DNA of 25,327 nucleotides from a virus. Its lineage: Duplodnaviria; Heunggongvirae; Uroviricota; Caudoviricetes. The notes under the pieces were generated by a model. That model was not told where the DNA came from and made no database searches. It worked only from the letters and a program-made list of their open reading frames with translations. Location of the stretch: IMG/VR virus record IMGVR_UViG_2671180357_000004, positions 1 to 25,327 of that record. The stretch is one strand, 5' to 3'. Within the stretch, counting starts at the first letter, position 1, and each line of letters starts with the position of its first letter. This document shows positions 1 through 25,327 of this stretch, piece after piece. Position numbers and translations under genes: made by a program.

Positions 1-7874: not shown

Positions 7875-8382
7875 AATATTAAAAATTTTTTAGAAAAGAA
7901 AAATTACTTCCCAGAACAGGTTTTAATAAAACCTGAACTGAACGAACGAAGTGAGTGAAGTTCACCTCGAACGAAGTGAGAGGTTGTCTTTTCAGGTAAT
8001 ACTCTCCCAGGGAGGTGAGTACAAAATTTCCTCACCAACCTGGTCGTTTCATAACCTGAAAAGTTATGACCTAAGTCTACTGCCAGCTTAGGCTTGGGAA
8101 GTTATGGATGACAGCACCCCAGAACCGAGATCTTCCCACACTTTATGAAGGGGAGTACTGGATTCAACCTCTCGAAACACTCCAGACTCGACAATCATAA
8201 AGTGACCCTTCTCTCTGCCCACTTTGGTTCCCCCTTCCCCAACCCCTAAACGGTGCCGGTTCTACGCTGGTAGTGAGCTTTTTTAAACCTGACGCCAGTG
8301 ACGCTATCCCCCACCCATCAGGTCGAGCTGCCGAAAGTATCCGGAAGCGGATAGATTGTATCACTGGTTAGTGGCGTTTTGA
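7875..8382. other. Roughly 510-bp non-coding region dense in short hairpins and direct repeats (candidate structured RNA, origin or packaging-related site)
   Basis: No convincing ORF. Inverted repeats CAGGTTTTA-ATA-AAACCTG, GTGAA-G-TTCAC, CTCCC-A-GGGAG, GGTGAG..CTCACC, CATAAC..GTTATG; direct repeat CGAACGAAGTGAG x2. Confidence 0.4.
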
Positions 8383-8401
8383 ATGGTAAGTACTTACCTA
8401 T
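8383..8401. repeat. AT-rich dyad motif, copy B (ATGGTAAGTACTTACCTAT; 14-bp perfect palindrome GGTAAGTACTTACC)
   Basis: Immediately 3' of the stop of the 8401..8631 gene. Confidence 0.55.
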
Positions 8402-8631
8402 TATATTAATTGATTAATTTCTCGCCCATGAAGCTGGACGTTCAGGGCAAACACCTCATTGATGAGTTCCCCTAACAGCTGCTCCACCAGCTCTTTGTGC
8501 TCGCCTGAATGAAGACATTTGAGCGACCATTCGTAGAGACTGAAAGCCTTATCGCGATCTTTCATCATGTCGCGCACTGTGGCCAGAAAATCGCTCTCAA
8601 CGAGCGCTACGACGTTCGTCGGGTATACCAT
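8401..8631 (-). CDS. Hypothetical protein (76 aa)
   Basis: ORF in track; ATG at 8629-8631; no recognisable domain. Confidence 0.45.
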   Translation of the reverse strand: MVYPTNVVALVESDFLATVRDMMKDRDKAFSLYEWSLKCLHSGEHKELVEQLLGELINEVFALNVQLHGREINQLI

Positions 8632-8772
8632 GATAGTTTTCCTTACTGTGGTTCATAAAATCGATTCTAGAGCGTCTGGAGAGGGACTCCAGTGGGTTCT
8701 GGAGGTGTAAAACGGTCTGGGAGTTGTTTGGAAATCACGTCTTAAAAAGCCTGCGTCTGTATATATTAATAA

Positions 8773-8791
8773 TTAGTACTTAGTTATTTAT
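8773..8791. repeat. AT-rich dyad motif, copy C (TTAGTACTTAGTTATTTAT; degenerate)
   Basis: Between the Dam-like gene stop and the 76-aa gene. Confidence 0.35.
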
Positions 8792-8833
8792 ATATACGGA
8801 AGCAGGTTCTCAAACTAACTCCCAGACTGGTGT

Positions 8834-9427
8834 TTACGCTGCCTTTTTACGTGGTCTCTTCTTCCTGACAACATTGGCAGGGTCATAACCACCCAGCTTT
8901 TTCATCACCGCCAGCGGTATCTTGCTGATGGTGTGCCCAGCTTCCTGACAGTAGCCACGGAAGATAAGCAACATGCTGCCACCAGGGTTGATGTTCACCT
9001 CCACCAGCCCAAGTTCAACATCCGGCTCAACGAACGCCACGCGGCCGCCAGACAAGATGACGGTTTCGTTGGCGCATTCAGCCGCACGCTCGTACCACTG
9101 CGTATCGAGGGATTGTGGTATCAGCATGACCGTCGTCACTCCACGCGCCTGCTCGCGAATGGCTGCGTCTATCCAGGGGGTGATTTTGGAGTAGGGCGGG
9201 TTAAGGAACGCCACAGTGCCAGGTTCTCCCCAACTGCACTTGAGCGCATCACGCTCAACACCGATAAAGTTCGGCAGGAGAGCATTATCTTTGTTGCAGG
9301 CGACGTCCACATCGAACTTTACGCCTATGTAACGTTGGATGGCGACAAACAACCACTGCGGTGTGCGCCAAAGGTCGCGAAGAGAGGCATCACGCTCTCG
9401 CTTTTTGATTTTTTCGGCTGCGATCAT
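8834..9427 (-). CDS. DNA N6-adenine methyltransferase, small phage Dam-like family
   Basis: 197 aa; RTPQWLF...FLNPPYS (NPPY catalytic motif); ATG at 9425-9427. Confidence 0.8.
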   Translation of the reverse strand: MIAAEKIKKRERDASLRDLWRTPQWLFVAIQRYIGVKFDVDVACNKDNALLPNFIGVERDALKCSWGEPGTVAFLNPPYSKITPWIDAAIREQARGVTTVMLIPQSLDTQWYERAAECANETVILSGGRVAFVEPDVELGLVEVNINPGGSMLLIFRGYCQEAGHTISKIPLAVMKKLGGYDPANVVRKKRPRKKAA

Positions 9428-9439
9428 TACTTTACTCTG

Positions 9440-9459
9440 ATAGGTAAATACTTACCTAT
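9440..9459. repeat. AT-rich dyad motif, copy D (ATAGGTAAATACTTACCTAT; 20-bp palindrome with 1 mismatch)
   Basis: 12 nt upstream of the Dam-like start codon, downstream of a terminator-like hairpin. Confidence 0.55.
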
Positions 9460-9495
9460 TTTTTCATTTAATCCAACGAATAGCAAACAAAGAAG

Positions 9496-9535
9496 AACGC
9501 GCCAGATTCGCAAACGGGAAGCTCTCTGGCGCGTT
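9496..9535 (-). terminator. Putative terminator-like hairpin (- strand)
   Basis: AACGCGCCAGA ... TCTGGCGCGTT 11-bp stem (long 18-nt loop) followed on the - strand by U-rich CTTCTTTGTTTG; a second hairpin CTGGGTA..TACCCAG lies at 9545-9569. Confidence 0.35.
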
Positions 9536-9582
9536 TTATCGATGCTGGGTATGCAATTAGCTTACCCAGCGTCCTAAAGCTC

Positions 9583-10455
9583 TCAGGGTGCTTTAGATCG
9601 TGCAGAGGAACATTGTTCAATGGAATACTCCGCTATGAATTTTTTGACGATCGGCGACTCTTTATTAAGCGTTAGATTTCCACCTTCTCTGGTGACAATG
9701 CCTGTGGCCGGAAACACAGCCATCATCTGGCCAGCCTGAGTCGAAGCCGTGTTAAGTGGATATGGTTTCTCCGGGTAGCTCATTAGCGCCAGTTTAATGC
9801 TATTGCTGGTCGCCGTGTTCGTATCAAGAATATGGCGCATTGCGATTACCGTGTAGACGCTGATTTCCGGGCCACCACTAAACCAGTTCAGGAGGTTTAA
9901 GATTTTGTCTTTCGCTTTGACCGGCGCGCCTTCGAATGCGGCAGTAAAGCGCTCACTATCCAGACCGGCTGTCACATAGAACGATTCATCCTTACCCTCC
10001 AGCGTGAAGCGAGGTTTGGTCGGCGCACGCTTTGATTGTGCCTTCTGGTGTTTTGGCTGCTCTTCTTCAGGTTTAGGCCCAGACTCCACTGAAGGTAAAA
10101 GCGTTGGAGCTATATCGGTGGTCTCAGCGCTTCGAGCATCAAGTTCAGGTGTTGGCTCGTCCACTATCTCCGCAATAGGGCCACGCTCTGGCTCCTCGAC
10201 CTTCACCGATTCGTGTGCAATCTCAAGCTCTTCCAGAACGCCACTCAGATCGCCGGTAGAGCTGACATTCATGACTTCATCTGCCACCGCCTCGACTGGT
10301 TTTGCGATTGCATCATCCAGACCAGAAAGAAGATCGTCGATCTCGTCGACACCGCTCATTTTCGCAGCTTTCTGAACCGGTTCGTCGAGAGATTGCAGCA
10401 TTGCAGTCAATTCATCCAGGTCATCGTTTTTAACAATGTTTGAAACTGCGCTCAT
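9583..10455 (-). CDS. Hypothetical protein with strongly acidic N-terminal region (290 aa from ATG at 10455)
   Basis: ATG MSAVSNIV with SD GGAG; N-terminal 130 aa rich in D/E (DDLDELTAMLQSLDEP...EIDDLLSGLDD). Confidence 0.5.
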   Translation of the reverse strand: MSAVSNIVKNDDLDELTAMLQSLDEPVQKAAKMSGVDEIDDLLSGLDDAIAKPVEAVADEVMNVSSTGDLSGVLEELEIAHESVKVEEPERGPIAEIVDEPTPELDARSAETTDIAPTLLPSVESGPKPEEEQPKHQKAQSKRAPTKPRFTLEGKDESFYVTAGLDSERFTAAFEGAPVKAKDKILNLLNWFSGGPEISVYTVIAMRHILDTNTATSNSIKLALMSYPEKPYPLNTASTQAGQMMAVFPATGIVTREGGNLTLNKESPIVKKFIAEYSIEQCSSARSKAP

Positions 10456-10722
10456 TTTTAACTCCTTATGTTTTCGTTGGTGCATTTCCGCGTTTTGGTT
10501 GAGCTTATTCTGGCAAAACCTATCAGGCAGAAACGTCATAACTACAGGCAGCAAAATAAACTCAAGGCAACTCTACTATCTTGTTCAAAGGAGTTAACTC
10601 GTCTTAAAATTGAATACAAAAGTTCACGTCTAGATAAAATACACAACACCACCACATCATAGGCAAACACTTAAAACGTGTCCTACACATAAAGCATCAC
10701 TAAGCGGTTAATTAGCTTTCAC

Positions 10723-10751
10723 TTGCCTTGCGAATTTTTCTGCCTGATAAT
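10723..10751 (+). promoter_or_regulatory. Candidate sigma70 promoter for the HNH-domain gene
   Basis: TTGCCT (10723-10728), 17-bp spacer, GATAAT (10746-10751); 40 bp upstream of the GTG at 10791. Confidence 0.4.
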
Positions 10752-10790
10752 GTGCATTGATAATAATTCATTAATGAATAGGGCATAATA

Positions 10791-11813
10791 GTGAACAGTG
10801 ATAAGCGGAAACTTTATGTAAATACTCTAGCATTAGATTTGAATATCAAGCCATCCAGACCCTATTACCAAATATTATTAAAAACGATAAAAAAGAAAGT
10901 AGCCGATGGGCAGTCAAAGGCTGAAATCGTCGCTTCTATAAAGAACTCGAAAGAGCACCTTGCCAACATCACACCAACCGGTATTATCAACCATCAGAAA
11001 CAAAATATTAGCTTCAAAAAGACGATGCGCAGTTCTTCCGTTCGGGATGACCTACGTAAGCGAAGAATTGAGTACGTTTTAGAAAAGCGGGAGCTGGAAG
11101 CAAAGGATCGCGCAGCGCGAAAAGAACAAGATGAGAAACGTAAAGCTCTTGAAAAAATCAGGATGGAAAACTTACCTGAAATAGTAGAGAACTGCATCGA
11201 CTTTTCTAAACGTCGTGATTTCCAATTATGGTTTCACCGCACTGGTCAGTATCTGAACACCAGTGCTCAAGGCATTGTTAATGAATTCCTAGCTGAATTC
11301 AAAATTGAAAACCCCATAGTAAAAGCAGAGATTAAATTAATTGGGTCTCCTGAAACTCCTCTTATTGTTACCCAACTACCAATAGAGACTAAGAAAGTTG
11401 AATTTATACCCCAACCACTTCCGTCGAAAAGAGTAGGTGAAAAAGTAACGATTACCAGTCGCCCAGATCAGGCTAAATTCGCAGACTCCGTGGGGGTAAA
11501 CTGCCGCTATACCTGCGTTGTTACTGGTGTCAAAACCAGAGTGCGCTGTGAGGCTGCCCATATCGTTGAGCACAAAGCAGGAGGCGTAGACCATTATACA
11601 AATGGGCTATGGTTGCGAGTGGACATTCACCGTTTATTTGATGCCGGTTTATGCGCAATAGAGCCGTCGACAATGATGATCTACTTTAACCCGATGGTGT
11701 TGATCGACGACCCTGATTTGGAAAAATACCACGCTATCCCCATCTCTCAACCGGTTCGCCCGATAAATCCTGACTACCTTATGGCACGCTGGACGATCTT
11801 CAACATCCGATAG
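10791..11813 (+). CDS. HNH nuclease-domain protein (340 aa; uncharacterised N-terminal region plus C-terminal HNH core)
   Basis: C-terminus CVVTGVKTRVRCEAAHIVEHKAGGVDHYTNGLWLRVDIHRLFDAG matches the Cys...His...N...H...D HNH pattern. Only + strand gene in the phage-like block; visibly AT-rich; GTG start. Confidence 0.7.
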   Translation: MNSDKRKLYVNTLALDLNIKPSRPYYQILLKTIKKKVADGQSKAEIVASIKNSKEHLANITPTGIINHQKQNISFKKTMRSSSVRDDLRKRRIEYVLEKRELEAKDRAARKEQDEKRKALEKIRMENLPEIVENCIDFSKRRDFQLWFHRTGQYLNTSAQGIVNEFLAEFKIENPIVKAEIKLIGSPETPLIVTQLPIETKKVEFIPQPLPSKRVGEKVTITSRPDQAKFADSVGVNCRYTCVVTGVKTRVRCEAAHIVEHKAGGVDHYTNGLWLRVDIHRLFDAGLCAIEPSTMMIYFNPMVLIDDPDLEKYHAIPISQPVRPINPDYLMARWTIFNIR

Positions 11814-11815
11814 CT

Positions 11816-12376
11816 CTAACGTTCGGTCCTTTCGAAAGGAAGTTTGAAGAAGCCGTATTTCTCTCGGGCTTTGAAGAAACACTGCATCATCAGATCAGTA
11901 TCGTAGAGAGCACTGTGGGCTTTCTCACGGTCGTAAGTGAACCCAAGTGAGAATGCCAGCTCTTCCAGGCGTGGGCGCTTCCCATCCTCGGTAGCCCACA
12001 GGGAAAATAGAGTGTCAACCAGAGGGATTTCTGGCAATTTCACTCCATAGCTTCCGAACTCGTGGCGAATGAACGGAAGGTCAAAAGCCTCCCCGTTATG
12101 GGCGACTAACGCGCTACATGCCCCCATATATGCAGCAATCTTACCTGCGTGATCAGCCAACAGCGGTTCAGCAGCCAGTTCTTCCAGAGATATACCATGT
12201 ACAGCCTGCGCCTTCGGATCGATGCTACGACGCGGGTTGAAGCGCATCTCAAGGCTGTCAATGCGCTTCTGGGTTTCCAGTTCATAACGAGATATCGCGA
12301 TTTCGATAATTTTGTGGCCGGATGTGAAGTCCAGCCCCGTGGACTCAATATCGACGCCACCGACAATCGTGGTCAT
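11816..12376 (-). CDS. DnaQ-like 3'-5' exonuclease (DEDDh family)
   Basis: Exo I VDIESTGLD, Exo II HNGEAFDLPF, Exo III HSALYDTDL; SD AAGGAG; ATG at 12374-12376. Confidence 0.8.
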   Translation of the reverse strand: MTTIVGGVDIESTGLDFTSGHKIIEIAISRYELETQKRIDSLEMRFNPRRSIDPKAQAVHGISLEELAAEPLLADHAGKIAAYMGACSALVAHNGEAFDLPFIRHEFGSYGVKLPEIPLVDTLFSLWATEDGKRPRLEELAFSLGFTYDREKAHSALYDTDLMMQCFFKAREKYGFFKLPFERTER

Positions 12377-12385
12377 TGGTACTCC

Positions 12386-12805
12386 TTACAGCTTCTTCGC
12401 GCCTTTCAGCAGTGCGCCACGCACAAACTGAGCAGCCTTTTTTAGTGCGTCCTCGCCGCTTTCGCAGACGACCGGCTCACGCCATTCGCCCGTTGACGTG
12501 TTGAGGAGCTGGATTTGGTTAGTCTCCAGGCAAACGGACACATACAAAACCGTACCGCCCGAGAGTTTGAGATGCATAGGAAACAGAGAGCGCTTGGTGC
12601 CGCCATTGAATTGCGACATCGCCGCATTAATGGCTTCACCAACCTCTTCCCCAACAAGACCTTGAACGGACTCAAACACTGCTCGGATAGCCAGACGTGC
12701 TTCACGTTCACTCATTAAGGAACGGGATTGTTCGTCAGCAATACGGATCAGTGCTTCAATCGCTTTGCGATCTAATTCATCCGACAGGGGAAGTTCATCT
12801 ATCAT
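12386..12805 (-). CDS. Hypothetical protein (139 aa from ATG at 12805)
   Basis: ATG MIDELPL with SD GAGGA; track ORF begins at an upstream TTG. Confidence 0.5.
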   Translation of the reverse strand: MIDELPLSDELDRKAIEALIRIADEQSRSLMSEREARLAIRAVFESVQGLVGEEVGEAINAAMSQFNGGTKRSLFPMHLKLSGGTVLYVSVCLETNQIQLLNTSTGEWREPVVCESGEDALKKAAQFVRGALLKGAKKL

Positions 12806-12868
12806 TCTGTTTTTCCTCAATTCATTTCGCGTGTCTTATTGTCACACTGCCCAACAGGGGAACAACAT

Positions 12869-13513
12869 TCAGTGGAAGGTCACTCGTCCTGTTATACGGC
12901 TCTCGATGTTTTCAGTGGCTCTTTCCAGCACACGCAATACCGATCTGGCTCGCGCCTCAACCGTGCGGCACTTTTCAGAGATAATGAAAACCTGCAAATC
13001 GCCGGTATGGGGAAGGGCACTAATTTTCGTCAGCTCGCCACACATAAGTGCATCGATGCGAGCAACATAGAGACGGTCAAGCGATCCTCGCTGGGGACGC
13101 GCGAGATCTTTGCTGGAAAGATCAACGCCCGGGCGAAGACCCGCTATAGCATTAAAGTTGGAAATGGCCGCTTTGTGGCAAAACTGCTCAATGTCGAGAG
13201 CCAGCTCGATGCAGCGGTCTTCGTTGGTCTGGCCGACCAGGTCAAGCGTATAAGCCATGACATCGGCTGGCGTGCGGTCGATGACAAAACCTTCAACGCC
13301 GCGGGTGATCATCTCGATGTGTCTGGCAATCTCCATCTGAACCTGAAGACGCTCGTAAAGGGGCAAACGCTCGCCAACCTTCACCCCCAGACTGCTCATC
13401 AGCTTGCCAACACCAGCATCCACATACGGAATGCCATAGTGCGCATCGATGTACCTTGCCAGGGTTGTTTTCCCACTGCCCTGTGCGCCAGTGATTCCAA
13501 TCCGGTAATCCAT
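12869..13513 (-). CDS. P-loop nucleotide kinase, dNMP kinase-like
   Basis: Walker A IGITGAQGSGKTTLA near N-terminus; overall pattern recalled as resembling phage dNMP kinases; start overlaps the DHFR stop (TAATG). Confidence 0.55.
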   Translation of the reverse strand: MDYRIGITGAQGSGKTTLARYIDAHYGIPYVDAGVGKLMSSLGVKVGERLPLYERLQVQMEIARHIEMITRGVEGFVIDRTPADVMAYTLDLVGQTNEDRCIELALDIEQFCHKAAISNFNAIAGLRPGVDLSSKDLARPQRGSLDRLYVARIDALMCGELTKISALPHTGDLQVFIISEKCRTVEARARSVLRVLERATENIESRITGRVTFH

Positions 13514-13989
13514 TACGACCTTCTGTATACGATCTGCAAAAAGCCAGGCTCATCCTCATTTGCACGTTGGGTATAAGCCGTTTCGACTGGTACGAACCCT
13601 AAAGAACGCATCATTGGCGCCGGGAAGAACGCATCCGCGCCCGACACATCCACGCCAATATGCGACAGCCAGATCTCTTCAACGTGTGGCATAAAGAGCG
13701 AGTAAATCTGCCCGCCACCAATCACCCAGACCGGATCTGGTAGTTTTAAAACGTCATCGATGCCAGCGGGGTAGAAACCATTGGGGATATAACCACGAGA
13801 GCGCGTCAAAACGAGGTTATGGCGCTCTGGCAGCGGGCGTTTGAGACTTTCCATCGTCTTACGTCCCATCACGACAGTGGCGTTTTTGGTGAGTTGTTTG
13901 AACAGTTTCAGATCGGTCGGGCAACGCCAGGGAAGTTCGTTGCCAATGCCGATTTCATAGTTGCGGCCGACAGCTGCAATCATCTTCAT
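13513..13989 (-). CDS. folA: Dihydrofolate reductase
   Basis: IGIGNELPWRCPTDLKLFKQLT, VVMGRKTMESL, VIGGGQIY align to E. coli FolA; 158 aa. Confidence 0.85.
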   Translation of the reverse strand: MKMIAAVGRNYEIGIGNELPWRCPTDLKLFKQLTKNATVVMGRKTMESLKRPLPERHNLVLTRSRGYIPNGFYPAGIDDVLKLPDPVWVIGGGQIYSLFMPHVEEIWLSHIGVDVSGADAFFPAPMMRSLGFVPVETAYTQRANEDEPGFLQIVYRRS

Positions 13990-14399
13990 TGGCTTACCTC
14001 ATAGATGGTTGGTCGCTGGTGAGAATCTGCCAGCGCAGAACGCAGACGCGGATCATGAACCAGTGCGGCGATAAGTAAGTCGCCTTTGTGCTCTGCCAGC
14101 GTGCGCTTGATATGGGTTTCAAAACTGACACCGCGCGGAACCAGGTGGAGCCAGTCATAATCAATGCCGAAGTCCTTCAGCCAGCGCTTGGTTGGGCCTT
14201 CGAGCGCTTCCGGACGACTACTGATAAGCACCACTTCAGCACCGGAGCGAGCAAAACCACGCAACATGCGGCTGGTGGGAAAGATGAGTTCATCACCGGC
14301 AATAAGAGCGCCTGCATCCGCATCAGGCACTGCTTTGCGATGGCTGGCTCTCGCCAGCACACCTTCAATTTCACACAACACATACATCCCTCTGGCCAT
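13986..14399 (-). CDS. Hypothetical protein (137 aa from ATG at 14399); weak HAD-like pattern
   Basis: ATG 1 nt after the thyA stop; stop overlaps the DHFR start (ATGA). MYVLCEIEGVL resembles HAD motif I but with Cys/Glu in place of the Asp residues, so function is uncertain. Confidence 0.4.
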   Translation of the reverse strand: MARGMYVLCEIEGVLARASHRKAVPDADAGALIAGDELIFPTSRMLRGFARSGAEVVLISSRPEALEGPTKRWLKDFGIDYDWLHLVPRGVSFETHIKRTLAEHKGDLLIAALVHDPRLRSALADSHQRPTIYEVSQ

Positions 14400-14400
14400 A

Positions 14401-15516
14401 TCACACCGCCACTGGAACCTTGATCCACGGAAGAGGGCTGTAGCCGCACACCTGCACACCTTCCCATTTGAAGTCGTCCAGTTCGGCCCATTCATGCGGG
14501 AAGATGACAACCGGGTCGGACTCTTTGGGCGGCTCGCGCTTCATCAGTTCCTCAACGCCTTCCATGTGGTTGTCGTAGAGATGAACGTCAAAGCCAAAAT
14601 GCACGAATGCGCCAGCCATGTGGCCGGTGATCTTCGCGAGGAAGTGGGTGAGAATGCCGTAACCGGCGATGTTGAACGGCATACCAACAAAGGTATCGAC
14701 ACTGCGTTGAACCAGGCATGAGTTCAGAATGCGTTTCGGGATGCCCAGCTCGTCCAGCATGTTCTCAGTAATGCCGCCATCTCTTTCCAGAAGACACAGC
14801 ATCTGGGTGTAAATGGACTCGTGGCCGTGGCGGTTGTGCTGTATGCCAATGTCGGTGGCCATAGTCAGTCGGGTCTCAAAGTCCAGCTCGCGACTCCACA
14901 GTGAAAACACGAAATGGCATGGCGGCAGCTTCATATCTTCCAGTTCGCCAACATTCCAGGCATTCAGCAGGATGCGACGATCTGTAGGGTTGGTGCGAAG
15001 CGTGTCAACGATACGCTGTAGCTGGTCAATTTCACGGGACAACACAACGCGATCTTCACTTACGCCCAGATACCCCTCGACCTTGTACCCGCGCTCACGG
15101 AACGTGTCGATTTTGCGCAGATACTCGCTATGGCTCACGATGCGAGTGTCTTCCCACCGACGCCATTGCTTGCCATAGACCGGGCCTAAATCGCCATTTT
15201 CATCGGCCCAGGCATCCCAGATTTTGACGCCATTGTCTTTCAGGAACTGGATGTTGCCTGTTCCTTTGAGATACCACTCCAGCTCAACCAGTAACGGCTT
15301 CAGATTGACGGCTTTTCCGGAGATAAGTGGAACAGATCCGCCCGTCAGCATGTAGTAGGAAGGGACATATGAAACACTTTTTGTGCCGGTTCCGGTGCGA
15401 TCACCCGCGTGAACGCCAGTGTTGAGCACCGTTTCAACCACTTTGGCATACGAACCACTGGCAAACTGACCGTTCGTAAAGTCTCGATTCAGTAGGATAG
15501 ACAAAATCAACCTCAC
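14401..15516 (-). CDS. thyA: Thymidylate synthase (ThyA family) with two internal insertions
   Basis: DRTGTGT, WADENGDLGPVYGKQWR, RRILLNAWNVGELEDMKLPPCHF, QRSVDTFVGMPFNIAGY, PWIKVPVAV. 371 codons vs about 264 in E. coli ThyA; start codon uncertain (GTG at 15516, or TTG a few codons downstream). Confidence 0.85.
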   Translation of the reverse strand: MRLILSILLNRDFTNGQFASGSYAKVVETVLNTGVHAGDRTGTGTKSVSYVPSYYMLTGGSVPLISGKAVNLKPLLVELEWYLKGTGNIQFLKDNGVKIWDAWADENGDLGPVYGKQWRRWEDTRIVSHSEYLRKIDTFRERGYKVEGYLGVSEDRVVLSREIDQLQRIVDTLRTNPTDRRILLNAWNVGELEDMKLPPCHFVFSLWSRELDFETRLTMATDIGIQHNRHGHESIYTQMLCLLERDGGITENMLDELGIPKRILNSCLVQRSVDTFVGMPFNIAGYGILTHFLAKITGHMAGAFVHFGFDVHLYDNHMEGVEELMKREPPKESDPVVIFPHEWAELDDFKWEGVQVCGYSPLPWIKVPVAV

Positions 15517-15521
15517 ACAAG

Positions 15522-15540
15522 ATAAGTAAGTACATACATA
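15522..15540. repeat. AT-rich dyad motif, copy E (ATAAGTAAGTACATACATA; degenerate)
   Basis: Between the terminator at 15591-15621 and the thyA start. Confidence 0.4.
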
Positions 15541-15590
15541 TTATTTTATGCAAGTTTATCTGTCAGAAGTGTGTAAGGCTAGGAGGGGAG

Positions 15591-15621
15591 TAAAAAAAAT
15601 GGTGGCTCTTCGGCCACCATT
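15591..15621 (-). terminator. Rho-independent terminator (- strand)
   Basis: On the - strand: AATGGTGGC-cgaaga-GCCACCATT hairpin followed by U8. Confidence 0.6.
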
Positions 15622-15674
15622 GCAATGAGCAATTAAGAACTTGGACAATAAAACACGCCAAGGCAATATATAAT

Positions 15675-15691
15675 GATAAGTACTCACTTAC
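15675..15691. repeat. AT-rich dyad motif, copy F (GATAAGTACTCACTTAC)
   Basis: Overlaps the stop codon of the 15684..16562 gene. Confidence 0.4.
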
Positions 15692-16562
15692 AATTATTTT
15701 TTACCATCTCGTAAAGAGATGAGGACTTCGCCTTCTCAACAAAGCAAGTCAGATCCACATCGCTGTAGGTGGGAGATTTGAGGATCTTGCCATCAGAAAC
15801 CCTGAAACCGATCATCATGTCAGTCCCTTCAGCATGGCGGAACCCCAGATCTTCCTTATCGTATTTGCAATTCTCTACCGCCACACGACGCTCTTCGGCG
15901 TCAGCCGGCCACAGCTTGGTCATGTTGGAACGGTGGATTTCTGCCACCAGCTCAACAATATCGATTCCGAGAAAATCAGCCAGACGGTAGGTCATCATGC
16001 AGGCAACGTAGATTTTGTTCATCACGCGGCGCAGCTCCTGCACCAATTCGGAATCGCTTATCGGCTTCGCTTCAAGTTTGTCAGCCAGCGCATTCAGCAT
16101 TAATGCAGCTTCTTTTGCTTCTTCAAACGGGATAGCCATATCGTCAAAGACCGTGTTGCCCGGAACCATGATGGTGTGGATGAAGCGATCAACACTCTGC
16201 TCTTGGGTGTAGTAACTCATGCCCGTCGAGATGCCGCCTTTGATGGCCACCATTGTGCCGACGCCCACGTAAAGGAAGTCAGCCATCGCGTCCAGCAGTG
16301 CCGTCATATCCCCATTTTTGGCTGCCGGGATGCCCTCGGTAACTGCTTCTTCGTGGATCAGCTTGGCACGCAGACGTAGTAATGCCGGATCTGGAATGGC
16401 ACGGCGTGGGTGCTGAAACAGTGTGTGGAACTGGTCAACCATCAGGTAGATGCTTTCCGTTGTCTTGCCGAAACCGGGATTCAACTCGTAAGGCTCTGGT
16501 TTAAACCCCACGAGTTTGTCTGCGGCAAGTTTCAGATGATCGGTCAGTTTCGTAAATTTCAT
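15684..16562 (-). CDS. Hypothetical protein (292 aa); tentatively an all-alpha NTP pyrophosphohydrolase (MazG-like)
   Basis: ATG with SD AAGGAAAG; segments LIHEEAVTEGIPAAKNGDMTALLDAMADFLYV and YRLADFLGIDIVELVAEIHRSNMTKL resemble MazG-type motifs (weak, from memory). Confidence 0.45.
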   Translation of the reverse strand: MKFTKLTDHLKLAADKLVGFKPEPYELNPGFGKTTESIYLMVDQFHTLFQHPRRAIPDPALLRLRAKLIHEEAVTEGIPAAKNGDMTALLDAMADFLYVGVGTMVAIKGGISTGMSYYTQEQSVDRFIHTIMVPGNTVFDDMAIPFEEAKEAALMLNALADKLEAKPISDSELVQELRRVMNKIYVACMMTYRLADFLGIDIVELVAEIHRSNMTKLWPADAEERRVAVENCKYDKEDLGFRHAEGTDMMIGFRVSDGKILKSPTYSDVDLTCFVEKAKSSSLYEMVKNNCK

Positions 16563-16763
16563 GTTTTCTTTCCTTTAGACTTCTTTTGATACGCCAATTT
16601 TGACCCAGCAGCGCCAGGCCACAAAGTGGTTAAACTCGGCTTAGAGGTATTCGAACTGGCTCGGGCCAGTGCAATCGACAGCGAACTTTGTCAGCGCTTC
16701 ATGCAGCTGGCAGCGGCTCGGTGGGCGTTACGTTTTACGATGCTTATTATGTGTAGCCCAATT

Positions 16764-16789
16764 AAAAAGACCACTATATATAGTGGTCT
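16764..16789 (-). terminator. Rho-independent terminator (- strand)
   Basis: 20-bp perfect palindrome GACCACTATATATAGTGGTC followed on the - strand by TTTTT. Confidence 0.5.
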
Positions 16790-16796
16790 CATGGTA

Positions 16797-16816
16797 ATAG
16801 ATAAGCACTTACCTAT
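16797..16816. repeat. AT-rich dyad motif, copy G (ATAGATAAGCACTTACCTAT)
   Basis: Between the RuvC-like gene stop and the terminator. Confidence 0.5.
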
Positions 16817-16827
16817 CAATTATCAAC

Positions 16828-17397
16828 TTATAAAATTCCAGCAAGAACATCGCGAACCTGACGGAATTGATCAGTTTGCATACCGGTGTAAATCGATGCG
16901 ACAGCGTCCGCAAGGTGCTCGTTTTTATTCACCAGCACTTCCTTGCCCGATTGCTTCCGGCGCAACCACGGGGCGTTTGGCTGCTTCTGCGTAGCCCACT
17001 GAATGATCTCTTCTTTCGACGTAGTCAGCTTATTCCCGACATAGTACTTAATCTCGTTTGGCGTGACCTGTATCAGTGGCTTATCCACACACGCCAGTAC
17101 GCCAAGACAACCACCATAAGAAACCATCGCTCTAGCAGATTGACTGCCTACTGGCAGTTCACAGAACACTAAATGAACTTGGTCAATCAGTGGCTTAATA
17201 CCACGCCAAATCTCGTTCAACCGCCGCATATCGTCACTGTTAACGCGAACTTGCTTTTTCGTATCACCAGCTTTCGTCTCAATGAGATGCAACTTATTGA
17301 CCTGCAATGCACCTGAATCCAGTTCTATTTCTCCGATGGCAACGCCAAAATTTGACAGAGATGGATCGAGACCTGCAACTTTGATTACTTTTTTCAC
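16828..17397 (-). CDS. RuvC-like Holliday junction resolvase
   Basis: KVAGLDPSLSNFGVAIG, LVFCELPVGSQSARAMVSYGGCLGVLACV, NEHLADAVASIYTG resemble RuvC catalytic regions; GTG start with SD GGAGG. Confidence 0.65.
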   Translation of the reverse strand: MKKVIKVAGLDPSLSNFGVAIGEIELDSGALQVNKLHLIETKAGDTKKQVRVNSDDMRRLNEIWRGIKPLIDQVHLVFCELPVGSQSARAMVSYGGCLGVLACVDKPLIQVTPNEIKYYVGNKLTTSKEEIIQWATQKQPNAPWLRRKQSGKEVLVNKNEHLADAVASIYTGMQTDQFRQVRDVLAGIL

Positions 17398-17591
17398 TCT
17401 GTGACCTCCATTTCAACAAAATGCGGTAGATTGTGCTCTTCGATAAATCGCTTACGCGCTAAGTAAGCCTCCAATTCATCGTGACATTGATACAAGAAGA
17501 CACACTCTCCTTTCCACACAACTCTAGCAACCCAAACCTTGTTCGTTTTGCAGTAATGAACGCCAGTAAACTTCGACGTACTACCATCCAC
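17394..17591 (-). CDS. Small AP2-like DNA-binding domain protein (65 aa)
   Basis: GVHYCKTNKVWVARVVWKGECVFLYQCHDELEAYLAR resembles the AP2 fold pattern; GTG start with SD AAGGGAAA; stop overlaps the RuvC-like start (GTGA). Confidence 0.45.
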   Translation of the reverse strand: MDGSTSKFTGVHYCKTNKVWVARVVWKGECVFLYQCHDELEAYLARKRFIEEHNLPHFVEMEVTE

Positions 17592-17727
17592 TTTCCCTTG
17601 TTTATTTGCACTCTGGACGTGCTTGTCAGCCCACCTCAGATTCCCTGGTTCATATCCCTTGCTGGAGTCGATGCGATCAAGCGTAACCCCCTCTACAACT
17701 CTCTCCGTATCGGAAATTTTGGTCTCC

Positions 17728-18474
17728 TTACCACGTAGCCCAGGTTGGGCATTCCATTAGTTTCTGTTCAAGTGTCTTCTCCGGCTCGCGAGTTGGCGGC
17801 TTCGGAATGTCGTTAACTACGTGAATGCCATCGTTGATCAGAACGCCTGCAGCAATATCTGCATCAATCATGCTCTGGCCGATGAAATGCCGCATGATGT
17901 CAATAAGTTGGCACGCAGCCTTTTCATTCGCGTTGAATACGTGGGGGAGGAGAACTTCAATAATCGCTACTTCACATCCCTTCTCGTAAAAGCAGAGTTT
18001 CGCCCGCTTTGAAATTGGCGCGTGCCGGTCATAGTCAACAGAGAAGCTGGCGAAGGCAGCACCCGGCATTGCAACGTGATCCGCGCGTGCGTTAGCGTGT
18101 CGAATCAGATTAGTGAATGCGGTGCTGATGTGCGTCTCCATTGCATTGAAGAGTGCATTTTCTTGGATGTTCAGCGTTCCGGTTTCAGGAATCACAACGA
18201 ACCCCGGCCCAGAATGTGGGAGATATCCACCTTCCGTAAATGGATTAATAAGGATCGGCGCAGTGCTTCCTGACGGCAGATTAGCCAAGCTCGGCATCAA
18301 AGGAGTCGATGACAATAGATTGGTTAATACCGAGAACTGGTCGTCGCTGATGTTTACGTTTTTCCACAAAAGTGCAGGCGGAGTTACTTTTGCTGTATGG
18401 TTGTTTATCAGCTTTATAGACTGCATCACGGCAAACATCTGCAAAAACTGCGTGCGGCTCAAGTTAAACGACAT
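17728..18474 (-). CDS. Hypothetical protein (248 aa)
   Basis: ATG with SD AGAGGGG; no recognisable domain. Confidence 0.5.
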   Translation of the reverse strand: MSFNLSRTQFLQMFAVMQSIKLINNHTAKVTPPALLWKNVNISDDQFSVLTNLLSSTPLMPSLANLPSGSTAPILINPFTEGGYLPHSGPGFVVIPETGTLNIQENALFNAMETHISTAFTNLIRHANARADHVAMPGAAFASFSVDYDRHAPISKRAKLCFYEKGCEVAIIEVLLPHVFNANEKAACQLIDIMRHFIGQSMIDADIAAGVLINDGIHVVNDIPKPPTREPEKTLEQKLMECPTWATW

Positions 18475-20380
18475 AGCTGCGCCCCTCTTTAACTTCGACA
18501 GTGATAATTTCCCGGAACCACGATTTCATCTCTTTGTGGGAGATGATCATCACTGTGCCACGTTCACGCGCTTTGGCTTCCAGAATCCCCATGAGACGCT
18601 CCAGACCGGCTGTGTCGAGCGCGTCGTCAATTTCATCACCGATAAATAGCTCGATATTCTTACTGGCGCGACTGGCAACCAGATCCTGCAAAGCCAGAGA
18701 GCACGCAATACGTACCTTACGCTTCTCACCACCAGACAAAGTCTGGAAGGATTTGCTGGAGCCTGTTTTGATTACGCTGATATTGAATTTGTCGCGATAC
18801 TCACCTTTCTTCGTTGTCTCCATTGTCGACCATTCGGCAACGATATTGCCGTCCGACAGCGTGTTGAGATACTCCGCAGTCCTGATGTTCAGGAAAGGCG
18901 TAACGGAGGTCAGGATGTGTGAACGCACGCCTGCTGGGGAGTAAACCTGGCGGGCCTTCTCCAGCAACAGAGCCTGTTCCTGAATGCTCTTTAACTCATT
19001 TTTAAGTACTGCATGATTAGATTTATTGGCAGCCAGGTTGTCTTCATGGCGCTTAATAACGGCCAGAAATGGGTTTGTTTCCGCCATGATGCGATTCACT
19101 TCAGTACGCGCCCGCGCAACCATCGCTTCGACGGCCACAACTTCACGTTCGCGATGACGCAGCGCACTTAGCTCATTGGTCAGGCGTTCTATTGTGGAGA
19201 TGATTTCTGAGACGTCGGGTGTAGCTGCGACCAGTGCAGACTCGATACCGAGCGCTTTCTCAAGACGAGCCTTGTGTTGAGCCACTGCCGCTGCTGATGT
19301 CTGCGCAAGGCCGATCTCATTGCGCGCTTGTTCAATGAAGCTCTCCTTCACCGTGGATAAATCTTCTTCGCAGTAGGGCTTTCCGCACGTAATGCAGGGT
19401 GCCCCGATCTTTGTGCTGACCTCTTCAGCTTTGGTTTTAAACGAGCGAGCACGGTTTATCGACTCGTTCTGTGCCGCTTCTGAAGTACGGATGCTTGAGC
19501 GGATCTCAGTAATAGCACTGCGCACCTTCAGCAGTTTGGCGTCATGCTCTTCTTTGGAGGCCAGCTTGCTGCGTTCGCCAGCAATCGCGTTTTCCGTATC
19601 ACGGATCTGTTCCGGCAGCGAGCGAATTTCCATCTCGACTTCAGACAGTGTTACCTCCGCGCCAGCCAAATCGGCTCGGGCCTTGTCCAGACGCTCGCCG
19701 CGATCGCGCTCCCAGCTTTCAGAGGACGCTTTGGCCGCCTCAATCTCTGACTGTGCAGTCTCGATAAGCGTGAGACAGGCGTCCATTTTGGATTTGGTAA
19801 CGTCCATACGTGCGGCAGCTGCATTAGCACGCTCGCGGGCAATGGCATAGGCTCGCGTCAATCGGTCGACGCCAGCAGCTTCTTCAACGATGGTTTTGAG
19901 GCTCTTGTCGGACATACCGGGCAGATCTGGCATCGCTTCCTGACTGGCGTAGATGGACGCCATGAACACCTCTTTCGATGCCCCAATCAGACGTTCTACG
20001 AACGTCTGTGTCAGCGTGTCCTTGCCTTTGGTCATATCACCGTCTTCACCACGGACGATTAGTCGGTTCTTGAACTCTTTGTGTTTACGATGGCGAATGA
20101 TCGCGTATTTCTTACCTTCGTCTTCAACTGTAACCATCACACGGCAGTTCTTCTCATGGCCCGTCGACAGCACATCATCGCCTTTGACGCCATGTGCAGT
20201 CTCACCATACAGACACCACATTAAGCTATTCATCAGAGTGGATTTCCCGGCGCCATTGCTGGCAGCAGACGTATCGCCACTGTTCACACCCTGGATCAGC
20301 ACCAGTCCACGCTGGTCTAACTCGACTTCTGCGCTGGCGATTGCCATAAAATTTTCAACCTGGAGCTTTAAAAACTTCAT
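18464..20380 (-). CDS. sbcC: SbcC/Rad50-like ATPase (recombination nuclease subunit)
   Basis: 638 aa from ATG MKFLKLQVENF (SD GAGGTG). Walker A NGAGKST, zinc hook CITCGKP, signature LSGGEKRKV, Walker B LFIGDEIDDALD, H-loop IISHKE, long coiled-coil middle. Confidence 0.85.
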   Translation of the reverse strand: MKFLKLQVENFMAIASAEVELDQRGLVLIQGVNSGDTSAASNGAGKSTLMNSLMWCLYGETAHGVKGDDVLSTGHEKNCRVMVTVEDEGKKYAIIRHRKHKEFKNRLIVRGEDGDMTKGKDTLTQTFVERLIGASKEVFMASIYASQEAMPDLPGMSDKSLKTIVEEAAGVDRLTRAYAIARERANAAAARMDVTKSKMDACLTLIETAQSEIEAAKASSESWERDRGERLDKARADLAGAEVTLSEVEMEIRSLPEQIRDTENAIAGERSKLASKEEHDAKLLKVRSAITEIRSSIRTSEAAQNESINRARSFKTKAEEVSTKIGAPCITCGKPYCEEDLSTVKESFIEQARNEIGLAQTSAAAVAQHKARLEKALGIESALVAATPDVSEIISTIERLTNELSALRHREREVVAVEAMVARARTEVNRIMAETNPFLAVIKRHEDNLAANKSNHAVLKNELKSIQEQALLLEKARQVYSPAGVRSHILTSVTPFLNIRTAEYLNTLSDGNIVAEWSTMETTKKGEYRDKFNISVIKTGSSKSFQTLSGGEKRKVRIACSLALQDLVASRASKNIELFIGDEIDDALDTAGLERLMGILEAKARERGTVMIISHKEMKSWFREIITVEVKEGRSYVV

Positions 20381-20568
20381 ATAACACCTCTGATATCGTG
20401 TGTTAACTTTTGACCATCTTTCAATCTGAACTCCGTATGCGCGGGGAAGGATCTGCGATTCAATAAGCCTTTTCTGGTTAGCCTTCCAAGATAAAACGCT
20501 ACGGGATTTCCTCCTGAAGGGTATGGCTTGTGAAACATAACCGTCTGGCCTTTTTGAAGTTTTTTCAT
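20377..20568 (-). CDS. Small hypothetical protein (63 aa) translationally coupled to sbcC
   Basis: ATG MKKLQKG; stop TGA overlaps the sbcC ATG (ATGA). Confidence 0.4.
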   Translation of the reverse strand: MKKLQKGQTVMFHKPYPSGGNPVAFYLGRLTRKGLLNRRSFPAHTEFRLKDGQKLTHDIRGVI

Positions 20569-20609
20569 CACGATGGCAAACTCTCGAAAGCTCCCATAAT
20601 AACTTTGCC

Positions 20610-21695
20610 TCACACAGCCTCCGCACTCTCTGCTTCGGTCAAGATCTCCTGACACAGTATGTCCAGCTTGCTCAGGTCGAAGCCGCCGTCAGTGTCGTGA
20701 ACGATCTTGCAGTACGCCGCAACGGACTCGCCCAGGCTGTCAATCTTGCTGGTCTCCGCAGTACTGGCAGCGCCTTCCATCATCGATGCCTTGCGAATGA
20801 AGTTGCAGACGACACCCTTCGCGCCCATTGTTTTCAGGACGTTCTGAAGTTTGATGCCTTCTTCATCGCTCTCAACAACGGCACGGAAGCGCACGTAGTT
20901 ACCGCGAATCTGATCGTCATCTACATCGTCCTCAAGGTTCACGAATTTAGGTGCCGAGGTTTCGTGGTGAGTGAATGAGCCGTCCGGTTTGACGATCATG
21001 AAGCCGGCCAGTGAACCAACATCCCCCCAATTCTGGTGTGTCAGCGCCCCGATACTTACCACTCCAGGCAGCACTTCTTTGTGGTTGTGGTAGTGCCCGG
21101 ACAACAATAAACGGAAGCCGATATCTTTCAGTTCCTGTGCGTCGATGCCGACATCGGGCATAGTGGGGATCGCTTTGTTGATTGAGGTATGTACAACAAC
21201 ATCATGGTTGTCACCATCCAGCCCGGAACGCAGCGTTTTGAGATCGCTGATAAGTTCTGCGTGGTTATTACGCCAGCTAATCAGATGGACGGTTACGTCG
21301 CCCATTTTGATGGAATGAGGACGTTTGCCGCAGACGATTTCCACACCGATTGAGCGCAGAGAGGCTGCTGCATTGGCGCTGTATACGGAATCGTTGGTTT
21401 CGAGGTCGTGGTTGCCAGCCAGCATTACCACCTTGAGACCCAACTCTTTGATGATCCACTCGTAAGTTTCGGTCACGAAATGCAGAACGGAAGGTGATAT
21501 AGCACCGCGAACATGGAAGGTATCACCAGCTACCAGCATGTGCTTACAGCCAGCAGCTTTCATCGCTTTGGCCGCCTCCTTCGTAGCGTCCAGTTGGATC
21601 TCCAGCCGAGAGTTAAGCCCGTCAGCGTTTGTTGTCGCAAAAGCATCCCAACGATGATAATGGGGATCTGATATTACCCCGTATGGCAATGTCAT
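20610..21695 (-). CDS. sbcD: SbcD/Mre11-like nuclease (calcineurin-like phosphoesterase)
   Basis: ISDPHYH, VAGDTFH, LAGNHD, SGHYHNH motifs; SD AAGGAAAAG. Confidence 0.85.
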   Translation of the reverse strand: MTLPYGVISDPHYHRWDAFATTNADGLNSRLEIQLDATKEAAKAMKAAGCKHMLVAGDTFHVRGAISPSVLHFVTETYEWIIKELGLKVVMLAGNHDLETNDSVYSANAAASLRSIGVEIVCGKRPHSIKMGDVTVHLISWRNNHAELISDLKTLRSGLDGDNHDVVVHTSINKAIPTMPDVGIDAQELKDIGFRLLLSGHYHNHKEVLPGVVSIGALTHQNWGDVGSLAGFMIVKPDGSFTHHETSAPKFVNLEDDVDDDQIRGNYVRFRAVVESDEEGIKLQNVLKTMGAKGVVCNFIRKASMMEGAASTAETSKIDSLGESVAAYCKIVHDTDGGFDLSKLDILCQEILTEAESAEAV

Positions 21696-21810
21696 GTGTC
21701 TTTTCCTTTGTGGTTATTTTGATACAAATTCTAAGCGTGCATAAGAGGCGTACAACTCATACAACACGGCACACAAAAGAATATAAAGGCACATGATAAT
21801 GATAAAAAAA

Positions 21811-21830
21811 TAAGTAAGTAAATACCTATC
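21811..21830. repeat. AT-rich dyad motif, copy H (TAAGTAAGTAAATACCTATC)
   Basis: In the 396-bp spacer upstream of the sbcD-like start. Confidence 0.4.
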
Positions 21831-22091
21831 AGATAGAGCGGCAACGATTTCTAAACGTCACAAGCAATTTTATGAGAGCAGTCATTTACTGATGACAAGA
21901 AATGAAAAAGGAGAACGAACGGTGAAGTTGTGAGATGACATTTACGGCGTTTGCGTGCGTCGTCTTCAAACGCATCCGTCGGCCACAGTTTCTGCTCTTG
22001 AATAAAATTCACTCATGCATTAATCCCTAAAGCTCTCAGTGTCTTTCTAAGACACCATATTTTATGCCCGGTAAAAAGCATGAGTTTGCCT

Positions 22092-22736
22092 TTAAAACGT
22101 CTCTGAAGGCTTCTGACGCGCTCTGCTGATGTCTATTACCCCAGCTTTTGGACGAGGGTCTACAAGATTCAACTCTTCAGCACTGTGATACTCCGTGTCG
22201 AACTCCCGATCGACATGGCGAATGTAGATGGCTGTCAGAAGGCTGTTATCATTCAGAAAGTGTCCGTAAGATTTGTGAATTACTTCGCTAACCTTCTCAA
22301 TCTTCTCTCCGCCCATGCAGAGATGGTTAAATCGGCTGTGTTTCCGCAGCATTTCATCCACCGGGCCTGAGTAGACCTTATCAACTCTCCCGAACCGGAT
22401 GATATTTCCGGTATCAGCTTCAACCAGACAAACGAGTTTGCCAGGTTCGACACGATCTCGCCAAGTGACACCAGAGCGCAGTGTGTTGAAGTAGGGAGCA
22501 TCCAATCCGATGATCGGTTTACGAAATGCTAGTAGTGGCACGTAACGTATGCAGCTGTTTAGGTGGAAATGCGCACCGGCGTCGTGGAGTTTAAGCCGGG
22601 TTTCGTTAATCGGGCATTTCGAAGCAATGCCGCAAAGGTCGCAGAGCAACTTCTGTTTGTTCAGACTAGTGTTTGATTCAATGGTGTAGGAGCCATCTTC
22701 AAGACGGCGAACCCAGCGCGTGCGTTTAAGATCCAT
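22092..22736 (-). CDS. Hypothetical protein (214 aa)
   Basis: ORF in track; ATG at 22734-22736; contains CDLCGIASKCP; no confident domain call. Confidence 0.5.
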   Translation of the reverse strand: MDLKRTRWVRRLEDGSYTIESNTSLNKQKLLCDLCGIASKCPINETRLKLHDAGAHFHLNSCIRYVPLLAFRKPIIGLDAPYFNTLRSGVTWRDRVEPGKLVCLVEADTGNIIRFGRVDKVYSGPVDEMLRKHSRFNHLCMGGEKIEKVSEVIHKSYGHFLNDNSLLTAIYIRHVDREFDTEYHSAEELNLVDPRPKAGVIDISRARQKPSETF

Positions 22737-22813
22737 AATTCTTGTTCAAATAATTTTGTCCGGGGCAACGATAACGGATAAGGCGCACCGGAGTTTGCAA
22801 ATGCCTGTTTACT

Positions 22814-22830
22814 TATTCACTTTATTCACA
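22814..22830 (+). promoter_or_regulatory. Two tandem DnaA-box-like 9-mers (TTATTCACT, TTATTCACA)
   Basis: Fit the relaxed TTWTNCACA consensus; immediately upstream of the GATC cluster and iteron array. Confidence 0.4.
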
Positions 22831-22835
22831 GGCCC

Positions 22836-22893
22836 GATCCAATATTTAGATCCCCAGAGAGATCCTACAGAAGATCAAAAGAGATCCCCGATC
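22836..22893. promoter_or_regulatory. GATC cluster (6 Dam sites in 58 bp) of origin module 1
   Basis: GATC at 22836, 22849, 22861, 22873, 22883, 22890, mostly within AGAGATCC-type 10-12 bp repeats. Confidence 0.6.
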
Positions 22894-22934
22894 GTCTCCA
22901 GCGCTTGCGGTTACTGGCTTGAGAAGGGGTTACT

Positions 22935-23036
22935 ATCCACTATAGGGAGCAAAATAACCACTGTAGAGAGCATAATAACCGCTATGAAGAGCAAAACAAC
23001 CTCTCTGGAGAGTAGTCGGTATCCACTGTAGTGAGT
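22935..23036 (+). repeat. Iteron array 1: five direct repeats at 21-bp spacing
   Basis: ATCCACTATAGGGAGC, AACCACTGTAGAGAGC, AACCGCTATGAAGAGC, AACCTCTCTGGAGAGT, ATCCACTGTAGTGAGT at 22935, 22956, 22977, 22998, 23021. Confidence 0.85.
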
Positions 23037-23196
23037 AGGAGACAATGTTTTAACTGGATAACTCCGAGCCTGTTTTTCTGCGGCAGATGGCTGATATTCT
23101 TGGAAATATTGTAAATTTTGCGTTGCGGCGTGTTTATTTCGATCACACATTATCCCCAGAAGGGGAGTGATGCCTGATTTTGTAATTATCTGATTT

Positions 23197-23269
23197 TTAT
23201 ACACAGGCCCGATCCAGTAATTCAGATCCCTGTTAGAACCAAAGAGAACCACAAAGACCCAAAGAGATC
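23197..23269. promoter_or_regulatory. Origin module 2: DnaA-box-like TTATACACA plus 3 GATC sites and AAAGAGAnCC repeats
   Basis: CACAGGCCCGATCCA... segment is a near-duplicate of 22828-22893; GATC at 23211, 23225, 23266. Confidence 0.45.
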
Positions 23270-23317
23270 CCCGGCCCCTGCAAACCGTTGTGCCACATGG
23301 CTTTAGAGGTTATCGAT

Positions 23318-23439
23318 ATCCACTATAGTGAGAAGAACAACCACTATGGAGAGTAAATCAACCACTATGGAGAGTAGAAAAACCGCTGTAGGCGGTAGGA
23401 TAACCACTGTGATGGGTGCTACTATCCACTGTAATCAGT
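23318..23439 (+). repeat. Iteron array 2: six direct repeats at 21-bp spacing, ending 40 bp upstream of repA
   Basis: Starts at 23318, 23339, 23360, 23381, 23402, 23424; consensus A(A/T)CCACT(A/G)T(A/G)G(A/T)GAG(T/C). Confidence 0.85.
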
Positions 23440-23478
23440 AAAGGCACCCAAGCCGTCGAATAAAAAGAGACATTTGGA

Positions 23479-24534
23479 ATGAGCGTAAACGACAATAAAA
23501 ACATTGCGATAAGCGAAGCATTTTCCGAAACAGACAAAAAGACCGGCGAAGTTGTTACGTTAGTTCCTAACACCAACAACACAGTTCAGCCTGTTGCTCT
23601 GATGCGTCTTGGTCTCTTCGTTCCGACGCTGAAATCGACATCCAGGGGTAGAAAGGGGCAAATGGTCTCTATGGACGCCTCCGCTGAACTCAAACAGCTG
23701 TCTCTGGCCAAAGCCGAAGGGTACGAGGATATAAGGATTGCTGGTCTTCGTCTTGATATGGATAACGATTTCAAAACATGGGTGGGCATCATCCACGCGT
23801 TCGCCAAGCACAAGGTTGTTGGTGACACCGTCACGTTGCCGTTCGTCGAGTTCGTCAGACTTTGTGGCATTCCAACAGCCAGATCGTCCGCGAAGTTACG
23901 TAAGCGCCTGGACAGCTCTCTAAGTCGTATCGCCACAAACACCATCTCATTCCGCAGCAAAGGCTCTGAAGAGTATTACGTTACGCACCTTGTGCAGACG
24001 GCAAAGTACAGTACCAAGAATGACACGGTCGAACTGAAGGCCGATCCTAAGATTTTCGAACTTTACCAGTTCGACAAAAAGGTGCTTTTGCAACTTCGGG
24101 CCATCAACGAACTCTCCAGAAAGGAATCCGCGCAGGCGCTCTACACCTTCATTGAAAGTTTGCCACCAGACCCGGCGCCAATCTCATTGGCTCGCTTACG
24201 CGCCAGACTTAACTTAACCAGCCGCACCATTACCCAGAATGCGACAGTCAGGAAGGCGATGGAGCAGCTGCGAGAGATCGGCTATCTCGATTACACTGAA
24301 GTGAAACGCGGCAGCTCGGTCTACTTCGTCATCCACTATAGACGGCCGAAGTTACGTTCGGCACTGCCGCCATCTATGGCCACGCCTGAAGATCCAGAAG
24401 ATATCTTGCCAGGTGATGATCCGGAGGACATTATCGATGTTGCTCCTGAAGAAAAAGACGGGGAAATGGTCATGTTGAGCAAGGAAGAACTGGCGATTCT
24501 CGAAGAGCTGCGCAAGGCAAAGGCTCGCAAATAG
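23479..24534 (+). CDS. repA: Iteron-binding replication initiator RepA (RepFIB / P1 RepA-like)
   Basis: 351 aa; [72 protein letters not shown] recalled as hallmarks of RepFIB/P1-type initiators; flanked on both sides by iterons. Confidence 0.9.
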
Positions 24535-24537
24535 CCC

Positions 24538-25136
24538 AACCACTGTAGAGAGTAAAAAGGCTCACTATCCACTGTAGTGAGCCTTTTTGTTTATCGGAAA
24601 TGCAATATCCACTGTAGTGAGTAAAAGAAACCGAAGAATAACCACTGTAGGCAGTGCGCACAAATCGCGAAGTAAATGTTAGTGGTTGCAAACATAGATA
24701 AAACAAGGGCTGAGAGGTTAGCGGTCACTGGGTATCTCTGTTAAGTCTACTCTCTACAGCGGTTATCGTCGCTCTCCTCATTGTTGACTATCCACTGTGA
24801 AGAGCAGAATTGGCTGACTTGACCTCTATCCACTGTAGTGAGTGGATATCCGTTTAAAACAGCGAAGATTTACTCTCCATAGTGGATATCCGCTGGAGGG
24901 GGCATTCCATCACTCTCTATAGTGGTTGTTTGTAGTCAGTGAACGCCTGTTTACTCACTACAGTGTATAGCGACCCCGATAATCACCAATTTACTCACTA
25001 CAGTGGATAGTTGATATCGTGGCAGAGGGTTTGCTCACTACAGTGGTTGGGGTGCATACCTGAAGGGTGTTCTACTCGCTACAGTGGTTATGAGCCGGAT
25101 TCACACGCGGTGAGCTGGCTACTCACCGCAGTGGAT
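24538..25136. repeat. Downstream iteron field: 14 copies (6 direct, 8 inverted relative to the upstream arrays)
   Basis: Direct at 24538, 24567, 24607, 24640, 24790, 24828; inverted at 24749, 24872, 24912, 24953, 24993, 25033, 25074, 25121; the inverted run 24872-25121 has 40-41 bp spacing. Confidence 0.85.
24559..24591 (+). terminator. Rho-independent terminator of repA with an iteron embedded in the stem-loop
   Basis: GGCTCACTA-tccactg-TAGTGAGCC followed by TTTTTGTTT; stem/loop contains iteron ATCCACTGTAGTGAGC. Confidence 0.6.
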
Positions 25137-25327
25137 AGTGTTATCAGTGGATTTTCTTCAGCAGACCCCAGAGTGTCCCGGCCTTCGTTGCGAGCTTACC
25201 TGTTTCCGGATCGTACATGTGCCATTCACGTCGCTGGTGGACAATATACCCATCTTCACGTTCCAGTCGTTCCAGTACGCCGGACTGCTTGAACCCTTTG
25301 GCACGCCAGGTGATGCTGCCAACTTAC

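Follow-up and report, generated by a model that had tools for sequence, protein, structure and literature searches.

We found that the gene-free gap between the ORF76 gene and the RNase H gene of an SSU5-like phage-plasmid is in all likelihood the gene for a highly structured non-coding RNA of ~450 nt, which would be transcribed from the minus strand and thus share the orientation of its neighbours. The stretch of DNA that we analysed, called the window here, comprises 25,327 nucleotides and is part of such a phage-plasmid. Between positions 7700 and 8500 it shares 94.8% identity with Salmonella phage SSU5 and ~86–90% with phage-plasmids of Klebsiella and Escherichia, Cyrano among them. The gene order in SSU5, all on the minus strand of the window, is dam methylase, ORF76, the gap, RNase H, small ORFs and a Rha/Ant antirepressor. 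The locus lies within a replication and nucleotide-metabolism module, which also holds dnaE, a primase and a helicase. Our literature search on the SSU5-like locus returned no description of an RNA or an origin at the gap. Three genes are needed for the following discussion:

8401–8631, minus strand: ORF76, encoding a 76-aa three-helix protein, upstream neighbour of the RNA in every sequence class
7198–7806, minus strand: rnhA, encoding RNase HI (Pfam RNase_H, E = 6.9e-46)
5435–6250, minus strand: Rha-family antirepressor gene, in the same sense as the RNA, which lies ~1.7 kb upstream of it

The gap sequence was detected in 688 PLSDB plasmids, whose hosts are Klebsiella, Escherichia, Enterobacter, Salmonella, Citrobacter and Cronobacter. 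Of 5426 complete E. coli genomes, 232 (4%) contain it, nearly always as one copy and on a plasmid. Among the GTDB representative genomes the gap RNA is present at two loci only, both in Kluyvera.

To describe the conservation of the gap, we aligned window 7100–8900 with its IMG/VR homologues (60 sequences) and calculated the column identity per 30 nt. The core of the gap scores 0.92–0.996, compared with 0.82–0.88 for the two flanking genes, and the conservation drops sharply at ~8330–8390 and at ~7880–7930. Four invariant runs of at least 14 nt exist in this 1.8-kb alignment, and all of them are inside the gap. The most conserved part is the following:

7936–8323, minus strand: ultra-conserved core with a multi-helix central domain, 91–99% identical in pairwise comparisons of nine lineages, versus 73–86% for the flanking coding sequences

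When the window is compared with Cyrano, this core is 99% identical, while ORF76 and rnhA each reach 76%. The comparison of a whole plasmid of the window type with a Klebsiella relative gave a mean identity of 78% and five segments of at least 200 nt with an identity of at least 96%; the segment with the gap core is the sole intergenic one. At the level of sequence comparison, these data show that the gap is more tightly constrained than the protein genes on either side of it. Within a sequence class (the window belongs to class 1a), nearly every nucleotide is fixed, paired or unpaired, while the neighbouring genes have diverged by ~25%. This near-invariance within a class could partly stem from recombinational spread of the cassette and not from selection at every site. 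The boundaries of conservation coincide with the structural boundaries in all lineages, a match that recombination tracts alone would not readily explain.

The minus strand of 7915–8335 has a minimum free energy of −149.4 kcal/mol (z = −3.15; none of 100 dinucleotide shuffles was as good), the plus strand one of −124.4 kcal/mol (z = −3.00; 1 of 100 shuffles as good). For class 1a, RNAalifold furnished from 59 sequences (58 distinct) a consensus of 135 pairs, in which 99.6% of the cells are paired (97.9 ± 0.1% in shuffles). These pairs contain 169 double-change cells compared with 47.8 ± 10.3 after shuffling, and none of 500 shuffles reached 169; slid structures gave 35–48% pairing and 3–22 double-change cells. 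About half of the helices never vary in class 1a, and for these only class 1b speaks for the structure. We added five class 1b loci in a sequence-based MAFFT alignment, in whose class 1b columns the 3' domain of the RNA is poorly aligned. In this combined alignment, compensatory double changes are seen in 31 of 104 pairs (21.9 ± 2.0 in shuffles, 2–4 in slid structures), and the covariation score is 0.320 (shuffled 0.193, slid 0.04–0.09).

The consensus fold of classes 1a and 1b also discriminates between the strands. On the minus strand 98.8% of its pairs are canonical and 13.5% of the consensus pairs are G·U, while mirroring these pairs onto the plus strand leaves just 85.4% of them canonical. 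The RNAalifold energy is −103.6 kcal/mol for the minus strand, versus −69.7 kcal/mol for the best consensus that the plus strand can form on its own. The G·U pairing and the much weaker plus-strand consensus exclude duplex-DNA sites as well as a plus-strand RNA. As these comparisons show, what is constrained is a specific secondary structure of the minus strand, predicted to contain ~17 helices. The general mark of a structured non-coding RNA, a strand-specific structure with compensatory changes beyond the controls, was found for class 1 and for class 2. An earlier note on this DNA, made from the letters alone, had listed a structured RNA among several candidates and had proposed a comparative alignment for compensatory changes; the strand-specific covariation now gives this candidate strong support.

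One part of the fold is ambiguous. The region 8063–7989 allows two mutually exclusive pairings, a local CAUAAC/GUUAUG hairpin and a long-range CUUUUCAGG/CCUGAAAAG helix, each of them with one compensatory change. We also considered whether the two UGGGAAG copies pair alternatively, or as a pseudoknot, with CUUCCCA, and rejected this: the internal helix covaries, but class 1b does not retain the 3' copy.

Read in the direction of transcription, the predicted RNA gene and its surroundings are organised as follows:

8385–8398, no strand: dyad GGTAAGTACTTACC, the core of a 20-bp palindrome ATAGGTAAGTACTTACCTAT
8355–8383, minus strand: predicted sigma-70-type promoter from a promoter scan
8383–8378 and 8360–8355, minus strand: −35 element TTCAAA and TG-extended −10 element TACAAT, with a 17-nt spacer and the TG at 8363–8362
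7900–8348, minus strand: predicted ~450-nt structured non-coding RNA of class 1a, from consensus fold, covariation and conservation profile
8327–8348, minus strand: 5'-terminal stem-loop (helix 1), 4 of 7 pairs with compensatory double changes
8286–8324, minus strand: helix 2, a long hairpin with G-rich 5' arm GAUGGGUGGGGGAU, 15 pairs, 3–4 with double changes
7943–7985, minus strand: invariant 43-nt block, most of which class 1b retains despite its divergence
7904–7935, minus strand: covarying 3' hairpin (7935–7917) and motif CUGGGAAGUA (7913–7904)
7876–7899, no strand: AT/U-rich spacer of variable length, 27–46% identity, many indels
7846–7875, no strand: alternating purine-pyrimidine tract CACGCACGCGTGCGCACACGCGCG, then AGGG; conserved, single copy in the window
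7816–7845, plus strand: terminator-like hairpin with T9, which on the minus strand is A9 plus a hairpin in the 5' UTR of rnhA

In the type 1 alignments (59 and 20 sequences) the T, A, A and T positions of the −10 element (TAnnAT) are invariant, while the ~50 nt around it are only 56–81% identical, and the element sits 6–8 nt upstream of the covarying 5' hairpin. From the invariant −10 element and this hairpin we infer that the RNA has its own promoter, with a start site near 8348. The dyad GGTAAGTACTTACC follows the stop codon of ORF76 at a distance of 2 nt and abuts the −35 element. It has 8 matches in the window, where 0.43 are expected, with shared ATA..TAT flanks, and the palindrome around it recurs at no fewer than seven gene junctions in the window; it may be a putative operator or processing hairpin.

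The sequence of helix 1 varies by lineage, with a nucleotide identity of only 41–84%, and its pairing is always kept. Helix 2 is followed on its 3' side by an A-rich linker and then by the multi-branched central domain. In the 43-nt block, 13-nt direct repeats CUCACUUCGUUCG (7980–7968 and 7955–7943) lie on both sides of the complementary CGAGGUGA. The 3' hairpin shows a UA to GC change in 8 sequences, and the motif CUGGGAAGUA is invariant in class 1a, of which only the UCUGGG part is also kept in class 1b. From here to the Shine-Dalgarno sequence of rnhA follow the variable AT spacer, the purine-pyrimidine tract, whose CGCGCGAG core is retained in class 1b as well, the A9 run and a small hairpin. 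A scan for a canonical intrinsic terminator at the 3' end of the class 1a RNA found none, so that the RNA may be simply the 5' part of the rnhA mRNA. The 3' end could lie after CUGGGAAGUA or in the U-rich tail, or there could be read-through.

This anatomy agrees in large part with what the earlier note had described as a gap at 7875–8382, packed with short repeats and devoid of a credible ORF. The longest ORFs in it encode 44–66 aa, have non-ATG starts and are not kept in frame or position in relatives. All palindromes that the note listed are present, as reading of the sequence and a repeat finder confirmed:

7917–7935: inverted repeat CAGGTTTTAATAAAACCTG, extending to a repeat with 14-nt arms at 7912–7940
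7956–7966: palindrome GTGAAGTTCAC
8004–8014: palindrome CTCCCAGGGAG
8014–8036: GGTGAG...CTCACC, spacer of 11 nt
8050–8068: CATAAC...GTTATG, spacer of 7 nt
7943–7955 and 7968–7980: exact duplicate CGAACGAAGTGAG

The last two inverted repeats had been given spacers of 12 and 8 nt; the motifs are real and the spacers are shorter by one. Two of the five proposed hairpins, GTGAA-G-TTCAC and CTCCC-A-GGGAG, exist as repeats and cannot form as such because their loops are 1 nt; their bases sit in other, longer helices of the consensus fold. The duplicated 13-nt sequence does consist of exact copies, and both bounding features, the dyad at 8385–8398 on one side and the alternating purine-pyrimidine tract at 7846–7875 on the other, are real. 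The functional unit, ~7900–8348 with the promoter at 8355–8383, is close to the gap as first drawn but not identical with it.

The RNAs at this locus, always located after the ORF76 gene, fall into four or more discrete sequence classes (1a, 1b, 2a and 2b). Class 1b (loci L167–L171 and L174, on Enterobacter-type contigs) was recovered via ORF76 homologues and matches the window RNA with an nhmmer E-value of about 1e-50 and ~67% identity. The RNAs of 1a and 1b have diverged as much as their neighbours, and those of type 1 and type 2 are unrecognisable to each other. Type 2 is found in distant SSU5-like Klebsiella plasmids (30 plasmids in PLSDB) that share the synteny, have an ORF76 of ~52% identity and a gap of 570–585 nt. 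Neither blastn nor profile searches gave any similarity of this gap to the window, and nhmmer profiles used in both directions detected no homology between type 1 and type 2, which may be analogues or may have diverged beyond recognition. Type 2 is conserved and structured in its own right: nine class 2 sequences show 10 double-change pairs, and inclusion of the diverged L172 (class 2b) raises this number to 23. It begins with a hairpin right after a −10-like hexamer (read by eye only), and the 3' end of class 2a is formed by a hairpin and a run of U7–8. In a metagenome scan with the ORF76 alignment, 64 loci extended far enough downstream, and every one of them has a type 1 (1a or 1b) or type 2 RNA. 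At these metagenomic loci the type 1 profile scores are bimodal, with 520–588 bits for class 1a, 163–175 bits for class 1b and nothing between them; the type 2 loci match the type 2 profile.

Downstream of the RNA the neighbours vary. The L084-like class 2 plasmids contain a convergent gene in place of rnhA. At L170 and L171, both of class 1b, a Tad2-like gene comes directly after the RNA and has an apparent promoter of its own (TTGACT/TAAATT, by eye); rnhA is absent there. L172 possesses two RNase H genes downstream of the RNA, and L083, which carries a class 2 RNA, has a Rha-family regulator annotated downstream. This variation indicates that the RNA is a unit of its own, with ORF76 as its only constant neighbour. 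These data show that the RNA occurs as a single copy and is linked to the ORF76 gene rather than to rnhA, which is a usual but dispensable downstream neighbour. ORF76 itself has no Pfam family and falls into PHROG 5343 (function not assigned); its AF2 model consists of three helices (pLDDT 79) without a Foldseek match in the PDB. Lacking both a Pfam family and structural relatives, it was rejected as an identifiable RNA-binding protein. In Cyrano its nucleotide identity is 76% versus 99% for the RNA, and hence the two show no tight co-variation.

The search against Rfam 15 (4227 covariance models, family gathering thresholds), a check that the earlier note had also suggested, gave no match in the whole window. 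A permissive scan of 7750–8850 returned only sub-threshold noise from miRNA models, mostly on an AT hairpin outside the element, and scans of the class 2 and class 1b loci returned nothing relevant. ARAGORN found 0 tRNA or tmRNA genes in the window. The searches show that the predicted RNA belongs to no catalogued RNA family, and we describe it as a previously undescribed, new large structured RNA family.

We propose that transcription would proceed from the TG-extended −10 promoter (8383–8355) beside the palindromic, operator-like dyad and would start at ~8348. The RNA would begin with a protective 5' stem-loop, and it would either terminate near 7900 or be cut from a longer transcript. With low confidence we suggest further that this stand-alone RNA may recognise a partner by sequence and shape and co-evolve with it. 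Equally tentatively, it may be no passive leader but a regulatory or RNP RNA that confers specificity and belongs to the early replication/anti-repressor region. The fixation of paired and unpaired bases within a class, together with the absence of intermediates between classes, points to such a stand-alone, partner-recognising RNA. Provided that the gap is an RNA gene, we rank a trans-acting RNP or regulatory RNA first, with a likelihood that falls somewhat short of even. On the same premise, a cis leader or antiterminator for the genes from rnhA to Rha/Ant is unlikely, a function outside the ones named here is similarly unlikely, and an R-loop pre-primer for lytic replication is a little less likely still.

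Potential partners in the DNA were sought by complementarity. The scan of the 25-kb window gave 19 exact runs of at least 10 nt compared with 15.9 expected, interactions of 6–9 nt being invisible to it, and the longest run of 12 nt is typical of shuffles. The search for antisense targets across the window stayed at chance level for runs of this length. A target scan with RNAduplex is uninformative because long sequences inflate the energies. The antisense RNA that the earlier note had considered does not fit, since the RNA is sense to the surrounding operon, and its second suggestion, an immunity RNA, was not borne out by a match to the C4/CI immunity-RNA family or by significant complementarity to the rest of the window. 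We also rejected a CsrA sponge, because GGA motifs are not enriched (class 1: 9 observed, 8.0 ± 2.5 expected; class 2: 10 observed, 10.7 ± 2.7 expected).

The rival that survives best, and which we nevertheless consider improbable, is a cis-acting structured leader, an attenuator or a processive antiterminator, of the operon with rnhA, the small ORFs and the Rha/Ant antirepressor. In function it would correspond to the immunity RNAs that derive from leaders in P1 (c4), P4 (CI) and N15 (CA). The RNA indeed has the same sense as the Rha-family gene ~1.7 kb downstream, a Rha-family regulator is again downstream in L083, and class 1a lacks a strong terminator. Moreover, the repeat/complement/repeat layout at 7943–7985 resembles alternative-pairing switches, and the class structure resembles heteroimmunity. 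However, the RNA is five to six times larger than the c4 or CI RNAs, and the C4 covariance model gave no match to the gap at E-values up to 10. The complementarity to downstream sequences is at chance level, the alternative pairing of the 3' UGGGAAG copy is lost in class 1b, and L084 and L170/L171 have different downstream genes or an own promoter there.

With a probability that we put slightly lower, the gap would encode an R-loop pre-primer of a lytic origin, like ColE1 RNA II or T4 oriF/oriG. The G-rich transcript would hybridise to its template in the downstream AT-rich/polypurine stretch, RNase HI from the adjacent gene would cut it to give the leading-strand primer, and the classes would act like incompatibility groups. 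The idea draws its appeal from the adjacent RNase H gene (one downstream in most lineages, two in L172), the AT-rich spacer and purine-rich run 3' of the RNA in every class, and the sense strand, which is richer in G than in C and contains conserved G-runs. Additionally, the surrounding module serves replication and nucleotide metabolism, the RNA is similar to RNA II in size and in its arrangement of many hairpins, and the classes are discrete and do not intergrade. The idea is weakened by the class 2a terminator, whose hairpin and U-run would release the RNA, by several lineages that lack rnhA, by the absence of an RNA I-like plus-strand promoter inside 7900–8348 and of a match to RNAI or any other Rfam family, and by a flat GC skew without inflection at the locus. 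DnaA boxes were not found, nor were iterons beyond one 13-nt duplication.

Far less probable is a DNA-level cis site with hairpins formed in the DNA, be it a pac or cos site, a recombination or resolution site, a centromere or an ssi signal. The gap is hairpin-rich, gene-free and has palindromes at both borders, and the phage record vB_KpnS_p4727 begins right beside the locus. Yet the helices are maintained with G·U pairs and are canonical on one strand far more than on the other, which is the signature of a folded RNA; ~17 nested helices over 450 nt are unlike known pac, cos, res or ssi sites, and a conserved promoter-like element lies directly upstream. The same G·U-maintained pairing, the flat GC skew and the lack of further iterons speak against the lytic origin, packaging and recombination sites that the earlier note had entertained. 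The weakest option, one or more missed small protein genes, is close to negligible: one public record, that of Cyrano, annotates a 135-nt ORF of 44 aa (window 8088–8222, minus strand) and ORFs of 44–66 aa exist, but they start with GTG or TTG, have no family matches and differ in frame and position between lineages, the substitutions between 1a and 1b (43/52/36 by phase) have no 3-nt periodicity, 20 indel columns interrupt the core between these classes, and RefSeq PGAP called nothing under the gap in 25 E. coli records sampled across a ranking of 233. Small ORFs of the type I toxin kind were likewise rejected, with no hydrophobic peptide and no conserved frame. As far as comparative data go, they show the predicted RNA to be non-coding.

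We come back to the trans-acting RNP or regulatory RNA. One may speculate that it represents a new class of large RNA with rRNA-grade conservation, in which a ribozyme or RNP core is the specificity determinant and at least four mutually exclusive alleles are swapped like immunity cassettes; we regard this as possible, if doubtful. If this ribozyme or RNP-core reading were true, the RNA would be a determinant of lytic-replication priming, of superinfection immunity or incompatibility, or of anti-defence. SSU5-like phage-plasmids are common in clinical Enterobacteriaceae and resistance genes are spread by these elements; how they control lysis-lysogeny, replication and immunity has hardly been characterised. 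Since its conservation exceeds that of nearly all protein genes of the phage-plasmid, the gap RNA suggests itself as a key element of such control. Large structured RNAs are rarely added from hosts that are as well studied and as amenable to genetics, and the discrete classes at one locus provide a ready-made design for allele swapping.

Finally, we compared the gap RNA with known systems. With the CsrB/CsrC sponge RNAs it shares the multi-hairpin build and a similar length; it differs in that GGA motifs are not enriched. The c4, CI and CA immunity RNAs of P1/P7, P4 and N15 have a length of about 70–90 nt. Like them, the gap RNA is located upstream of, and in sense with, an antirepressor-type gene in a phage-plasmid, and its allelic classes could set specificity. 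In contrast to them it is ~450 nt long, has no C4 match and no detectable complementary target sites, and is separated from the rha/ant gene by several genes. To ColE1 RNA II/RNA I it is related by length, by the multi-stem-loop layout, by the G-rich sense strand and by the link to RNase H through the adjacent rnhA, and its classes recall incompatibility groups. Here the differences are the missing promoter of an antisense RNA I, the missing match to the RNAI family, the terminator at the end of class 2a, the lineages in which rnhA is dispensable and the absence of an origin skew. GOLLD and ROOL, which measure roughly 600–800 nt, are phage-borne as well, several hundred nucleotides long and rich in covarying helices, with strong sequence conservation. 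They too are not the leader of one fixed gene, and as for the gap RNA their biochemical role is not established. The gap RNA does not match their Rfam models and is smaller (~450 nt). It is at home in Enterobacteriaceae, not beside tRNA genes, and, unlike GOLLD and ROOL, it comes in several sequence-unrelated classes at one and the same locus.

The gene junctions of the minus-strand operon carry a repeated 20-bp palindrome with the consensus ATAGGTAAGTACTTACCTAT, for which we counted 8 matches in the window against 0.43 expected when up to 3 mismatches were allowed. Copies lie at these window positions:

7189-7202, palindrome copy
8385-8398, palindrome copy
9443-9456, palindrome copy
15525-15538, palindrome copy
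15675-15688, palindrome copy
16800-16813, palindrome copy
21813-21826, palindrome copy

Mostly, the palindrome is found within about 25 nt past a stop codon or directly ahead of a start codon, and at the class-2 loci, which hold a separate RNA type at the same locus, a related palindrome with another spacing takes the equivalent position. Possible roles are an operator, bound by a phage-plasmid regulator, and a hairpin for RNA processing or stability. The dyad core AGTACT resembles the centre of a long, AT-rich palindromic hairpin, TATATATTAATAATTAGTACTTAGTTATTTATATATA, located between dam and ORF76 (window 8741-8814). This hairpin is moderately conserved (0.84-0.90) with poorly conserved flanks, and it gave matches to miRNA models only, all of them spurious.

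On the 3' side of the RNA gene, window 7816-7875 contains, in minus-strand reading, a conserved alternating purine-pyrimidine tract and, after it, an A9 run and a hairpin. In plus-strand reading, the latter part becomes a hairpin with T9, terminator-like and pointing toward the RNA gene. The tract, which potentially forms Z-DNA, retains its core CGCGCGAG even in class 1b, the diverged relatives of the RNA. In the class-1b elements L167-L171 a gene with a weak Pfam match to Tad2-like proteins (Thoeris anti-defence) is found close downstream of the RNA, which hints at an anti-defence or early-gene island around it.

Two IMG/VR contigs, L042 and L050, contain an rnhA segment 98.8-99% identical to that of the window but lack the rest of the 1.8-kb query, which suggests that the RNase H gene was recently transferred into another context. 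Two phage-plasmid contigs of IMG/VR, L073 and L077, carry about 1.95 kb of foreign DNA in place of, or inserted into, the 5' part of rnhA, at a site corresponding to window ~7526-7789; their upstream RNA locus is intact.

Two further genes lie where the window differs from the Salmonella phage SSU5:

10791-11813, plus strand, HNH endonuclease gene, opposite in strand to the minus-strand operon around it
842-4078, plus strand, type I restriction R subunit (HsdR), cargo

The HNH gene sits in a low-GC island (GC 0.39-0.44) and has the appearance of an inserted homing-endonuclease gene; in SSU5 a gap takes its place. The HsdR-bearing part of the window is likewise unlike SSU5, which carries other genes there.

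Follow-up and report, generated by a model that had tools for sequence, protein, structure and literature searches.

The window, as we call the whole stretch of 25,327 nucleotides of viral DNA analysed here (IMGVR_UViG_2671180357_000004:1-25327), carries on its minus strand, at 8834..9427, an ORF with an ATG start that encodes a 197-amino-acid protein with the sequence FLNPPYS at residues 74-80 (NPPY at 76-79), referred to below as the methylase. The gene lies inside a phage DNA-metabolism module, 14 kb from a plasmid replication origin in which GATC sites are tightly clustered. Non-mobilizable IncFIB plasmids of E. coli, of ~106-113 kb, are the best matches to the window in a megablast search (top match NZ_CP122497, 98.9% identical across 93% of the query), and positions 4133-25000 show 93% nucleotide identity to Salmonella phage SSU5; we therefore assign the window, by homology, to a phage-plasmid of E. 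coli of the SSU5/pHCM2 type.

In an annotated neighbour plasmid a long series of phage genes for DNA metabolism runs along the minus strand—Rha regulator, RNase H, methyltransferase, 3'-5' exonuclease, AAA ATPase, DHFR, thymidylate synthase, a pyrophosphohydrolase of the MazG-like kind, and SbcC/SbcD-like proteins—and its end adjoins the divergently transcribed repA. The order repA ... sbcCD-like ... thyX-DHFR-exonuclease-methylase-RNase H is kept from E. coli to Moellerella. The phage-plasmids SSU5, pHCM2 and Cyrano (pLF82) belong to the same group as the window element, their methylases being 86-100% identical to that of the window; the window element differs from them in carrying a type I hsdR/hsdS block as well as an HNH endonuclease ORF, and in being without nrdAB.

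These local differences can be placed as follows. The type I restriction-modification block occupies 1-4078 (the end of hsdS, then hsdR at 842-4078), the site at which Cyrano and pJN2-26 have a DUF4942 'putative DNA modification methylase'; given this block, the element has at least one further methylation system, unrelated to the methylase at 8834..9427, which belongs to Pfam family PF05869. The HNH_2 endonuclease domain is encoded in a 340-amino-acid ORF at 10791-11813 on the plus strand, opposite to its neighbours, which are the gene for a 323-amino-acid acidic protein on one flank and the 3'-5' exonuclease gene on the other. NZ_CP122497 has no annotated gene at this position, and the stretch of it that matches is, taken overall, ~0.8 kb shorter than the window; the ORF looks like a mobile insertion of the homing type. 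The nrdA-nrdB pair, which in Cyrano, pMT1 and Moellerella pW1-b lies between the MazG-like gene and upstream hypothetical genes, and which is also listed for SSU5, is absent from the window at 16563-16827.

The methylase and its likely specificity

The methylase matches the Pfam model PF05869 ('Dam') with E=4.4e-37 and 127.8 bits against a cut-off of 28.1, its sole Pfam match, and the NCBIfam equivalog model TIGR01712 (phage_N6A_met) with 111.8 bits against a curated cut-off of 97.05. The first-pass annotation of this DNA had described a small NPPY-motif N6-adenine methyltransferase of the phage Dam-like family, and the ORF, the motif and the two model scores bear this description out: the protein is, judged by its sequence, an orphan N6-adenine DNA methyltransferase of the 'phage Dam' family typified by the HP1, T1 and VT2 enzymes.

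Distant relatives include orf13 of Haemophilus phage HP1, gp20 of coliphage T1, Tls Dam and the nin-region methylase of Stx phages (VT2-Sakai orf32). With the HP1, T1, Tls and Stx-phage enzymes the methylase has in common residues D18, W20, T22, P23, D41, N48, W66, W111, E121, R129, F132 and N147, and it keeps all 19 residues that are invariant in an eight-sequence alignment of the family. Its likeness to HP1 orf13, T1 gp20 and M.EcoVT2Dam, the enzyme of the VT2-Sakai/933W nin region, takes in membership of PF05869 and TIGR01712, the NPPY motif, a size of ~170-240 amino acids and a single domain; their genes, like that of the window methylase, lie in a phage replication or early region, and in HP1 a MazG-like gene is adjacent. 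There are differences as well. The HP1, T1, Tls and Stx-phage relatives score 210-250 bits against PF05869 while the window methylase scores only 128; it is 28-34% identical to the HP1, T1 and VT2 enzymes, those three being 32-37% identical to one another; the clade to which it belongs is without the N-terminal K-S/G-N-T-P motif of the characterised enzymes (KSNTP), and differs from them in its N-terminal segment and in a 'NINPGGS' loop; and it ends in a basic C-terminal tail, KKRPRKKAA.

Methylases 60-100% identical to that of the window are found on contigs of ~100-113 kb from Escherichia, Salmonella, Klebsiella, Enterobacter, Cronobacter, Xenorhabdus, Providencia and Moellerella, and this conservation makes the gene part of the SSU5-type backbone; the gene order around it is conserved as far as Moellerella. 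The clade is, on the same comparisons, a divergent deep branch of a known phage family, already annotated as such in RefSeq and structure-less in our PDB search, in which the methylase sequence found no relative. The literature found on PF05869 and TIGR01712 consists of mentions in annotation pipelines only.

The AF2 model of the methylase (pLDDT 85, pTM 0.81) is a single Rossmann alpha/beta domain, and the protein is accordingly modelled as one domain with no separate target-recognition domain. Foldseek searches with this model returned only the catalytic domains of M.TaqI, CamA, M.BseCI and KsgA, at TM values of 0.4-0.55; as these are generic amino-methyltransferase catalytic domains, we rejected the fold matches as a guide to specificity. 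Other affiliations were considered and rejected. The class of E. coli Dam, T4 Dam and P1 Dmt (D12, PF02086) does not fit a protein that matches PF05869 only and carries NPPY, not DPPY. Nor are the non-specific adenine methyltransferases Hia5, Hin1523 and Nma1821 of the same family: Hia5 has been grouped with Dam/DpnM/T4Dam homologs that carry DPPY (PMC3299994), whereas the window protein is an NPPY enzyme of PF05869 whose gene is not accompanied by one resembling com.

As to the sequence modified, our best guess from these family relationships is that the methylase is specific for GATC, and we consider this fairly probable. T1 Dam is reportedly GATC-specific. M.EcoVT2Dam is 'known to target GATC' (PMC6602927), and we take VT2-Sakai orf32 to be this enzyme because it is the sole annotated methyltransferase in the stretch examined. 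The alternative, that the window methylase recognizes a relaxed motif, or one other than GATC, and acts solely in broad anti-restriction with no tie to GATC sites, is in our estimation unlikely. It would draw on the position of the methylase in a divergent sub-clade, with its low identity to the characterised members, its lower HMM score and its altered N-terminal segment and 'NINPGGS' loop, as well as on the finding that methyltransferase specificity can shift at far higher identity, as it does in Type IIG enzymes (PMC6602927). Against it, the three characterised branches of the PF05869 family (HP1, T1, VT2), which are as distant from each other as from the window protein, are all reported to be GATC-specific; the window methylase, as modelled, has no variable target-recognition domain to swap; and all hosts of its clade are Dam+ Enterobacterales, in which phage mimicry of the host Dam is the usual pattern (PMC7556043). 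The alphaproteobacterial phage methylase phiLM21_p027, which modifies GANTC, was considered as a sign that specificity drifts within PF05869, and was rejected since it has no Pfam match and no BLASTP similarity to the window protein. That the methylase shields the element's DNA against restriction is plausible.

A P1/RepFIB-type origin

The origin core is duplicated in tandem, at 22813-23035 and 23197-23438, with a period of 375-383 bp. The first module begins with two DnaA-box-like 9-mers in tandem, TTATTCACT and TTATTCACA (22813..22830, plus strand), at the same position as the annotated DnaA site in P1 oriR. Next comes the array of GATC sites (22836..22893), with sites at 22836, 22849, 22861, 22873, 22883 and 22890, spaced by 13, 12, 12, 10 and 7 bp; it is equivalent to the array of Dam-site heptamers of P1 oriR. 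Iterons of the A/T-ATCCACTGTAGNGAG type follow at 22933..23035 (plus strand; repeat families D1, D3 and D6). The second module (23197..23269) has one DnaA box, TTATACACA, and a decayed GATC array in which three sites are kept, at 23211, 23225 and 23266; its iterons (23316..23438, plus strand) lie directly upstream of repA in an incC-like position. The repA gene itself (23479..24534, plus strand) encodes an iteron-binding initiator with Rep3_N/Rep3_C (WH1/WH2) domains, and is followed at 24536..25138 by a further field of iterons, direct and then inverted (D1, D2, inverted pairs I1-I25), which forms an incA-like copy-control region. A 17-nt iteron family is present in 11 copies on both sides of repA, with more inverted copies at 24746-25138.

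The count of six GATC sites in 58 bp given by the first-pass annotation for 22836-22893 is exact, and such clustering is far beyond chance: it was reached in none of 300 first-order Markov simulations (maximum 4) and in 0.065% of uniform placements, and none of the other 4-bp palindromes exceeds five in 58 bp within the window. Across the window as a whole GATC is neither enriched nor avoided (117 sites against a shuffle expectation of 104 +/- 9). The three additional sites that the same annotation had noted in module 2 are indeed present, though not significant taken alone, three GATC in 58 bp being the commonest maximum in random placements; what gives the trio its interest is that module 2 repeats module 1 directly, in diverged form. 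From this copy of the core, the one proximal to repA, a DnaA box and three of the GATC sites have been lost, the central heptamers having changed from GATCC to GAACC or GACCC. The decayed copy is common to SSU5, pMT1 and Cyrano; pJN2-26, PhiR41_1, P1 and F have a single GATC cluster near repA, 178-354 bp upstream of it.

RepA of the window is 47.5% identical to P1 RepA (over 72% of the protein), 63% to that of F RepFIB and 93% to that of pMT1 and SSU5. In all ten relatives whose repA-upstream region was inspected, 5-6 GATC sites fall within 60 bp: five in P1, F RepFIB, a Cronobacter plasmid and Moellerella pW1-b; six in IncFIB(K), pMT1, SSU5, Cyrano and the Klebsiella phages pJN2-26 and PhiR41_1. 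Side-by-side alignment brings out a common layout of two DnaA boxes, TTATCCAC-N-TTATCCACAGG, then GATC every 10-13 bp, then the end AGATCCC(C/T)GATCG, while the bases between the GATC sites vary freely among the aligned origins. At the equivalent positions the P1 record is annotated with a DnaA site and with 'Dam site; methylation site', after which come the incC iterons, then repA and incA.

P1 oriR is thus like the origin of the window in its homologous RepA, in its tandem DnaA boxes and 5-6 GATC sites ~11 bp apart ending in GATCCC-N-GATCG, and in its order of iterons after the GATC array, then repA, then a second iteron field; it is unlike it in that the window core is tandemly duplicated, with a repA-proximal copy that has lost half its GATC sites. 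The RepFIB replicons (F, P307, pColV-K30 REPI), IncFIB(K) and pMT1 share with the window a RepA 59-93% identical and 5-6 GATC sites upstream of repA, but are without a PF05869 methylase, and most of them are conjugative plasmids rather than phage-plasmids. Since this layout is shared with P1, F and their relatives, the GATC array is the canonical origin core of the P1-oriR/RepFIB type and not peculiar to the window element. The origin core of the SSU5/pHCM2/pMT1 replicon is now precisely assigned; the kind of origin was already known. That SeqA binds the hemimethylated P1 core is established. In E. coli, plasmids P1 and ColV-K30 are stated to need a methylated origin in order to replicate (PMC2865523).

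Directly adjoining the origin is a gene for a 214-amino-acid protein (22092-22736, minus strand), transcribed away from it. In Cyrano the orthologous product carries the annotation ASCH-domain protein, while a Pfam search with the window protein gave no match; expression of the ortholog in Cyrano lysogens is ~3-fold above the prophage background, as implied by Table 1 of PMC9928086.

Methylase and origin on one replicon

The first-pass annotation had regarded the methylase as paired with a GATC cluster at its own origin, and this is where it and our results part. By tblastn the methylase is found in 774 plasmid records, 758 of them non-mobilizable, of ~100-120 kb, and RepA homologs in no fewer than 5000 plasmids, with 2653 conjugative ones among the matches listed. 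PF05869 methylases are themselves common in phages that have no plasmid origin, such as T1, HP1, Stx phages and Sf6 (1973 phage records). The methylase and the GATC-rich origin are not co-inherited. The array is present in F, IncFIB(K), the Cronobacter plasmid and pMT1, and is ancestral to all P1/RepFIB origins, with or without this methylase.

pMT1 of Y. pestis Pestoides B (NZ_CP010021, the whole 107 kb) amounts to a natural knockout. Its RepA is the 93% identical protein mentioned above and it has the same six-GATC module, yet the complete plasmid contains no PF05869 homolog (best tblastn E=0.89), its thyX-to-RNase H segment having been replaced by IS elements. pMT1 is a decayed, non-inducible relative, and all that can be concluded from its loss of the methylase is that plasmid replication does without the enzyme. 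The sole methylase of pMT1 is a 225-amino-acid PF01555 (N6_N4_Mtase) protein, encoded at 78048-78725 of NZ_CP010021 and unrelated to PF05869; its gene lies in a block resembling the leading region of a conjugative plasmid, with ArdA, an ssb fragment, DUF1380 and a ParB-like gene.

Expression could be judged from the phage-plasmid Cyrano, whose CYRAN_79 is the ortholog of the methylase (86% identical). In RNA-seq of E. coli LF82, the strain that carries Cyrano, CYRAN_79 stands at 7.06/4.99 on a scale with a floor of 5, and its log2(FPKM+5) values are 2.3-4.1 in all ten samples; on the same scale Cyrano RepA stands at 168/99 and a putative repressor at 96 (PMC9928086 S1 Table). In this relative of the window element the methylase gene is silent in the plasmid state: CYRAN_79 is at the floor in 10 of 10 samples, with RepA 20-100 times above it across the lysogen RNA-seq. 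Cyrano is induced 39-fold by ciprofloxacin (PMC9928086).

P1 offers a precedent for such regulation. Its dmt gene, whose product is annotated as specific for GATC, shares an operon with a MazG-like gene, and this operon lies behind Odmt, an operator controlled by C1. P1 Dmt resembles the window methylase in being phage-plasmid-borne, in its association with a MazG-like gene and in being off in lysogeny (through Odmt in P1; from the silent ortholog in Cyrano), but the protein families are different: Dmt combines PF00145 and PF02086, as a bifunctional C5-cytosine and D12-class N6-adenine methyltransferase unrelated to PF05869, and is analogous, not homologous.

Distribution, the pMT1 natural knockout, regulation and expression are four independent lines of evidence against pairing, at least for plasmid maintenance. 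The GATC array and the methylase being both ordinary and separately inherited, their presence on one replicon is probably a coincidence. The reading we prefer, with a probability of about 0.6, is that the element carries two independent ordinary modules, a P1/RepFIB-type origin served by the host Dam and a lytic-cycle orphan methylase, probably specific for GATC. In the prophage-plasmid state, by analogy with the known replicons, the host Dam would methylate the GATC array of oriR; this methylation would be needed for oriR function, as it is in P1 and ColV-K30, with RepA and DnaA firing the origin, and the array in its hemimethylated form would be a target of SeqA and transiently sequestered, as homology with P1 suggests. 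The methylase would be off during plasmid maintenance, as is seen for the 86%-identical ortholog, and would most likely be made only after induction or infection. In a lytic phase it would then modify fast-replicating phage DNA, probably at GATC, where the host Dam is outpaced, and progeny DNA would thereby appear 'self-like' toward restriction, toward MutH and mismatch repair, and possibly in packaging.

A coupling of methylase and origin confined to the lytic or establishment phase strikes us as rather improbable. The induced methylase would here saturate the GATC array of oriR, and perhaps the packaging site, with the outcome that oriR escapes SeqA and over-replicates, that packaged genomes reach the next host origin-competent, or both. 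P1-type origins do need methylated DNA (PMC2865523); the methylase lies in a block of replication genes whose transcription diverges from that of the origin region; and GATC-type methylases that are unrelated, of PF02086 in P1 and of PF05869 in SSU5-type elements, have arrived there convergently. That the P1 and SSU5-type lineages each pair an oriR of the Dam-dependent type with a phage methylase could be a hint of such a link, which, if true, would make the two methylase acquisitions a convergent adaptation. Weighing against this, PF05869 is so common in phages without a plasmid origin that the co-occurrence needs no special explanation, the Dam of the recipient host would methylate incoming DNA anyway, and a role of oriR as the driver of lytic replication is unsupported here.

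In the earlier reading the methylase works in the plasmid state and determines how its own origin is methylated, and with it sequestration, independently of the host Dam. If true, this would be an instance, of which few are seen, of a plasmid that frees itself from the cell-cycle control of its host through an origin methylase of its own. A Dam-type origin and a methylase that probably targets GATC do stand on one replicon, as they likewise do in P1, but with the ortholog at the transcription floor in every lysogen sample of Cyrano, and with the same origin replicating without the methylase in pMT1, F and thousands of IncFIB plasmids, we give it very little credence. A constitutive extra Dam would moreover shorten sequestration and loosen copy control, an argument behind which stands established knowledge of Dam overproduction at oriC. 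Control of this kind had been likened to that described for P1-type replicons; the P1 methylase is repressor-controlled, and what has been described for the P1 plasmid is dependence on the host Dam (PMC2865523). The evidence points instead to textbook biology, an origin that borrows the host Dam and a lytic-cycle methylase of a common phage family.

A terminator-like hairpin and a dispersed palindrome upstream of the methylase

The sequence preceding the methylase gene holds two features recognised by comparative alignment; a simple sigma-70 and terminator scan around the gene gave nothing above chance. One is a 20-bp palindrome, ATAGGTAA-N4-TTACCTAT (9440..9459), 12 nt upstream of the methylase ATG. 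The other is a terminator-like hairpin of the Rho-independent kind on the minus strand, CGCGCCAGA...TCTGGCGCG followed by a T-run (9485..9533), between the upstream gene and the methylase. The hairpin is conserved in Cyrano and shows a compensatory G:C to A:T change in pJN2-26, and its position upstream of the methylase marks the gene out as a separate transcription unit.

The palindrome, with the consensus ATAGGTAAGT/ACTTACCTAT, occurs in six copies in the window at three mismatches or fewer, against 0.02 expected. All are intergenic (7186-7205, 8382-8401, 9440-9459, 15522-15541, 16797-16816 and 21810-21829) and all precede minus-strand phage genes, among them those for the methylase, thyX and the sbcD-like protein; none is near repA. 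Syntenic copies of it are kept in Cyrano, pJN2-26 and pMT1, while the flanks diverge in Cyrano and pJN2-26. pMT1 has 11 copies, its structural-gene region included; in T1 the palindrome was looked for and is absent. The palindrome (ATAGGTAAGTACTTACCTAT) could be a dispersed operator (cf. the C1 operators of P1), a phage promoter element or an RNA hairpin. The operator is a guess, albeit one by which the palindrome may prove to be the dispersed operator of a clinically widespread phage-plasmid family. The copy at 16797, which in Cyrano precedes nrdA, remains in the window despite the loss of nrdAB.

Following another palindrome copy is a stretch of ~540 bp, 7864-8400, with no convincing ORF. 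Scans of the window with Rfam, this stretch included, and for tRNAs gave no matches. The matching region of Cyrano contains CYRAN_81 (44 amino acids), expressed in lysogens 12-fold above the prophage background (PMC9928086 Table 1), and 7864-8400 may hold a gene for a small RNA or micro-protein active in lysogeny.

Follow-up and report, generated by a model that had tools for sequence, protein, structure and literature searches.

An SSU5-like phage-plasmid carries, within its minus-strand nucleotide-metabolism operon, a lone plus-strand gene that is accessory cargo (a moron) and lies on a cassette with a promoter of its own, at a variable intergenic hotspot. Judged from its sequence, the gene product is a candidate single-gene defence or exclusion nuclease whose layout resembles that of Type IV enzymes and whose N-terminal part is new, a reading to which we assign a probability of roughly 0.45. 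The evidence comes from the 25,327-nucleotide stretch of DNA that was analysed (the window), from related plasmids with and without the gene, and from the distribution of its relatives.

A one-gene cassette in a variable intergenic hotspot

The source element is about 99.6-99.8% identical to the E. coli phage-plasmid pTB212 over the stretches compared. The genes around the HNH gene encode a Dam methyltransferase, a 3'-5' exonuclease, an AAA_28 ATPase, a dihydrofolate reductase (DHFR), a thymidylate synthase and a PRA-PH protein. The features of the locus are as follows.

about 10552..11828, no strand: cassette of about 1.28 kb, delimited by blastn and hand alignment against L002, L003, L031 and L032
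9583..10554, minus strand: left-flank backbone gene, hypothetical, 290 aa as annotated in pTB212, divergent from the HNH gene
10723..10751, plus strand: sigma-70-like promoter of the HNH gene, TTGCCT-17-GATAAT, matching 9/12 positions in a consensus scan
10791..11813, plus strand: HNH gene, 340 aa, GTG start, weak AGGG Shine-Dalgarno sequence 8 nt upstream
11816..12376, minus strand: 3'-5' exonuclease (DEDDh/RNase_T), convergent with the HNH gene

An earlier note on this DNA had described a solitary plus-strand gene of 340 codons, and this description is borne out: the large open reading frames of the window from 4754 to 22736 lie on the minus strand, as do all the remaining annotated genes in the equivalent 13.5 kb of pTB212. 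The span given in that note, 10723-11813, has the correct end, but 10723 is the first base of the promoter and the reading frame itself starts at 10791. The stop codon (TAG, 11811-11813) lies 2 nt from that of the convergent exonuclease gene (11816-11818), as the note had said. The 340-aa allele differs from the common 358-aa form by an in-frame deletion of 18 aa. The promoter proposed in the note is present and has a counterpart (TTGCCA-17-GATAAT) in a second lineage, L013, conserved despite a backbone that is only 75-78% identical; however, sites matching at 9/12 positions are not above chance in the region (5 observed against 3.5 +/- 2.0 expected). An exact 13-nt inverted repeat (10521-10533 and 10737-10749) links the backbone and cassette promoters; it is of borderline significance (estimated P of about 0.04), and only 9/13 positions are kept in L013, so no argument was based on it. 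The gene was also said to be AT-rich, which holds for the whole reading frame (42.9% GC against about 50% in the neighbouring genes) but not evenly along it. GC content is 33.9% in the 239 bp upstream and 39.3% in the first 213 codons (GC3 38%), whereas the codons of the nuclease module, at 49% (GC3 53%), match the backbone.

The cassette contains this one gene and is found in only 1 of 175 related plasmids; the other 174 lack it, as does SSU5 itself. Among E. coli genomes carrying the region, it is present in 1 of 22. Empty SSU5-like plasmids have in its place about 39-42 bp that include the exonuclease terminator hairpin. This hairpin is lost in the window lineage, where the cassette has also reshaped the C-terminus of the exonuclease (ERTER before the stop, against ESA in the empty plasmids); an Rfam search of 10300-12000 gave no match. 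The left edge of the cassette is fuzzy, with partial similarity reaching 10570. The flanks are 99.0-99.8% identical to those of empty plasmids, and the only fixed differences between elements with and without the gene are at 11837 and 11840. All 11 gene-carrying loci examined use the same junction. The site also holds other cargo in the same orientation, a 368-aa GTPase in Klebsiella relatives and a 33-aa hydrophobic open reading frame in SSU5. These observations uphold the earlier view of the gene as an acquired moron.

Elements that carry the gene have an identical cassette (0/1332 positions differ) set in 3-kb flanks that diverge by 0.8-2.1%, with clusters of SNPs directly at the cassette junctions and variable breakpoints. 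Such a pattern is compatible with homing; ordinary recombination explains it equally well. In L013 the same site is occupied by an allele of the gene that is 74% identical, between flanking genes that are 65-91% identical at the amino acid level. We considered whether the 336-bp filler of SSU5 or the Klebsiella GTPase cassette shares the promoter and start of the HNH cassette, but blastn-short and MAFFT gave only 8-10 nt matches; hence, a common origin was rejected and the matches were put down to chance. The reading frames of the HNH gene, the SSU5 filler and the Klebsiella GTPase all start with MN(S/I)(D/E).

Nuclease module and helical N-terminal region

The protein divides into a C-terminal nuclease module and a helical N-terminal region, with parts as follows.

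10818..10970, plus strand: small four-helix bundle, residues 10-60, no relative found
10974..11168, plus strand: single continuous, highly charged E/K/R-rich helix of about 65 residues, residues 62-126
11172..11297, plus strand: three-helix domain, residues 128-169, with the motif (R/N)(D/E)FxLW and a nearly invariant F144
11310..11459, plus strand: linker predicted to be disordered, residues 174-223, pLDDT 34-43, dN/dS 0.40
11460..11810, plus strand: HNH_2 nuclease module, residues 224-340, from Pfam, invariant columns, pLDDT of about 90, Foldseek and profile search
11559-11561, plus strand: His257 (catalytic), invariant column
11601-11603, plus strand: Asn271, invariant column
11628-11630, plus strand: His280, invariant column

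Sequence comparison and structural modelling together identify residues 224-340 as an intact HNH_2 (His-Me finger) nuclease domain. The module consists of an RPDQxxF helix, a beta-beta-alpha-metal core and a family-specific C-terminal extension (DPDL...RPINP...RW). The HNH core proposed in the earlier note was confirmed by Pfam HNH_2 (PF13391), which matches residues 242-291 with 42.2 bits against a cut-off of 21 (E = 7.3e-11); the same model matches 27 of 29 collected family sequences, the remaining two being a truncated protein and a repetitive artefact. H257, N271 and H280, in the places of the general base, the asparagine and the metal-binding histidine, are invariant across 31 sequences and align with the ASH, NG and DH motifs of VcaM4I, and the AF2 model of the core has strands at 253-257 and 272-276 and a helix at 277-284, with pLDDT of about 90. 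By sequence and predicted fold, the module comes closest, among characterised proteins, to the nuclease domains of the Type IV modification-dependent enzymes TagI, VcaM4I, ScoMcrA and EcoKMcrA. The top Foldseek matches were TagI (6ghs) and VcaM4I (6yex), both with a probability of 1.0 and with 115-121 aligned columns at 20-21% identity, followed by EcoKMcrA (6ghc) and ScoMcrA (5zmm); a profile search against PDB sequences gave VcaM4I at E = 3.9e-8 and TagI at 0.019. The sole NCBIfam match, NF045808 for phosphorothioate-dependent restriction, covers the nuclease part (residues 215-295) and scores 27.5 bits against a cut-off of 180. PADLOC-DB v2.0.0 likewise returned only generic HNH models, which matched the nuclease part weakly (E = 1e-5 to 4e-4), and no full-length match to any system-specific model.

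The N-terminal region of about 213 residues is rare, all-helical, fused only to the HNH_2 nuclease and under purifying selection. It had been described earlier as 230 residues of unrecognised sequence; the absence of a known match stands, including in PADLOC, where the HNH part alone was matched, but the part outside the nuclease is somewhat shorter (about 213-223 residues). No similarity was found to SRA, EVE/PUA, SBD, winged helix, McrA-N, DUF3427 or any other known reader or sensor, and because of this the description of the region as a sensor was not sustained and a Type IV specificity is only an analogy. Among 1.84 billion cluster representatives, 25 match the region, of which one is a repetitive artefact and one is a truncated protein; about 24 of the clusters are genuine, and their complete members all carry HNH_2 and no other effector domain. 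The three-helix domain is the best-conserved portion. From the model, the charged helix could act as a spacer made of a single alpha-helix or form a coiled coil. Comparison of the two SSU5-type alleles gives a dN/dS of 0.25 in the N-terminal region and of 0.075 in the nuclease module. Two other assignments were rejected. Variable N-terminal HTH domains had been suggested by single-member Pfam matches to DUF433, HTH_32, Phg_2220_C and CcmH, but all of these came from the repetitive artefact (P0030). A ribbon-helix-helix fold for residues 138-170 was unsupported, as AF2 gives helices only.

Relatives and comparison with known systems

The nuclease module is present in 1,265 plasmids, mostly large and 1,036 of them conjugative, and is near-core in many conjugative plasmids of IncHI2 size, with up to four copies. 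The claim of an undescribed system is therefore too strong for this module. Two representatives on large enterobacterial conjugative plasmids, including IncHI2, share the full 135 residues of the module at 42-52% identity: QED79121.1 (291 aa), in which a short charged helix and the three-helix motif are likewise present, and WP_007372337.1 (239 aa), which has a different N-terminus in common with a Yersinia relative (P0010). The IncHI2-type proteins are shorter than the window protein and lack its four-helix bundle and long helix. Other relatives travel alone, as cargo on mobile elements of many kinds, and two of them are directly beside known defence systems: one adjoins hsdRMS (Type I R-M) in a CP4-type island (P0007), and one, on an island that also has a P4-type integrase (L037), directly follows a DpdE/ZorD-like helicase gene (2336 bits). 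This association with defence islands is a handful of contexts, not a statistical enrichment. The Yersinia relative is cargo of an ICE, about 7.7 kb from the gene for an OLD-type ATPase. Further members lie beside an integrase (P0003), directly after the initiator gene of a Rep_3 plasmid (P0006) and in an islet among housekeeping genes. Neither a conserved partner gene nor a co-inherited methyltransferase was found in the neighbourhoods examined. A scan of species-representative genomes gave 19 pattern matches, of which none was confirmed. In the literature, we found no mention of pTB212, ECCHD184 or the accessions of the family proteins; papers on IncHI2 plasmids use the HNH gene merely as a landmark, and a survey of SSU5-group phage-plasmids lists other defence systems without this gene.

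Among characterised enzymes, TagI (SRA-HNH) and VcaM4I (EVE-HNH) are the best structural and sequence-profile matches. Both are, like the window protein, single polypeptides with a C-terminal HNH_2-type nuclease that follows an RxxQxxF helix, and both are encoded by solitary genes without a methyltransferase. By analogy, the order of an N-terminal targeting part and a C-terminal nuclease may also be the same. They differ at the front, where the window protein has two small bundles, the 65-residue charged helix and a 50-residue disordered linker rather than an SRA or EVE/PUA domain. ScoMcrA and SprMcrA (SBD-HNH, the NF045808 group) and EcoKMcrA have a homologous nuclease domain, but only this domain aligns and the window protein has no sulfur-binding, SRA or McrA N-terminal domain. 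Of the attributes of a Type IV enzyme, the homologous nuclease and the solitary gene without a cognate methyltransferase were found, while a recognisable modified-DNA reader was not. The I-HmuI and T4 Mob families offer a different parallel, that of HNH genes inserted sporadically among conserved phage genes, the copies being identical although the backbones have diverged. However, the window protein belongs to another HNH subfamily, its nuclease is C-terminal, it has no NUMOD or AP2 modules and its relatives are found mostly outside phages.

Proposed role and its alternatives

The earlier note had left the choice between a defence or exclusion nuclease and a homing endonuclease. The evidence leans towards defence or exclusion, because the nearest relatives are Type IV enzymes, family members occur as lone cargo in defence islands, in an ICE and on plasmids, and no homing DNA-binding module was found. 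We propose that the gene would be transcribed from its own sigma-70 promoter in the plasmid-prophage state, opposite to the surrounding minus-strand phage cluster. The helical region may then target or regulate the nuclease, whether through dimerisation, DNA binding or recognition of some feature in the invading DNA, such as a base modification, and the HNH domain would nick or cut foreign phage or plasmid DNA and so protect the lysogen and the element. More tentatively, and by analogy, the helical front is possibly a new sensor of invader DNA or its modification, or a molecular ruler. Together with an HNH nuclease of the type found in modification-dependent enzymes, it might define an unrecognised single-gene family of restriction or defence proteins on enterobacterial phage-plasmids, ICEs and islands, with shortened forms on IncHI2 plasmids.

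A free-standing homing endonuclease, which we consider unlikely and less likely than a defence or exclusion nuclease, would cut the cassette-less allele near the junction of the hypothetical and exonuclease genes, and repair would copy the cassette when two SSU5-like elements reside in the same cell. This would produce sporadic occurrence of the gene at a single fixed intergenic site in backbones that are nearly identical, as well as an identical cassette in diverged flanks, and the SNP clusters with variable breakpoints resemble co-conversion tracts. The insertion also displaces the would-be target sequence, so that an allele with the gene would be immune. An allele at the same site in the diverged L013 lineage fits as well, but that allele has diverged about as much as the genes that flank it, and long residence would explain it equally. 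Against homing, the nuclease belongs to the HNH_2/Type IV-like clade rather than to the HNH proteins of the I-HmuI or Mob type; Pfam found no NUMOD, AP2 or IENR1-type module and the PADLOC homing-endonuclease model was unmatched, in the window protein and its relatives alike; and none of the contexts of the relatives, be they chromosomal islands, an ICE, small and large plasmids or the housekeeping islet, is a homing context. The low frequency among E. coli elements points the same way. The orientation of the gene, convergent to the phage cluster and with its own promoter, would suit a gene expressed in the carrier state more than one expressed during co-infection.

It is also possible, though unlikely, that the protein is an HNH enzyme of low specificity that nicks or cuts DNA for the element's own recombination, replication restart or processing of entering DNA, with the helical region as a device for oligomerisation or tethering. 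The near-core, multi-copy, backbone-like presence of the module in large conjugative plasmids could reflect such a role in plasmid maintenance or DNA processing instead, and a member directly after a Rep_3 initiator gene and the position of the window gene within a DNA-metabolism cluster, adjoining an exonuclease, are in keeping with it. HNH proteins without a sensor can nick DNA frequently, ScoA3III being a reported example (PMC6765204). The gene is, however, dispensable for SSU5-like elements and sits at a cargo hotspot, it is neither co-oriented nor co-transcribed with the DNA-metabolism genes, it has no conserved partner, and relatives in chromosomal islands adjoin R-M and DpdE/ZorD-like genes. 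Very improbable is an orphan Type II-like restriction endonuclease that relies for self-protection on the element's Dam-family methyltransferase (8834-9427) or on host Dam. In PADLOC, the protein scores best, if weakly, against an HNH model that bears the label Type II restriction enzyme (E = 2.5e-5), HNH_2 includes AlwI, BbrI and HphI (PMC5714182), and the Dam methyltransferase gene is only two genes away. That gene, however, lies outside the cassette and belongs to the core of every SSU5-like element, whether the cassette is there or not, family members elsewhere lack a methyltransferase of their own next to them, and no linked, co-inherited methyltransferase was found.

As the system is a single gene of 1 kb, an answer to the choice between defence and homing would be cheap to obtain. 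If the protein is a homing endonuclease, an HNH_2-type nuclease would serve homing in a plasmid-prophage, which would be unusual. If, as we favour, it is a defence nuclease, it would add a new targeting domain to the modular restriction enzymes that join a sensor to an HNH nuclease. It would also mean that SSU5-like phage-plasmids, which are common in E. coli, Salmonella, Klebsiella and Shigella, swap lysogen-protecting cargo at a fixed intergenic hotspot. More than 1,200 large resistance plasmids carry a related module, which in that case would merit attention as a possible barrier to phages, including those used in phage therapy, or to competing plasmids.

The HNH gene and the boundaries of its cassette

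The window belongs to an SSU5-like IncFIB phage-plasmid and is 99.6-99.8% identical, over the stretches compared, to plasmid pTB212 of E. coli ECCHD184. The earlier note had singled out a lone plus-strand gene, and this open reading frame is real: it is the sole + strand gene across 13.5 kb of the pTB212 annotation, among genes for a Dam methyltransferase, an exonuclease, an AAA_28 ATPase, DHFR, thymidylate synthase and PRA-PH. Its end lies, as claimed, 2 nt from the stop of the convergent 3'-5' exonuclease gene (11816..12376). The features are as follows.

~10552-11828: cassette, replacing ~39 bp that include the exonuclease terminator hairpin
10723-10751, + strand: promoter-like site TTGCCT-17-GATAAT, matching at 9/12 positions
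10791..11813, + strand: HNH gene, 340 aa, GTG start

The proposal of an own sigma70-like promoter holds in part: the 9/12 match is unremarkable alone, but the site and the start region of the gene are conserved in a relative whose backbone is just 75-78% identical. An exact 13-nt inverted repeat, TATCAGGCAGAAA (10521-10533) and TTTCTGCCTGATA (10737-10749), places the same element upstream of two divergent genes, a backbone hypothetical and the HNH gene; the copy in the HNH promoter overlaps its spacer and -10 hexamer. The repeat is a candidate shared operator, of borderline significance against chance and conserved just partly in a divergent relative (L013). The description of the gene as AT-rich needs narrowing. 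Its GC content is 42.9% versus ~50% for the backbone, but the deficit lies only in the 239 bp upstream (33.9%) and in codons 1-213 (39.3%, GC3 38%), while the HNH module is backbone-like (GC 49%, GC3 53%). This sharp contrast suggests a mosaic origin or unlike constraints on each half.

Flanking sequences are 99.0-99.9% identical to those of plasmids without the cassette (S56 plasmid B and pGS04EC-1) right to the junctions, and the exonuclease C-terminus changes from ...FESA* in the latter to ...FERTER* in the window. The intrinsic terminator hairpin of the exonuclease gene (GCGCC-TGAT-GGCGC plus a T-run), present in the plasmids without the cassette, is absent from 11814-11841; a palindrome, CCTTTCGAAAGG (11828-11839), is the only thing between or over the ends of the two convergent genes. 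L013 keeps the hairpin, downstream of its HNH gene, and hence only the lineage of the window has lost it. With the hairpin absent and the stops so close, the HNH and exonuclease transcripts should overlap.

A cargo-swapping hotspot

Comparison with related elements at this junction, as the earlier note had proposed, found the HNH gene in 1 of 175 related plasmids (pTB212 only) and in 1 of the 22 complete E. coli genomes having the region; SSU5 lacks it. In most Enterobacter, Citrobacter and Salmonella pHCM2-type plasmids, ~42 bp occupy the cassette site. The Salmonella phage SSU5 has, at the same intergenic site (L001 ~3835-3936), a 336-bp filler that contains a + strand ORF for a hydrophobic product of 33 aa (MNSEKLESVGKKLITGVIAVAVVEYAYLLIRFF) and, after it, a strong terminator hairpin; this ORF, unannotated in the SSU5 record, resembles a gene for a small membrane peptide or a type I toxin-like gene. 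Some Klebsiella plasmids carry a GTPase (MMR_HSR1 + DUF697), which PADLOC weakly matches to LeoBC/LeoA-like proteins:

L026 (Klebsiella pneumoniae plasmid NZ_CP034047.1) 2117-3223, + strand: GTPase gene, 368 aa, equivalent to window ~10552-11828

As different + strand cargo occupies the same site in these SSU5-like plasmids, the site is a cargo-swapping hotspot.

In wider assemblies, the common allele encodes 358 aa (P0001) and is invariably at this junction. Relative to it, the allele of the window and pTB212 has an in-frame 54-bp (18-aa) deletion at ~10968-10975. The deletion removes the basic patch STGLPAKSTTKKSRTKGT, which is flanked by CACATCCACAGG and CACACCAACCGG, two imperfect direct repeats. 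A 1332-bp cassette is identical across the elements that carry it while their 3-kb flanks differ by 0.8-2.1%, and SNP clusters near the junctions have variable end points; recombination has therefore carried the cassette between backbones recently. At the same site, a lineage with flanking proteins 65-91% identical has an allele of 74% identity (P0002), so the gene is also an old resident of the locus. The view of the gene as an acquired moron is thus borne out by a cassette found in few relatives, flanks nearly identical to the empty state and other cargo at the same site.

The protein and its relatives

A C-terminal HNH core, as first read from the sequence, is confirmed by a Pfam HNH_2 match (residues 242-291, E = 7e-11) and by H257, N271 and H280, which are invariant in 31 sequences. 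An AlphaFold2 model (pLDDT 76 overall, ~90 for the nuclease) predicts the following parts.

Residues 10-60: four-helix bundle
Residues 62-126: single continuous helix, highly charged
Residues 128-169: three-helix domain
Residues 174-223: disordered linker
Residues 224-340: nuclease module

The nuclease's best solved-structure matches are TagI and VcaM4I (prob 1.0), followed by EcoKMcrA and ScoMcrA, all Type IV modification-dependent enzymes with a similar nuclease domain; VcaM4I is also matched by the sequence profile of the module (E = 3.9e-8). The sole NCBIfam match, far under cut-off, is to the nuclease portion of a phosphorothioate-dependent enzyme model. The modified-DNA reader domain that defines these Type IV enzymes was sought in the protein and not found, and Type IV membership cannot be claimed. 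Between the two SSU5-type alleles, dN/dS is 0.075 in the nuclease and 0.25 in the N-terminal region, of which the helix plus three-helix part gives 0.12; selection therefore maintains the whole protein.

Full-length relatives are solitary cargo in several settings: P0007 in a CP4-type chromosomal island, directly adjoining hsdRMS; P0010 among the cargo of a Yersinia ICE, with an OLD-type ATPase gene ~7.7 kb away; others adjoining an integrase, on a Rep_3 plasmid or as a one-gene islet amid housekeeping genes. A further, 472-aa member lies in an island with a P4-type integrase (L037 1-12345), immediately after genes for a DpdE/ZorD-like SNF2 helicase and a HigA-like HTH protein; this island, which also encodes a second HNH-like protein (318 aa) and a 1083-aa protein without assignment, looks like a composite defence island. 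No partner gene is conserved across these contexts. The nuclease module is far commoner than the full architecture: tblastn of PLSDB matched all 135 of its residues in 1,265 plasmids (identity 42-52%; 1,036 plasmids predicted conjugative), with up to four copies per plasmid. Sampled carriers are mostly 175-370 kb, the sole typed one being IncHI2. Large conjugative plasmids (L034 6674-7393; L035 6629-7504) encode uncharacterised module paralogues with differing N-termini, and WP_007372337.1 has its N-terminus in common with P0010. A few phage genomes have the module, and there it occurs alone; 19 loci were confirmed in IMG/VR. Scanned species-representative genomes gave 0 confirmed relatives, and the gene is therefore accessory DNA of mobile elements.

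Function of the HNH gene

The data best fit a moron whose single gene encodes a defence or exclusion nuclease. In it, an HNH module of the type found in modification-dependent restriction endonucleases would be coupled to a family-specific helical region for targeting or regulation. The identity of the nuclease, the cassette and its hotspot, the selection and the contexts of relatives are established; we infer the role of the N-terminal region, together with the substrate and expression from the gene's own promoter in the carrier state. A homing endonuclease, which would fit the fixed site and the identical cassette in diverged backbones, is less likely: it is disfavoured by the nuclease subfamily, a protein without homing-type DNA-binding modules and the occurrence of relatives in non-phage contexts. 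We retain as a rival an involvement in DNA transactions of the element itself, since the module comes close to being a core gene in plasmids of IncHI2 size. A Type II-like enzyme, against which the element's Dam methyltransferase would protect, is unlikely because this methyltransferase is core and unlinked to the cassette.

None of the papers searched mentions the HNH gene or pTB212. The nuclease itself is unexceptional within a known superfamily; what is uncharacterised is the architecture, in which a rare helical N-terminal region is joined to such an HNH module. A defence or exclusion nuclease of this kind would surprise specialists only if its N-terminal part turns out to be a sensor of a new kind, and the gene is a clean and cheap experimental target.

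Follow-up and report, generated by a model that had tools for sequence, protein, structure and literature searches.

Thymidylate synthase (TS) is a textbook enzyme and drug target whose C-terminal tail closes over the folate for hydride transfer, and among the ThyA-fold enzymes discussed here only true TS yields dihydrofolate from folate. Insertions into the enzyme have been described previously: TS from Lactobacillus casei (PDB 1lca; 316 aa) is well studied and fully active despite a 50-residue insertion, located after N87 of E. coli ThyA (Ec numbering hereafter), in the small domain, that forms extra surface structure, and human TS (PDB 1hw3; 313 aa) carries an 8-residue eukaryotic insert (about residues 146-153) and a second insert after Ec N87. 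Phages also encode ThyA-fold hydroxymethylases that are often labelled 'thymidylate synthase' (PMC8989533). Four of these, the dUMP hydroxymethylases SPO1 gp29, PaMx11 gp51 and Det7 gp108 and the dCMP hydroxymethylase T4 gp42, share the superfamily fold and Cys nucleophile with the TS described here, and are usually given that label. The closest described system is Salmonella phage SSU5, in which the TS gene has already been named thymidylate synthase.

The stretch of DNA that we analysed (the window; 25,327 nucleotides of IMG/VR record IMGVR_UViG_2671180357_000004) is about 98% identical to SSU5, and the element hosting the TS gene is an SSU5-type phage-plasmid of E. coli. The window TS is essentially the same protein as SSU5 gp081 (SSU5_081) and SSU5/pHCM2-type ThyA, with 99.5% amino acid identity and the same operon; nrdA-nrdB lie upstream of the module in SSU5 and are deleted in the window, but the TS itself is no different. 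The 371-codon ThyA-family ORF reported in the initial annotation was recovered on the minus strand from its GTG codon (Table 1). We consider a TTG at 15504, which gives a protein of 367 aa, more likely to be the real start than this GTG; a GAGG Shine-Dalgarno sequence lies 6 nt upstream of it, and SSU5 and pJN2-26 are both annotated with this start.

Table 1. Features of the TS locus, with positions in the window.
Feature	Position	Strand	Length and basis
P-loop (AAA_28) nucleotide-kinase-like protein	12869..13513	-	214 aa; TAATG overlap with DHFR
Dihydrofolate reductase (DHFR)	13513..13989	-	158 aa; Pfam DHFR_1 E=4e-35; ATGA overlap with HAD-like gene
HAD/PNKP-phosphatase-like protein	13986..14399	-	137 aa; start 1 nt after TS stop codon
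Thymidylate synthase (ThyA family) ORF	14401..15516	-	371 aa from GTG at 15516
Asn282 codon within PFNIAGY (= E. coli N177, the residue for dUMP-versus-dCMP specificity)	14671..14673	-	alignments
Insertion 2, residues 208-264	14725..14895	-	+51 aa vs E. coli hairpin 154-159; phmmer, MAFFT, AF2
Codon of nucleophile Cys200 (= E. coli C146), in PPCH	14917..14919	-	invariant in two alignments
Insertion 1, about residues 122-160	15037..15153	-	+34 aa vs E. coli ThyA loop 102-109; phmmer, MAFFT, AF2
TS Shine-Dalgarno GAGG (15514-15511), 6-nt spacer, TTG start (15504-15502)	15502..15514	-	sequence read
Sigma-70-like promoter match CTGACA-17-TAATAT ahead of TS	15538..15566	-	weak evidence alone
Terminator-like hairpin, 9-bp stem and T7 tail, between MazG-like gene (upstream) and TS	15598..15621	-	
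MazG-like / PRA-PH all-alpha NTP pyrophosphohydrolase	15684..16562	-	292 aa; upstream transcription unit

The window TS matched Pfam Thymidylat_synt (PF00303) in two stretches (E=3e-79, 266 bits against a cut-off of 24), PHROG 160 (E=3.5e-94) and the NCBIfam thym_sym equivalog TIGR03284 (220.8 bits, cut-off 108.35). Scores for the narrower NCBIfam ThyA equivalogs (PRK01827 sub-models) fell below cut-off (for example NF002497, 264 bits vs 327), which fits a divergent, interrupted sequence that is not a typical bacterial ThyA. The top sequence matches in the PDB were all ThyA (phmmer, E down to 3e-64), with aligned blocks at residues 22-123, 161-208 and 265-371 and gaps between them that correspond to the two insertions. 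All 14 landmarks that we compared (Ec R21, E58, W80, W83, Y94, R126, R127, C146, H147, R166, D169, N177, H207 and Y209) are identical to E. coli ThyA (PDB 1an5/2tsc; 264 aa), among them the PFNIAGY Asn282 and PPCH Cys200 that the initial annotation had singled out. The catalytic C200/H201 and the phosphate-binding Arg quartet R40, R180, R181 and R271 (Ec R21, R126', R127' and R166) are present and subfamily-invariant, and the conserved R180/R181 pair is the one that, in the expected homodimer with shared active sites, would be donated to the partner subunit. The dUMP-specificity set is N282, D274, H312 and Y314 (Ec N177, D169, H207 and Y209), the role of N177 in E. coli ThyA having been described previously (PMC8670742). 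Folate-pocket and hydride-transfer residues E78, I99, W100, W103, Y114, L197 and F281 match Ec E58, I79, W80, W83, Y94, L143 and F176, with one conservative change in the pocket (Ec L172 to Val), and the C-terminal tail, IKVPVAV, is kept as in TS. The presence of these residues suggests that the window TS is catalytically competent.

Fold and phylogeny place the protein in the same family. Core identity was 44% to E. coli ThyA, as measured in a 121-sequence MAFFT alignment that also gave the insertion sizes, and 44% to human TS. The AlphaFold2 (AF2) model (pLDDT 92, pTM 0.91) matched E. coli TS over its core in Foldseek at E=7e-29 and TM 0.93-0.94 normalised to target; the E. coli enzyme lacks both insertions and an N-terminal extension of roughly 17-21 aa in the window TS. 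BFVD models of jumbo-phage TS covered more of the query (TMq 0.82-0.84) than TS without inserts (0.67). In a neighbour-joining tree of core columns, all insert-bearing proteins grouped with E. coli ThyA and T4 Td inside the canonical radiation of ThyA, and T4 gp42 and SPO1 gp29 formed long outgroup branches, so that the phylogenetic check proposed alongside the initial annotation came out on the side of TS.

TS heads an operon whose genes are translationally coupled and in which the HAD-like gene, DHFR and the P-loop kinase-like gene follow, with junctions TGA-1nt-ATG, ATGA and TAATG. DHFR had been described as adjacent to TS: the two do share an operon, but the HAD-like gene lies between them. 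The HAD-like protein has E-I-E-G-V at its nucleophile motif in place of D-x-D-G-T and thus appears to have lost the Asp nucleophile, and weak similarity suggests that the P-loop AAA_28 protein is possibly a dTMP or dNMP kinase. The MazG-like gene, previously placed two genes away, is instead the immediate upstream neighbour and is separated from TS by the terminator-like hairpin; promoter-like matches in the region were no more numerous than expected from shuffles. The closest solved relative of the MazG-like protein is the dUTP-specific MazG-like DR2231, a weak match (E about 1e-3), and such a gene fits either a TS or a hydroxymethylase pathway. We considered and rejected a conserved linkage of TS and MazG from SSU5-type elements to jumbo phages, as their MazG-like proteins show hardly any similarity (E 0.007-0.03). 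L006 and L009, at only 43-53% TS identity, retain the TS-HAD-DHFR-AAA_28 block and, upstream of it, NrdAB and PRA-PH; in other phages with a long TS the gene adjoins thymidylate kinase or NrdB.

The two in-frame insertions, estimated in the initial annotation at about 30 aa after GKQWRRW and about 50 aa after PPCHF, measured +34 and +51 aa in the alignment: Ec W101 and D110 are separated by 42 residues where E. coli ThyA has 8 (insertion 1), and Ec Y153 and Q163 by 60 where it has 9 (insertion 2). AF2 predicted well-ordered secondary structure across both (pLDDT 92-97), with insertion 1 forming a three-stranded beta meander and two short helices, and insertion 2 a three-helix unit at the tip of an elongated beta-hairpin extending from the catalytic Cys. 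Insertion 1 starts only 7 residues past catalytic Tyr114 (Ec Y94) and carries the conserved pattern W-x-D-T/V-R/K-I/V-V ... G-Y ... G ... V-x-x-R/K-E-x-D-Q. Insertion 2 begins 8 residues after Cys200 and ends 7 before Arg271, along predicted beta-strands 201-210 and 262-274, and is anchored by the motifs S/T-R-E-L-x3-E/T-R and L/M-D-x3-I/V-P-K/R-R-x-L around a poorly conserved middle. At about 3.3 Å per residue, the helical unit of insertion 2 would lie roughly 25 Å from the catalytic end of its hairpin, and the topology of the model suggests that both insertions are peripheral, at loop or hairpin tips. The structure prediction proposed earlier as a check thus returned confident folds for both insertions, and their placement relative to the active site is a reading of topology.

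Comparison with other TS proteins showed that the double insertion recurs in SSU5-like phage-plasmids, in SPN3US-, Erwinia- and CR5-type jumbo phages and in many metagenomic phages. ThyA proteins of the SPN3US/SEGD1, Erwinia Wellington/Machina and Cronobacter CR5 types (337-340 aa) carry both insertions at matching positions and share the anchor motifs; their cores are 45-47% identical to the window TS and nearer to enterobacterial ThyA (neighbour-joining tree, no bootstrap), and their insert interiors differ from it in sequence and length. Unlike the window, these jumbo phages have no HAD-like/DHFR/AAA_28 operon next to ThyA, and a Pfam scan of the TS-flanking genes detected neither DHFR nor HAD beside TS in SPN3US, Wellington or CR5, though SPN3US-type phages also encode DHFR and Tmk (PMC6614189). 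Nothing occupies the insertion 2 site in the TS of E. coli, human, L. casei or T4 by alignment, or in any solved chain by Foldseek. At the insertion 1 site, human TS has its eukaryotic insert, of 8 aa vs 34, and its other insert lies elsewhere; the large L. casei insertion is at neither site.

The anchor motifs are common to clades with only about 45% core identity. Within the insertions dN was 0.03-0.30, with synonymous sites saturated in most comparisons (NG86), so the contrast with dS is qualitative only (dN << dS); from these values we conclude that the insertions are translated and constrained, and are under purifying selection. Both occur together in 69 of the 81 insert-bearing sequences, a raw count that ignores phylogeny, and across the family their lengths range from +0 to +36 (insertion 1) and +0 to +64 (insertion 2), including forms with a single insert. 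Sequence comparison suggests that both insertions are ancient and typical of their lineages. A profile of insertion 2 only (48 positions), searched against 1.84 billion representatives, gave just 21 matches at E<=1e-3, of which 8 of the 10 checked were ThyA; this search was underpowered and yielded no estimate of family size and no foreign origin of insertion 2. Our literature search found no work on these TS insertions and no biochemical or genetic data for the window TS or any double-insert relative.

Taken together, the window TS is very probably a classical, dTMP-making, folate-dependent TS that heads an operon in a dTTP-supply module and carries two ancient surface insertions that leave its chemistry unchanged. 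Residues, fold, phylogeny, the curated model score and operon structure all back the classical TS/DHFR cycle that the initial annotation had argued for. In such a cycle, Cys200 would attack C6 of dUMP and 5,10-methylene-tetrahydrofolate would give up its methylene and a hydride, yielding dTMP and dihydrofolate, from which DHFR would regenerate tetrahydrofolate. The P-loop kinase-like protein may pass dTMP onward, and the upstream MazG-like pyrophosphohydrolase may make dUMP from dUTP, so that TS and its neighbours would act as a module giving the SSU5-type phage-plasmid an auxiliary supply of dTTP for its replication. Insertion 1 would extend the beta-ribbon at Ec 101-109 and insertion 2 would cap the distal tip of the C146...R166 beta-hairpin, each probably folding independently and leaving the active-site chemistry unaltered.

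The most probable role of the insertions is structural, in contacts with subunits or partners or in stability, although this is a default. A more specific and rather unlikely idea is that the co-occurring insertions make up an interaction surface found only in phage ThyA, either an enlarged dimer or higher-order interface or a docking platform for a metabolon of dTMP synthesis. By analogy with the T4 dNTP-synthetase complex and channelling in protozoan DHFR-TS, possible partners for such a platform would be DHFR, the kinase-like protein or the replication machinery.

Selfish elements are known to target TS genes, as in the group I intron of T4 td and the intein that interrupts a metagenomic ThyA at its catalytic Cys. 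The insertions could instead be selectively neutral or parasitic leftovers without a function of their own, such as decayed remains of inteins, introns or mobile elements, or loop expansions that the enzyme tolerates. The wide variation in insert length, the single-insert forms and the poorly conserved middle of insertion 2 would all suit this explanation, which we nevertheless find improbable. A comparison of the whole window with Rfam gave no match, which leaves no annotated intron type to account for the extra length of the TS; an intein would have to be much longer than 38-57 aa, and no Hint or endonuclease domain was detected by Pfam in the extra sequence. The retention of anchor motifs between distant clades, an insert dN far below saturated dS, the ordered and confidently predicted structure and the frequent co-occurrence (again, a count that ignores phylogeny) likewise argue against functionless remnants. 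The intein of the metagenomic ThyA, P0126, was considered as an element abutting insertion 2 and rejected, as it lies directly before the catalytic Cys.

We give very little credence to the suggestion that the window TS is a pyrimidine hydroxymethylase or another base-modifying enzyme of the ThyA fold (dUMP or dCMP hydroxymethylase, or dCMP methylase), in which a pocket reshaped by the insertions would let water, not hydride, resolve the exocyclic methylene intermediate, and the MazG-like and P-loop proteins would take the dTTPase and modified-dNMP-kinase roles of hmU phages. Such enzymes do exist in phages under the TS label, the TS cluster does encode an NTP pyrophosphohydrolase alongside a P-loop kinase-like protein, and SPO1 gp29 is likewise unusually long (383 aa). 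Core identity to the four hydroxymethylases is only 17-23%, against 44% to E. coli and human TS; SPO1 gp29 is 19-21% identical to the window TS (BLASTP E=0.002) and T4 gp42 19-24%. Hydroxymethylases differ from the window TS at Ec 80, 83, 143, 147, 165, 172 and 176 (gp42 also at 177), have other C-termini and lack insertions at its two sites. From SPO1 gp29, PaMx11 gp51 and Det7 gp108 we drew a dUMP hydroxymethylase signature, which is based on these three sequences and is not a published definition: W80 deleted, W83F, L143D, H147N, Q165N, L172W and F176A/I, with a long non-TS C-terminus. The window TS has I79-W80, W83, L143, H147, Q165, V172 and F176, and thus none of the seven substitutions, and the C-terminal extension is likewise absent. 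T4 gp42 has D, T and V at Ec 177, 147 and 83, where the window TS has Asn282, His201 and Trp103, and Asn rather than Asp at Ec 177 excludes dCMP specificity. We also rejected SPO1 gp29 as a protein sharing the insertions, since its extra residues form a C-terminal helical extension in the alignment and do not fall at the insertion sites.

Genomic context points in the same direction. DHFR is translationally coupled with the window TS, and only true TS oxidises folate to dihydrofolate; the insertions also recur in phages with DHFR and thymidylate kinase. No hypermodification enzyme was matched by Pfam, PHROG or NCBIfam in the ten neighbouring ORFs scanned (window 10791-18474). Genes that usually accompany hmU pathways are those for dTMPase/dTTPase, dCMP deaminase, 5-hmdU DNA kinase and hypermodification, and such pathways do not need DHFR. 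ViI-, M6- and SPO1-type phages carry no homologue of the P-loop AAA_28 protein. The initial annotation had kept a modified-nucleotide function in play; with 17-23% against 44% identity, no diagnostic substitutions and the TS tail intact, a hydroxymethylase or modified-nucleotide role is strongly disfavoured.

It is scarcely credible that the window TS is a catalytically dead or moonlighting homologue (structural, regulatory or RNA-binding) whose conservation reflects only its fold, even though the E. coli and human enzymes each bind the mRNA that encodes them and the apparent loss of the Asp nucleophile in the HAD-like neighbour implies that operon members need not all be standard enzymes, as all catalytic and substrate-binding residues are kept in a family diverged to about 40% identity, which would be unexpected without selection for catalysis, and the coupling to DHFR also points to catalysis. 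A report cited in PMC7725336 names T4 Td and Frd as components of the baseplate, which would favour a moonlighting role.

We therefore regard the window TS as a structural variant, hitherto undescribed, of classical TS, and not as a base-modifying hydroxymethylase. Its function appears ordinary, that of a phage-plasmid with its own TS/DHFR module boosting dTTP supply, as annotated in SSU5 and many related plasmid records. SSU5/pHCM2-type elements, which are widespread in Enterobacteriaceae, are thus not candidate base-modifying phages on account of their TS gene. The residue signature by which dUMP hydroxymethylases can be told from true TS offers a usable annotation rule where databases call both 'thymidylate synthase'. 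Double-insert TS is common in phage-plasmids and jumbo phages, and none of the hundreds of solved TS structures covers the insertion 2 site. If the insertions do form an interaction surface found only in phages, they would add a new structural solution to an enzyme family that is among the best studied.

The window is from an Enterobacteriaceae phage-plasmid of the SSU5/pHCM2 type; E. coli plasmids of ~106–120 kb are 98–99% identical to all of it, and region 12800–16600 shares 97.7% identity with Salmonella phage SSU5, whose record labels the same gene, SSU5_081 (367 aa), thymidylate synthase (TS). The initial annotation had counted 371 codons, which holds for the ORF from its GTG, but the TTG at 15504 is the more likely start, giving a protein of 367 aa, because GAGG lies 6 nt upstream of it and SSU5 and pJN2-26 use the same start. 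The protein scores above the equivalog cut-off of TIGR03284 and matches Pfam Thymidylat_synt (E=3e-79) over two split stretches, while phmmer against PDB aligned three blocks (22–123, 161–208 and 265–371) to E. coli-type ThyA. Two in-frame insertions of about 30 and 50 aa had been proposed, and both were confirmed in a 121-sequence alignment: the W101–D110 interval spans 42 residues versus 8 in E. coli (+34 aa), and the Y153–Q163 interval 60 versus 9 (+51 aa). The Pfam scan detected no intein or endonuclease domain, and the Rfam scan of the window returned 0 family matches.

Features of the TS region and other segments of the window
Feature	Position	Strand	Detail
TS ORF	15516 (GTG) to 14401	-	371 codons
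Terminator	15621-15598		9-bp stem + T-run, upstream of TS
Promoter-like site	15566-15538		upstream of TS
HAD/PNKP-phosphatase-like gene	13986-14399	-	between TS and DHFR
MazG-like/PRA-PH gene	15684-16562	-	292 aa
nrdB-nrdA deletion	16683-16707		~3.48 kb absent
Segment replacing SSU5 intergenic DNA	10551-11835		1.28 kb in place of 0.34 kb
HNH_2 ORF	10791-11813	+	340 aa
Segment diverging from SSU5	17105-17717		
Small ORF	17394-17591	-	65 aa

We compared the protein with T4 gp42 (dCMP hydroxymethylase), T4 Td (spliced in silico), SPO1 gp29 (dUMP hydroxymethylase) and its relatives PaMx11 gp51 and Det7 gp108, together with hand-entered TS sequences of E. coli, human and L. casei, of which the last two match PDB chains 1hw3_A and 1lca_A exactly. 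The catalytic landmarks, said from the outset to be complete, are identical to those of E. coli ThyA at 14 of 14 positions (R21, E58, W80, W83, Y94, R126, R127, C146, H147, R166, D169, N177, H207 and Y209), and the C-terminus is IKVPVAV. The three gp29-type proteins share a signature (W80 deleted, W83F, L143D, H147N, Q165N, L172W, F176A/I) and a long C-terminal extension, and T4 gp42 carries N177D, H147T and W83V; at every discriminating position the window protein agrees with TS, the sole exception being a conservative Leu-to-Val at E. coli position 172. Core identity is 44% to both E. coli and human TS and 34% to T4 Td. A neighbor-joining tree of core columns, built without bootstrap, placed all insert-bearing proteins, including this one, among canonical ThyAs and the hydroxymethylases on long outgroup branches across a large distance gap, and the AlphaFold2 core superposes on E. 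coli TS with a TM of 0.93–0.94. Residues, core identity, tree, TIGR03284 score and core fold all fall on the TS side, and we are highly confident that the protein is a genuine classical ThyA, as first argued. It had also been suggested that a modified-nucleotide function stays possible; with BLASTP to SPO1 gp29 reaching only E=0.002, the gp29-type signature absent and core identity to hydroxymethylases at 17–23%, a base-modification role is very unlikely.

The gene neighborhood was revised in two respects: DHFR, described as adjoining TS, is separated from it by the HAD-like gene, and the MazG-like gene, placed two genes away, is the immediate upstream neighbor. The TS stop at 14401 abuts the HAD-like start at 14399, the HAD-like gene overlaps DHFR by ATGA, and DHFR overlaps the P-loop gene by TAATG. 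Together with the terminator and promoter-like site, these junctions make TS the first gene of a four-gene, translationally coupled operon containing DHFR, the arrangement expected of an enzyme that oxidizes its folate cofactor to dihydrofolate. The block is also conserved in two distant elements (L006 and L009) whose TS is only 43–53% identical; there, NrdAB and a PRA-PH/MazG-like gene precede it. The nearest solved relative of the MazG-like protein is DR2231, a dUTP-specific MazG-like enzyme, and this weak match (E about 1e-3) would fit a supply of dUMP to TS. The protein is ~2x the length of a DR2231-type MazG domain, the match lies in two separated stretches, and the jumbo phage "mazG" genes near long TS genes are barely similar to it. 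Nucleotide-kinase likeness in the P-loop protein is confined to the surroundings of Walker A; its few distant phage homologues are labelled thymidylate kinase, and none was found in ViI-, M6- or SPO1-type phages. Where HAD phosphatases have D-x-D-G-T and the aligned Pnkp1 has V-I-C-D-L-D-G-T, the HAD/PNKP-like protein reads V-L-C-E-I-E-G-V. Its phosphatase function may be altered or lost; a Photobacterium relative retains D-L-D-G and another has neither form. When tested, DHFR of the SSU5 clade conferred no trimethoprim resistance (PMC7725336).

Elsewhere the window departs from SSU5. SSU5, pJN2-26, L006 and L009 carry nrdB-nrdA between the MazG-like and RuvC-like genes; these are cleanly deleted in the window (cf. 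SSU5 locus L001, 9889–13367), where nrdB survives only as ~43 nt from its 3' end and nrdA as ~45 nt from its 5' end. The 1.28-kb segment looks like a free-standing homing-endonuclease insertion, its ORF having a C-terminal HNH_2 endonuclease domain and lying on the strand opposite all neighbors. The 65-aa ORF (…FTGVHYCKTNKVWVARVVWKGECVFLYQCHDELEAYLARKRF…) resembles, by eye, a stand-alone DNA-binding domain of the AP2 type that is tied to homing endonucleases. In the record of Escherichia phage Cyrano (OV696614), the orthologous ThyA-family gene (4380–5483) is named "ThyX Thymidylate synthase" and the P-loop gene is called "ABC transporter ATP-binding protein"; both names appear to be mistaken. 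The annotated start of the SPN3US TS (6046–7062) seems to lie too far downstream: the tblastn match starts 45 nt before it, and the first conserved helix residues, which align in the other TSs, are missing from the annotated protein.

The insertions extend beyond SSU5. A search of 5.8 billion proteins revealed a graded series of 320–378-aa ThyAs, and tblastn found the same two-insertion architecture in SPN3US/SEGD1/SPFM, Erwinia (Wellington, Machina, Asesino) and Cronobacter CR5 jumbo phages. Both insertions occur in 69 of the 121 aligned sequences, insertion 1 alone in 10, insertion 2 alone in 2 and neither in 40. Anchor motifs are kept across clades at ~45% core identity, W-x-D-T/V-R/K-I/V-V ... 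G-Y ... G ... V-x-x-R/K-E-x-D-Q in insertion 1 and S/T-R-E-L-x3-E-R ... L/M-D-x3-I/V-P-R/K-R-x-L in insertion 2, while the interiors differ in sequence and length (+0 to +36 and +0 to +64, respectively). Within the SSU5 clade, dN is 0.03–0.30 in the inserts versus 0.06–0.12 in the core; since insert dN is low while dS is saturated, this comparison indicates purifying selection on the insertions, somewhat looser than on the core. An underpowered profile search with insertion 2 only returned ThyA proteins in 8 of 10 checked matches. One metagenomic ThyA (P0126, 821 aa) combines insertions 1 and 2 with an L. casei-site insertion and carries a LAGLIDADG-endonuclease intein immediately ahead of the catalytic Cys (…ALPP[C…HN]CHSFFQF…).

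In the AlphaFold2 model (pLDDT 92, pTM 0.91), insertion 1 forms strands 120–128, 145–150 and 156–164 with helices at 129–141, and insertion 2 forms helices 213–229, 235–246 and 251–257 on the tip of an elongated hairpin (201–210/262–274). The proximal ends of this hairpin hold catalytic Cys200 and Arg271, so the modeled helical unit should lie ~25 Å from the active site. Known TS inserts of 50 aa (L. casei), 12 aa (human) and 8 aa (T4) follow E. coli N87, a third site; an 8-aa human insert falls at the site of insertion 1, whereas the insertion 2 site is vacant in E. coli, L. casei, human and T4 TS. Neither insertion is covered by any solved chain (query-normalized TM 0.67). Coverage of the query is higher for BFVD models of TS from jumbo phages, among them the 457-aa 201phi2-1 enzyme (0.82–0.84). 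Our literature search found no paper on the two insertions. That they provide a partner-docking or oligomerization surface is a speculative and rather improbable reading. The window ThyA represents a structural variant that is phage-specific and widespread yet undescribed, marked by two conserved modules on its surface.

Follow-up and report, generated by a model that had tools for sequence, protein, structure and literature searches.

Free-standing homing-endonuclease genes, for example those of the T4 seg/mob type, pass through a cycle of invasion, decay and loss. For the Vibrio phage ICP1, Barth et al. (2023; PMC10448857) defined the 'IPA-HNH' homing-endonuclease genes gp59, gp209 and gp115/gp116, which combine an atypical HNH domain, missed by the Pfam HNH_3 model, with a C-terminal AP2 domain. 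One member, gp115/gp116, is split by a frameshift, and its separate downstream ORF encodes only AP2 (PMC10448857). The same study places the nuclease genes at boundaries of sequence exchange, a picture that matches the locus described below (PMC10448857). HNH-AP2 endonucleases of cyanobacteria, ciliates and phages go back to Magnani, Sjolander and Hake (2004), whose work we take as it is related in PMC10448857; as far as described there, AP2 acts as the DNA-binding module of a selfish endonuclease of the HNH family, and the HNH motifs are recognisable. DNA-binding domains of the homing-endonuclease type, AP2 among them, are also proposed to have turned into small or modular regulators, as in CapR of the PLE satellites, CasPR and the plant AP2/ERF proteins, the CasPR anti-CRISPR silencers being composed of CapR and AP2 (bioRxiv 10.64898/2026.02.23.707548).

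We analysed a stretch of 25,327 nucleotides (the window; IMG/VR record IMGVR_UViG_2671180357_000004), in which a 65-codon ORF overlapping a RuvC-like resolvase gene had been presented, in a preliminary description, as a free-standing minimal AP2 gene. Our comparisons point to a different origin. The 65-residue 'AP2 protein' is very probably the tail of an HNH-like/AP2 homing-endonuclease-like gene that was broken by a 418-bp deletion. Judged by its sequence, the window copy is to be classed as a pseudogene of the HNH-AP2/IPA-HNH family, not as a gene encoding a member: an HNH-like part and AP2 stand in one polypeptide in the intact allele and not in the window copy. The intact parent shares with the ICP1 IPA-HNH genes an atypical HNH-like N-terminal part followed by a C-terminal AP2 domain, as well as its free-standing location beside replication and recombination genes at exchange boundaries, and the window copy resembles gp115/gp116 in that inactivation left an AP2-only downstream ORF. 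However, the relationship is distant (21% identity to gp59 by BLASTP), the gene resides in an SSU5-like E. coli phage-plasmid and was inactivated by a 418-bp deletion instead of a frameshift, and the parent has an extra N-terminal zinc ribbon, unlike the ICP1 proteins. As in the HNH-AP2 endonucleases of Magnani et al., AP2 in the parent would provide DNA binding to a selfish endonuclease of the HNH family; unlike in those proteins, so far as PMC10448857 portrays them, an Arg replaces the catalytic His in the parent family and the window ORF scores below the Pfam AP2 threshold. The kind of element is already known, with gp115/gp116 as a directly analogous published precedent, and the novelty lies only in its presence, and in the series of its decay stages, among SSU5-like phage-plasmids, where it is apparently documented for the first time.

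The locus and its deletion allele

The window region is 100% identical to IncFIB plasmids of E. coli and ~94% identical to the Salmonella phage SSU5, the SSU5 match falling in two pieces. Because of these matches, we assign the window to the SSU5-like phage-plasmids of E. coli. SSU5 itself has its phrog_2117 gene and its RuvC-like gene spaced by 11 bp, with no gene between them. The features of the corresponding site in the window are collected in Table 1. The resolvase call of the preliminary description is upheld by the match of the RuvC-like ORF to phrog_159, 'RuvC-like Holliday junction resolvase' (E=1.7e-53). Equally correct was the reported overlap of stop and start, as the TGA of the 65-codon ORF (17396-17394) and the GTG of the RuvC-like gene (17397-17395) form the sequence GTGA at 17397-17394.

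Table 1. Features at the insertion site, in window coordinates.
Feature	Position	Strand	Remark
RuvC-like (RNase H-fold) gene, 189 aa, GTG start	16828..17397	minus	phrog_159
65-aa ORF, GTG start, TGA stop	17394..17591	minus	residues 194-258 of the intact 258-aa protein
Complete 3' remnant of 323 nt, covering codons 152-258 and the stop	17394..17716	minus	100% identical to the intact allele
GGAGG SD of the RuvC-like gene	17405..17409	minus	inside the last codons of the remnant
ATT codon made at the junction	17715..17717	minus	in frame with the 108-codon remnant
Deletion junction, 418 bp missing	17716..17717	minus	segment present in pCP53-113k and in 30 further plasmids
36-nt 5' stub of the CDS annotated with 258 aa	17717..17752	minus	overlaps the end of the upstream gene
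SD AAGGAG within the 5' stub	17729-17724	minus	
phrog_2117 gene, conserved, 248 aa, left flank of the insertion site	17728..18474	minus	94% identical to SSU5

The plasmid pCP53-113k carries an intact allele at the same site, a 777-bp coding sequence annotated as 'hypothetical protein' (WP_063091564.1). A four-way alignment of the window, the intact allele, the pNT1F34 allele and SSU5 revealed that the lack of 418 bp is all that separates the window from the intact allele; both the intact allele and the deletion are observed directly. The missing segment spans the GTG behind the AAGGAG SD up to codon ~151, codons ~13-151 being absent from the window, and as 418 is not divisible by 3, the annotated frame ends after 19 codons. 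The 3' remnant retains the beta-beta-alpha 'LDRID...N' motif upstream of the 65-codon ORF. PGAP leaves the 330-bp gap free of any gene or pseudogene annotation, and the exact 65-residue sequence is listed as a hypothetical protein in some GenBank submissions.

We propose that a subset of SSU5-like plasmids carries a free-standing HNH-like/AP2 gene between the phrog_2117 and RuvC-like genes. Its product would consist of a zinc ribbon, a helical module, an atypical HNH-like beta-beta-alpha unit and AP2, i.e. the HNH-AP2 ('IPA-HNH') architecture. In the window lineage, the 418-bp deletion would have taken the start codon and the first ~139 codons, and the gene would therefore be dead. The 65-codon ORF, which is the first ATG-, GTG- or TTG-initiated ORF within the 323-nt remnant, would merely mark the first start available in the leftover 3' end. 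It is no chance ORF, because the stop-to-stop frame around it (17397-17756) matches the profile of the parent family at E=7e-40, the match covering only profile positions 130-228 of 230. The claim of a free-standing minimal AP2 gene had to be given up accordingly, as the ORF is what the 418-bp loss left at the 3' end.

Two other origins of the short allele were considered and rejected. The 418 bp are not an insertion into an ancestrally short gene, because with the segment in place the ORF runs without interruption and is homologous from end to end to ~230-residue relatives from many phages. Nor is the junction an assembly artefact, as it recurs in identical form in 12 NCBI contigs and in 7 complete plasmids of PLSDB. 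Given that the 7 PLSDB plasmids come from several countries and hosts, the deletion is stably inherited; this speaks against a dead gene, as do the intactness of the ORF, which encodes a complete domain with a confidently predicted fold, and its listing as a hypothetical protein in GenBank. A search with the family profile found no paralogue of the parent in the window. As a separate observation, the 340-residue ORF at 10791-11813 contains a Pfam HNH_2 domain (E=7e-11) and gave no match to the HNH/AP2 family profile; by these matches it should be another HNH-type protein of the window, unrelated to the parent family.

The AP2 fold and the intact parent protein

Profile searches gave the AP2 assignment of the 65-codon ORF partial backing. 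Pfam AP2 (PF00847) matches it weakly (E=0.045, model positions 1-30 of 54), but the score of 14.5 bits lies below the gathering threshold of 33.3 bits; phrog_99, 'HNH endonuclease', matches at E=7.6e-9. An AF2 model built with 30 homologues (pLDDT 88.4) predicts a beta3-alpha topology, with strands at residues 11-14, 19-26 and 29-36 and a helix at 39-53. When this model was compared to the PDB with Foldseek, the best matches were all AP2 domains, headed by Arabidopsis TEM1 (7et4, TMq 0.71, prob 1.0) and also including WRINKLED1 (7wq5), Plasmodium AP2 (3igm) and AtERF1 (1gcc, TMq 0.64, TMt 0.66). G10 ('GV'), W20 ('WxA') and A42 of the helix are conserved in the AP2 part. The arginines of the plant pattern, which we take to be 'YRGVRxR...W', are T, H and C in the ORF ('FTGVHYC'). 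Sequence likeness is weak and structural likeness good, and we regard the AP2-type fold, directly visible in the predicted structure, as real. The ORF is AP2-like as first described, with a confident model and plant AP2 domains as top Foldseek matches, and its fold is of the kind joined to phage HNH homing endonucleases.

Relatives of the 65 residues were searched among 1.84 billion representative proteins. Among the best 150, only 2 have 100 aa or fewer and 8 have 150 aa or fewer; the others have several domains, in many cases with AP2 repeated in tandem. An AP2 domain is rarely found alone among these best 150 relatives, and this is consistent with the window copy being a fragment.

The parent gene has 258 annotated codons. 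The true start is probably the GTG at codon 13 behind AAGGAG, giving 246 codons, as supported by ~55 homologues from phage contigs of metagenomes, most of them 222-252 aa long, whose alignment begins at about residue 25. An AF2 model of the full-length protein (pLDDT 89.4) predicts, at the N-terminus, a zinc-ribbon-like unit of three strands containing four Cys, followed by a helical module with the conserved signature YxxWxxMxxRCxNP...YxxYGxRGI. Residues 162-189 ('LDRIDxxxGYxxGNLRW....Q..N') form a predicted beta-beta-alpha unit, and the C-terminal AP2 domain (204-245) has the beta3-alpha topology.

Family searches with the full-length parent led to PHROG 'HNH endonuclease' families, with phrog_374 at 5e-35 and phrog_3377, phrog_2081 and phrog_99 as further matches (5e-35 to 1e-11 across the families). 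Relatives were detected by tblastn in 826 phage records, annotated as HNH endonuclease or AP2 protein, and the BFVD returned 162 structural matches carrying the same names. Of the founding IPA-HNH members, gp59 was compared by hhalign (the others being gp209 and gp115-116), and the family alignment matched it over 107 columns with 87.9% probability and E=3.2e-6. Pfam and NCBIfam gave no matches to the full-length parent, a PDB sequence search with it returned noise only (E >= 0.28), and in a Foldseek search of the PDB with the whole parent model the only hit was a weak match to the PacI HNH (prob 0.20). An hhalign comparison of the parent family to a canonical HNH_3 protein found no similarity (1.4% probability), and the label 'endonuclease' therefore rests on family annotation and distribution. 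The family motif contains an invariant R166 preceded by D165 ('LDRID') and invariant N177 and N189, and has no conserved His. R166 presumably occupies the position of the catalytic His in HNH_3 proteins. Despite this substitution, we infer that the intact parent protein would be an active homing nuclease.

Alleles of the gene among SSU5-like plasmids

PLSDB holds 31 intact alleles, 7 of the window type with the 418-bp deletion, 2 of the pNT1F34 type and 1 truncated by IS1. The empty site is observed directly in SSU5 and ~216 PLSDB plasmids, and the plasmids without the gene comprise pMT1-type plasmids of Yersinia and SSU5-like ones of Salmonella, Enterobacter and Citrobacter. The allele of pNT1F34-108k (1399-1576) has undergone a separate, in-frame deletion of 570 bp flanked by the 9-bp direct repeat GCGTAAGCG, leaving a 68-codon ORF that lacks the AP2 domain and keeps the SD of the RuvC-like gene. 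In the single IS1-truncated PLSDB record, the gene is cut by an IS1A rearrangement. Among the complete E. coli genomes of RefSeq, the junction region was matched in 27 and the deleted segment in 23, all on plasmids; the number of deletion alleles in this set is approximate, being taken as the difference of the two counts, and an 80-nt query spanning the junction is non-discriminating, as the search joins both halves across the intact gene.

Further broken forms occur among public proteins, which diverge after residue 164, 177 or 192, and in one public protein the N-terminus of phrog_2117 is fused directly to the AP2 tail. Other public fusion ORFs, like the first one related to window 17394-21695, join the N-terminus of an SbcD-like metallophosphoesterase to the C-terminus of phrog_2117, and these imply loss of the SbcC-like gene. 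Either the block of recombination genes around the site is deletion-prone, or the fusion ORFs are misassemblies. The SbcC-like ORF of the window itself (18464-20626; 720 aa with a GTG start in the mechanical ORF list) extends ~82 codons further upstream than the start annotated in SSU5 and RefSeq (638 aa, 1917 bp); this longer form, which overlaps the SbcD-like gene, is probably an over-extension.

A homologue with 61% identity occupies the same intergenic site in a divergent contig whose flanks are ~49-61% identical at the DNA level, and other homologues lie near the Sak4/AAA_24 genes of N4-like phages, at different sites. Compared to SSU5, the upstream phrog_2117 gene keeps an identity of 94% as far as the insertion site. 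The RuvC-like gene on the other side falls into two parts, its first ~300 nt (17098-17397) being 52-73% and its last 270 nt 95-98% identical to SSU5. Exactly 40 PLSDB records contain the divergent 5' segment at >=99% identity, the other 349 matches being <=80% identical. These 40 records are the carriers of the HNH/AP2 gene or its remnants; the linkage, again a direct observation, is complete. A sporadic gene next to a divergent flank is the picture expected of a homing gene whose flank was co-converted or is immune to cleavage. Judged from these alignments, the allele distribution appears to behave like that of a homing-endonuclease gene in its sporadic occurrence, its use of the same site in a divergent relative and its linked flank.

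The likeness to decaying homing genes extends to three points. Present, absent and broken alleles are found at one site among close relatives, the gene was inactivated several times independently, and the linked divergent flank looks like a co-conversion tract or an immune target allele. Compared to the T4-type seg/mob genes, homing and the cleavage site are putative for the window element. The locus shows every stage in the life of a homing gene, from the empty site and the intact gene to several independent decay products, in a clinically common group of phage-plasmids that includes relatives of pMT1 and pHCM2. It should be a convenient natural test bed for whether His-less 'IPA-HNH'-type proteins truly cut DNA; otherwise, its practical significance is modest.

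The parent might also be a nuclease-dead, AP2-type DNA-binding accessory protein with a function in regulation or anti-defence, its patchy distribution reflecting ordinary accessory-gene flux; the window copy would still be a deletion remnant. We consider this unlikely, although the absent catalytic His, with an invariant Arg at its position, the missing Pfam HNH match and the lack of profile similarity to the HNH_3 protein are all in its favour, and AP2/CapR-type proteins can act as transcriptional silencers. Accessory-gene flux fits poorly with the filling of an identical intergenic site in very divergent backbones and with the tight linkage to a divergent flank allele that ends in a sharp breakpoint. 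The scattering of relatives beside replication and recombination genes in unrelated phages, the repeated independent inactivation of the gene and its relationship to the ICP1 IPA-HNH genes, which are located at recombination boundaries, likewise speak for a homing gene.

Expression signals and the fate of the remnant

The RuvC-like start has a predicted SD pairing of -10.0 kcal/mol (GGAGG), whereas the GTG of the 65-codon ORF has a predicted pairing of -5.3 kcal/mol at too short a spacing. The AAGGAG orphaned by the deletion is predicted to pair at -9.2 kcal/mol and lies 6 nt before the in-frame ATT (17715-17729). This AAGGAG directly serves the RuvC-like ATG in SSU5, and precedes the GTG at codon 13 in the intact allele. 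In the gene-carrying plasmids, the RuvC-like GTG is served instead by the GGAGG located in the last codons of the inserted gene, and both deletion alleles, the window type and that of pNT1F34, retain the 3' end bearing it. The remnant probably persists in part because its last codons hold the SD and start context of the RuvC-like gene. Its 3' end was probably kept by selection for RuvC-like expression together with the recent date of the deletion, which is indicated by the absence of further mutations in the remnant.

These signals also bear on the coupling and partnership with the resolvase that had been suggested for the ORF, and they leave little of it standing. Coupling is not required, because the RuvC-like gene has its own strong SD, and the GTGA overlap is no evidence of partnership, because it was inherited from the intact gene. 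Co-occurrence with the RuvC-like gene is not conserved either, as the partner is missing in SSU5 and most plasmids.

We infer that translation of the remnant, if it occurs, does not reach a useful level. Some translation is possible, because the locus lies in a transcribed operon and a strong SD faces an in-frame ATT, which by its position could conceivably act as a weak non-canonical start for a ~108-residue product. AUU start codons are very inefficient. A first alternative to a dead gene starts from such translation: the remnant would be made, as 65 aa from the GTG at 17591 or ~108 aa from the ATT, and would have been domesticated as a small DNA-binding protein that could, for example, occupy the target of the parental endonuclease and so guard against related homing endonucleases, or tune its neighbours. 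In support, the AP2 domain is complete and confidently folded in prediction, the -9.2 kcal/mol SD is placed 6 nt before the ATT, the allele was seen in several independent isolates, and CapR, plant AP2 and CasPR are precedents for the co-option of DNA-binding domains from homing endonucleases. However, CapR, CasPR and plant AP2 proteins are conserved, expressed and selected, whereas the window ORF is a fragment that has stayed unmodified, has a poor start signal and is not conserved as a gene of its own. The 100% identity of the remnant to the intact allele gives no sign of adaptation, the GTG has a poor SD at poor spacing, the ATT would be an inefficient start, and PGAP annotates nothing at the remnant. 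Moreover, short relatives are rare (just 2 of <=100 aa and 8 of <=150 aa in the best 150), and the pNT1F34 and IS1 lineages destroy the AP2 part instead of keeping it. Taken together, we hold domestication to be quite improbable.

Less credible still is that an AP2 protein of 65 or ~108 aa is made by accident and acts as a nuclease-free site-blocker or local repressor at the parental target; if true, the locus would offer an early snapshot of a homing-endonuclease DNA-binding domain turning into a regulator, as proposed for CapR, CasPR and plant AP2. Finally, a genuine free-standing minimal AP2 gene, coupled to and partnered with the RuvC-like resolvase, can be dismissed almost entirely: the GTGA overlap is real and the AP2 fold supported, but an intact 258-residue parent sits at the same locus in 31 plasmids, from which the window differs only by the 418-bp deletion, and the RuvC-like gene possesses its own SD and does without a partner in SSU5 and about 216 or more plasmids. 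With the preferred reading of a broken homing-endonuclease-like gene, a mis-annotation is avoided, as the tidy 65-residue 'AP2 transcription factor coupled to resolvase' turns out to be a pseudogene fragment.

Intergenic dyads had been put forward as binding sites of the AP2-like protein, an idea that found no support. The interval 16500-18500 has just one strong dyad, the perfect palindrome of 22 bp at 16768-16789, AGACCACTATATATAGTGGTCT, of which the window contains no second copy. It lies downstream of the RuvC-like gene, is followed by a T-rich tract and resembles a terminator on the minus strand; immediately upstream of it, at 16819-16791, is a weak promoter-like site. As a single, terminator-like copy, the palindrome was rejected as an AP2 operator set.

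The palindrome sits in a spacer of 265 bp that separates the RuvC-like gene from a gene for a MazG/PRA-PH-like pyrophosphohydrolase (15684-16562). Also downstream of the RuvC-like gene is a 371-residue thymidylate synthase, which Pfam matches in two separate stretches. Where the window has the MazG-like protein and thymidylate synthase (within 14401-16707), the SSU5 sequence compared with it (731-3046) carries NrdA/NrdB; the similarity to SSU5 ends near 16707, which implies a module swap adjoining the homing-gene site. Type I restriction-modification genes are found near the start of the window, with an HsdS-like specificity subunit at 173-841 and a 1078-residue HsdR at 842-4078, the latter with a TTG start in the mechanical ORF list.

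Follow-up and report, generated by a model that had tools for sequence, protein, structure and literature searches.

Upstream of its initiator gene repA, the replicon analysed here carries two tandem copies of a complete origin cassette of the P1/RepFIB type, in which one or two DnaA boxes and a ladder of GATC heptamers are followed by a G+C-rich spacer and an array of helically phased iterons. The two copies lie within a window of 25,327 nt (the whole stretch of DNA that was analysed) and have diverged asymmetrically, such that the repA-proximal copy lacks central GATC sites that the distal copy retains. We lean towards a reading in which the distal cassette would be the origin and the proximal cassette a methylation-poor paralogue acting as the repA operator and as a control element. 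The parts and the family to which they belong are well known from P1 oriR and RepFIB; what we have not found described is their conserved tandem duplication with a fixed asymmetry, although a passing prior description is possible. No description of the iteron layout of pMT1, pHCM2 or SSU5, and no mention of the duplication for these or for pLF82, was found in the searchable literature, the likeliest sources (Lindler 1998; Hu 1998; Kidgell 2002) lying outside it.

The 2.5 kb around the two cassettes are 99.7% identical to ~113-kb non-mobilizable E. coli plasmids typed as IncFIB and ~90% identical to plasmids of Salmonella, Enterobacter, Citrobacter and Yersinia (340 records). The same region is 89.5% identical to Salmonella phage SSU5 and 81.6% identical to Escherichia phage Cyrano (pLF82); Y. 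pestis pMT1 shows ~90% identity over the two cassettes, and Salmonella plasmids of 105–107 kb match the rep region at 90%. The flanking genes are those found in SSU5, that is, SbcCD-like exonuclease genes, a 214-aa protein upstream and a Cra-like gene downstream. Nucleotide similarity to SSU5 and pMT1 and a shared gene order around rep, the marks of the SSU5/pMT1 (pHCM2-like) replicon, assign the window to a phage-plasmid of the SSU5/pMT1 type.

RepA is a Rep3 (WH1–WH2) initiator homologous to both RepFIB Rep and P1 RepA, with 49% identity to the latter; its closest characterized relative is the Rep of the RepFIB replicons of F, P307, pO157 and pColV-K30 (REPI), with 64% identity to the F protein. 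In the Pfam search, Rep3_N scored above its cut-off and Rep3_C slightly under (20.7 vs 21.1 bits). The other hallmarks of the family are present as well: the combination of DnaA box(es), GATC-heptamer cluster, G+C-rich spacer and five helically phased iterons occurs twice, and a second iteron field lies downstream of rep, as do incA and the RepFIB downstream repeats. Where the canonical architecture has a single origin cassette directly upstream of rep, the window has two, in contrast to the one of P1 and F, and therefore represents a variant architecture inside the P1/RepFIB-type family rather than its canonical form.

Table 1 Features of the two-cassette replicon (positions in the window)
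Feature	Position	Strand	Description or basis
Distal cassette, whole	22813-23037		DnaA boxes, GATC heptamers, G+C-rich spacer, five iterons
Two tandem DnaA boxes, distal	22813..22830	+	Motif match to TTWTNCACA: TTATTCACT at 22813, one mismatch; TTATTCACA at 22822, perfect
GATC heptamer ladder H1-H6, distal, six Dam sites	22836..22893	.	Aligns with P1 oriR Dam sites; GATC at 22836, 22849, 22861, 22873, 22883, 22890
G+C-rich spacer, distal, fixed length	22894..22932	.	Iteron distance conserved
Five RepA iterons, distal	22933..23037	+	Starts 22933, 22954, 22975, 22996, 23019; matrix scores 21.9-26.4
Inter-cassette spacer	23038..23194	.	Poorly conserved; DnaA-box-like sites
DnaA-box-like sites in inter-cassette spacer	23056-23064; 23150-23158 (TTATCCCCA)	-; +	Recur in relatives
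Proximal cassette, whole	23197-23440		DnaA box, degenerate heptamers, G+C-rich spacer, six iterons
Single DnaA box TTATACACA, proximal	23197..23205	+	Perfect match
Degenerate heptamer ladder, proximal	23211..23269	.	GATC at 23211 (H1), 23225 (H2) and 23266 (H5); H6 absent
G+C-rich spacer, proximal	23270..23315	.	Length as in distal cassette
Six RepA iterons, proximal	23316..23440	+	Starts 23316, 23337, 23358, 23379, 23400, 23422
repA	23479..24534	+	351 aa, Rep3-type (WH1+WH2) iteron-binding initiator
Downstream iteron field, ~15 iterons (7 direct, 8 inverted)	24536..25138	.	Iteron matrix
Intrinsic terminator of repA (probable)	24553..24595	+	16-bp stem, then U-run

The first-pass annotation of this DNA had described, upstream of repA, one module with two tandem DnaA-box-like 9-mers, 6 GATC sites in 58 bp and five iterons, and a second with one DnaA-box-like site, 3 GATC sites and six iterons; all these elements are indeed present (Table 1). 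The distal GATC cluster, the candidate site of strand opening and SeqA binding, is the densest in the 25.3-kb window, where GATC occurs on average 4.6 times per kb and 6 of the ~25,000 60-bp frames reach six sites. In the proximal cassette, the sequences between the remaining GATCs are still heptamer-like, with GAACC, GAACC and GACCC in place of GATC; the sixth proximal iteron has no distal counterpart, and the array ends 39 bp before the repA ATG at 23479. The cassettes are 383 bp apart in register and can be aligned colinearly with 155 of 214 positions identical (72%; score 72, compared to 2.1 ± 1.4 for shuffled sequences). The near-duplication of the leaders, which had also been claimed, holds when the iterons are excluded (score 33, compared to 2.0 ± 1.3), and both cassettes place five iterons each at +50/+71/+92/+113/+135 from the last heptamer.

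For comparison, we used CHARACTERISED relatives, namely, the annotated P1 record and the upstream region of F RepFIB. In the P1 record, oriR is annotated as one unit, with an 18-bp DnaA site and five Dam sites followed by five iterons (incC); the promoter PrepA lies inside the rep-proximal iterons, and repA and nine incA iterons come next. The tandem DnaA boxes of the distal cassette occupy the position of the 18-bp DnaA site. Both cassettes of the window can be aligned base by base to the P1 leader and to the sequence upstream of F RepFIB, as well as to the leaders of Klebsiella relatives, and a common pattern runs through P1, F and both cassettes: TTATCCAC-TTATCCAC, xGATCC, AGATCC ..., AAAGAGATCCCC(GATCG) and a G+C-rich stretch ending in CTGG..T.AGA. 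The P1 organization (oriR/incC - repA - incA) is thus like that of the window in its tandem DnaA boxes, GATC heptamers, CGATCG and G+C spacer, in the five phased iterons ~50 nt after the last heptamer, and in the iteron field downstream of repA. It differs in that P1 has one cassette, with PrepA inside the last iterons, whereas the window has two in tandem; in the iteron type (19-bp GATGTGTGCTGGAGGGAAA in P1, ATAACCACTGTAGAGAGTA in the window); and in the downstream field, which comprises 9 copies in P1 and 14–19 copies in both orientations in replicons of the window type.

The RepFIB leader (TTATCCACA...AGGCCCGATCCAGTAAATAGATCC...AAAGATCCCC) is likewise shared with the window. As the first-pass annotation had stated, the 21-bp iteron period is that of RepFIB, where five 21-bp-spaced upstream iterons (BCDD'-type) are associated with the origin and, as in the window, further iterons lie downstream, serving copy control and incompatibility. 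F RepFIB, the RepFIB replicon used for the comparison, has a single upstream cassette, as does P1 oriR, so that a tandem duplication of the whole DnaA/GATC/iteron unit does go beyond the classical layout. The duplication also survives the objection raised at the outset, that the two modules might correspond one-to-one to the ori and inc elements of a RepFIB replicon: the counterpart of inc is the iteron field that follows repA, and hence the upstream cassettes are not ori plus inc. In FIB replicons, the upstream iterons are associated with the origin and the downstream iterons form the main inhibitory, incompatibility-exerting block; a handcuffing model has been adopted, with Rep autoregulated via iterons (PMC11983097). 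Dam dependence has been documented for P1 (Abeles & Austin 1987) and for REPI, the RepFIB replicon of pColV-K30 (Gammie & Crosa 1991). By homology, Dam methylation, SeqA sequestration, DnaA dependence and RepA autoregulation would be expected in the present replicon.

A matrix built from the 11 upstream iterons and scanned across the whole 25-kb window detected 26 sites scoring at least 16.9, all within 22933–25138, namely, the 11 themselves and 15 downstream of repA; the best site elsewhere scored 16.0 (at 20227). The downstream field corresponds to P1 incA and to the RepFIB downstream iterons (copy control, handcuffing). Its inverted sub-array varies in copy number among plasmids that are at least 99% identical (14–19 iterons, in 41-bp steps), with the upstream cassettes invariant. 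Neither these ~15 iterons nor the heptamer-like remnants of the 'missing' proximal GATCs appeared in the earlier description.

The two-cassette layout is widespread. At least 80% of the two-cassette region is covered by 333 plasmid records, and ~2,500 others, mostly Klebsiella IncFIB, match one leader only. We scanned a leader profile against the 1.5 kb upstream of each rep in 85 loci, consisting of SSU5, pMT1, p15ODDR, Cyrano, a Rahnella plasmid and 80 RepFIB-like loci drawn from species-representative genomes (Rep 61–94% identical). Two leaders were detected in 46 of the 85 loci and one in the other 39. The two-leader loci come from Escherichia, a Salmonella phage, Yersinia, Kluyvera, Buttiauxella, Rahnella, Erwinia, Pantoea, Cedecea and Xenorhabdus, and the two-cassette layout with the same asymmetric loss of GATC can be followed down to 68% Rep identity. 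This distribution across genera indicates that the duplication is ancient and long predates the SSU5 group. In a neighbor-joining tree of Rep (no bootstrap values), all two-leader loci but three fall into one large clade, the sister group of which is formed by Pantoea LPP-1-like plasmids. These carry only one cassette, at about -258, where two-cassette loci have the proximal one, and the proximal position is therefore that of the ancestral origin. The remaining three, all from Xenorhabdus, branch outside the large clade and its sister group, beside single-cassette Photorhabdus, so that their duplication may be older or independent. The leaders alone are too short and too saturated for a neighbor-joining tree to date the duplication; the usable signal in them is a trend, with distal-distal identity above both proximal-proximal and distal-proximal identity.

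The asymmetry between the copies recurs throughout these loci, which are phylogenetically non-independent, so that the counts below describe a consistent pattern rather than a probability. Distal leaders contain 5–6 GATC sites in 45 of the 46 loci, most proximal leaders 3–4 (range 1–5; 46 loci) and single leaders 5–7, with four exceptions (Photorhabdus loci L057 and L058 and Xenorhabdus locus L060 with 4, and Rahnella locus L020 with 3). By position, each of H1–H5 is GATC in 41–46 of the 46 distal copies, and H1, H2 and H5 remain GATC in at least 43 of the 46 proximal ones. The sharpest difference is at H4, which is GATC in 45 of 46 distal copies (including 12 that the aligner placed one column off) and ~36 of 39 single copies, and in none of the 46 proximal copies. 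Its proximal replacements, GTTC (18), GACC (17), GAAC (3), GGTC (2), GGCC (2) and GTCC (1), keep the outer G and C; proximal H3 is likewise non-GATC in the SSU5 and Rahnella groups.

The copies also differ in how often they are lost. On at least six branches, no proximal leader can be detected any more (Tolumonas L041, L069, the L044/46/50/51 group, L012/L019, L025 and L030/L048, and L060), and in other Xenorhabdus loci it is fragmentary. Loci without a detectable proximal leader retain a complete distal cassette and an iteron cluster just upstream of rep, and a proximal iteron cluster is present in every locus examined. Loss of the distal cassette was seen in no locus, the only apparent exception, Rahnella L020, being cut by a contig end 344 bp upstream. 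Where both leaders persist, the proximal one diverged faster in 11 of 15 between-group comparisons.

Where it is retained, the proximal leader nevertheless shows signs of a continuing role. Its DnaA box keeps TTATCCAC at ~0.9 (46 proximal copies), compared to conservation of at least 0.9 for the second distal box (46 distal copies), and in 41 of the 46 proximal copies, the iterons stand at +50, +71, +92, +113 and +135 relative to the H5 GATC. The distal copies share this geometry, their first iteron being offset from the H5 GATC by +50 (33 copies) or +49 (11 copies) in 44 of 46. Between the window and Cyrano, the proximal leader, at 87% identity, is the best conserved non-coding segment; identity is 85% in repA but falls to 73% in the distal leader and to 62% in the inter-cassette spacer, and the proximal leader and flanking iterons together span 84–87%. 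Part of the reason for the low distal value is that the distal leader in Cyrano belongs to the P1/Klebsiella type (CACTGGATAGATCC) and not to the F type (CACAGGCCCGATCC). The inter-cassette spacer differs in length among clades and, between the window and Rahnella, is saturated with substitutions and indels (27% identity, 48 gap positions).

In the scenario that we favor, the origin cassette of a P1/RepFIB-type replicon was tandemly duplicated long ago, and the ancestral functions were then divided between the copies. At the distal cassette, RepA monomers would bind the five iterons and DnaA its boxes, and these proteins would open the ladder of methylated heptamers; once the origin has fired, SeqA would sequester the ladder in its hemimethylated state, as it does at P1 oriR. 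The proximal cassette, in the position of the single origin of one-cassette relatives, would be kept mainly for its iterons, which would overlap or abut the repA promoter such that RepA represses its own gene, and which would offer further RepA-binding sites able to pair with both the origin and the downstream iterons, by handcuffing or titration. The loss of the central GATCs would make this cassette a poor origin and a poor SeqA target and would thus uncouple firing and sequestration from transcription of the initiator gene. We favor the distal copy as the origin because it resembles every single, and necessarily functional, cassette and is never discarded. Further in favor of this division are the reproduction in each cassette of the annotated functional grammar of P1 oriR, the distribution of GATC at H4, the persistence of the distal cassette and of the proximal iteron cluster where the proximal leader is gone, the usually faster divergence of proximal leaders, the location of the P1 repA promoter within the rep-proximal iterons, the autoregulation described for RepFIB Rep, and the Dam dependence of P1 and REPI. 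Against it, the retained proximal leader does not look like junk, given the conservation of its DnaA box, H1, H2, H5 and exact iteron geometry, whereas an operator alone would need only iterons; a consensus scan revealed no strong sigma-70 promoter in the last proximal iterons; and the ancestral origin position is the proximal one.

Of the three options that the first-pass annotation had offered, an origin plus a separate control locus is accordingly the best supported, and a recent duplication is excluded. A duplication or assembly artefact particular to this sequence would have nothing in its favor besides the repeat itself and deserves practically no credence: the copies are only 72% identical, and the layout, with the same GATC loss, recurs in phage SSU5, pMT1, phage Cyrano and plasmids of Rahnella and Pantoea, among many genera, as well as in the 333 plasmid records. 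The third option, two working origins, of which the proximal one would rely less on Dam methylation and be sequestered less by SeqA, we consider unlikely; such an origin might serve as a back-up or under specific conditions, for example, in hosts or states with incomplete methylation. Each cassette has a DnaA box, GATC at H1, H2 and H5, a G+C spacer of fixed length and five phased iterons, and the proximal leader shows high conservation across the SSU5-Cyrano group. Given that disturbed iteron phasing inactivates plasmid origins (PMC5043065), the conserved phasing suggests an origin-like complex. P1 oriR itself tolerates one non-GATC heptamer, AGGTCC, so that partial loss of GATC is no proof of inactivity. 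Single-base changes in the heptamer GATCs, however, are reported (Brendler et al. 1991) to inactivate P1 oriR, which would make these sites individually critical, and two origins sit poorly with the repeated loss of the proximal leader, but never of the distal cassette, without loss of the replicon, and with an H4 that is non-GATC in all proximal copies and GATC in nearly all single cassettes.

The repeated disappearance of the proximal leader (23197–23315) and its partial decay in Xenorhabdus, both without apparent consequence, and its usually faster divergence would fit a functionless relic, in which case only the proximal iterons would matter and the conservation of the leader would reflect limited time and rare indels. 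This we regard as decidedly improbable, since 41–44 of 46 copies preserve the DnaA box, H1, H2, H5 and a spacing of exactly 50 nt, across genera in which, as between the window and Rahnella, the inter-cassette spacers are saturated. It is very doubtful, too, that the roles are reversed, with the proximal cassette serving as origin, in keeping with P1 and F, whose origins lie directly next to rep, and the distal one an accessory control, enhancer or incompatibility element. The position of the proximal cassette, equal to that of the single cassette of the Pantoea LPP-1-like sister group, and its good conservation in the SSU5-Cyrano group speak for such a reversal; the full GATC set and the tandem DnaA boxes of the distal cassette, typical of single functional origins, its constant retention and the repeated loss of the proximal leader speak against it.

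A more elaborate form of the divided-cassette scenario can be offered only tentatively. The duplicated origin might have split into two platforms, one a methylatable firing origin and the other either a 'methylation-blind' DnaA/RepA platform or a Dam-independent second origin. The 'methylation-blind' platform would keep the same DnaA/RepA geometry under selection against GATC in the central heptamers, so that the initiator gene would escape both post-replicative SeqA sequestration and origin opening, that is, an escape from the adaptive conflict between firing and autoregulation. If true, this would be a natural example of sub-functionalization of a bacterial replication origin.

Several initiator-binding clusters serving one initiator gene, some of them regulatory, are familiar from R6K (alpha/beta/gamma) and from RK2 oriV (5+3+1 iterons), and the window resembles these and mini-F in this respect; to our knowledge, none of the three has a complete DnaA-box/Dam-heptamer/iteron cassette in two tandem copies that have lost methylation sites asymmetrically. 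For mini-F ori2/incC, a handcuffing model has been proposed (cited in PMC11983097). The origin of Vibrio cholerae chromosome 2 (ori2-min + ori2-inc) is a functional analogy only: a replicative iteron array with GATC sites and a DnaA box has a regulatory set of iterons beside it, both to one side of the initiator gene, and this second set modulates initiation by titration and handcuffing (PMC6090056). Unlike in the window, the initiator (RctB) is unrelated, and the regulatory part is no paralogue of the whole origin and contains extra 39-mer sites. A 2026 preprint on phage-plasmid heteroresistance was set aside because it concerns a CopA/CopT (IncFII-like) replicon.

The two-cassette replicon, usually treated as 'just RepFIB', maintains the Y. 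pestis virulence plasmid pMT1, SSU5-like phage-plasmids, some with resistance genes, and many large plasmids of Pantoea, Erwinia and Rahnella. A long-standing problem of iteron plasmids is that a P1-type origin fires only when saturated with initiator, yet such binding silences the initiator gene, and once replicated, the same DNA is sequestered. If firing and initiator control are divided between the cassettes, this clade would offer a natural experiment on that problem. The conserved duplication is a moderate surprise for specialists in plasmid replication and bears on pMT1 and on resistance-carrying phage-plasmids. The asymmetry yields clear predictions that can be tested cheaply in mini-replicons, and incompatibility-based curing designs need to take into account which iteron blocks inhibit and which activate.

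No match to the IHF site WATCAANNNNTTR occurs anywhere in the window, and the duplex-stability profile does not single out either cassette as an unwinding element. A hidden gene in the cassettes or spacer was considered and rejected: the ORFs at 22720–23031 (+) and 22911–23252 (-) are unannotated in RefSeq for near-identical plasmids, and these records have no annotated CDS in the inter-cassette spacer, although the 113-aa minus-strand ORF appears as a hypothetical protein in one GenBank record (CP044300, F6P93_24580). A hidden RNA was rejected as well, with no Rfam family found in the cassettes or spacer and the sole Rfam match being sub-threshold, at chance level and downstream of repA. The sigma-70 consensus scan gave 5 matches against 3.2 expected; the only one in the proximal cassette, TTTAGA-16-TATAGT at 23302–23329, lies at its first iteron. 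The putative repA terminator (-21 to -23 kcal/mol; z = -4.8) contains an iteron, at 24565–24583, inside its stem.

The Klebsiella SSU5-like phage-plasmid NZ_CP079763 shares with the window its flanking genes and a P1-like leader (the DnaA-box, GATC-heptamer and spacer part of a cassette), which has about 80% identity with the window's distal leader, but, in contrast to the window, has only one cassette, with iterons of the ATGCTGTCAGCGGTA type that are unrelated to those of the window, and a Rep that is only 47% identical. The comparison suggests that a "specificity half", consisting of the iterons and rep, is swapped behind a conserved "host-factor half" that carries the DnaA and GATC sites. 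The annotated Rep start in this plasmid is probably set too far upstream, inside the iterons. The conserved gene for a 214-aa protein is syntenic across all SSU5-like elements examined, including this Klebsiella element with its different replicon; a Pfam search with the window's version of the protein yielded no match, and its counterpart in phage Cyrano bears the annotation "ASCH RNA-binding domain protein".

The distal leader itself comes in different types. When the Cyrano group (Cyrano and p15ODDR) is compared with window positions 22813-22850, its distal leader belongs to the P1/Klebsiella type (TTATCCACTGGATAGATCC); the window, SSU5 and pMT1 have the F type (TTATTCACAGGCCCGATCC), which shows a 15-nt identity to the window's own proximal leader. 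This difference could stem from recombination with another replicon or from gene conversion between the cassettes. The two DnaA-box-like sites in the inter-cassette spacer, which recall the second DnaA box set that P1 oriR carries on its rep side, are found at equivalent places in SSU5, pMT1 and Cyrano, the rest of the spacer being poorly conserved. Successive degrees of proximal-cassette decay are seen in Franconibacter (L012), Tolumonas (L041), Pantoea latae (L044) and Xenorhabdus (L059), where the proximal heptamers now read GCTCC/GTTCC; in others of these relatives, only irregular iteron pairs are left, spread across 300-700 bp from the distal origin to rep.

Features of the window and of the Klebsiella relative (window positions unless stated otherwise)
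Feature	Position	Strand	Remark
Gene for conserved 214-aa protein	22092-22736	-	divergent, adjoins distal cassette
DnaA-box-like site AGTTATCCA	23056-23064	-	inter-cassette spacer
DnaA-box-like site TTATCCCCA	23150-23158	+	inter-cassette spacer
Iteron-like site TCATCCACTATAGACGGCC	24329-24347		score 14 with the matrix of the 11 upstream iterons
Strong hairpin, then U-run	24553-24595		begins 19 nt past repA stop
L006, Klebsiella SSU5-like phage-plasmid	2441-3858 of NZ_CP079763 (K. pneumoniae)

In E. coli plasmids that share at least 99% identity over this region, the inverted iteron sub-array 3' of repA (window 24950-25140; compare loci L090-L093) differs in length by 41-bp steps, for downstream iteron totals of 14, 15, 16, 17 or 19; in the same plasmids, the upstream iterons (5+6) and their spacing do not vary. 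In other words, the presumed control locus shows copy-number polymorphism.

The hairpin with its U-run looks like an intrinsic terminator; a consensus terminator scan did not pick it up. The stem of the hairpin is itself an iteron (24565-24583), so that RepA binding and termination could interfere at this putative terminator. The iteron-like site within the repA coding sequence lies at the conserved IHYRRP motif and may be a coincidence.

A 99.7% identical 113-kb plasmid, NZ_CP086388 (L089), is typed by PLSDB/MOB-suite as IncFIA, IncFIB, IncFIB, which may reflect a second replicon elsewhere in the element or a double call. CP088502, a further relative of 158 kb, is mobilizable and has the typing IncFIB plus IncHI1B, which suggests a cointegrate.

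Follow-up and report, generated by a model that had tools for sequence, protein, structure and literature searches.

A probable incA-type iteron locus downstream of repA in an SSU5-supergroup phage-plasmid

The repA replicon and its downstream iteron field

The window (the whole stretch of DNA analysed, 25,327 nt) carries a repA gene, two origin-like units upstream of it, and a field of iterons downstream of it that contains a terminator-like hairpin and is bounded on the right by a small convergent gene (Table 1). The repA stop codon is the TAG at 24532-24534. The encoded RepA matched the Pfam model Rep3_N (WH1 domain) well above the cut-off (E 2.4e-11) and the model Rep3_C (WH2) weakly, just under it (E 4.9e-4, 20.7 bits, cut-off 21.1). 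RepA shares 64% identity with its counterpart from a pO157-type IncFIB (RepFIB) replicon and 49% with P1 RepA, and searches with it of the PDB sequences and of NCBIfam returned no match, no relative with a solved structure being detectable by sequence. In both upstream units, iterons at two-turn (21-bp) spacing come after a DnaA box and a cluster of GATC sites. Unit B also contains a promoter-like site at 23302-23329 (TTTAGA, 16 nt, TATAGT), whose -10 element lies within the first iteron of that unit. The homologues of the convergent gene are annotated as 'P1 Cra / Cre-associated protein' in SSU5 and Cyrano.

The replicon region (22700-25327) showed 99.7% identity to non-mobilizable E. coli plasmids of ~105-190 kb that are typed IncFIB, ~90% identity to plasmids of Salmonella and Enterobacter, 89.4% identity to Salmonella phage SSU5, and 81.6% identity to the E. 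coli phage-plasmid Cyrano, and a more sensitive search added pHCM2 of Salmonella Typhi and the pMT1-type plasmids of Yersinia pestis as relatives. The genes flanking the replicon are consistent with the SSU5 and Cyrano maps. Because both the sequence identities and the flanking genes match, the window is assigned by sequence to the SSU5-supergroup, as the plasmid replicon of an SSU5/pHCM2/pMT1-type phage-plasmid. No experimental work on this replicon came up in the literature searched, which did not include the original descriptions of pMT1 and P1; a preprint from 2026 dealing with copy-number mutants of a phage-plasmid was set aside, as it concerns an unrelated 49-kb family.

Table 1 Features of the replicon, in positions of the window
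Feature	Position	Strand	Basis or remark
Upstream origin-like unit A	22822..23037	+	DnaA box TTATTCACA, six GATC, five iterons at 21-23 bp
Upstream origin-like unit B, adjoins repA	23197..23440	+	DnaA box TTATACACA, three GATC, six iterons at 21-22 bp
repA, Rep_3-family initiator, 351 aa	23479..24534	+	ORF, Pfam, identity to IncFIB/P1 RepA
Iteron 1, direct, AACCACTGTAGAGAGTA	24538..24554	+	3 nt past stop codon; conserved in all relatives
Hairpin and T-run, probable repA terminator	24559..24592	+	RNA fold; stem kept in 9/9 variants
Iteron 2, direct, ATCCACTGTAGTGAGCC	24567..24583	+	Core search and matrix; within hairpin
Iteron 3, direct, perfect consensus	24607..24623	+	Core search and matrix
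Iteron 4, direct, AACCACTGTAGGCAGTG	24640..24656	+	Matrix; weakest copy, 4 mismatches; nearly invariant in relatives
Conserved non-iteron blocks in 108-bp gap	24675..24734 (24675-24684, 24705-24734)		Column identity 95-97%
Iteron 5, inverted	24748..24764	-	Core search and matrix
Iteron 6, direct	24790..24806	+	Matrix
Iteron 7, direct	24828..24844	+	Core search and matrix
Two partial direct iterons, GATATCCGTTTAAAACAG at 24845 and GATATCCGCTGGAG at 24885	24845..24907		Weak matrix matches, 11-15 bits
Iteron 8, inverted, first of phased run	24871..24887	-	Core search and matrix
Iteron 9, inverted	24911..24927	-	Matrix
Iteron 10, inverted	24952..24968	-	Core search and matrix
Iteron 11, inverted, perfect consensus	24992..25008	-	Core search and matrix
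Iteron 12, inverted	25032..25048	-	Core search and matrix
Iteron 13, inverted	25073..25089	-	Core search and matrix
Right-end palindrome GCGGTGAG-N7-CTCACCGC	25107..25129		Iteron 14 forms one arm
Iteron 14, inverted, variant CACTGCGGTGAG	25120..25136	-	Core search and matrix; invariant in relatives
Small convergent gene, 3' part	25158..25327	-	ORF; bounds field on right

To locate the iterons, we searched the whole window for the core ATCCACTGTAGTGAGTA with up to three mismatches, which gave 16 matches where 0.02 were expected, all of them within 22935-25136. A weight matrix was then built from these copies and run over the 25 kb and over the relatives. The matrix scan identified 14 copies between the repA stop codon (24534) and 25136 and, elsewhere in the 25 kb, nothing comparable to the replicon iterons. 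A single consensus fits the upstream arrays and all 14 downstream copies, and the downstream copies lie closer to it (mean of 2.1 mismatches, vs 3.6 at the origin arrays). The field consists of four direct copies, a mixed trio and seven inverted copies, with successive core spacings of 29, 40, 33, 108, 42, 38, 43, 40, 41, 40, 40, 41 and 47 bp. The original prediction of fourteen iterons after repA, the first four direct, agrees with the matrix scan, and its coordinates and orientations, including those of the copies given at 24749, 24790 and 24828, proved correct to within one base. The predicted inverted run of six does have six members at 40-41 bp (24871-25073), about twice the upstream 21-bp period as had been stated, but the run comprises seven copies, the last lying 47 bp further on (25120). 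The first copy had been described as overlapping the repA stop codon; its core begins 3 nt past the TAG, and the copy abuts the stop codon only when three low-information flank bases are counted.

The field lacks the elements that accompany the upstream arrays: there is no DnaA box or GATC between 24419 and 25208, and an AT-rich stretch is also absent from the field. This composition bears on other conceivable functions of the field, namely those of a second origin, a polar replication-fork barrier or a partition site. Polar barriers and centromeres are likewise characterized by large phased arrays of protein sites with a flip in orientation. Nevertheless, we consider any such function highly improbable: the field has none of the origin elements of the upstream units, its repeats are the replicon's own iterons instead of a separate par repeat, and the homologous P1 and RepFIB loci are known control loci. 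The origin and partition-site readings in particular were rejected on the absence of a DnaA box, a GATC cluster and the two-turn origin layout.

For conservation analysis, eleven orthologous fields were aligned, and seven diverse ones were scored (the window, SSU5, pHCM2, pMT1, a Cyrano-type plasmid, a divergent Salmonella plasmid and Buttiauxella). The layout is the same site by site in all aligned fields. Among the seven scored sequences, the iteron cores are 92% identical and the spacers 74-76%, and in the most distant pair the cores retain 87% identity while the spacers drop to 60%; the inverted copies are as well conserved as the direct ones. Because the cores are conserved above the spacers, this pattern points to selection on the iteron sites rather than on the DNA between them. 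Across 44 SSU5-group loci, most fields have 11-14 copies in total and a final run of 4-7, and the differences in the final run correspond to whole 40-41-bp units lost or duplicated, with junctions within iterons. Open reading frames are present in the region (24470-24706, 24591-24728 and 25011-25292), and a 'hypothetical protein' is annotated inside the field of pHCM2. We rejected a coding reading because conservation follows the iterons and because indels of 40-41 bp would shift any frame.

A terminator-like hairpin containing iteron 2

Iteron 2 lies within a hairpin that starts 25 nt past the repA stop codon. The hairpin has a perfect 9-bp stem with five G-C pairs and a 7-nt loop, being composed of the 5' arm GGCTCACTA (24559-24567), the loop TCCACTG (24568-24574) and the 3' arm TAGTGAGCC (24575-24583). 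The T-run TTTTTGTTT (24584-24592) follows directly 3' of the stem, and AAAAA precedes the 5' arm. The predicted RNA fold has an energy of -23.3 kcal/mol (z = -4.5) on the plus strand and -19.1 kcal/mol (z = -3.5) on the minus strand. Because the A5 tract lies upstream of the stem, a hairpin followed by a U-run is legible on both strands, making the element two-way. Iteron 2 had been predicted to form the loop and the 3' arm of the terminator, which is the case, except that the iteron (24567-24583) also includes the last base of the 5' arm. The further proposal that RepA binding and transcription termination share one sequence holds at the level of structure, in that iteron 2 is inside a conserved terminator-like hairpin; its functional side, coupling, is weighed below. 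A simple consensus terminator scan did not list the hairpin at 24559-24592; in our reading, the flanking A5 and T5 tracts lengthen the stem and consume the T-run in such a scan.

The hairpin is present in all SSU5-group relatives, and its nine core pairs are kept in nine of nine distinct variants. The changes in the stem are compensatory or wobble only, as follows: First, one lineage carries a double change from A-U to G-C (GGCTCGCTA/TAGCGAGCC), where the iteron consensus carries almost no information. Second, the pMT1 lineage has a U-A to U.G change, which is neutral for the RNA but not for a DNA palindrome. Few independent events underlie this covariation. The loop, meanwhile, varies in four lineages. 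Furthermore, the last two bases of iteron 2 are CC instead of the consensus TA, which gives the stem its G-C base, and because this departure from the consensus supplies a stem base, two constraints are visible on iteron 2. The T-run also follows the hairpin in the SSU5, pHCM2, pMT1 and L007 types. In the Cyrano / pE17EC0112-3 lineage the T-run is broken (CCTTACTTATATC) and the stem is longer; judged from the sequence, termination in this lineage would be weak despite the longer stem. From the compensation in the stem, the neutral U.G pair and the double constraint on iteron 2, we favor the reading that the element is most likely an RNA hairpin ending the repA transcript.

The same palindrome (24559-24583) could instead be read at the DNA level, as a site for a RepA dimer formed by an inverted 3' half of an iteron, and not as an RNA terminator. 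Dimers of the Rep_3 proteins F RepE and pPS10 RepA bind inverted half-iterons, the arms CTCACTA and TAGTGAG mirror the 3' half of the iteron, and a second N7 palindrome without a U-run, GCGGTGAG-N7-CTCACCGC, is located at the other end of the field. The stems of this right-end palindrome are invariant among relatives and its loop is variable, and its minus-strand RNA fold has an energy of -24.2 kcal/mol (z = -3.2). Yet the two palindromes are opposite in half-site polarity, so that one dimer geometry cannot fit both. The variation described above also argues for RNA: the pMT1 U.G change makes the DNA half-sites unequal and retains RNA pairing, the compensated position carries little information in the iteron, and a T-run follows the hairpin in most lineages. 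In addition, the element lies downstream of repA whereas the predicted promoter is at 23302-23329, which is not the placement of an operator. Taken with the RNA evidence, a dimer site at this position appears quite improbable, and the terminator remains the preferred assignment.

A search of 22700-25327 against Rfam at E-values up to 1 gave no match above threshold; an Enterococcus antisense RNA model aligned to the hairpin below its threshold (28.7 bits vs 49 bits) and was dismissed as a chance match. In two plasmids whose RepA is identical to that of the window, the loop is inverted with the hairpin intact, so that iteron 2 is flipped to the other strand.

Comparison with P1 incA, RepFIB and other relatives

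According to the annotation of GenBank AF234172, P1 incA comprises nine RepA-binding iterons, the first of which starts on the final base of the repA stop codon. In its sequence, copies 9, 8 and 7 point the same way as repA and copies 6 to 1 the opposite way, at spacings of 31, 41, 40, 31, 31, 31, 30 and 31 bp. The window's field resembles P1 incA in lying directly after a homologous repA, in being built of the replicon's own RepA-binding iterons, arranged direct and then inverted (3 + 6 in P1), in spacing them by whole helical turns, and in having no origin features. The two loci differ as follows: First, P1 has nine copies and the window fourteen. Second, the P1 run is mostly at 30-31 bp (three turns), in contrast to 40-41 bp (four turns) in the window. 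Third, only the window has the mixed trio and the 108-bp gap with conserved non-iteron blocks. Fourth, the window has a strong hairpin containing iteron 2 after repA, whereas P1 has no significant hairpin there (fold z = 0.36); a terminator is therefore not required in this class of loci. Fifth, the window has two upstream origin-like iteron arrays and P1 has one. At last, the first iteron truly overlaps the repA stop codon in P1 and several relatives, but not in the window.

The RepFIB replicons (P307, pO157 and F, with downstream iterons E-K) have the closest RepA among the known control systems compared (64%) and a homologous iteron, ATAAGCTGTAGTGAGTA compared with ATCCACTGTAGTGAGTA in the window. 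In both, the first copy lies right past the stop codon, the inverted run comes last, and a hairpin built from iterons follows repA. In the pO157-type sequence the iterons are located at +3, -33, +53 and -73 and, after a gap, at -200, -218 and -248, which makes about seven copies in the form of two convergent pairs and three inverted copies, while the window has twice as many. Two complete, convergent iterons make up the RepFIB hairpin, which lacks a clean T-run, whereas the hairpin of the window is a half iteron mirrored and followed by a T-run, and the regular 40-41-bp phase is found in the window but not in RepFIB. In RepFIB, the upstream block belongs to the origin, and the downstream block E-K is a control element (PMC11983097). 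The replicon is displaced by EFGHIJ alone when this block is carried on a second plasmid, but not by the upstream block, a result that the authors explain by Rep-mediated pairing of the downstream with the upstream iterons (PMC11983097). According to the same paper, no secondary structure is obvious downstream of rep (PMC11983097). In the pO157-type sequence, however, the pair of iterons E and F gives a fold of -40 kcal/mol, and the hairpin after the RepFIB repA may simply have gone undiscussed.

The pMT1, pHCM2, SSU5 and Cyrano loci are orthologous to that of the window, with the same site-by-site layout and 82-90% DNA identity over the replicon, the Cyrano-type field alone being at ~76%. Their fields contain 12-14 copies, of which the final run accounts for five in pHCM2 and Cyrano, compared with seven in the window; the hairpin differs by the U.G wobble in pMT1 and by the missing T-run in Cyrano. 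For the Cyrano plasmid, a copy number of 5.5 per cell has been measured (PMC9928086). Mini-F incC and the 39-mers and rctA of V. cholerae chromosome 2 are alike in that initiator sites away from the origin restrain initiation by titration and pairing, but their initiators are unrelated or distant and their architecture differs, so the likeness is an analogy of mechanism only.

In the wider family, we compared eighty further RepA relatives with 60-94% identity from Rahnella, Erwinia, Pantoea, Xenorhabdus and other genera. In their loci, direct copies adjoin repA and inverted copies, or convergent pairs, come after them, with a spacing that is specific to the lineage (~19-21 bp in Rahnella and Erwinia). 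Across this wider family (Xenorhabdus, Pantoea, RepFIB), two whole convergent iterons frequently make up the hairpin after repA, sometimes with a T-run, and the Rahnella relatives have an iteron-free terminator after repA. By a rough count, the main hairpin overlaps an iteron in 56 of 97 distinct relatives, a figure to be read with the lower sensitivity of the window-derived matrix in distant relatives and the likelihood of chance overlap in iteron-dense DNA. The original prediction had pointed to the incA-type loci of P1 and RepFIB replicons, and these do follow the same direct-then-inverted plan. Because P1, RepFIB and the wider relatives share this plan, the switch in orientation is, as far as these sequences go, an inherited trait of the whole P1/RepFIB family and not a peculiarity of the window; what sets the SSU5 group apart is only the four-turn spacing of the run and the number of copies.

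A probable role in copy control and incompatibility

Since the RepA protein, the sequence of the sites, their position and their layout are all homologous, the segment 24535-25140 is likely to be the incA-type negative-control iteron locus of a P1/RepFIB-class replicon. This agrees with the original proposal of an inc or copy-control (handcuffing) locus, which gains support from the RepA homology, the iterons shared with the origin arrays, the P1-like layout and the lack of origin features. P1 incA can be dispensed with, and its deletion raises the copy number; the cloned locus causes incompatibility, and RepA mediates its looping to, or handcuffing of, the origin. By homology, RepA monomers would bind the 14 downstream iterons, and the loaded field would both soak up RepA and pair with the origin iterons through RepA-RepA contacts, by looping within one molecule or by handcuffing of sisters, thereby blocking initiation. 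The expected outcome would be a low copy number and incompatibility. The spacing of 40-41 bp (four turns), compared with 21 bp (two turns) at the origin, would place the sites roughly on one face of the helix, and the gain or loss of whole 40-41-bp units would change the dose of control sites. Work on P1 by Abeles, Austin and colleagues in the 1990s reportedly found that the orientation and spacing of the incA iterons mattered little; if so, the 40-41-bp phasing may by analogy carry less function than suggested here.

A field of this kind could also act purely as a titration sink, in which the 14 sites lower free RepA without any pairing with the origin. Fourteen near-consensus sites would take a large share of a scarce initiator, and the number of sites varies among relatives, as expected for a dose-type element. 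In P1, however, Pal and Chattoraj are said to have judged sequestration alone inadequate in 1988, since repA is autoregulated, and in the window the -10 element of the predicted repA promoter, lying inside an iteron, would likewise buffer titration. The authors of the RepFIB study, moreover, read the displacement as a direct interaction between downstream and upstream iterons (PMC11983097). Titration without pairing is therefore rather improbable, and we prefer a control locus that also pairs with the origin.

In the preferred model, transcription of repA most likely stops at the hairpin (24559-24592), ~50 nt past the stop codon, and transcripts started at the repA promoter would then not extend into iterons 3-14. 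The two-way hairpin would, in addition, protect repA from antisense transcription originating in the convergent gene. It would have arisen by mirroring of the 3' half of iteron 2.

The overlap of iteron and hairpin can alternatively be taken, as in the original proposal of a built-in coupling to repA read-through, as a terminator responsive to RepA. RepA bound at iterons 1-2 would alter the stopping of RNA polymerase at 24584-24592, and read-through would strip RepA from iterons 3-14 and relieve inhibition, resulting in a feedback of the RepA level on the strength of control. The position of iteron 2 within the hairpin, with both constraints visible in its consensus departure and in the compensated stem, is in line with this possibility, as is the recurrence of iteron-made hairpins after repA in the 56 of 97 distinct relatives of the rough count, RepFIB included. 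On V. cholerae chromosome 2, transcription of rctA across the 39-mer weakens the inhibitory site (PMC6090056), and in F-FIB a weak replicon was rescued when egfp was inserted after rep, ahead of the downstream iterons (PMC11983097), although the authors credited this rescue to mRNA stability (PMC11983097). Several points weigh against coupling: an RNA hairpin forms whether or not a protein occupies the duplex, the iteron-free terminator of Rahnella and the lack of one in P1 indicate that the overlap is dispensable in the family, and in iteron-packed DNA such an overlap is often expected by chance. Altogether, a RepA-responsive terminator seems unlikely. An extended version, in which the field is insulated on both sides by iteron-made hairpins (24559-24583 and 25107-29) and the repA-side one is RepA-sensitive, so that its occupancy sets the strength of handcuffing, is to our judgment also an unlikely arrangement. 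If true, a link between transcription and copy control would be common to the RepFIB-type replicons, whose iteron-built hairpins seem to be unremarked. A terminator that insulates the control field, and repA from antisense transcription, is the simpler reading.

Judged from its sequence, the locus is a well-preserved, larger but ordinary member of the known incA kind and offers little new in kind; the placement of an iteron in a terminator is possibly a modest, under-described family trait. Phage-plasmids of the SSU5/pHCM2/pMT1 type occur widely in E. coli, Salmonella, Enterobacter, Klebsiella and Yersinia pestis, and resistance or virulence genes can be among their cargo. It is of practical use to know the segment that would set their copy number and incompatibility. 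Because the equivalent RepFIB block alone displaces the plasmid, 24535-25140 is an obvious candidate for a curing cassette against the group. The natural variation of 11-14 control sites among relatives also provides a ready series for relating iteron dose to copy number.

The control-locus model leaves the two non-iteron blocks in the 108-bp gap (24675-24684 and 24705-24734) unaccounted for. They are the best-conserved parts of the field, above the iterons themselves, and are absent from the more distant relatives outside the SSU5 group in which they were sought. Inspection by eye revealed no convincing promoter, DnaA box or IHF site in them. The blocks contain two half-iteron-like GTTAGYGGT sites at 24678 and 24717, and the 39 bp between these sites carries on the 40-bp phase. 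The second block resembles the GGCT..AGAGGTTA leader ahead of the first iteron in both upstream units. Further into the field, the two partial direct iterons flank iteron 8 around GGATATCC palindromes; they are conserved, and weak matches are also found at this place in the relatives.

Conserved blocks and variation in iteron number downstream of repA

Among the close relatives compared (L002, L005, L009, L010, L011 and others), the final inverted run of the downstream iteron field comprises four to seven copies, and the differences between close relatives amount to whole units of 40-41 bp. At the deletion junction of one of these loci, L010, we found a hybrid of two adjacent iterons, suggesting that such repeats undergo recombination or slippage with one another. 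Directly adjoining iterons 7 and 8 are two conserved partial iterons that comprise just the 5' half and are arranged around GGATATCC palindromes.

The highest conservation in the downstream field was found in two non-iteron blocks, AATGTTAGTG and AAGGGCTGAGAGGTTAGCGGTCACTGGGTA, which are confined to the SSU5 group. These blocks contain two half-iteron-like GTTAGYGGT sites located 39 bp apart, and the second block is similar to the leader preceding the first iteron in units A and B, the origin-like modules upstream of repA. An iteron-like sequence, ATCCACTATAGACGGCC, is also present within repA at the VIHYRRP codons and is kept in all SSU5-group relatives; its conservation may be a mere reflection of the coding sequence.

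Positions of the features in the window and in related loci
Feature	Locus	Position
Unit A	window	22822-23037
Unit B	window	23197-23440
Iteron-like sequence in repA	window	24331-24347
Hairpin loop (equivalent inverted in L096, L097)	window	24568-24574
Conserved non-iteron blocks	window	24675-24734
Partial iterons	window	24845-24907
Final inverted run	window	24871-25136
Terminal palindrome	window	25107-25129
Small convergent gene (minus strand)	window	25158-25327
Iterons E and F	L095	2520-2566
46-aa ORF (minus strand)	L005 (pHCM2)	2541-2681

Hairpins and gene annotations in and beside the field

In the terminal palindrome, GCGGTGAG-N7-CTCACCGC, one of the arms is supplied by the last iteron, so that an iteron-derived hairpin is present at both ends of the field. 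Among relatives, its stems are invariant while its loop is variable; no U-run follows it, and it faces a convergent cra-like gene. According to the SSU5 and Cyrano annotation, the product of this small gene adjoining the field is homologous to Cra, the Cre-associated protein of P1; a Pfam search with the partial product found no family. The annotation of pHCM2 places a 'hypothetical protein' of 46 aa inside the iteron field; this is probably a spurious gene call.

At the repA end, two IMG/VR contigs with 100% identical RepA (L096 and L097) have the hairpin loop inverted from TCCACTG to CAGTAGA, retaining the stem and placing iteron 2 on the opposite strand. In the pO157-type RepFIB locus L095, the repA stop codon is directly followed by iterons E and F, the first two of the downstream set, which converge and fold as a pair at about -40 kcal/mol. 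A paper from 2025 on FIB replicons reported that the sequence downstream of rep lacks obvious secondary structure (PMC11983097).

Two origin-like units upstream of repA

Units A and B lie ~375-383 bp apart, and in each of them iterons arrayed at a 21-bp period accompany a DnaA box and a GATC cluster. Unit A has six GATC sites and unit B three, the remaining unit B sites having decayed to GAACC/GACCC. Unit B adjoins repA and harbors the predicted repA promoter. Whereas P1 has a single array of this kind, two lie upstream of repA in the window, and most RepA relatives have both.
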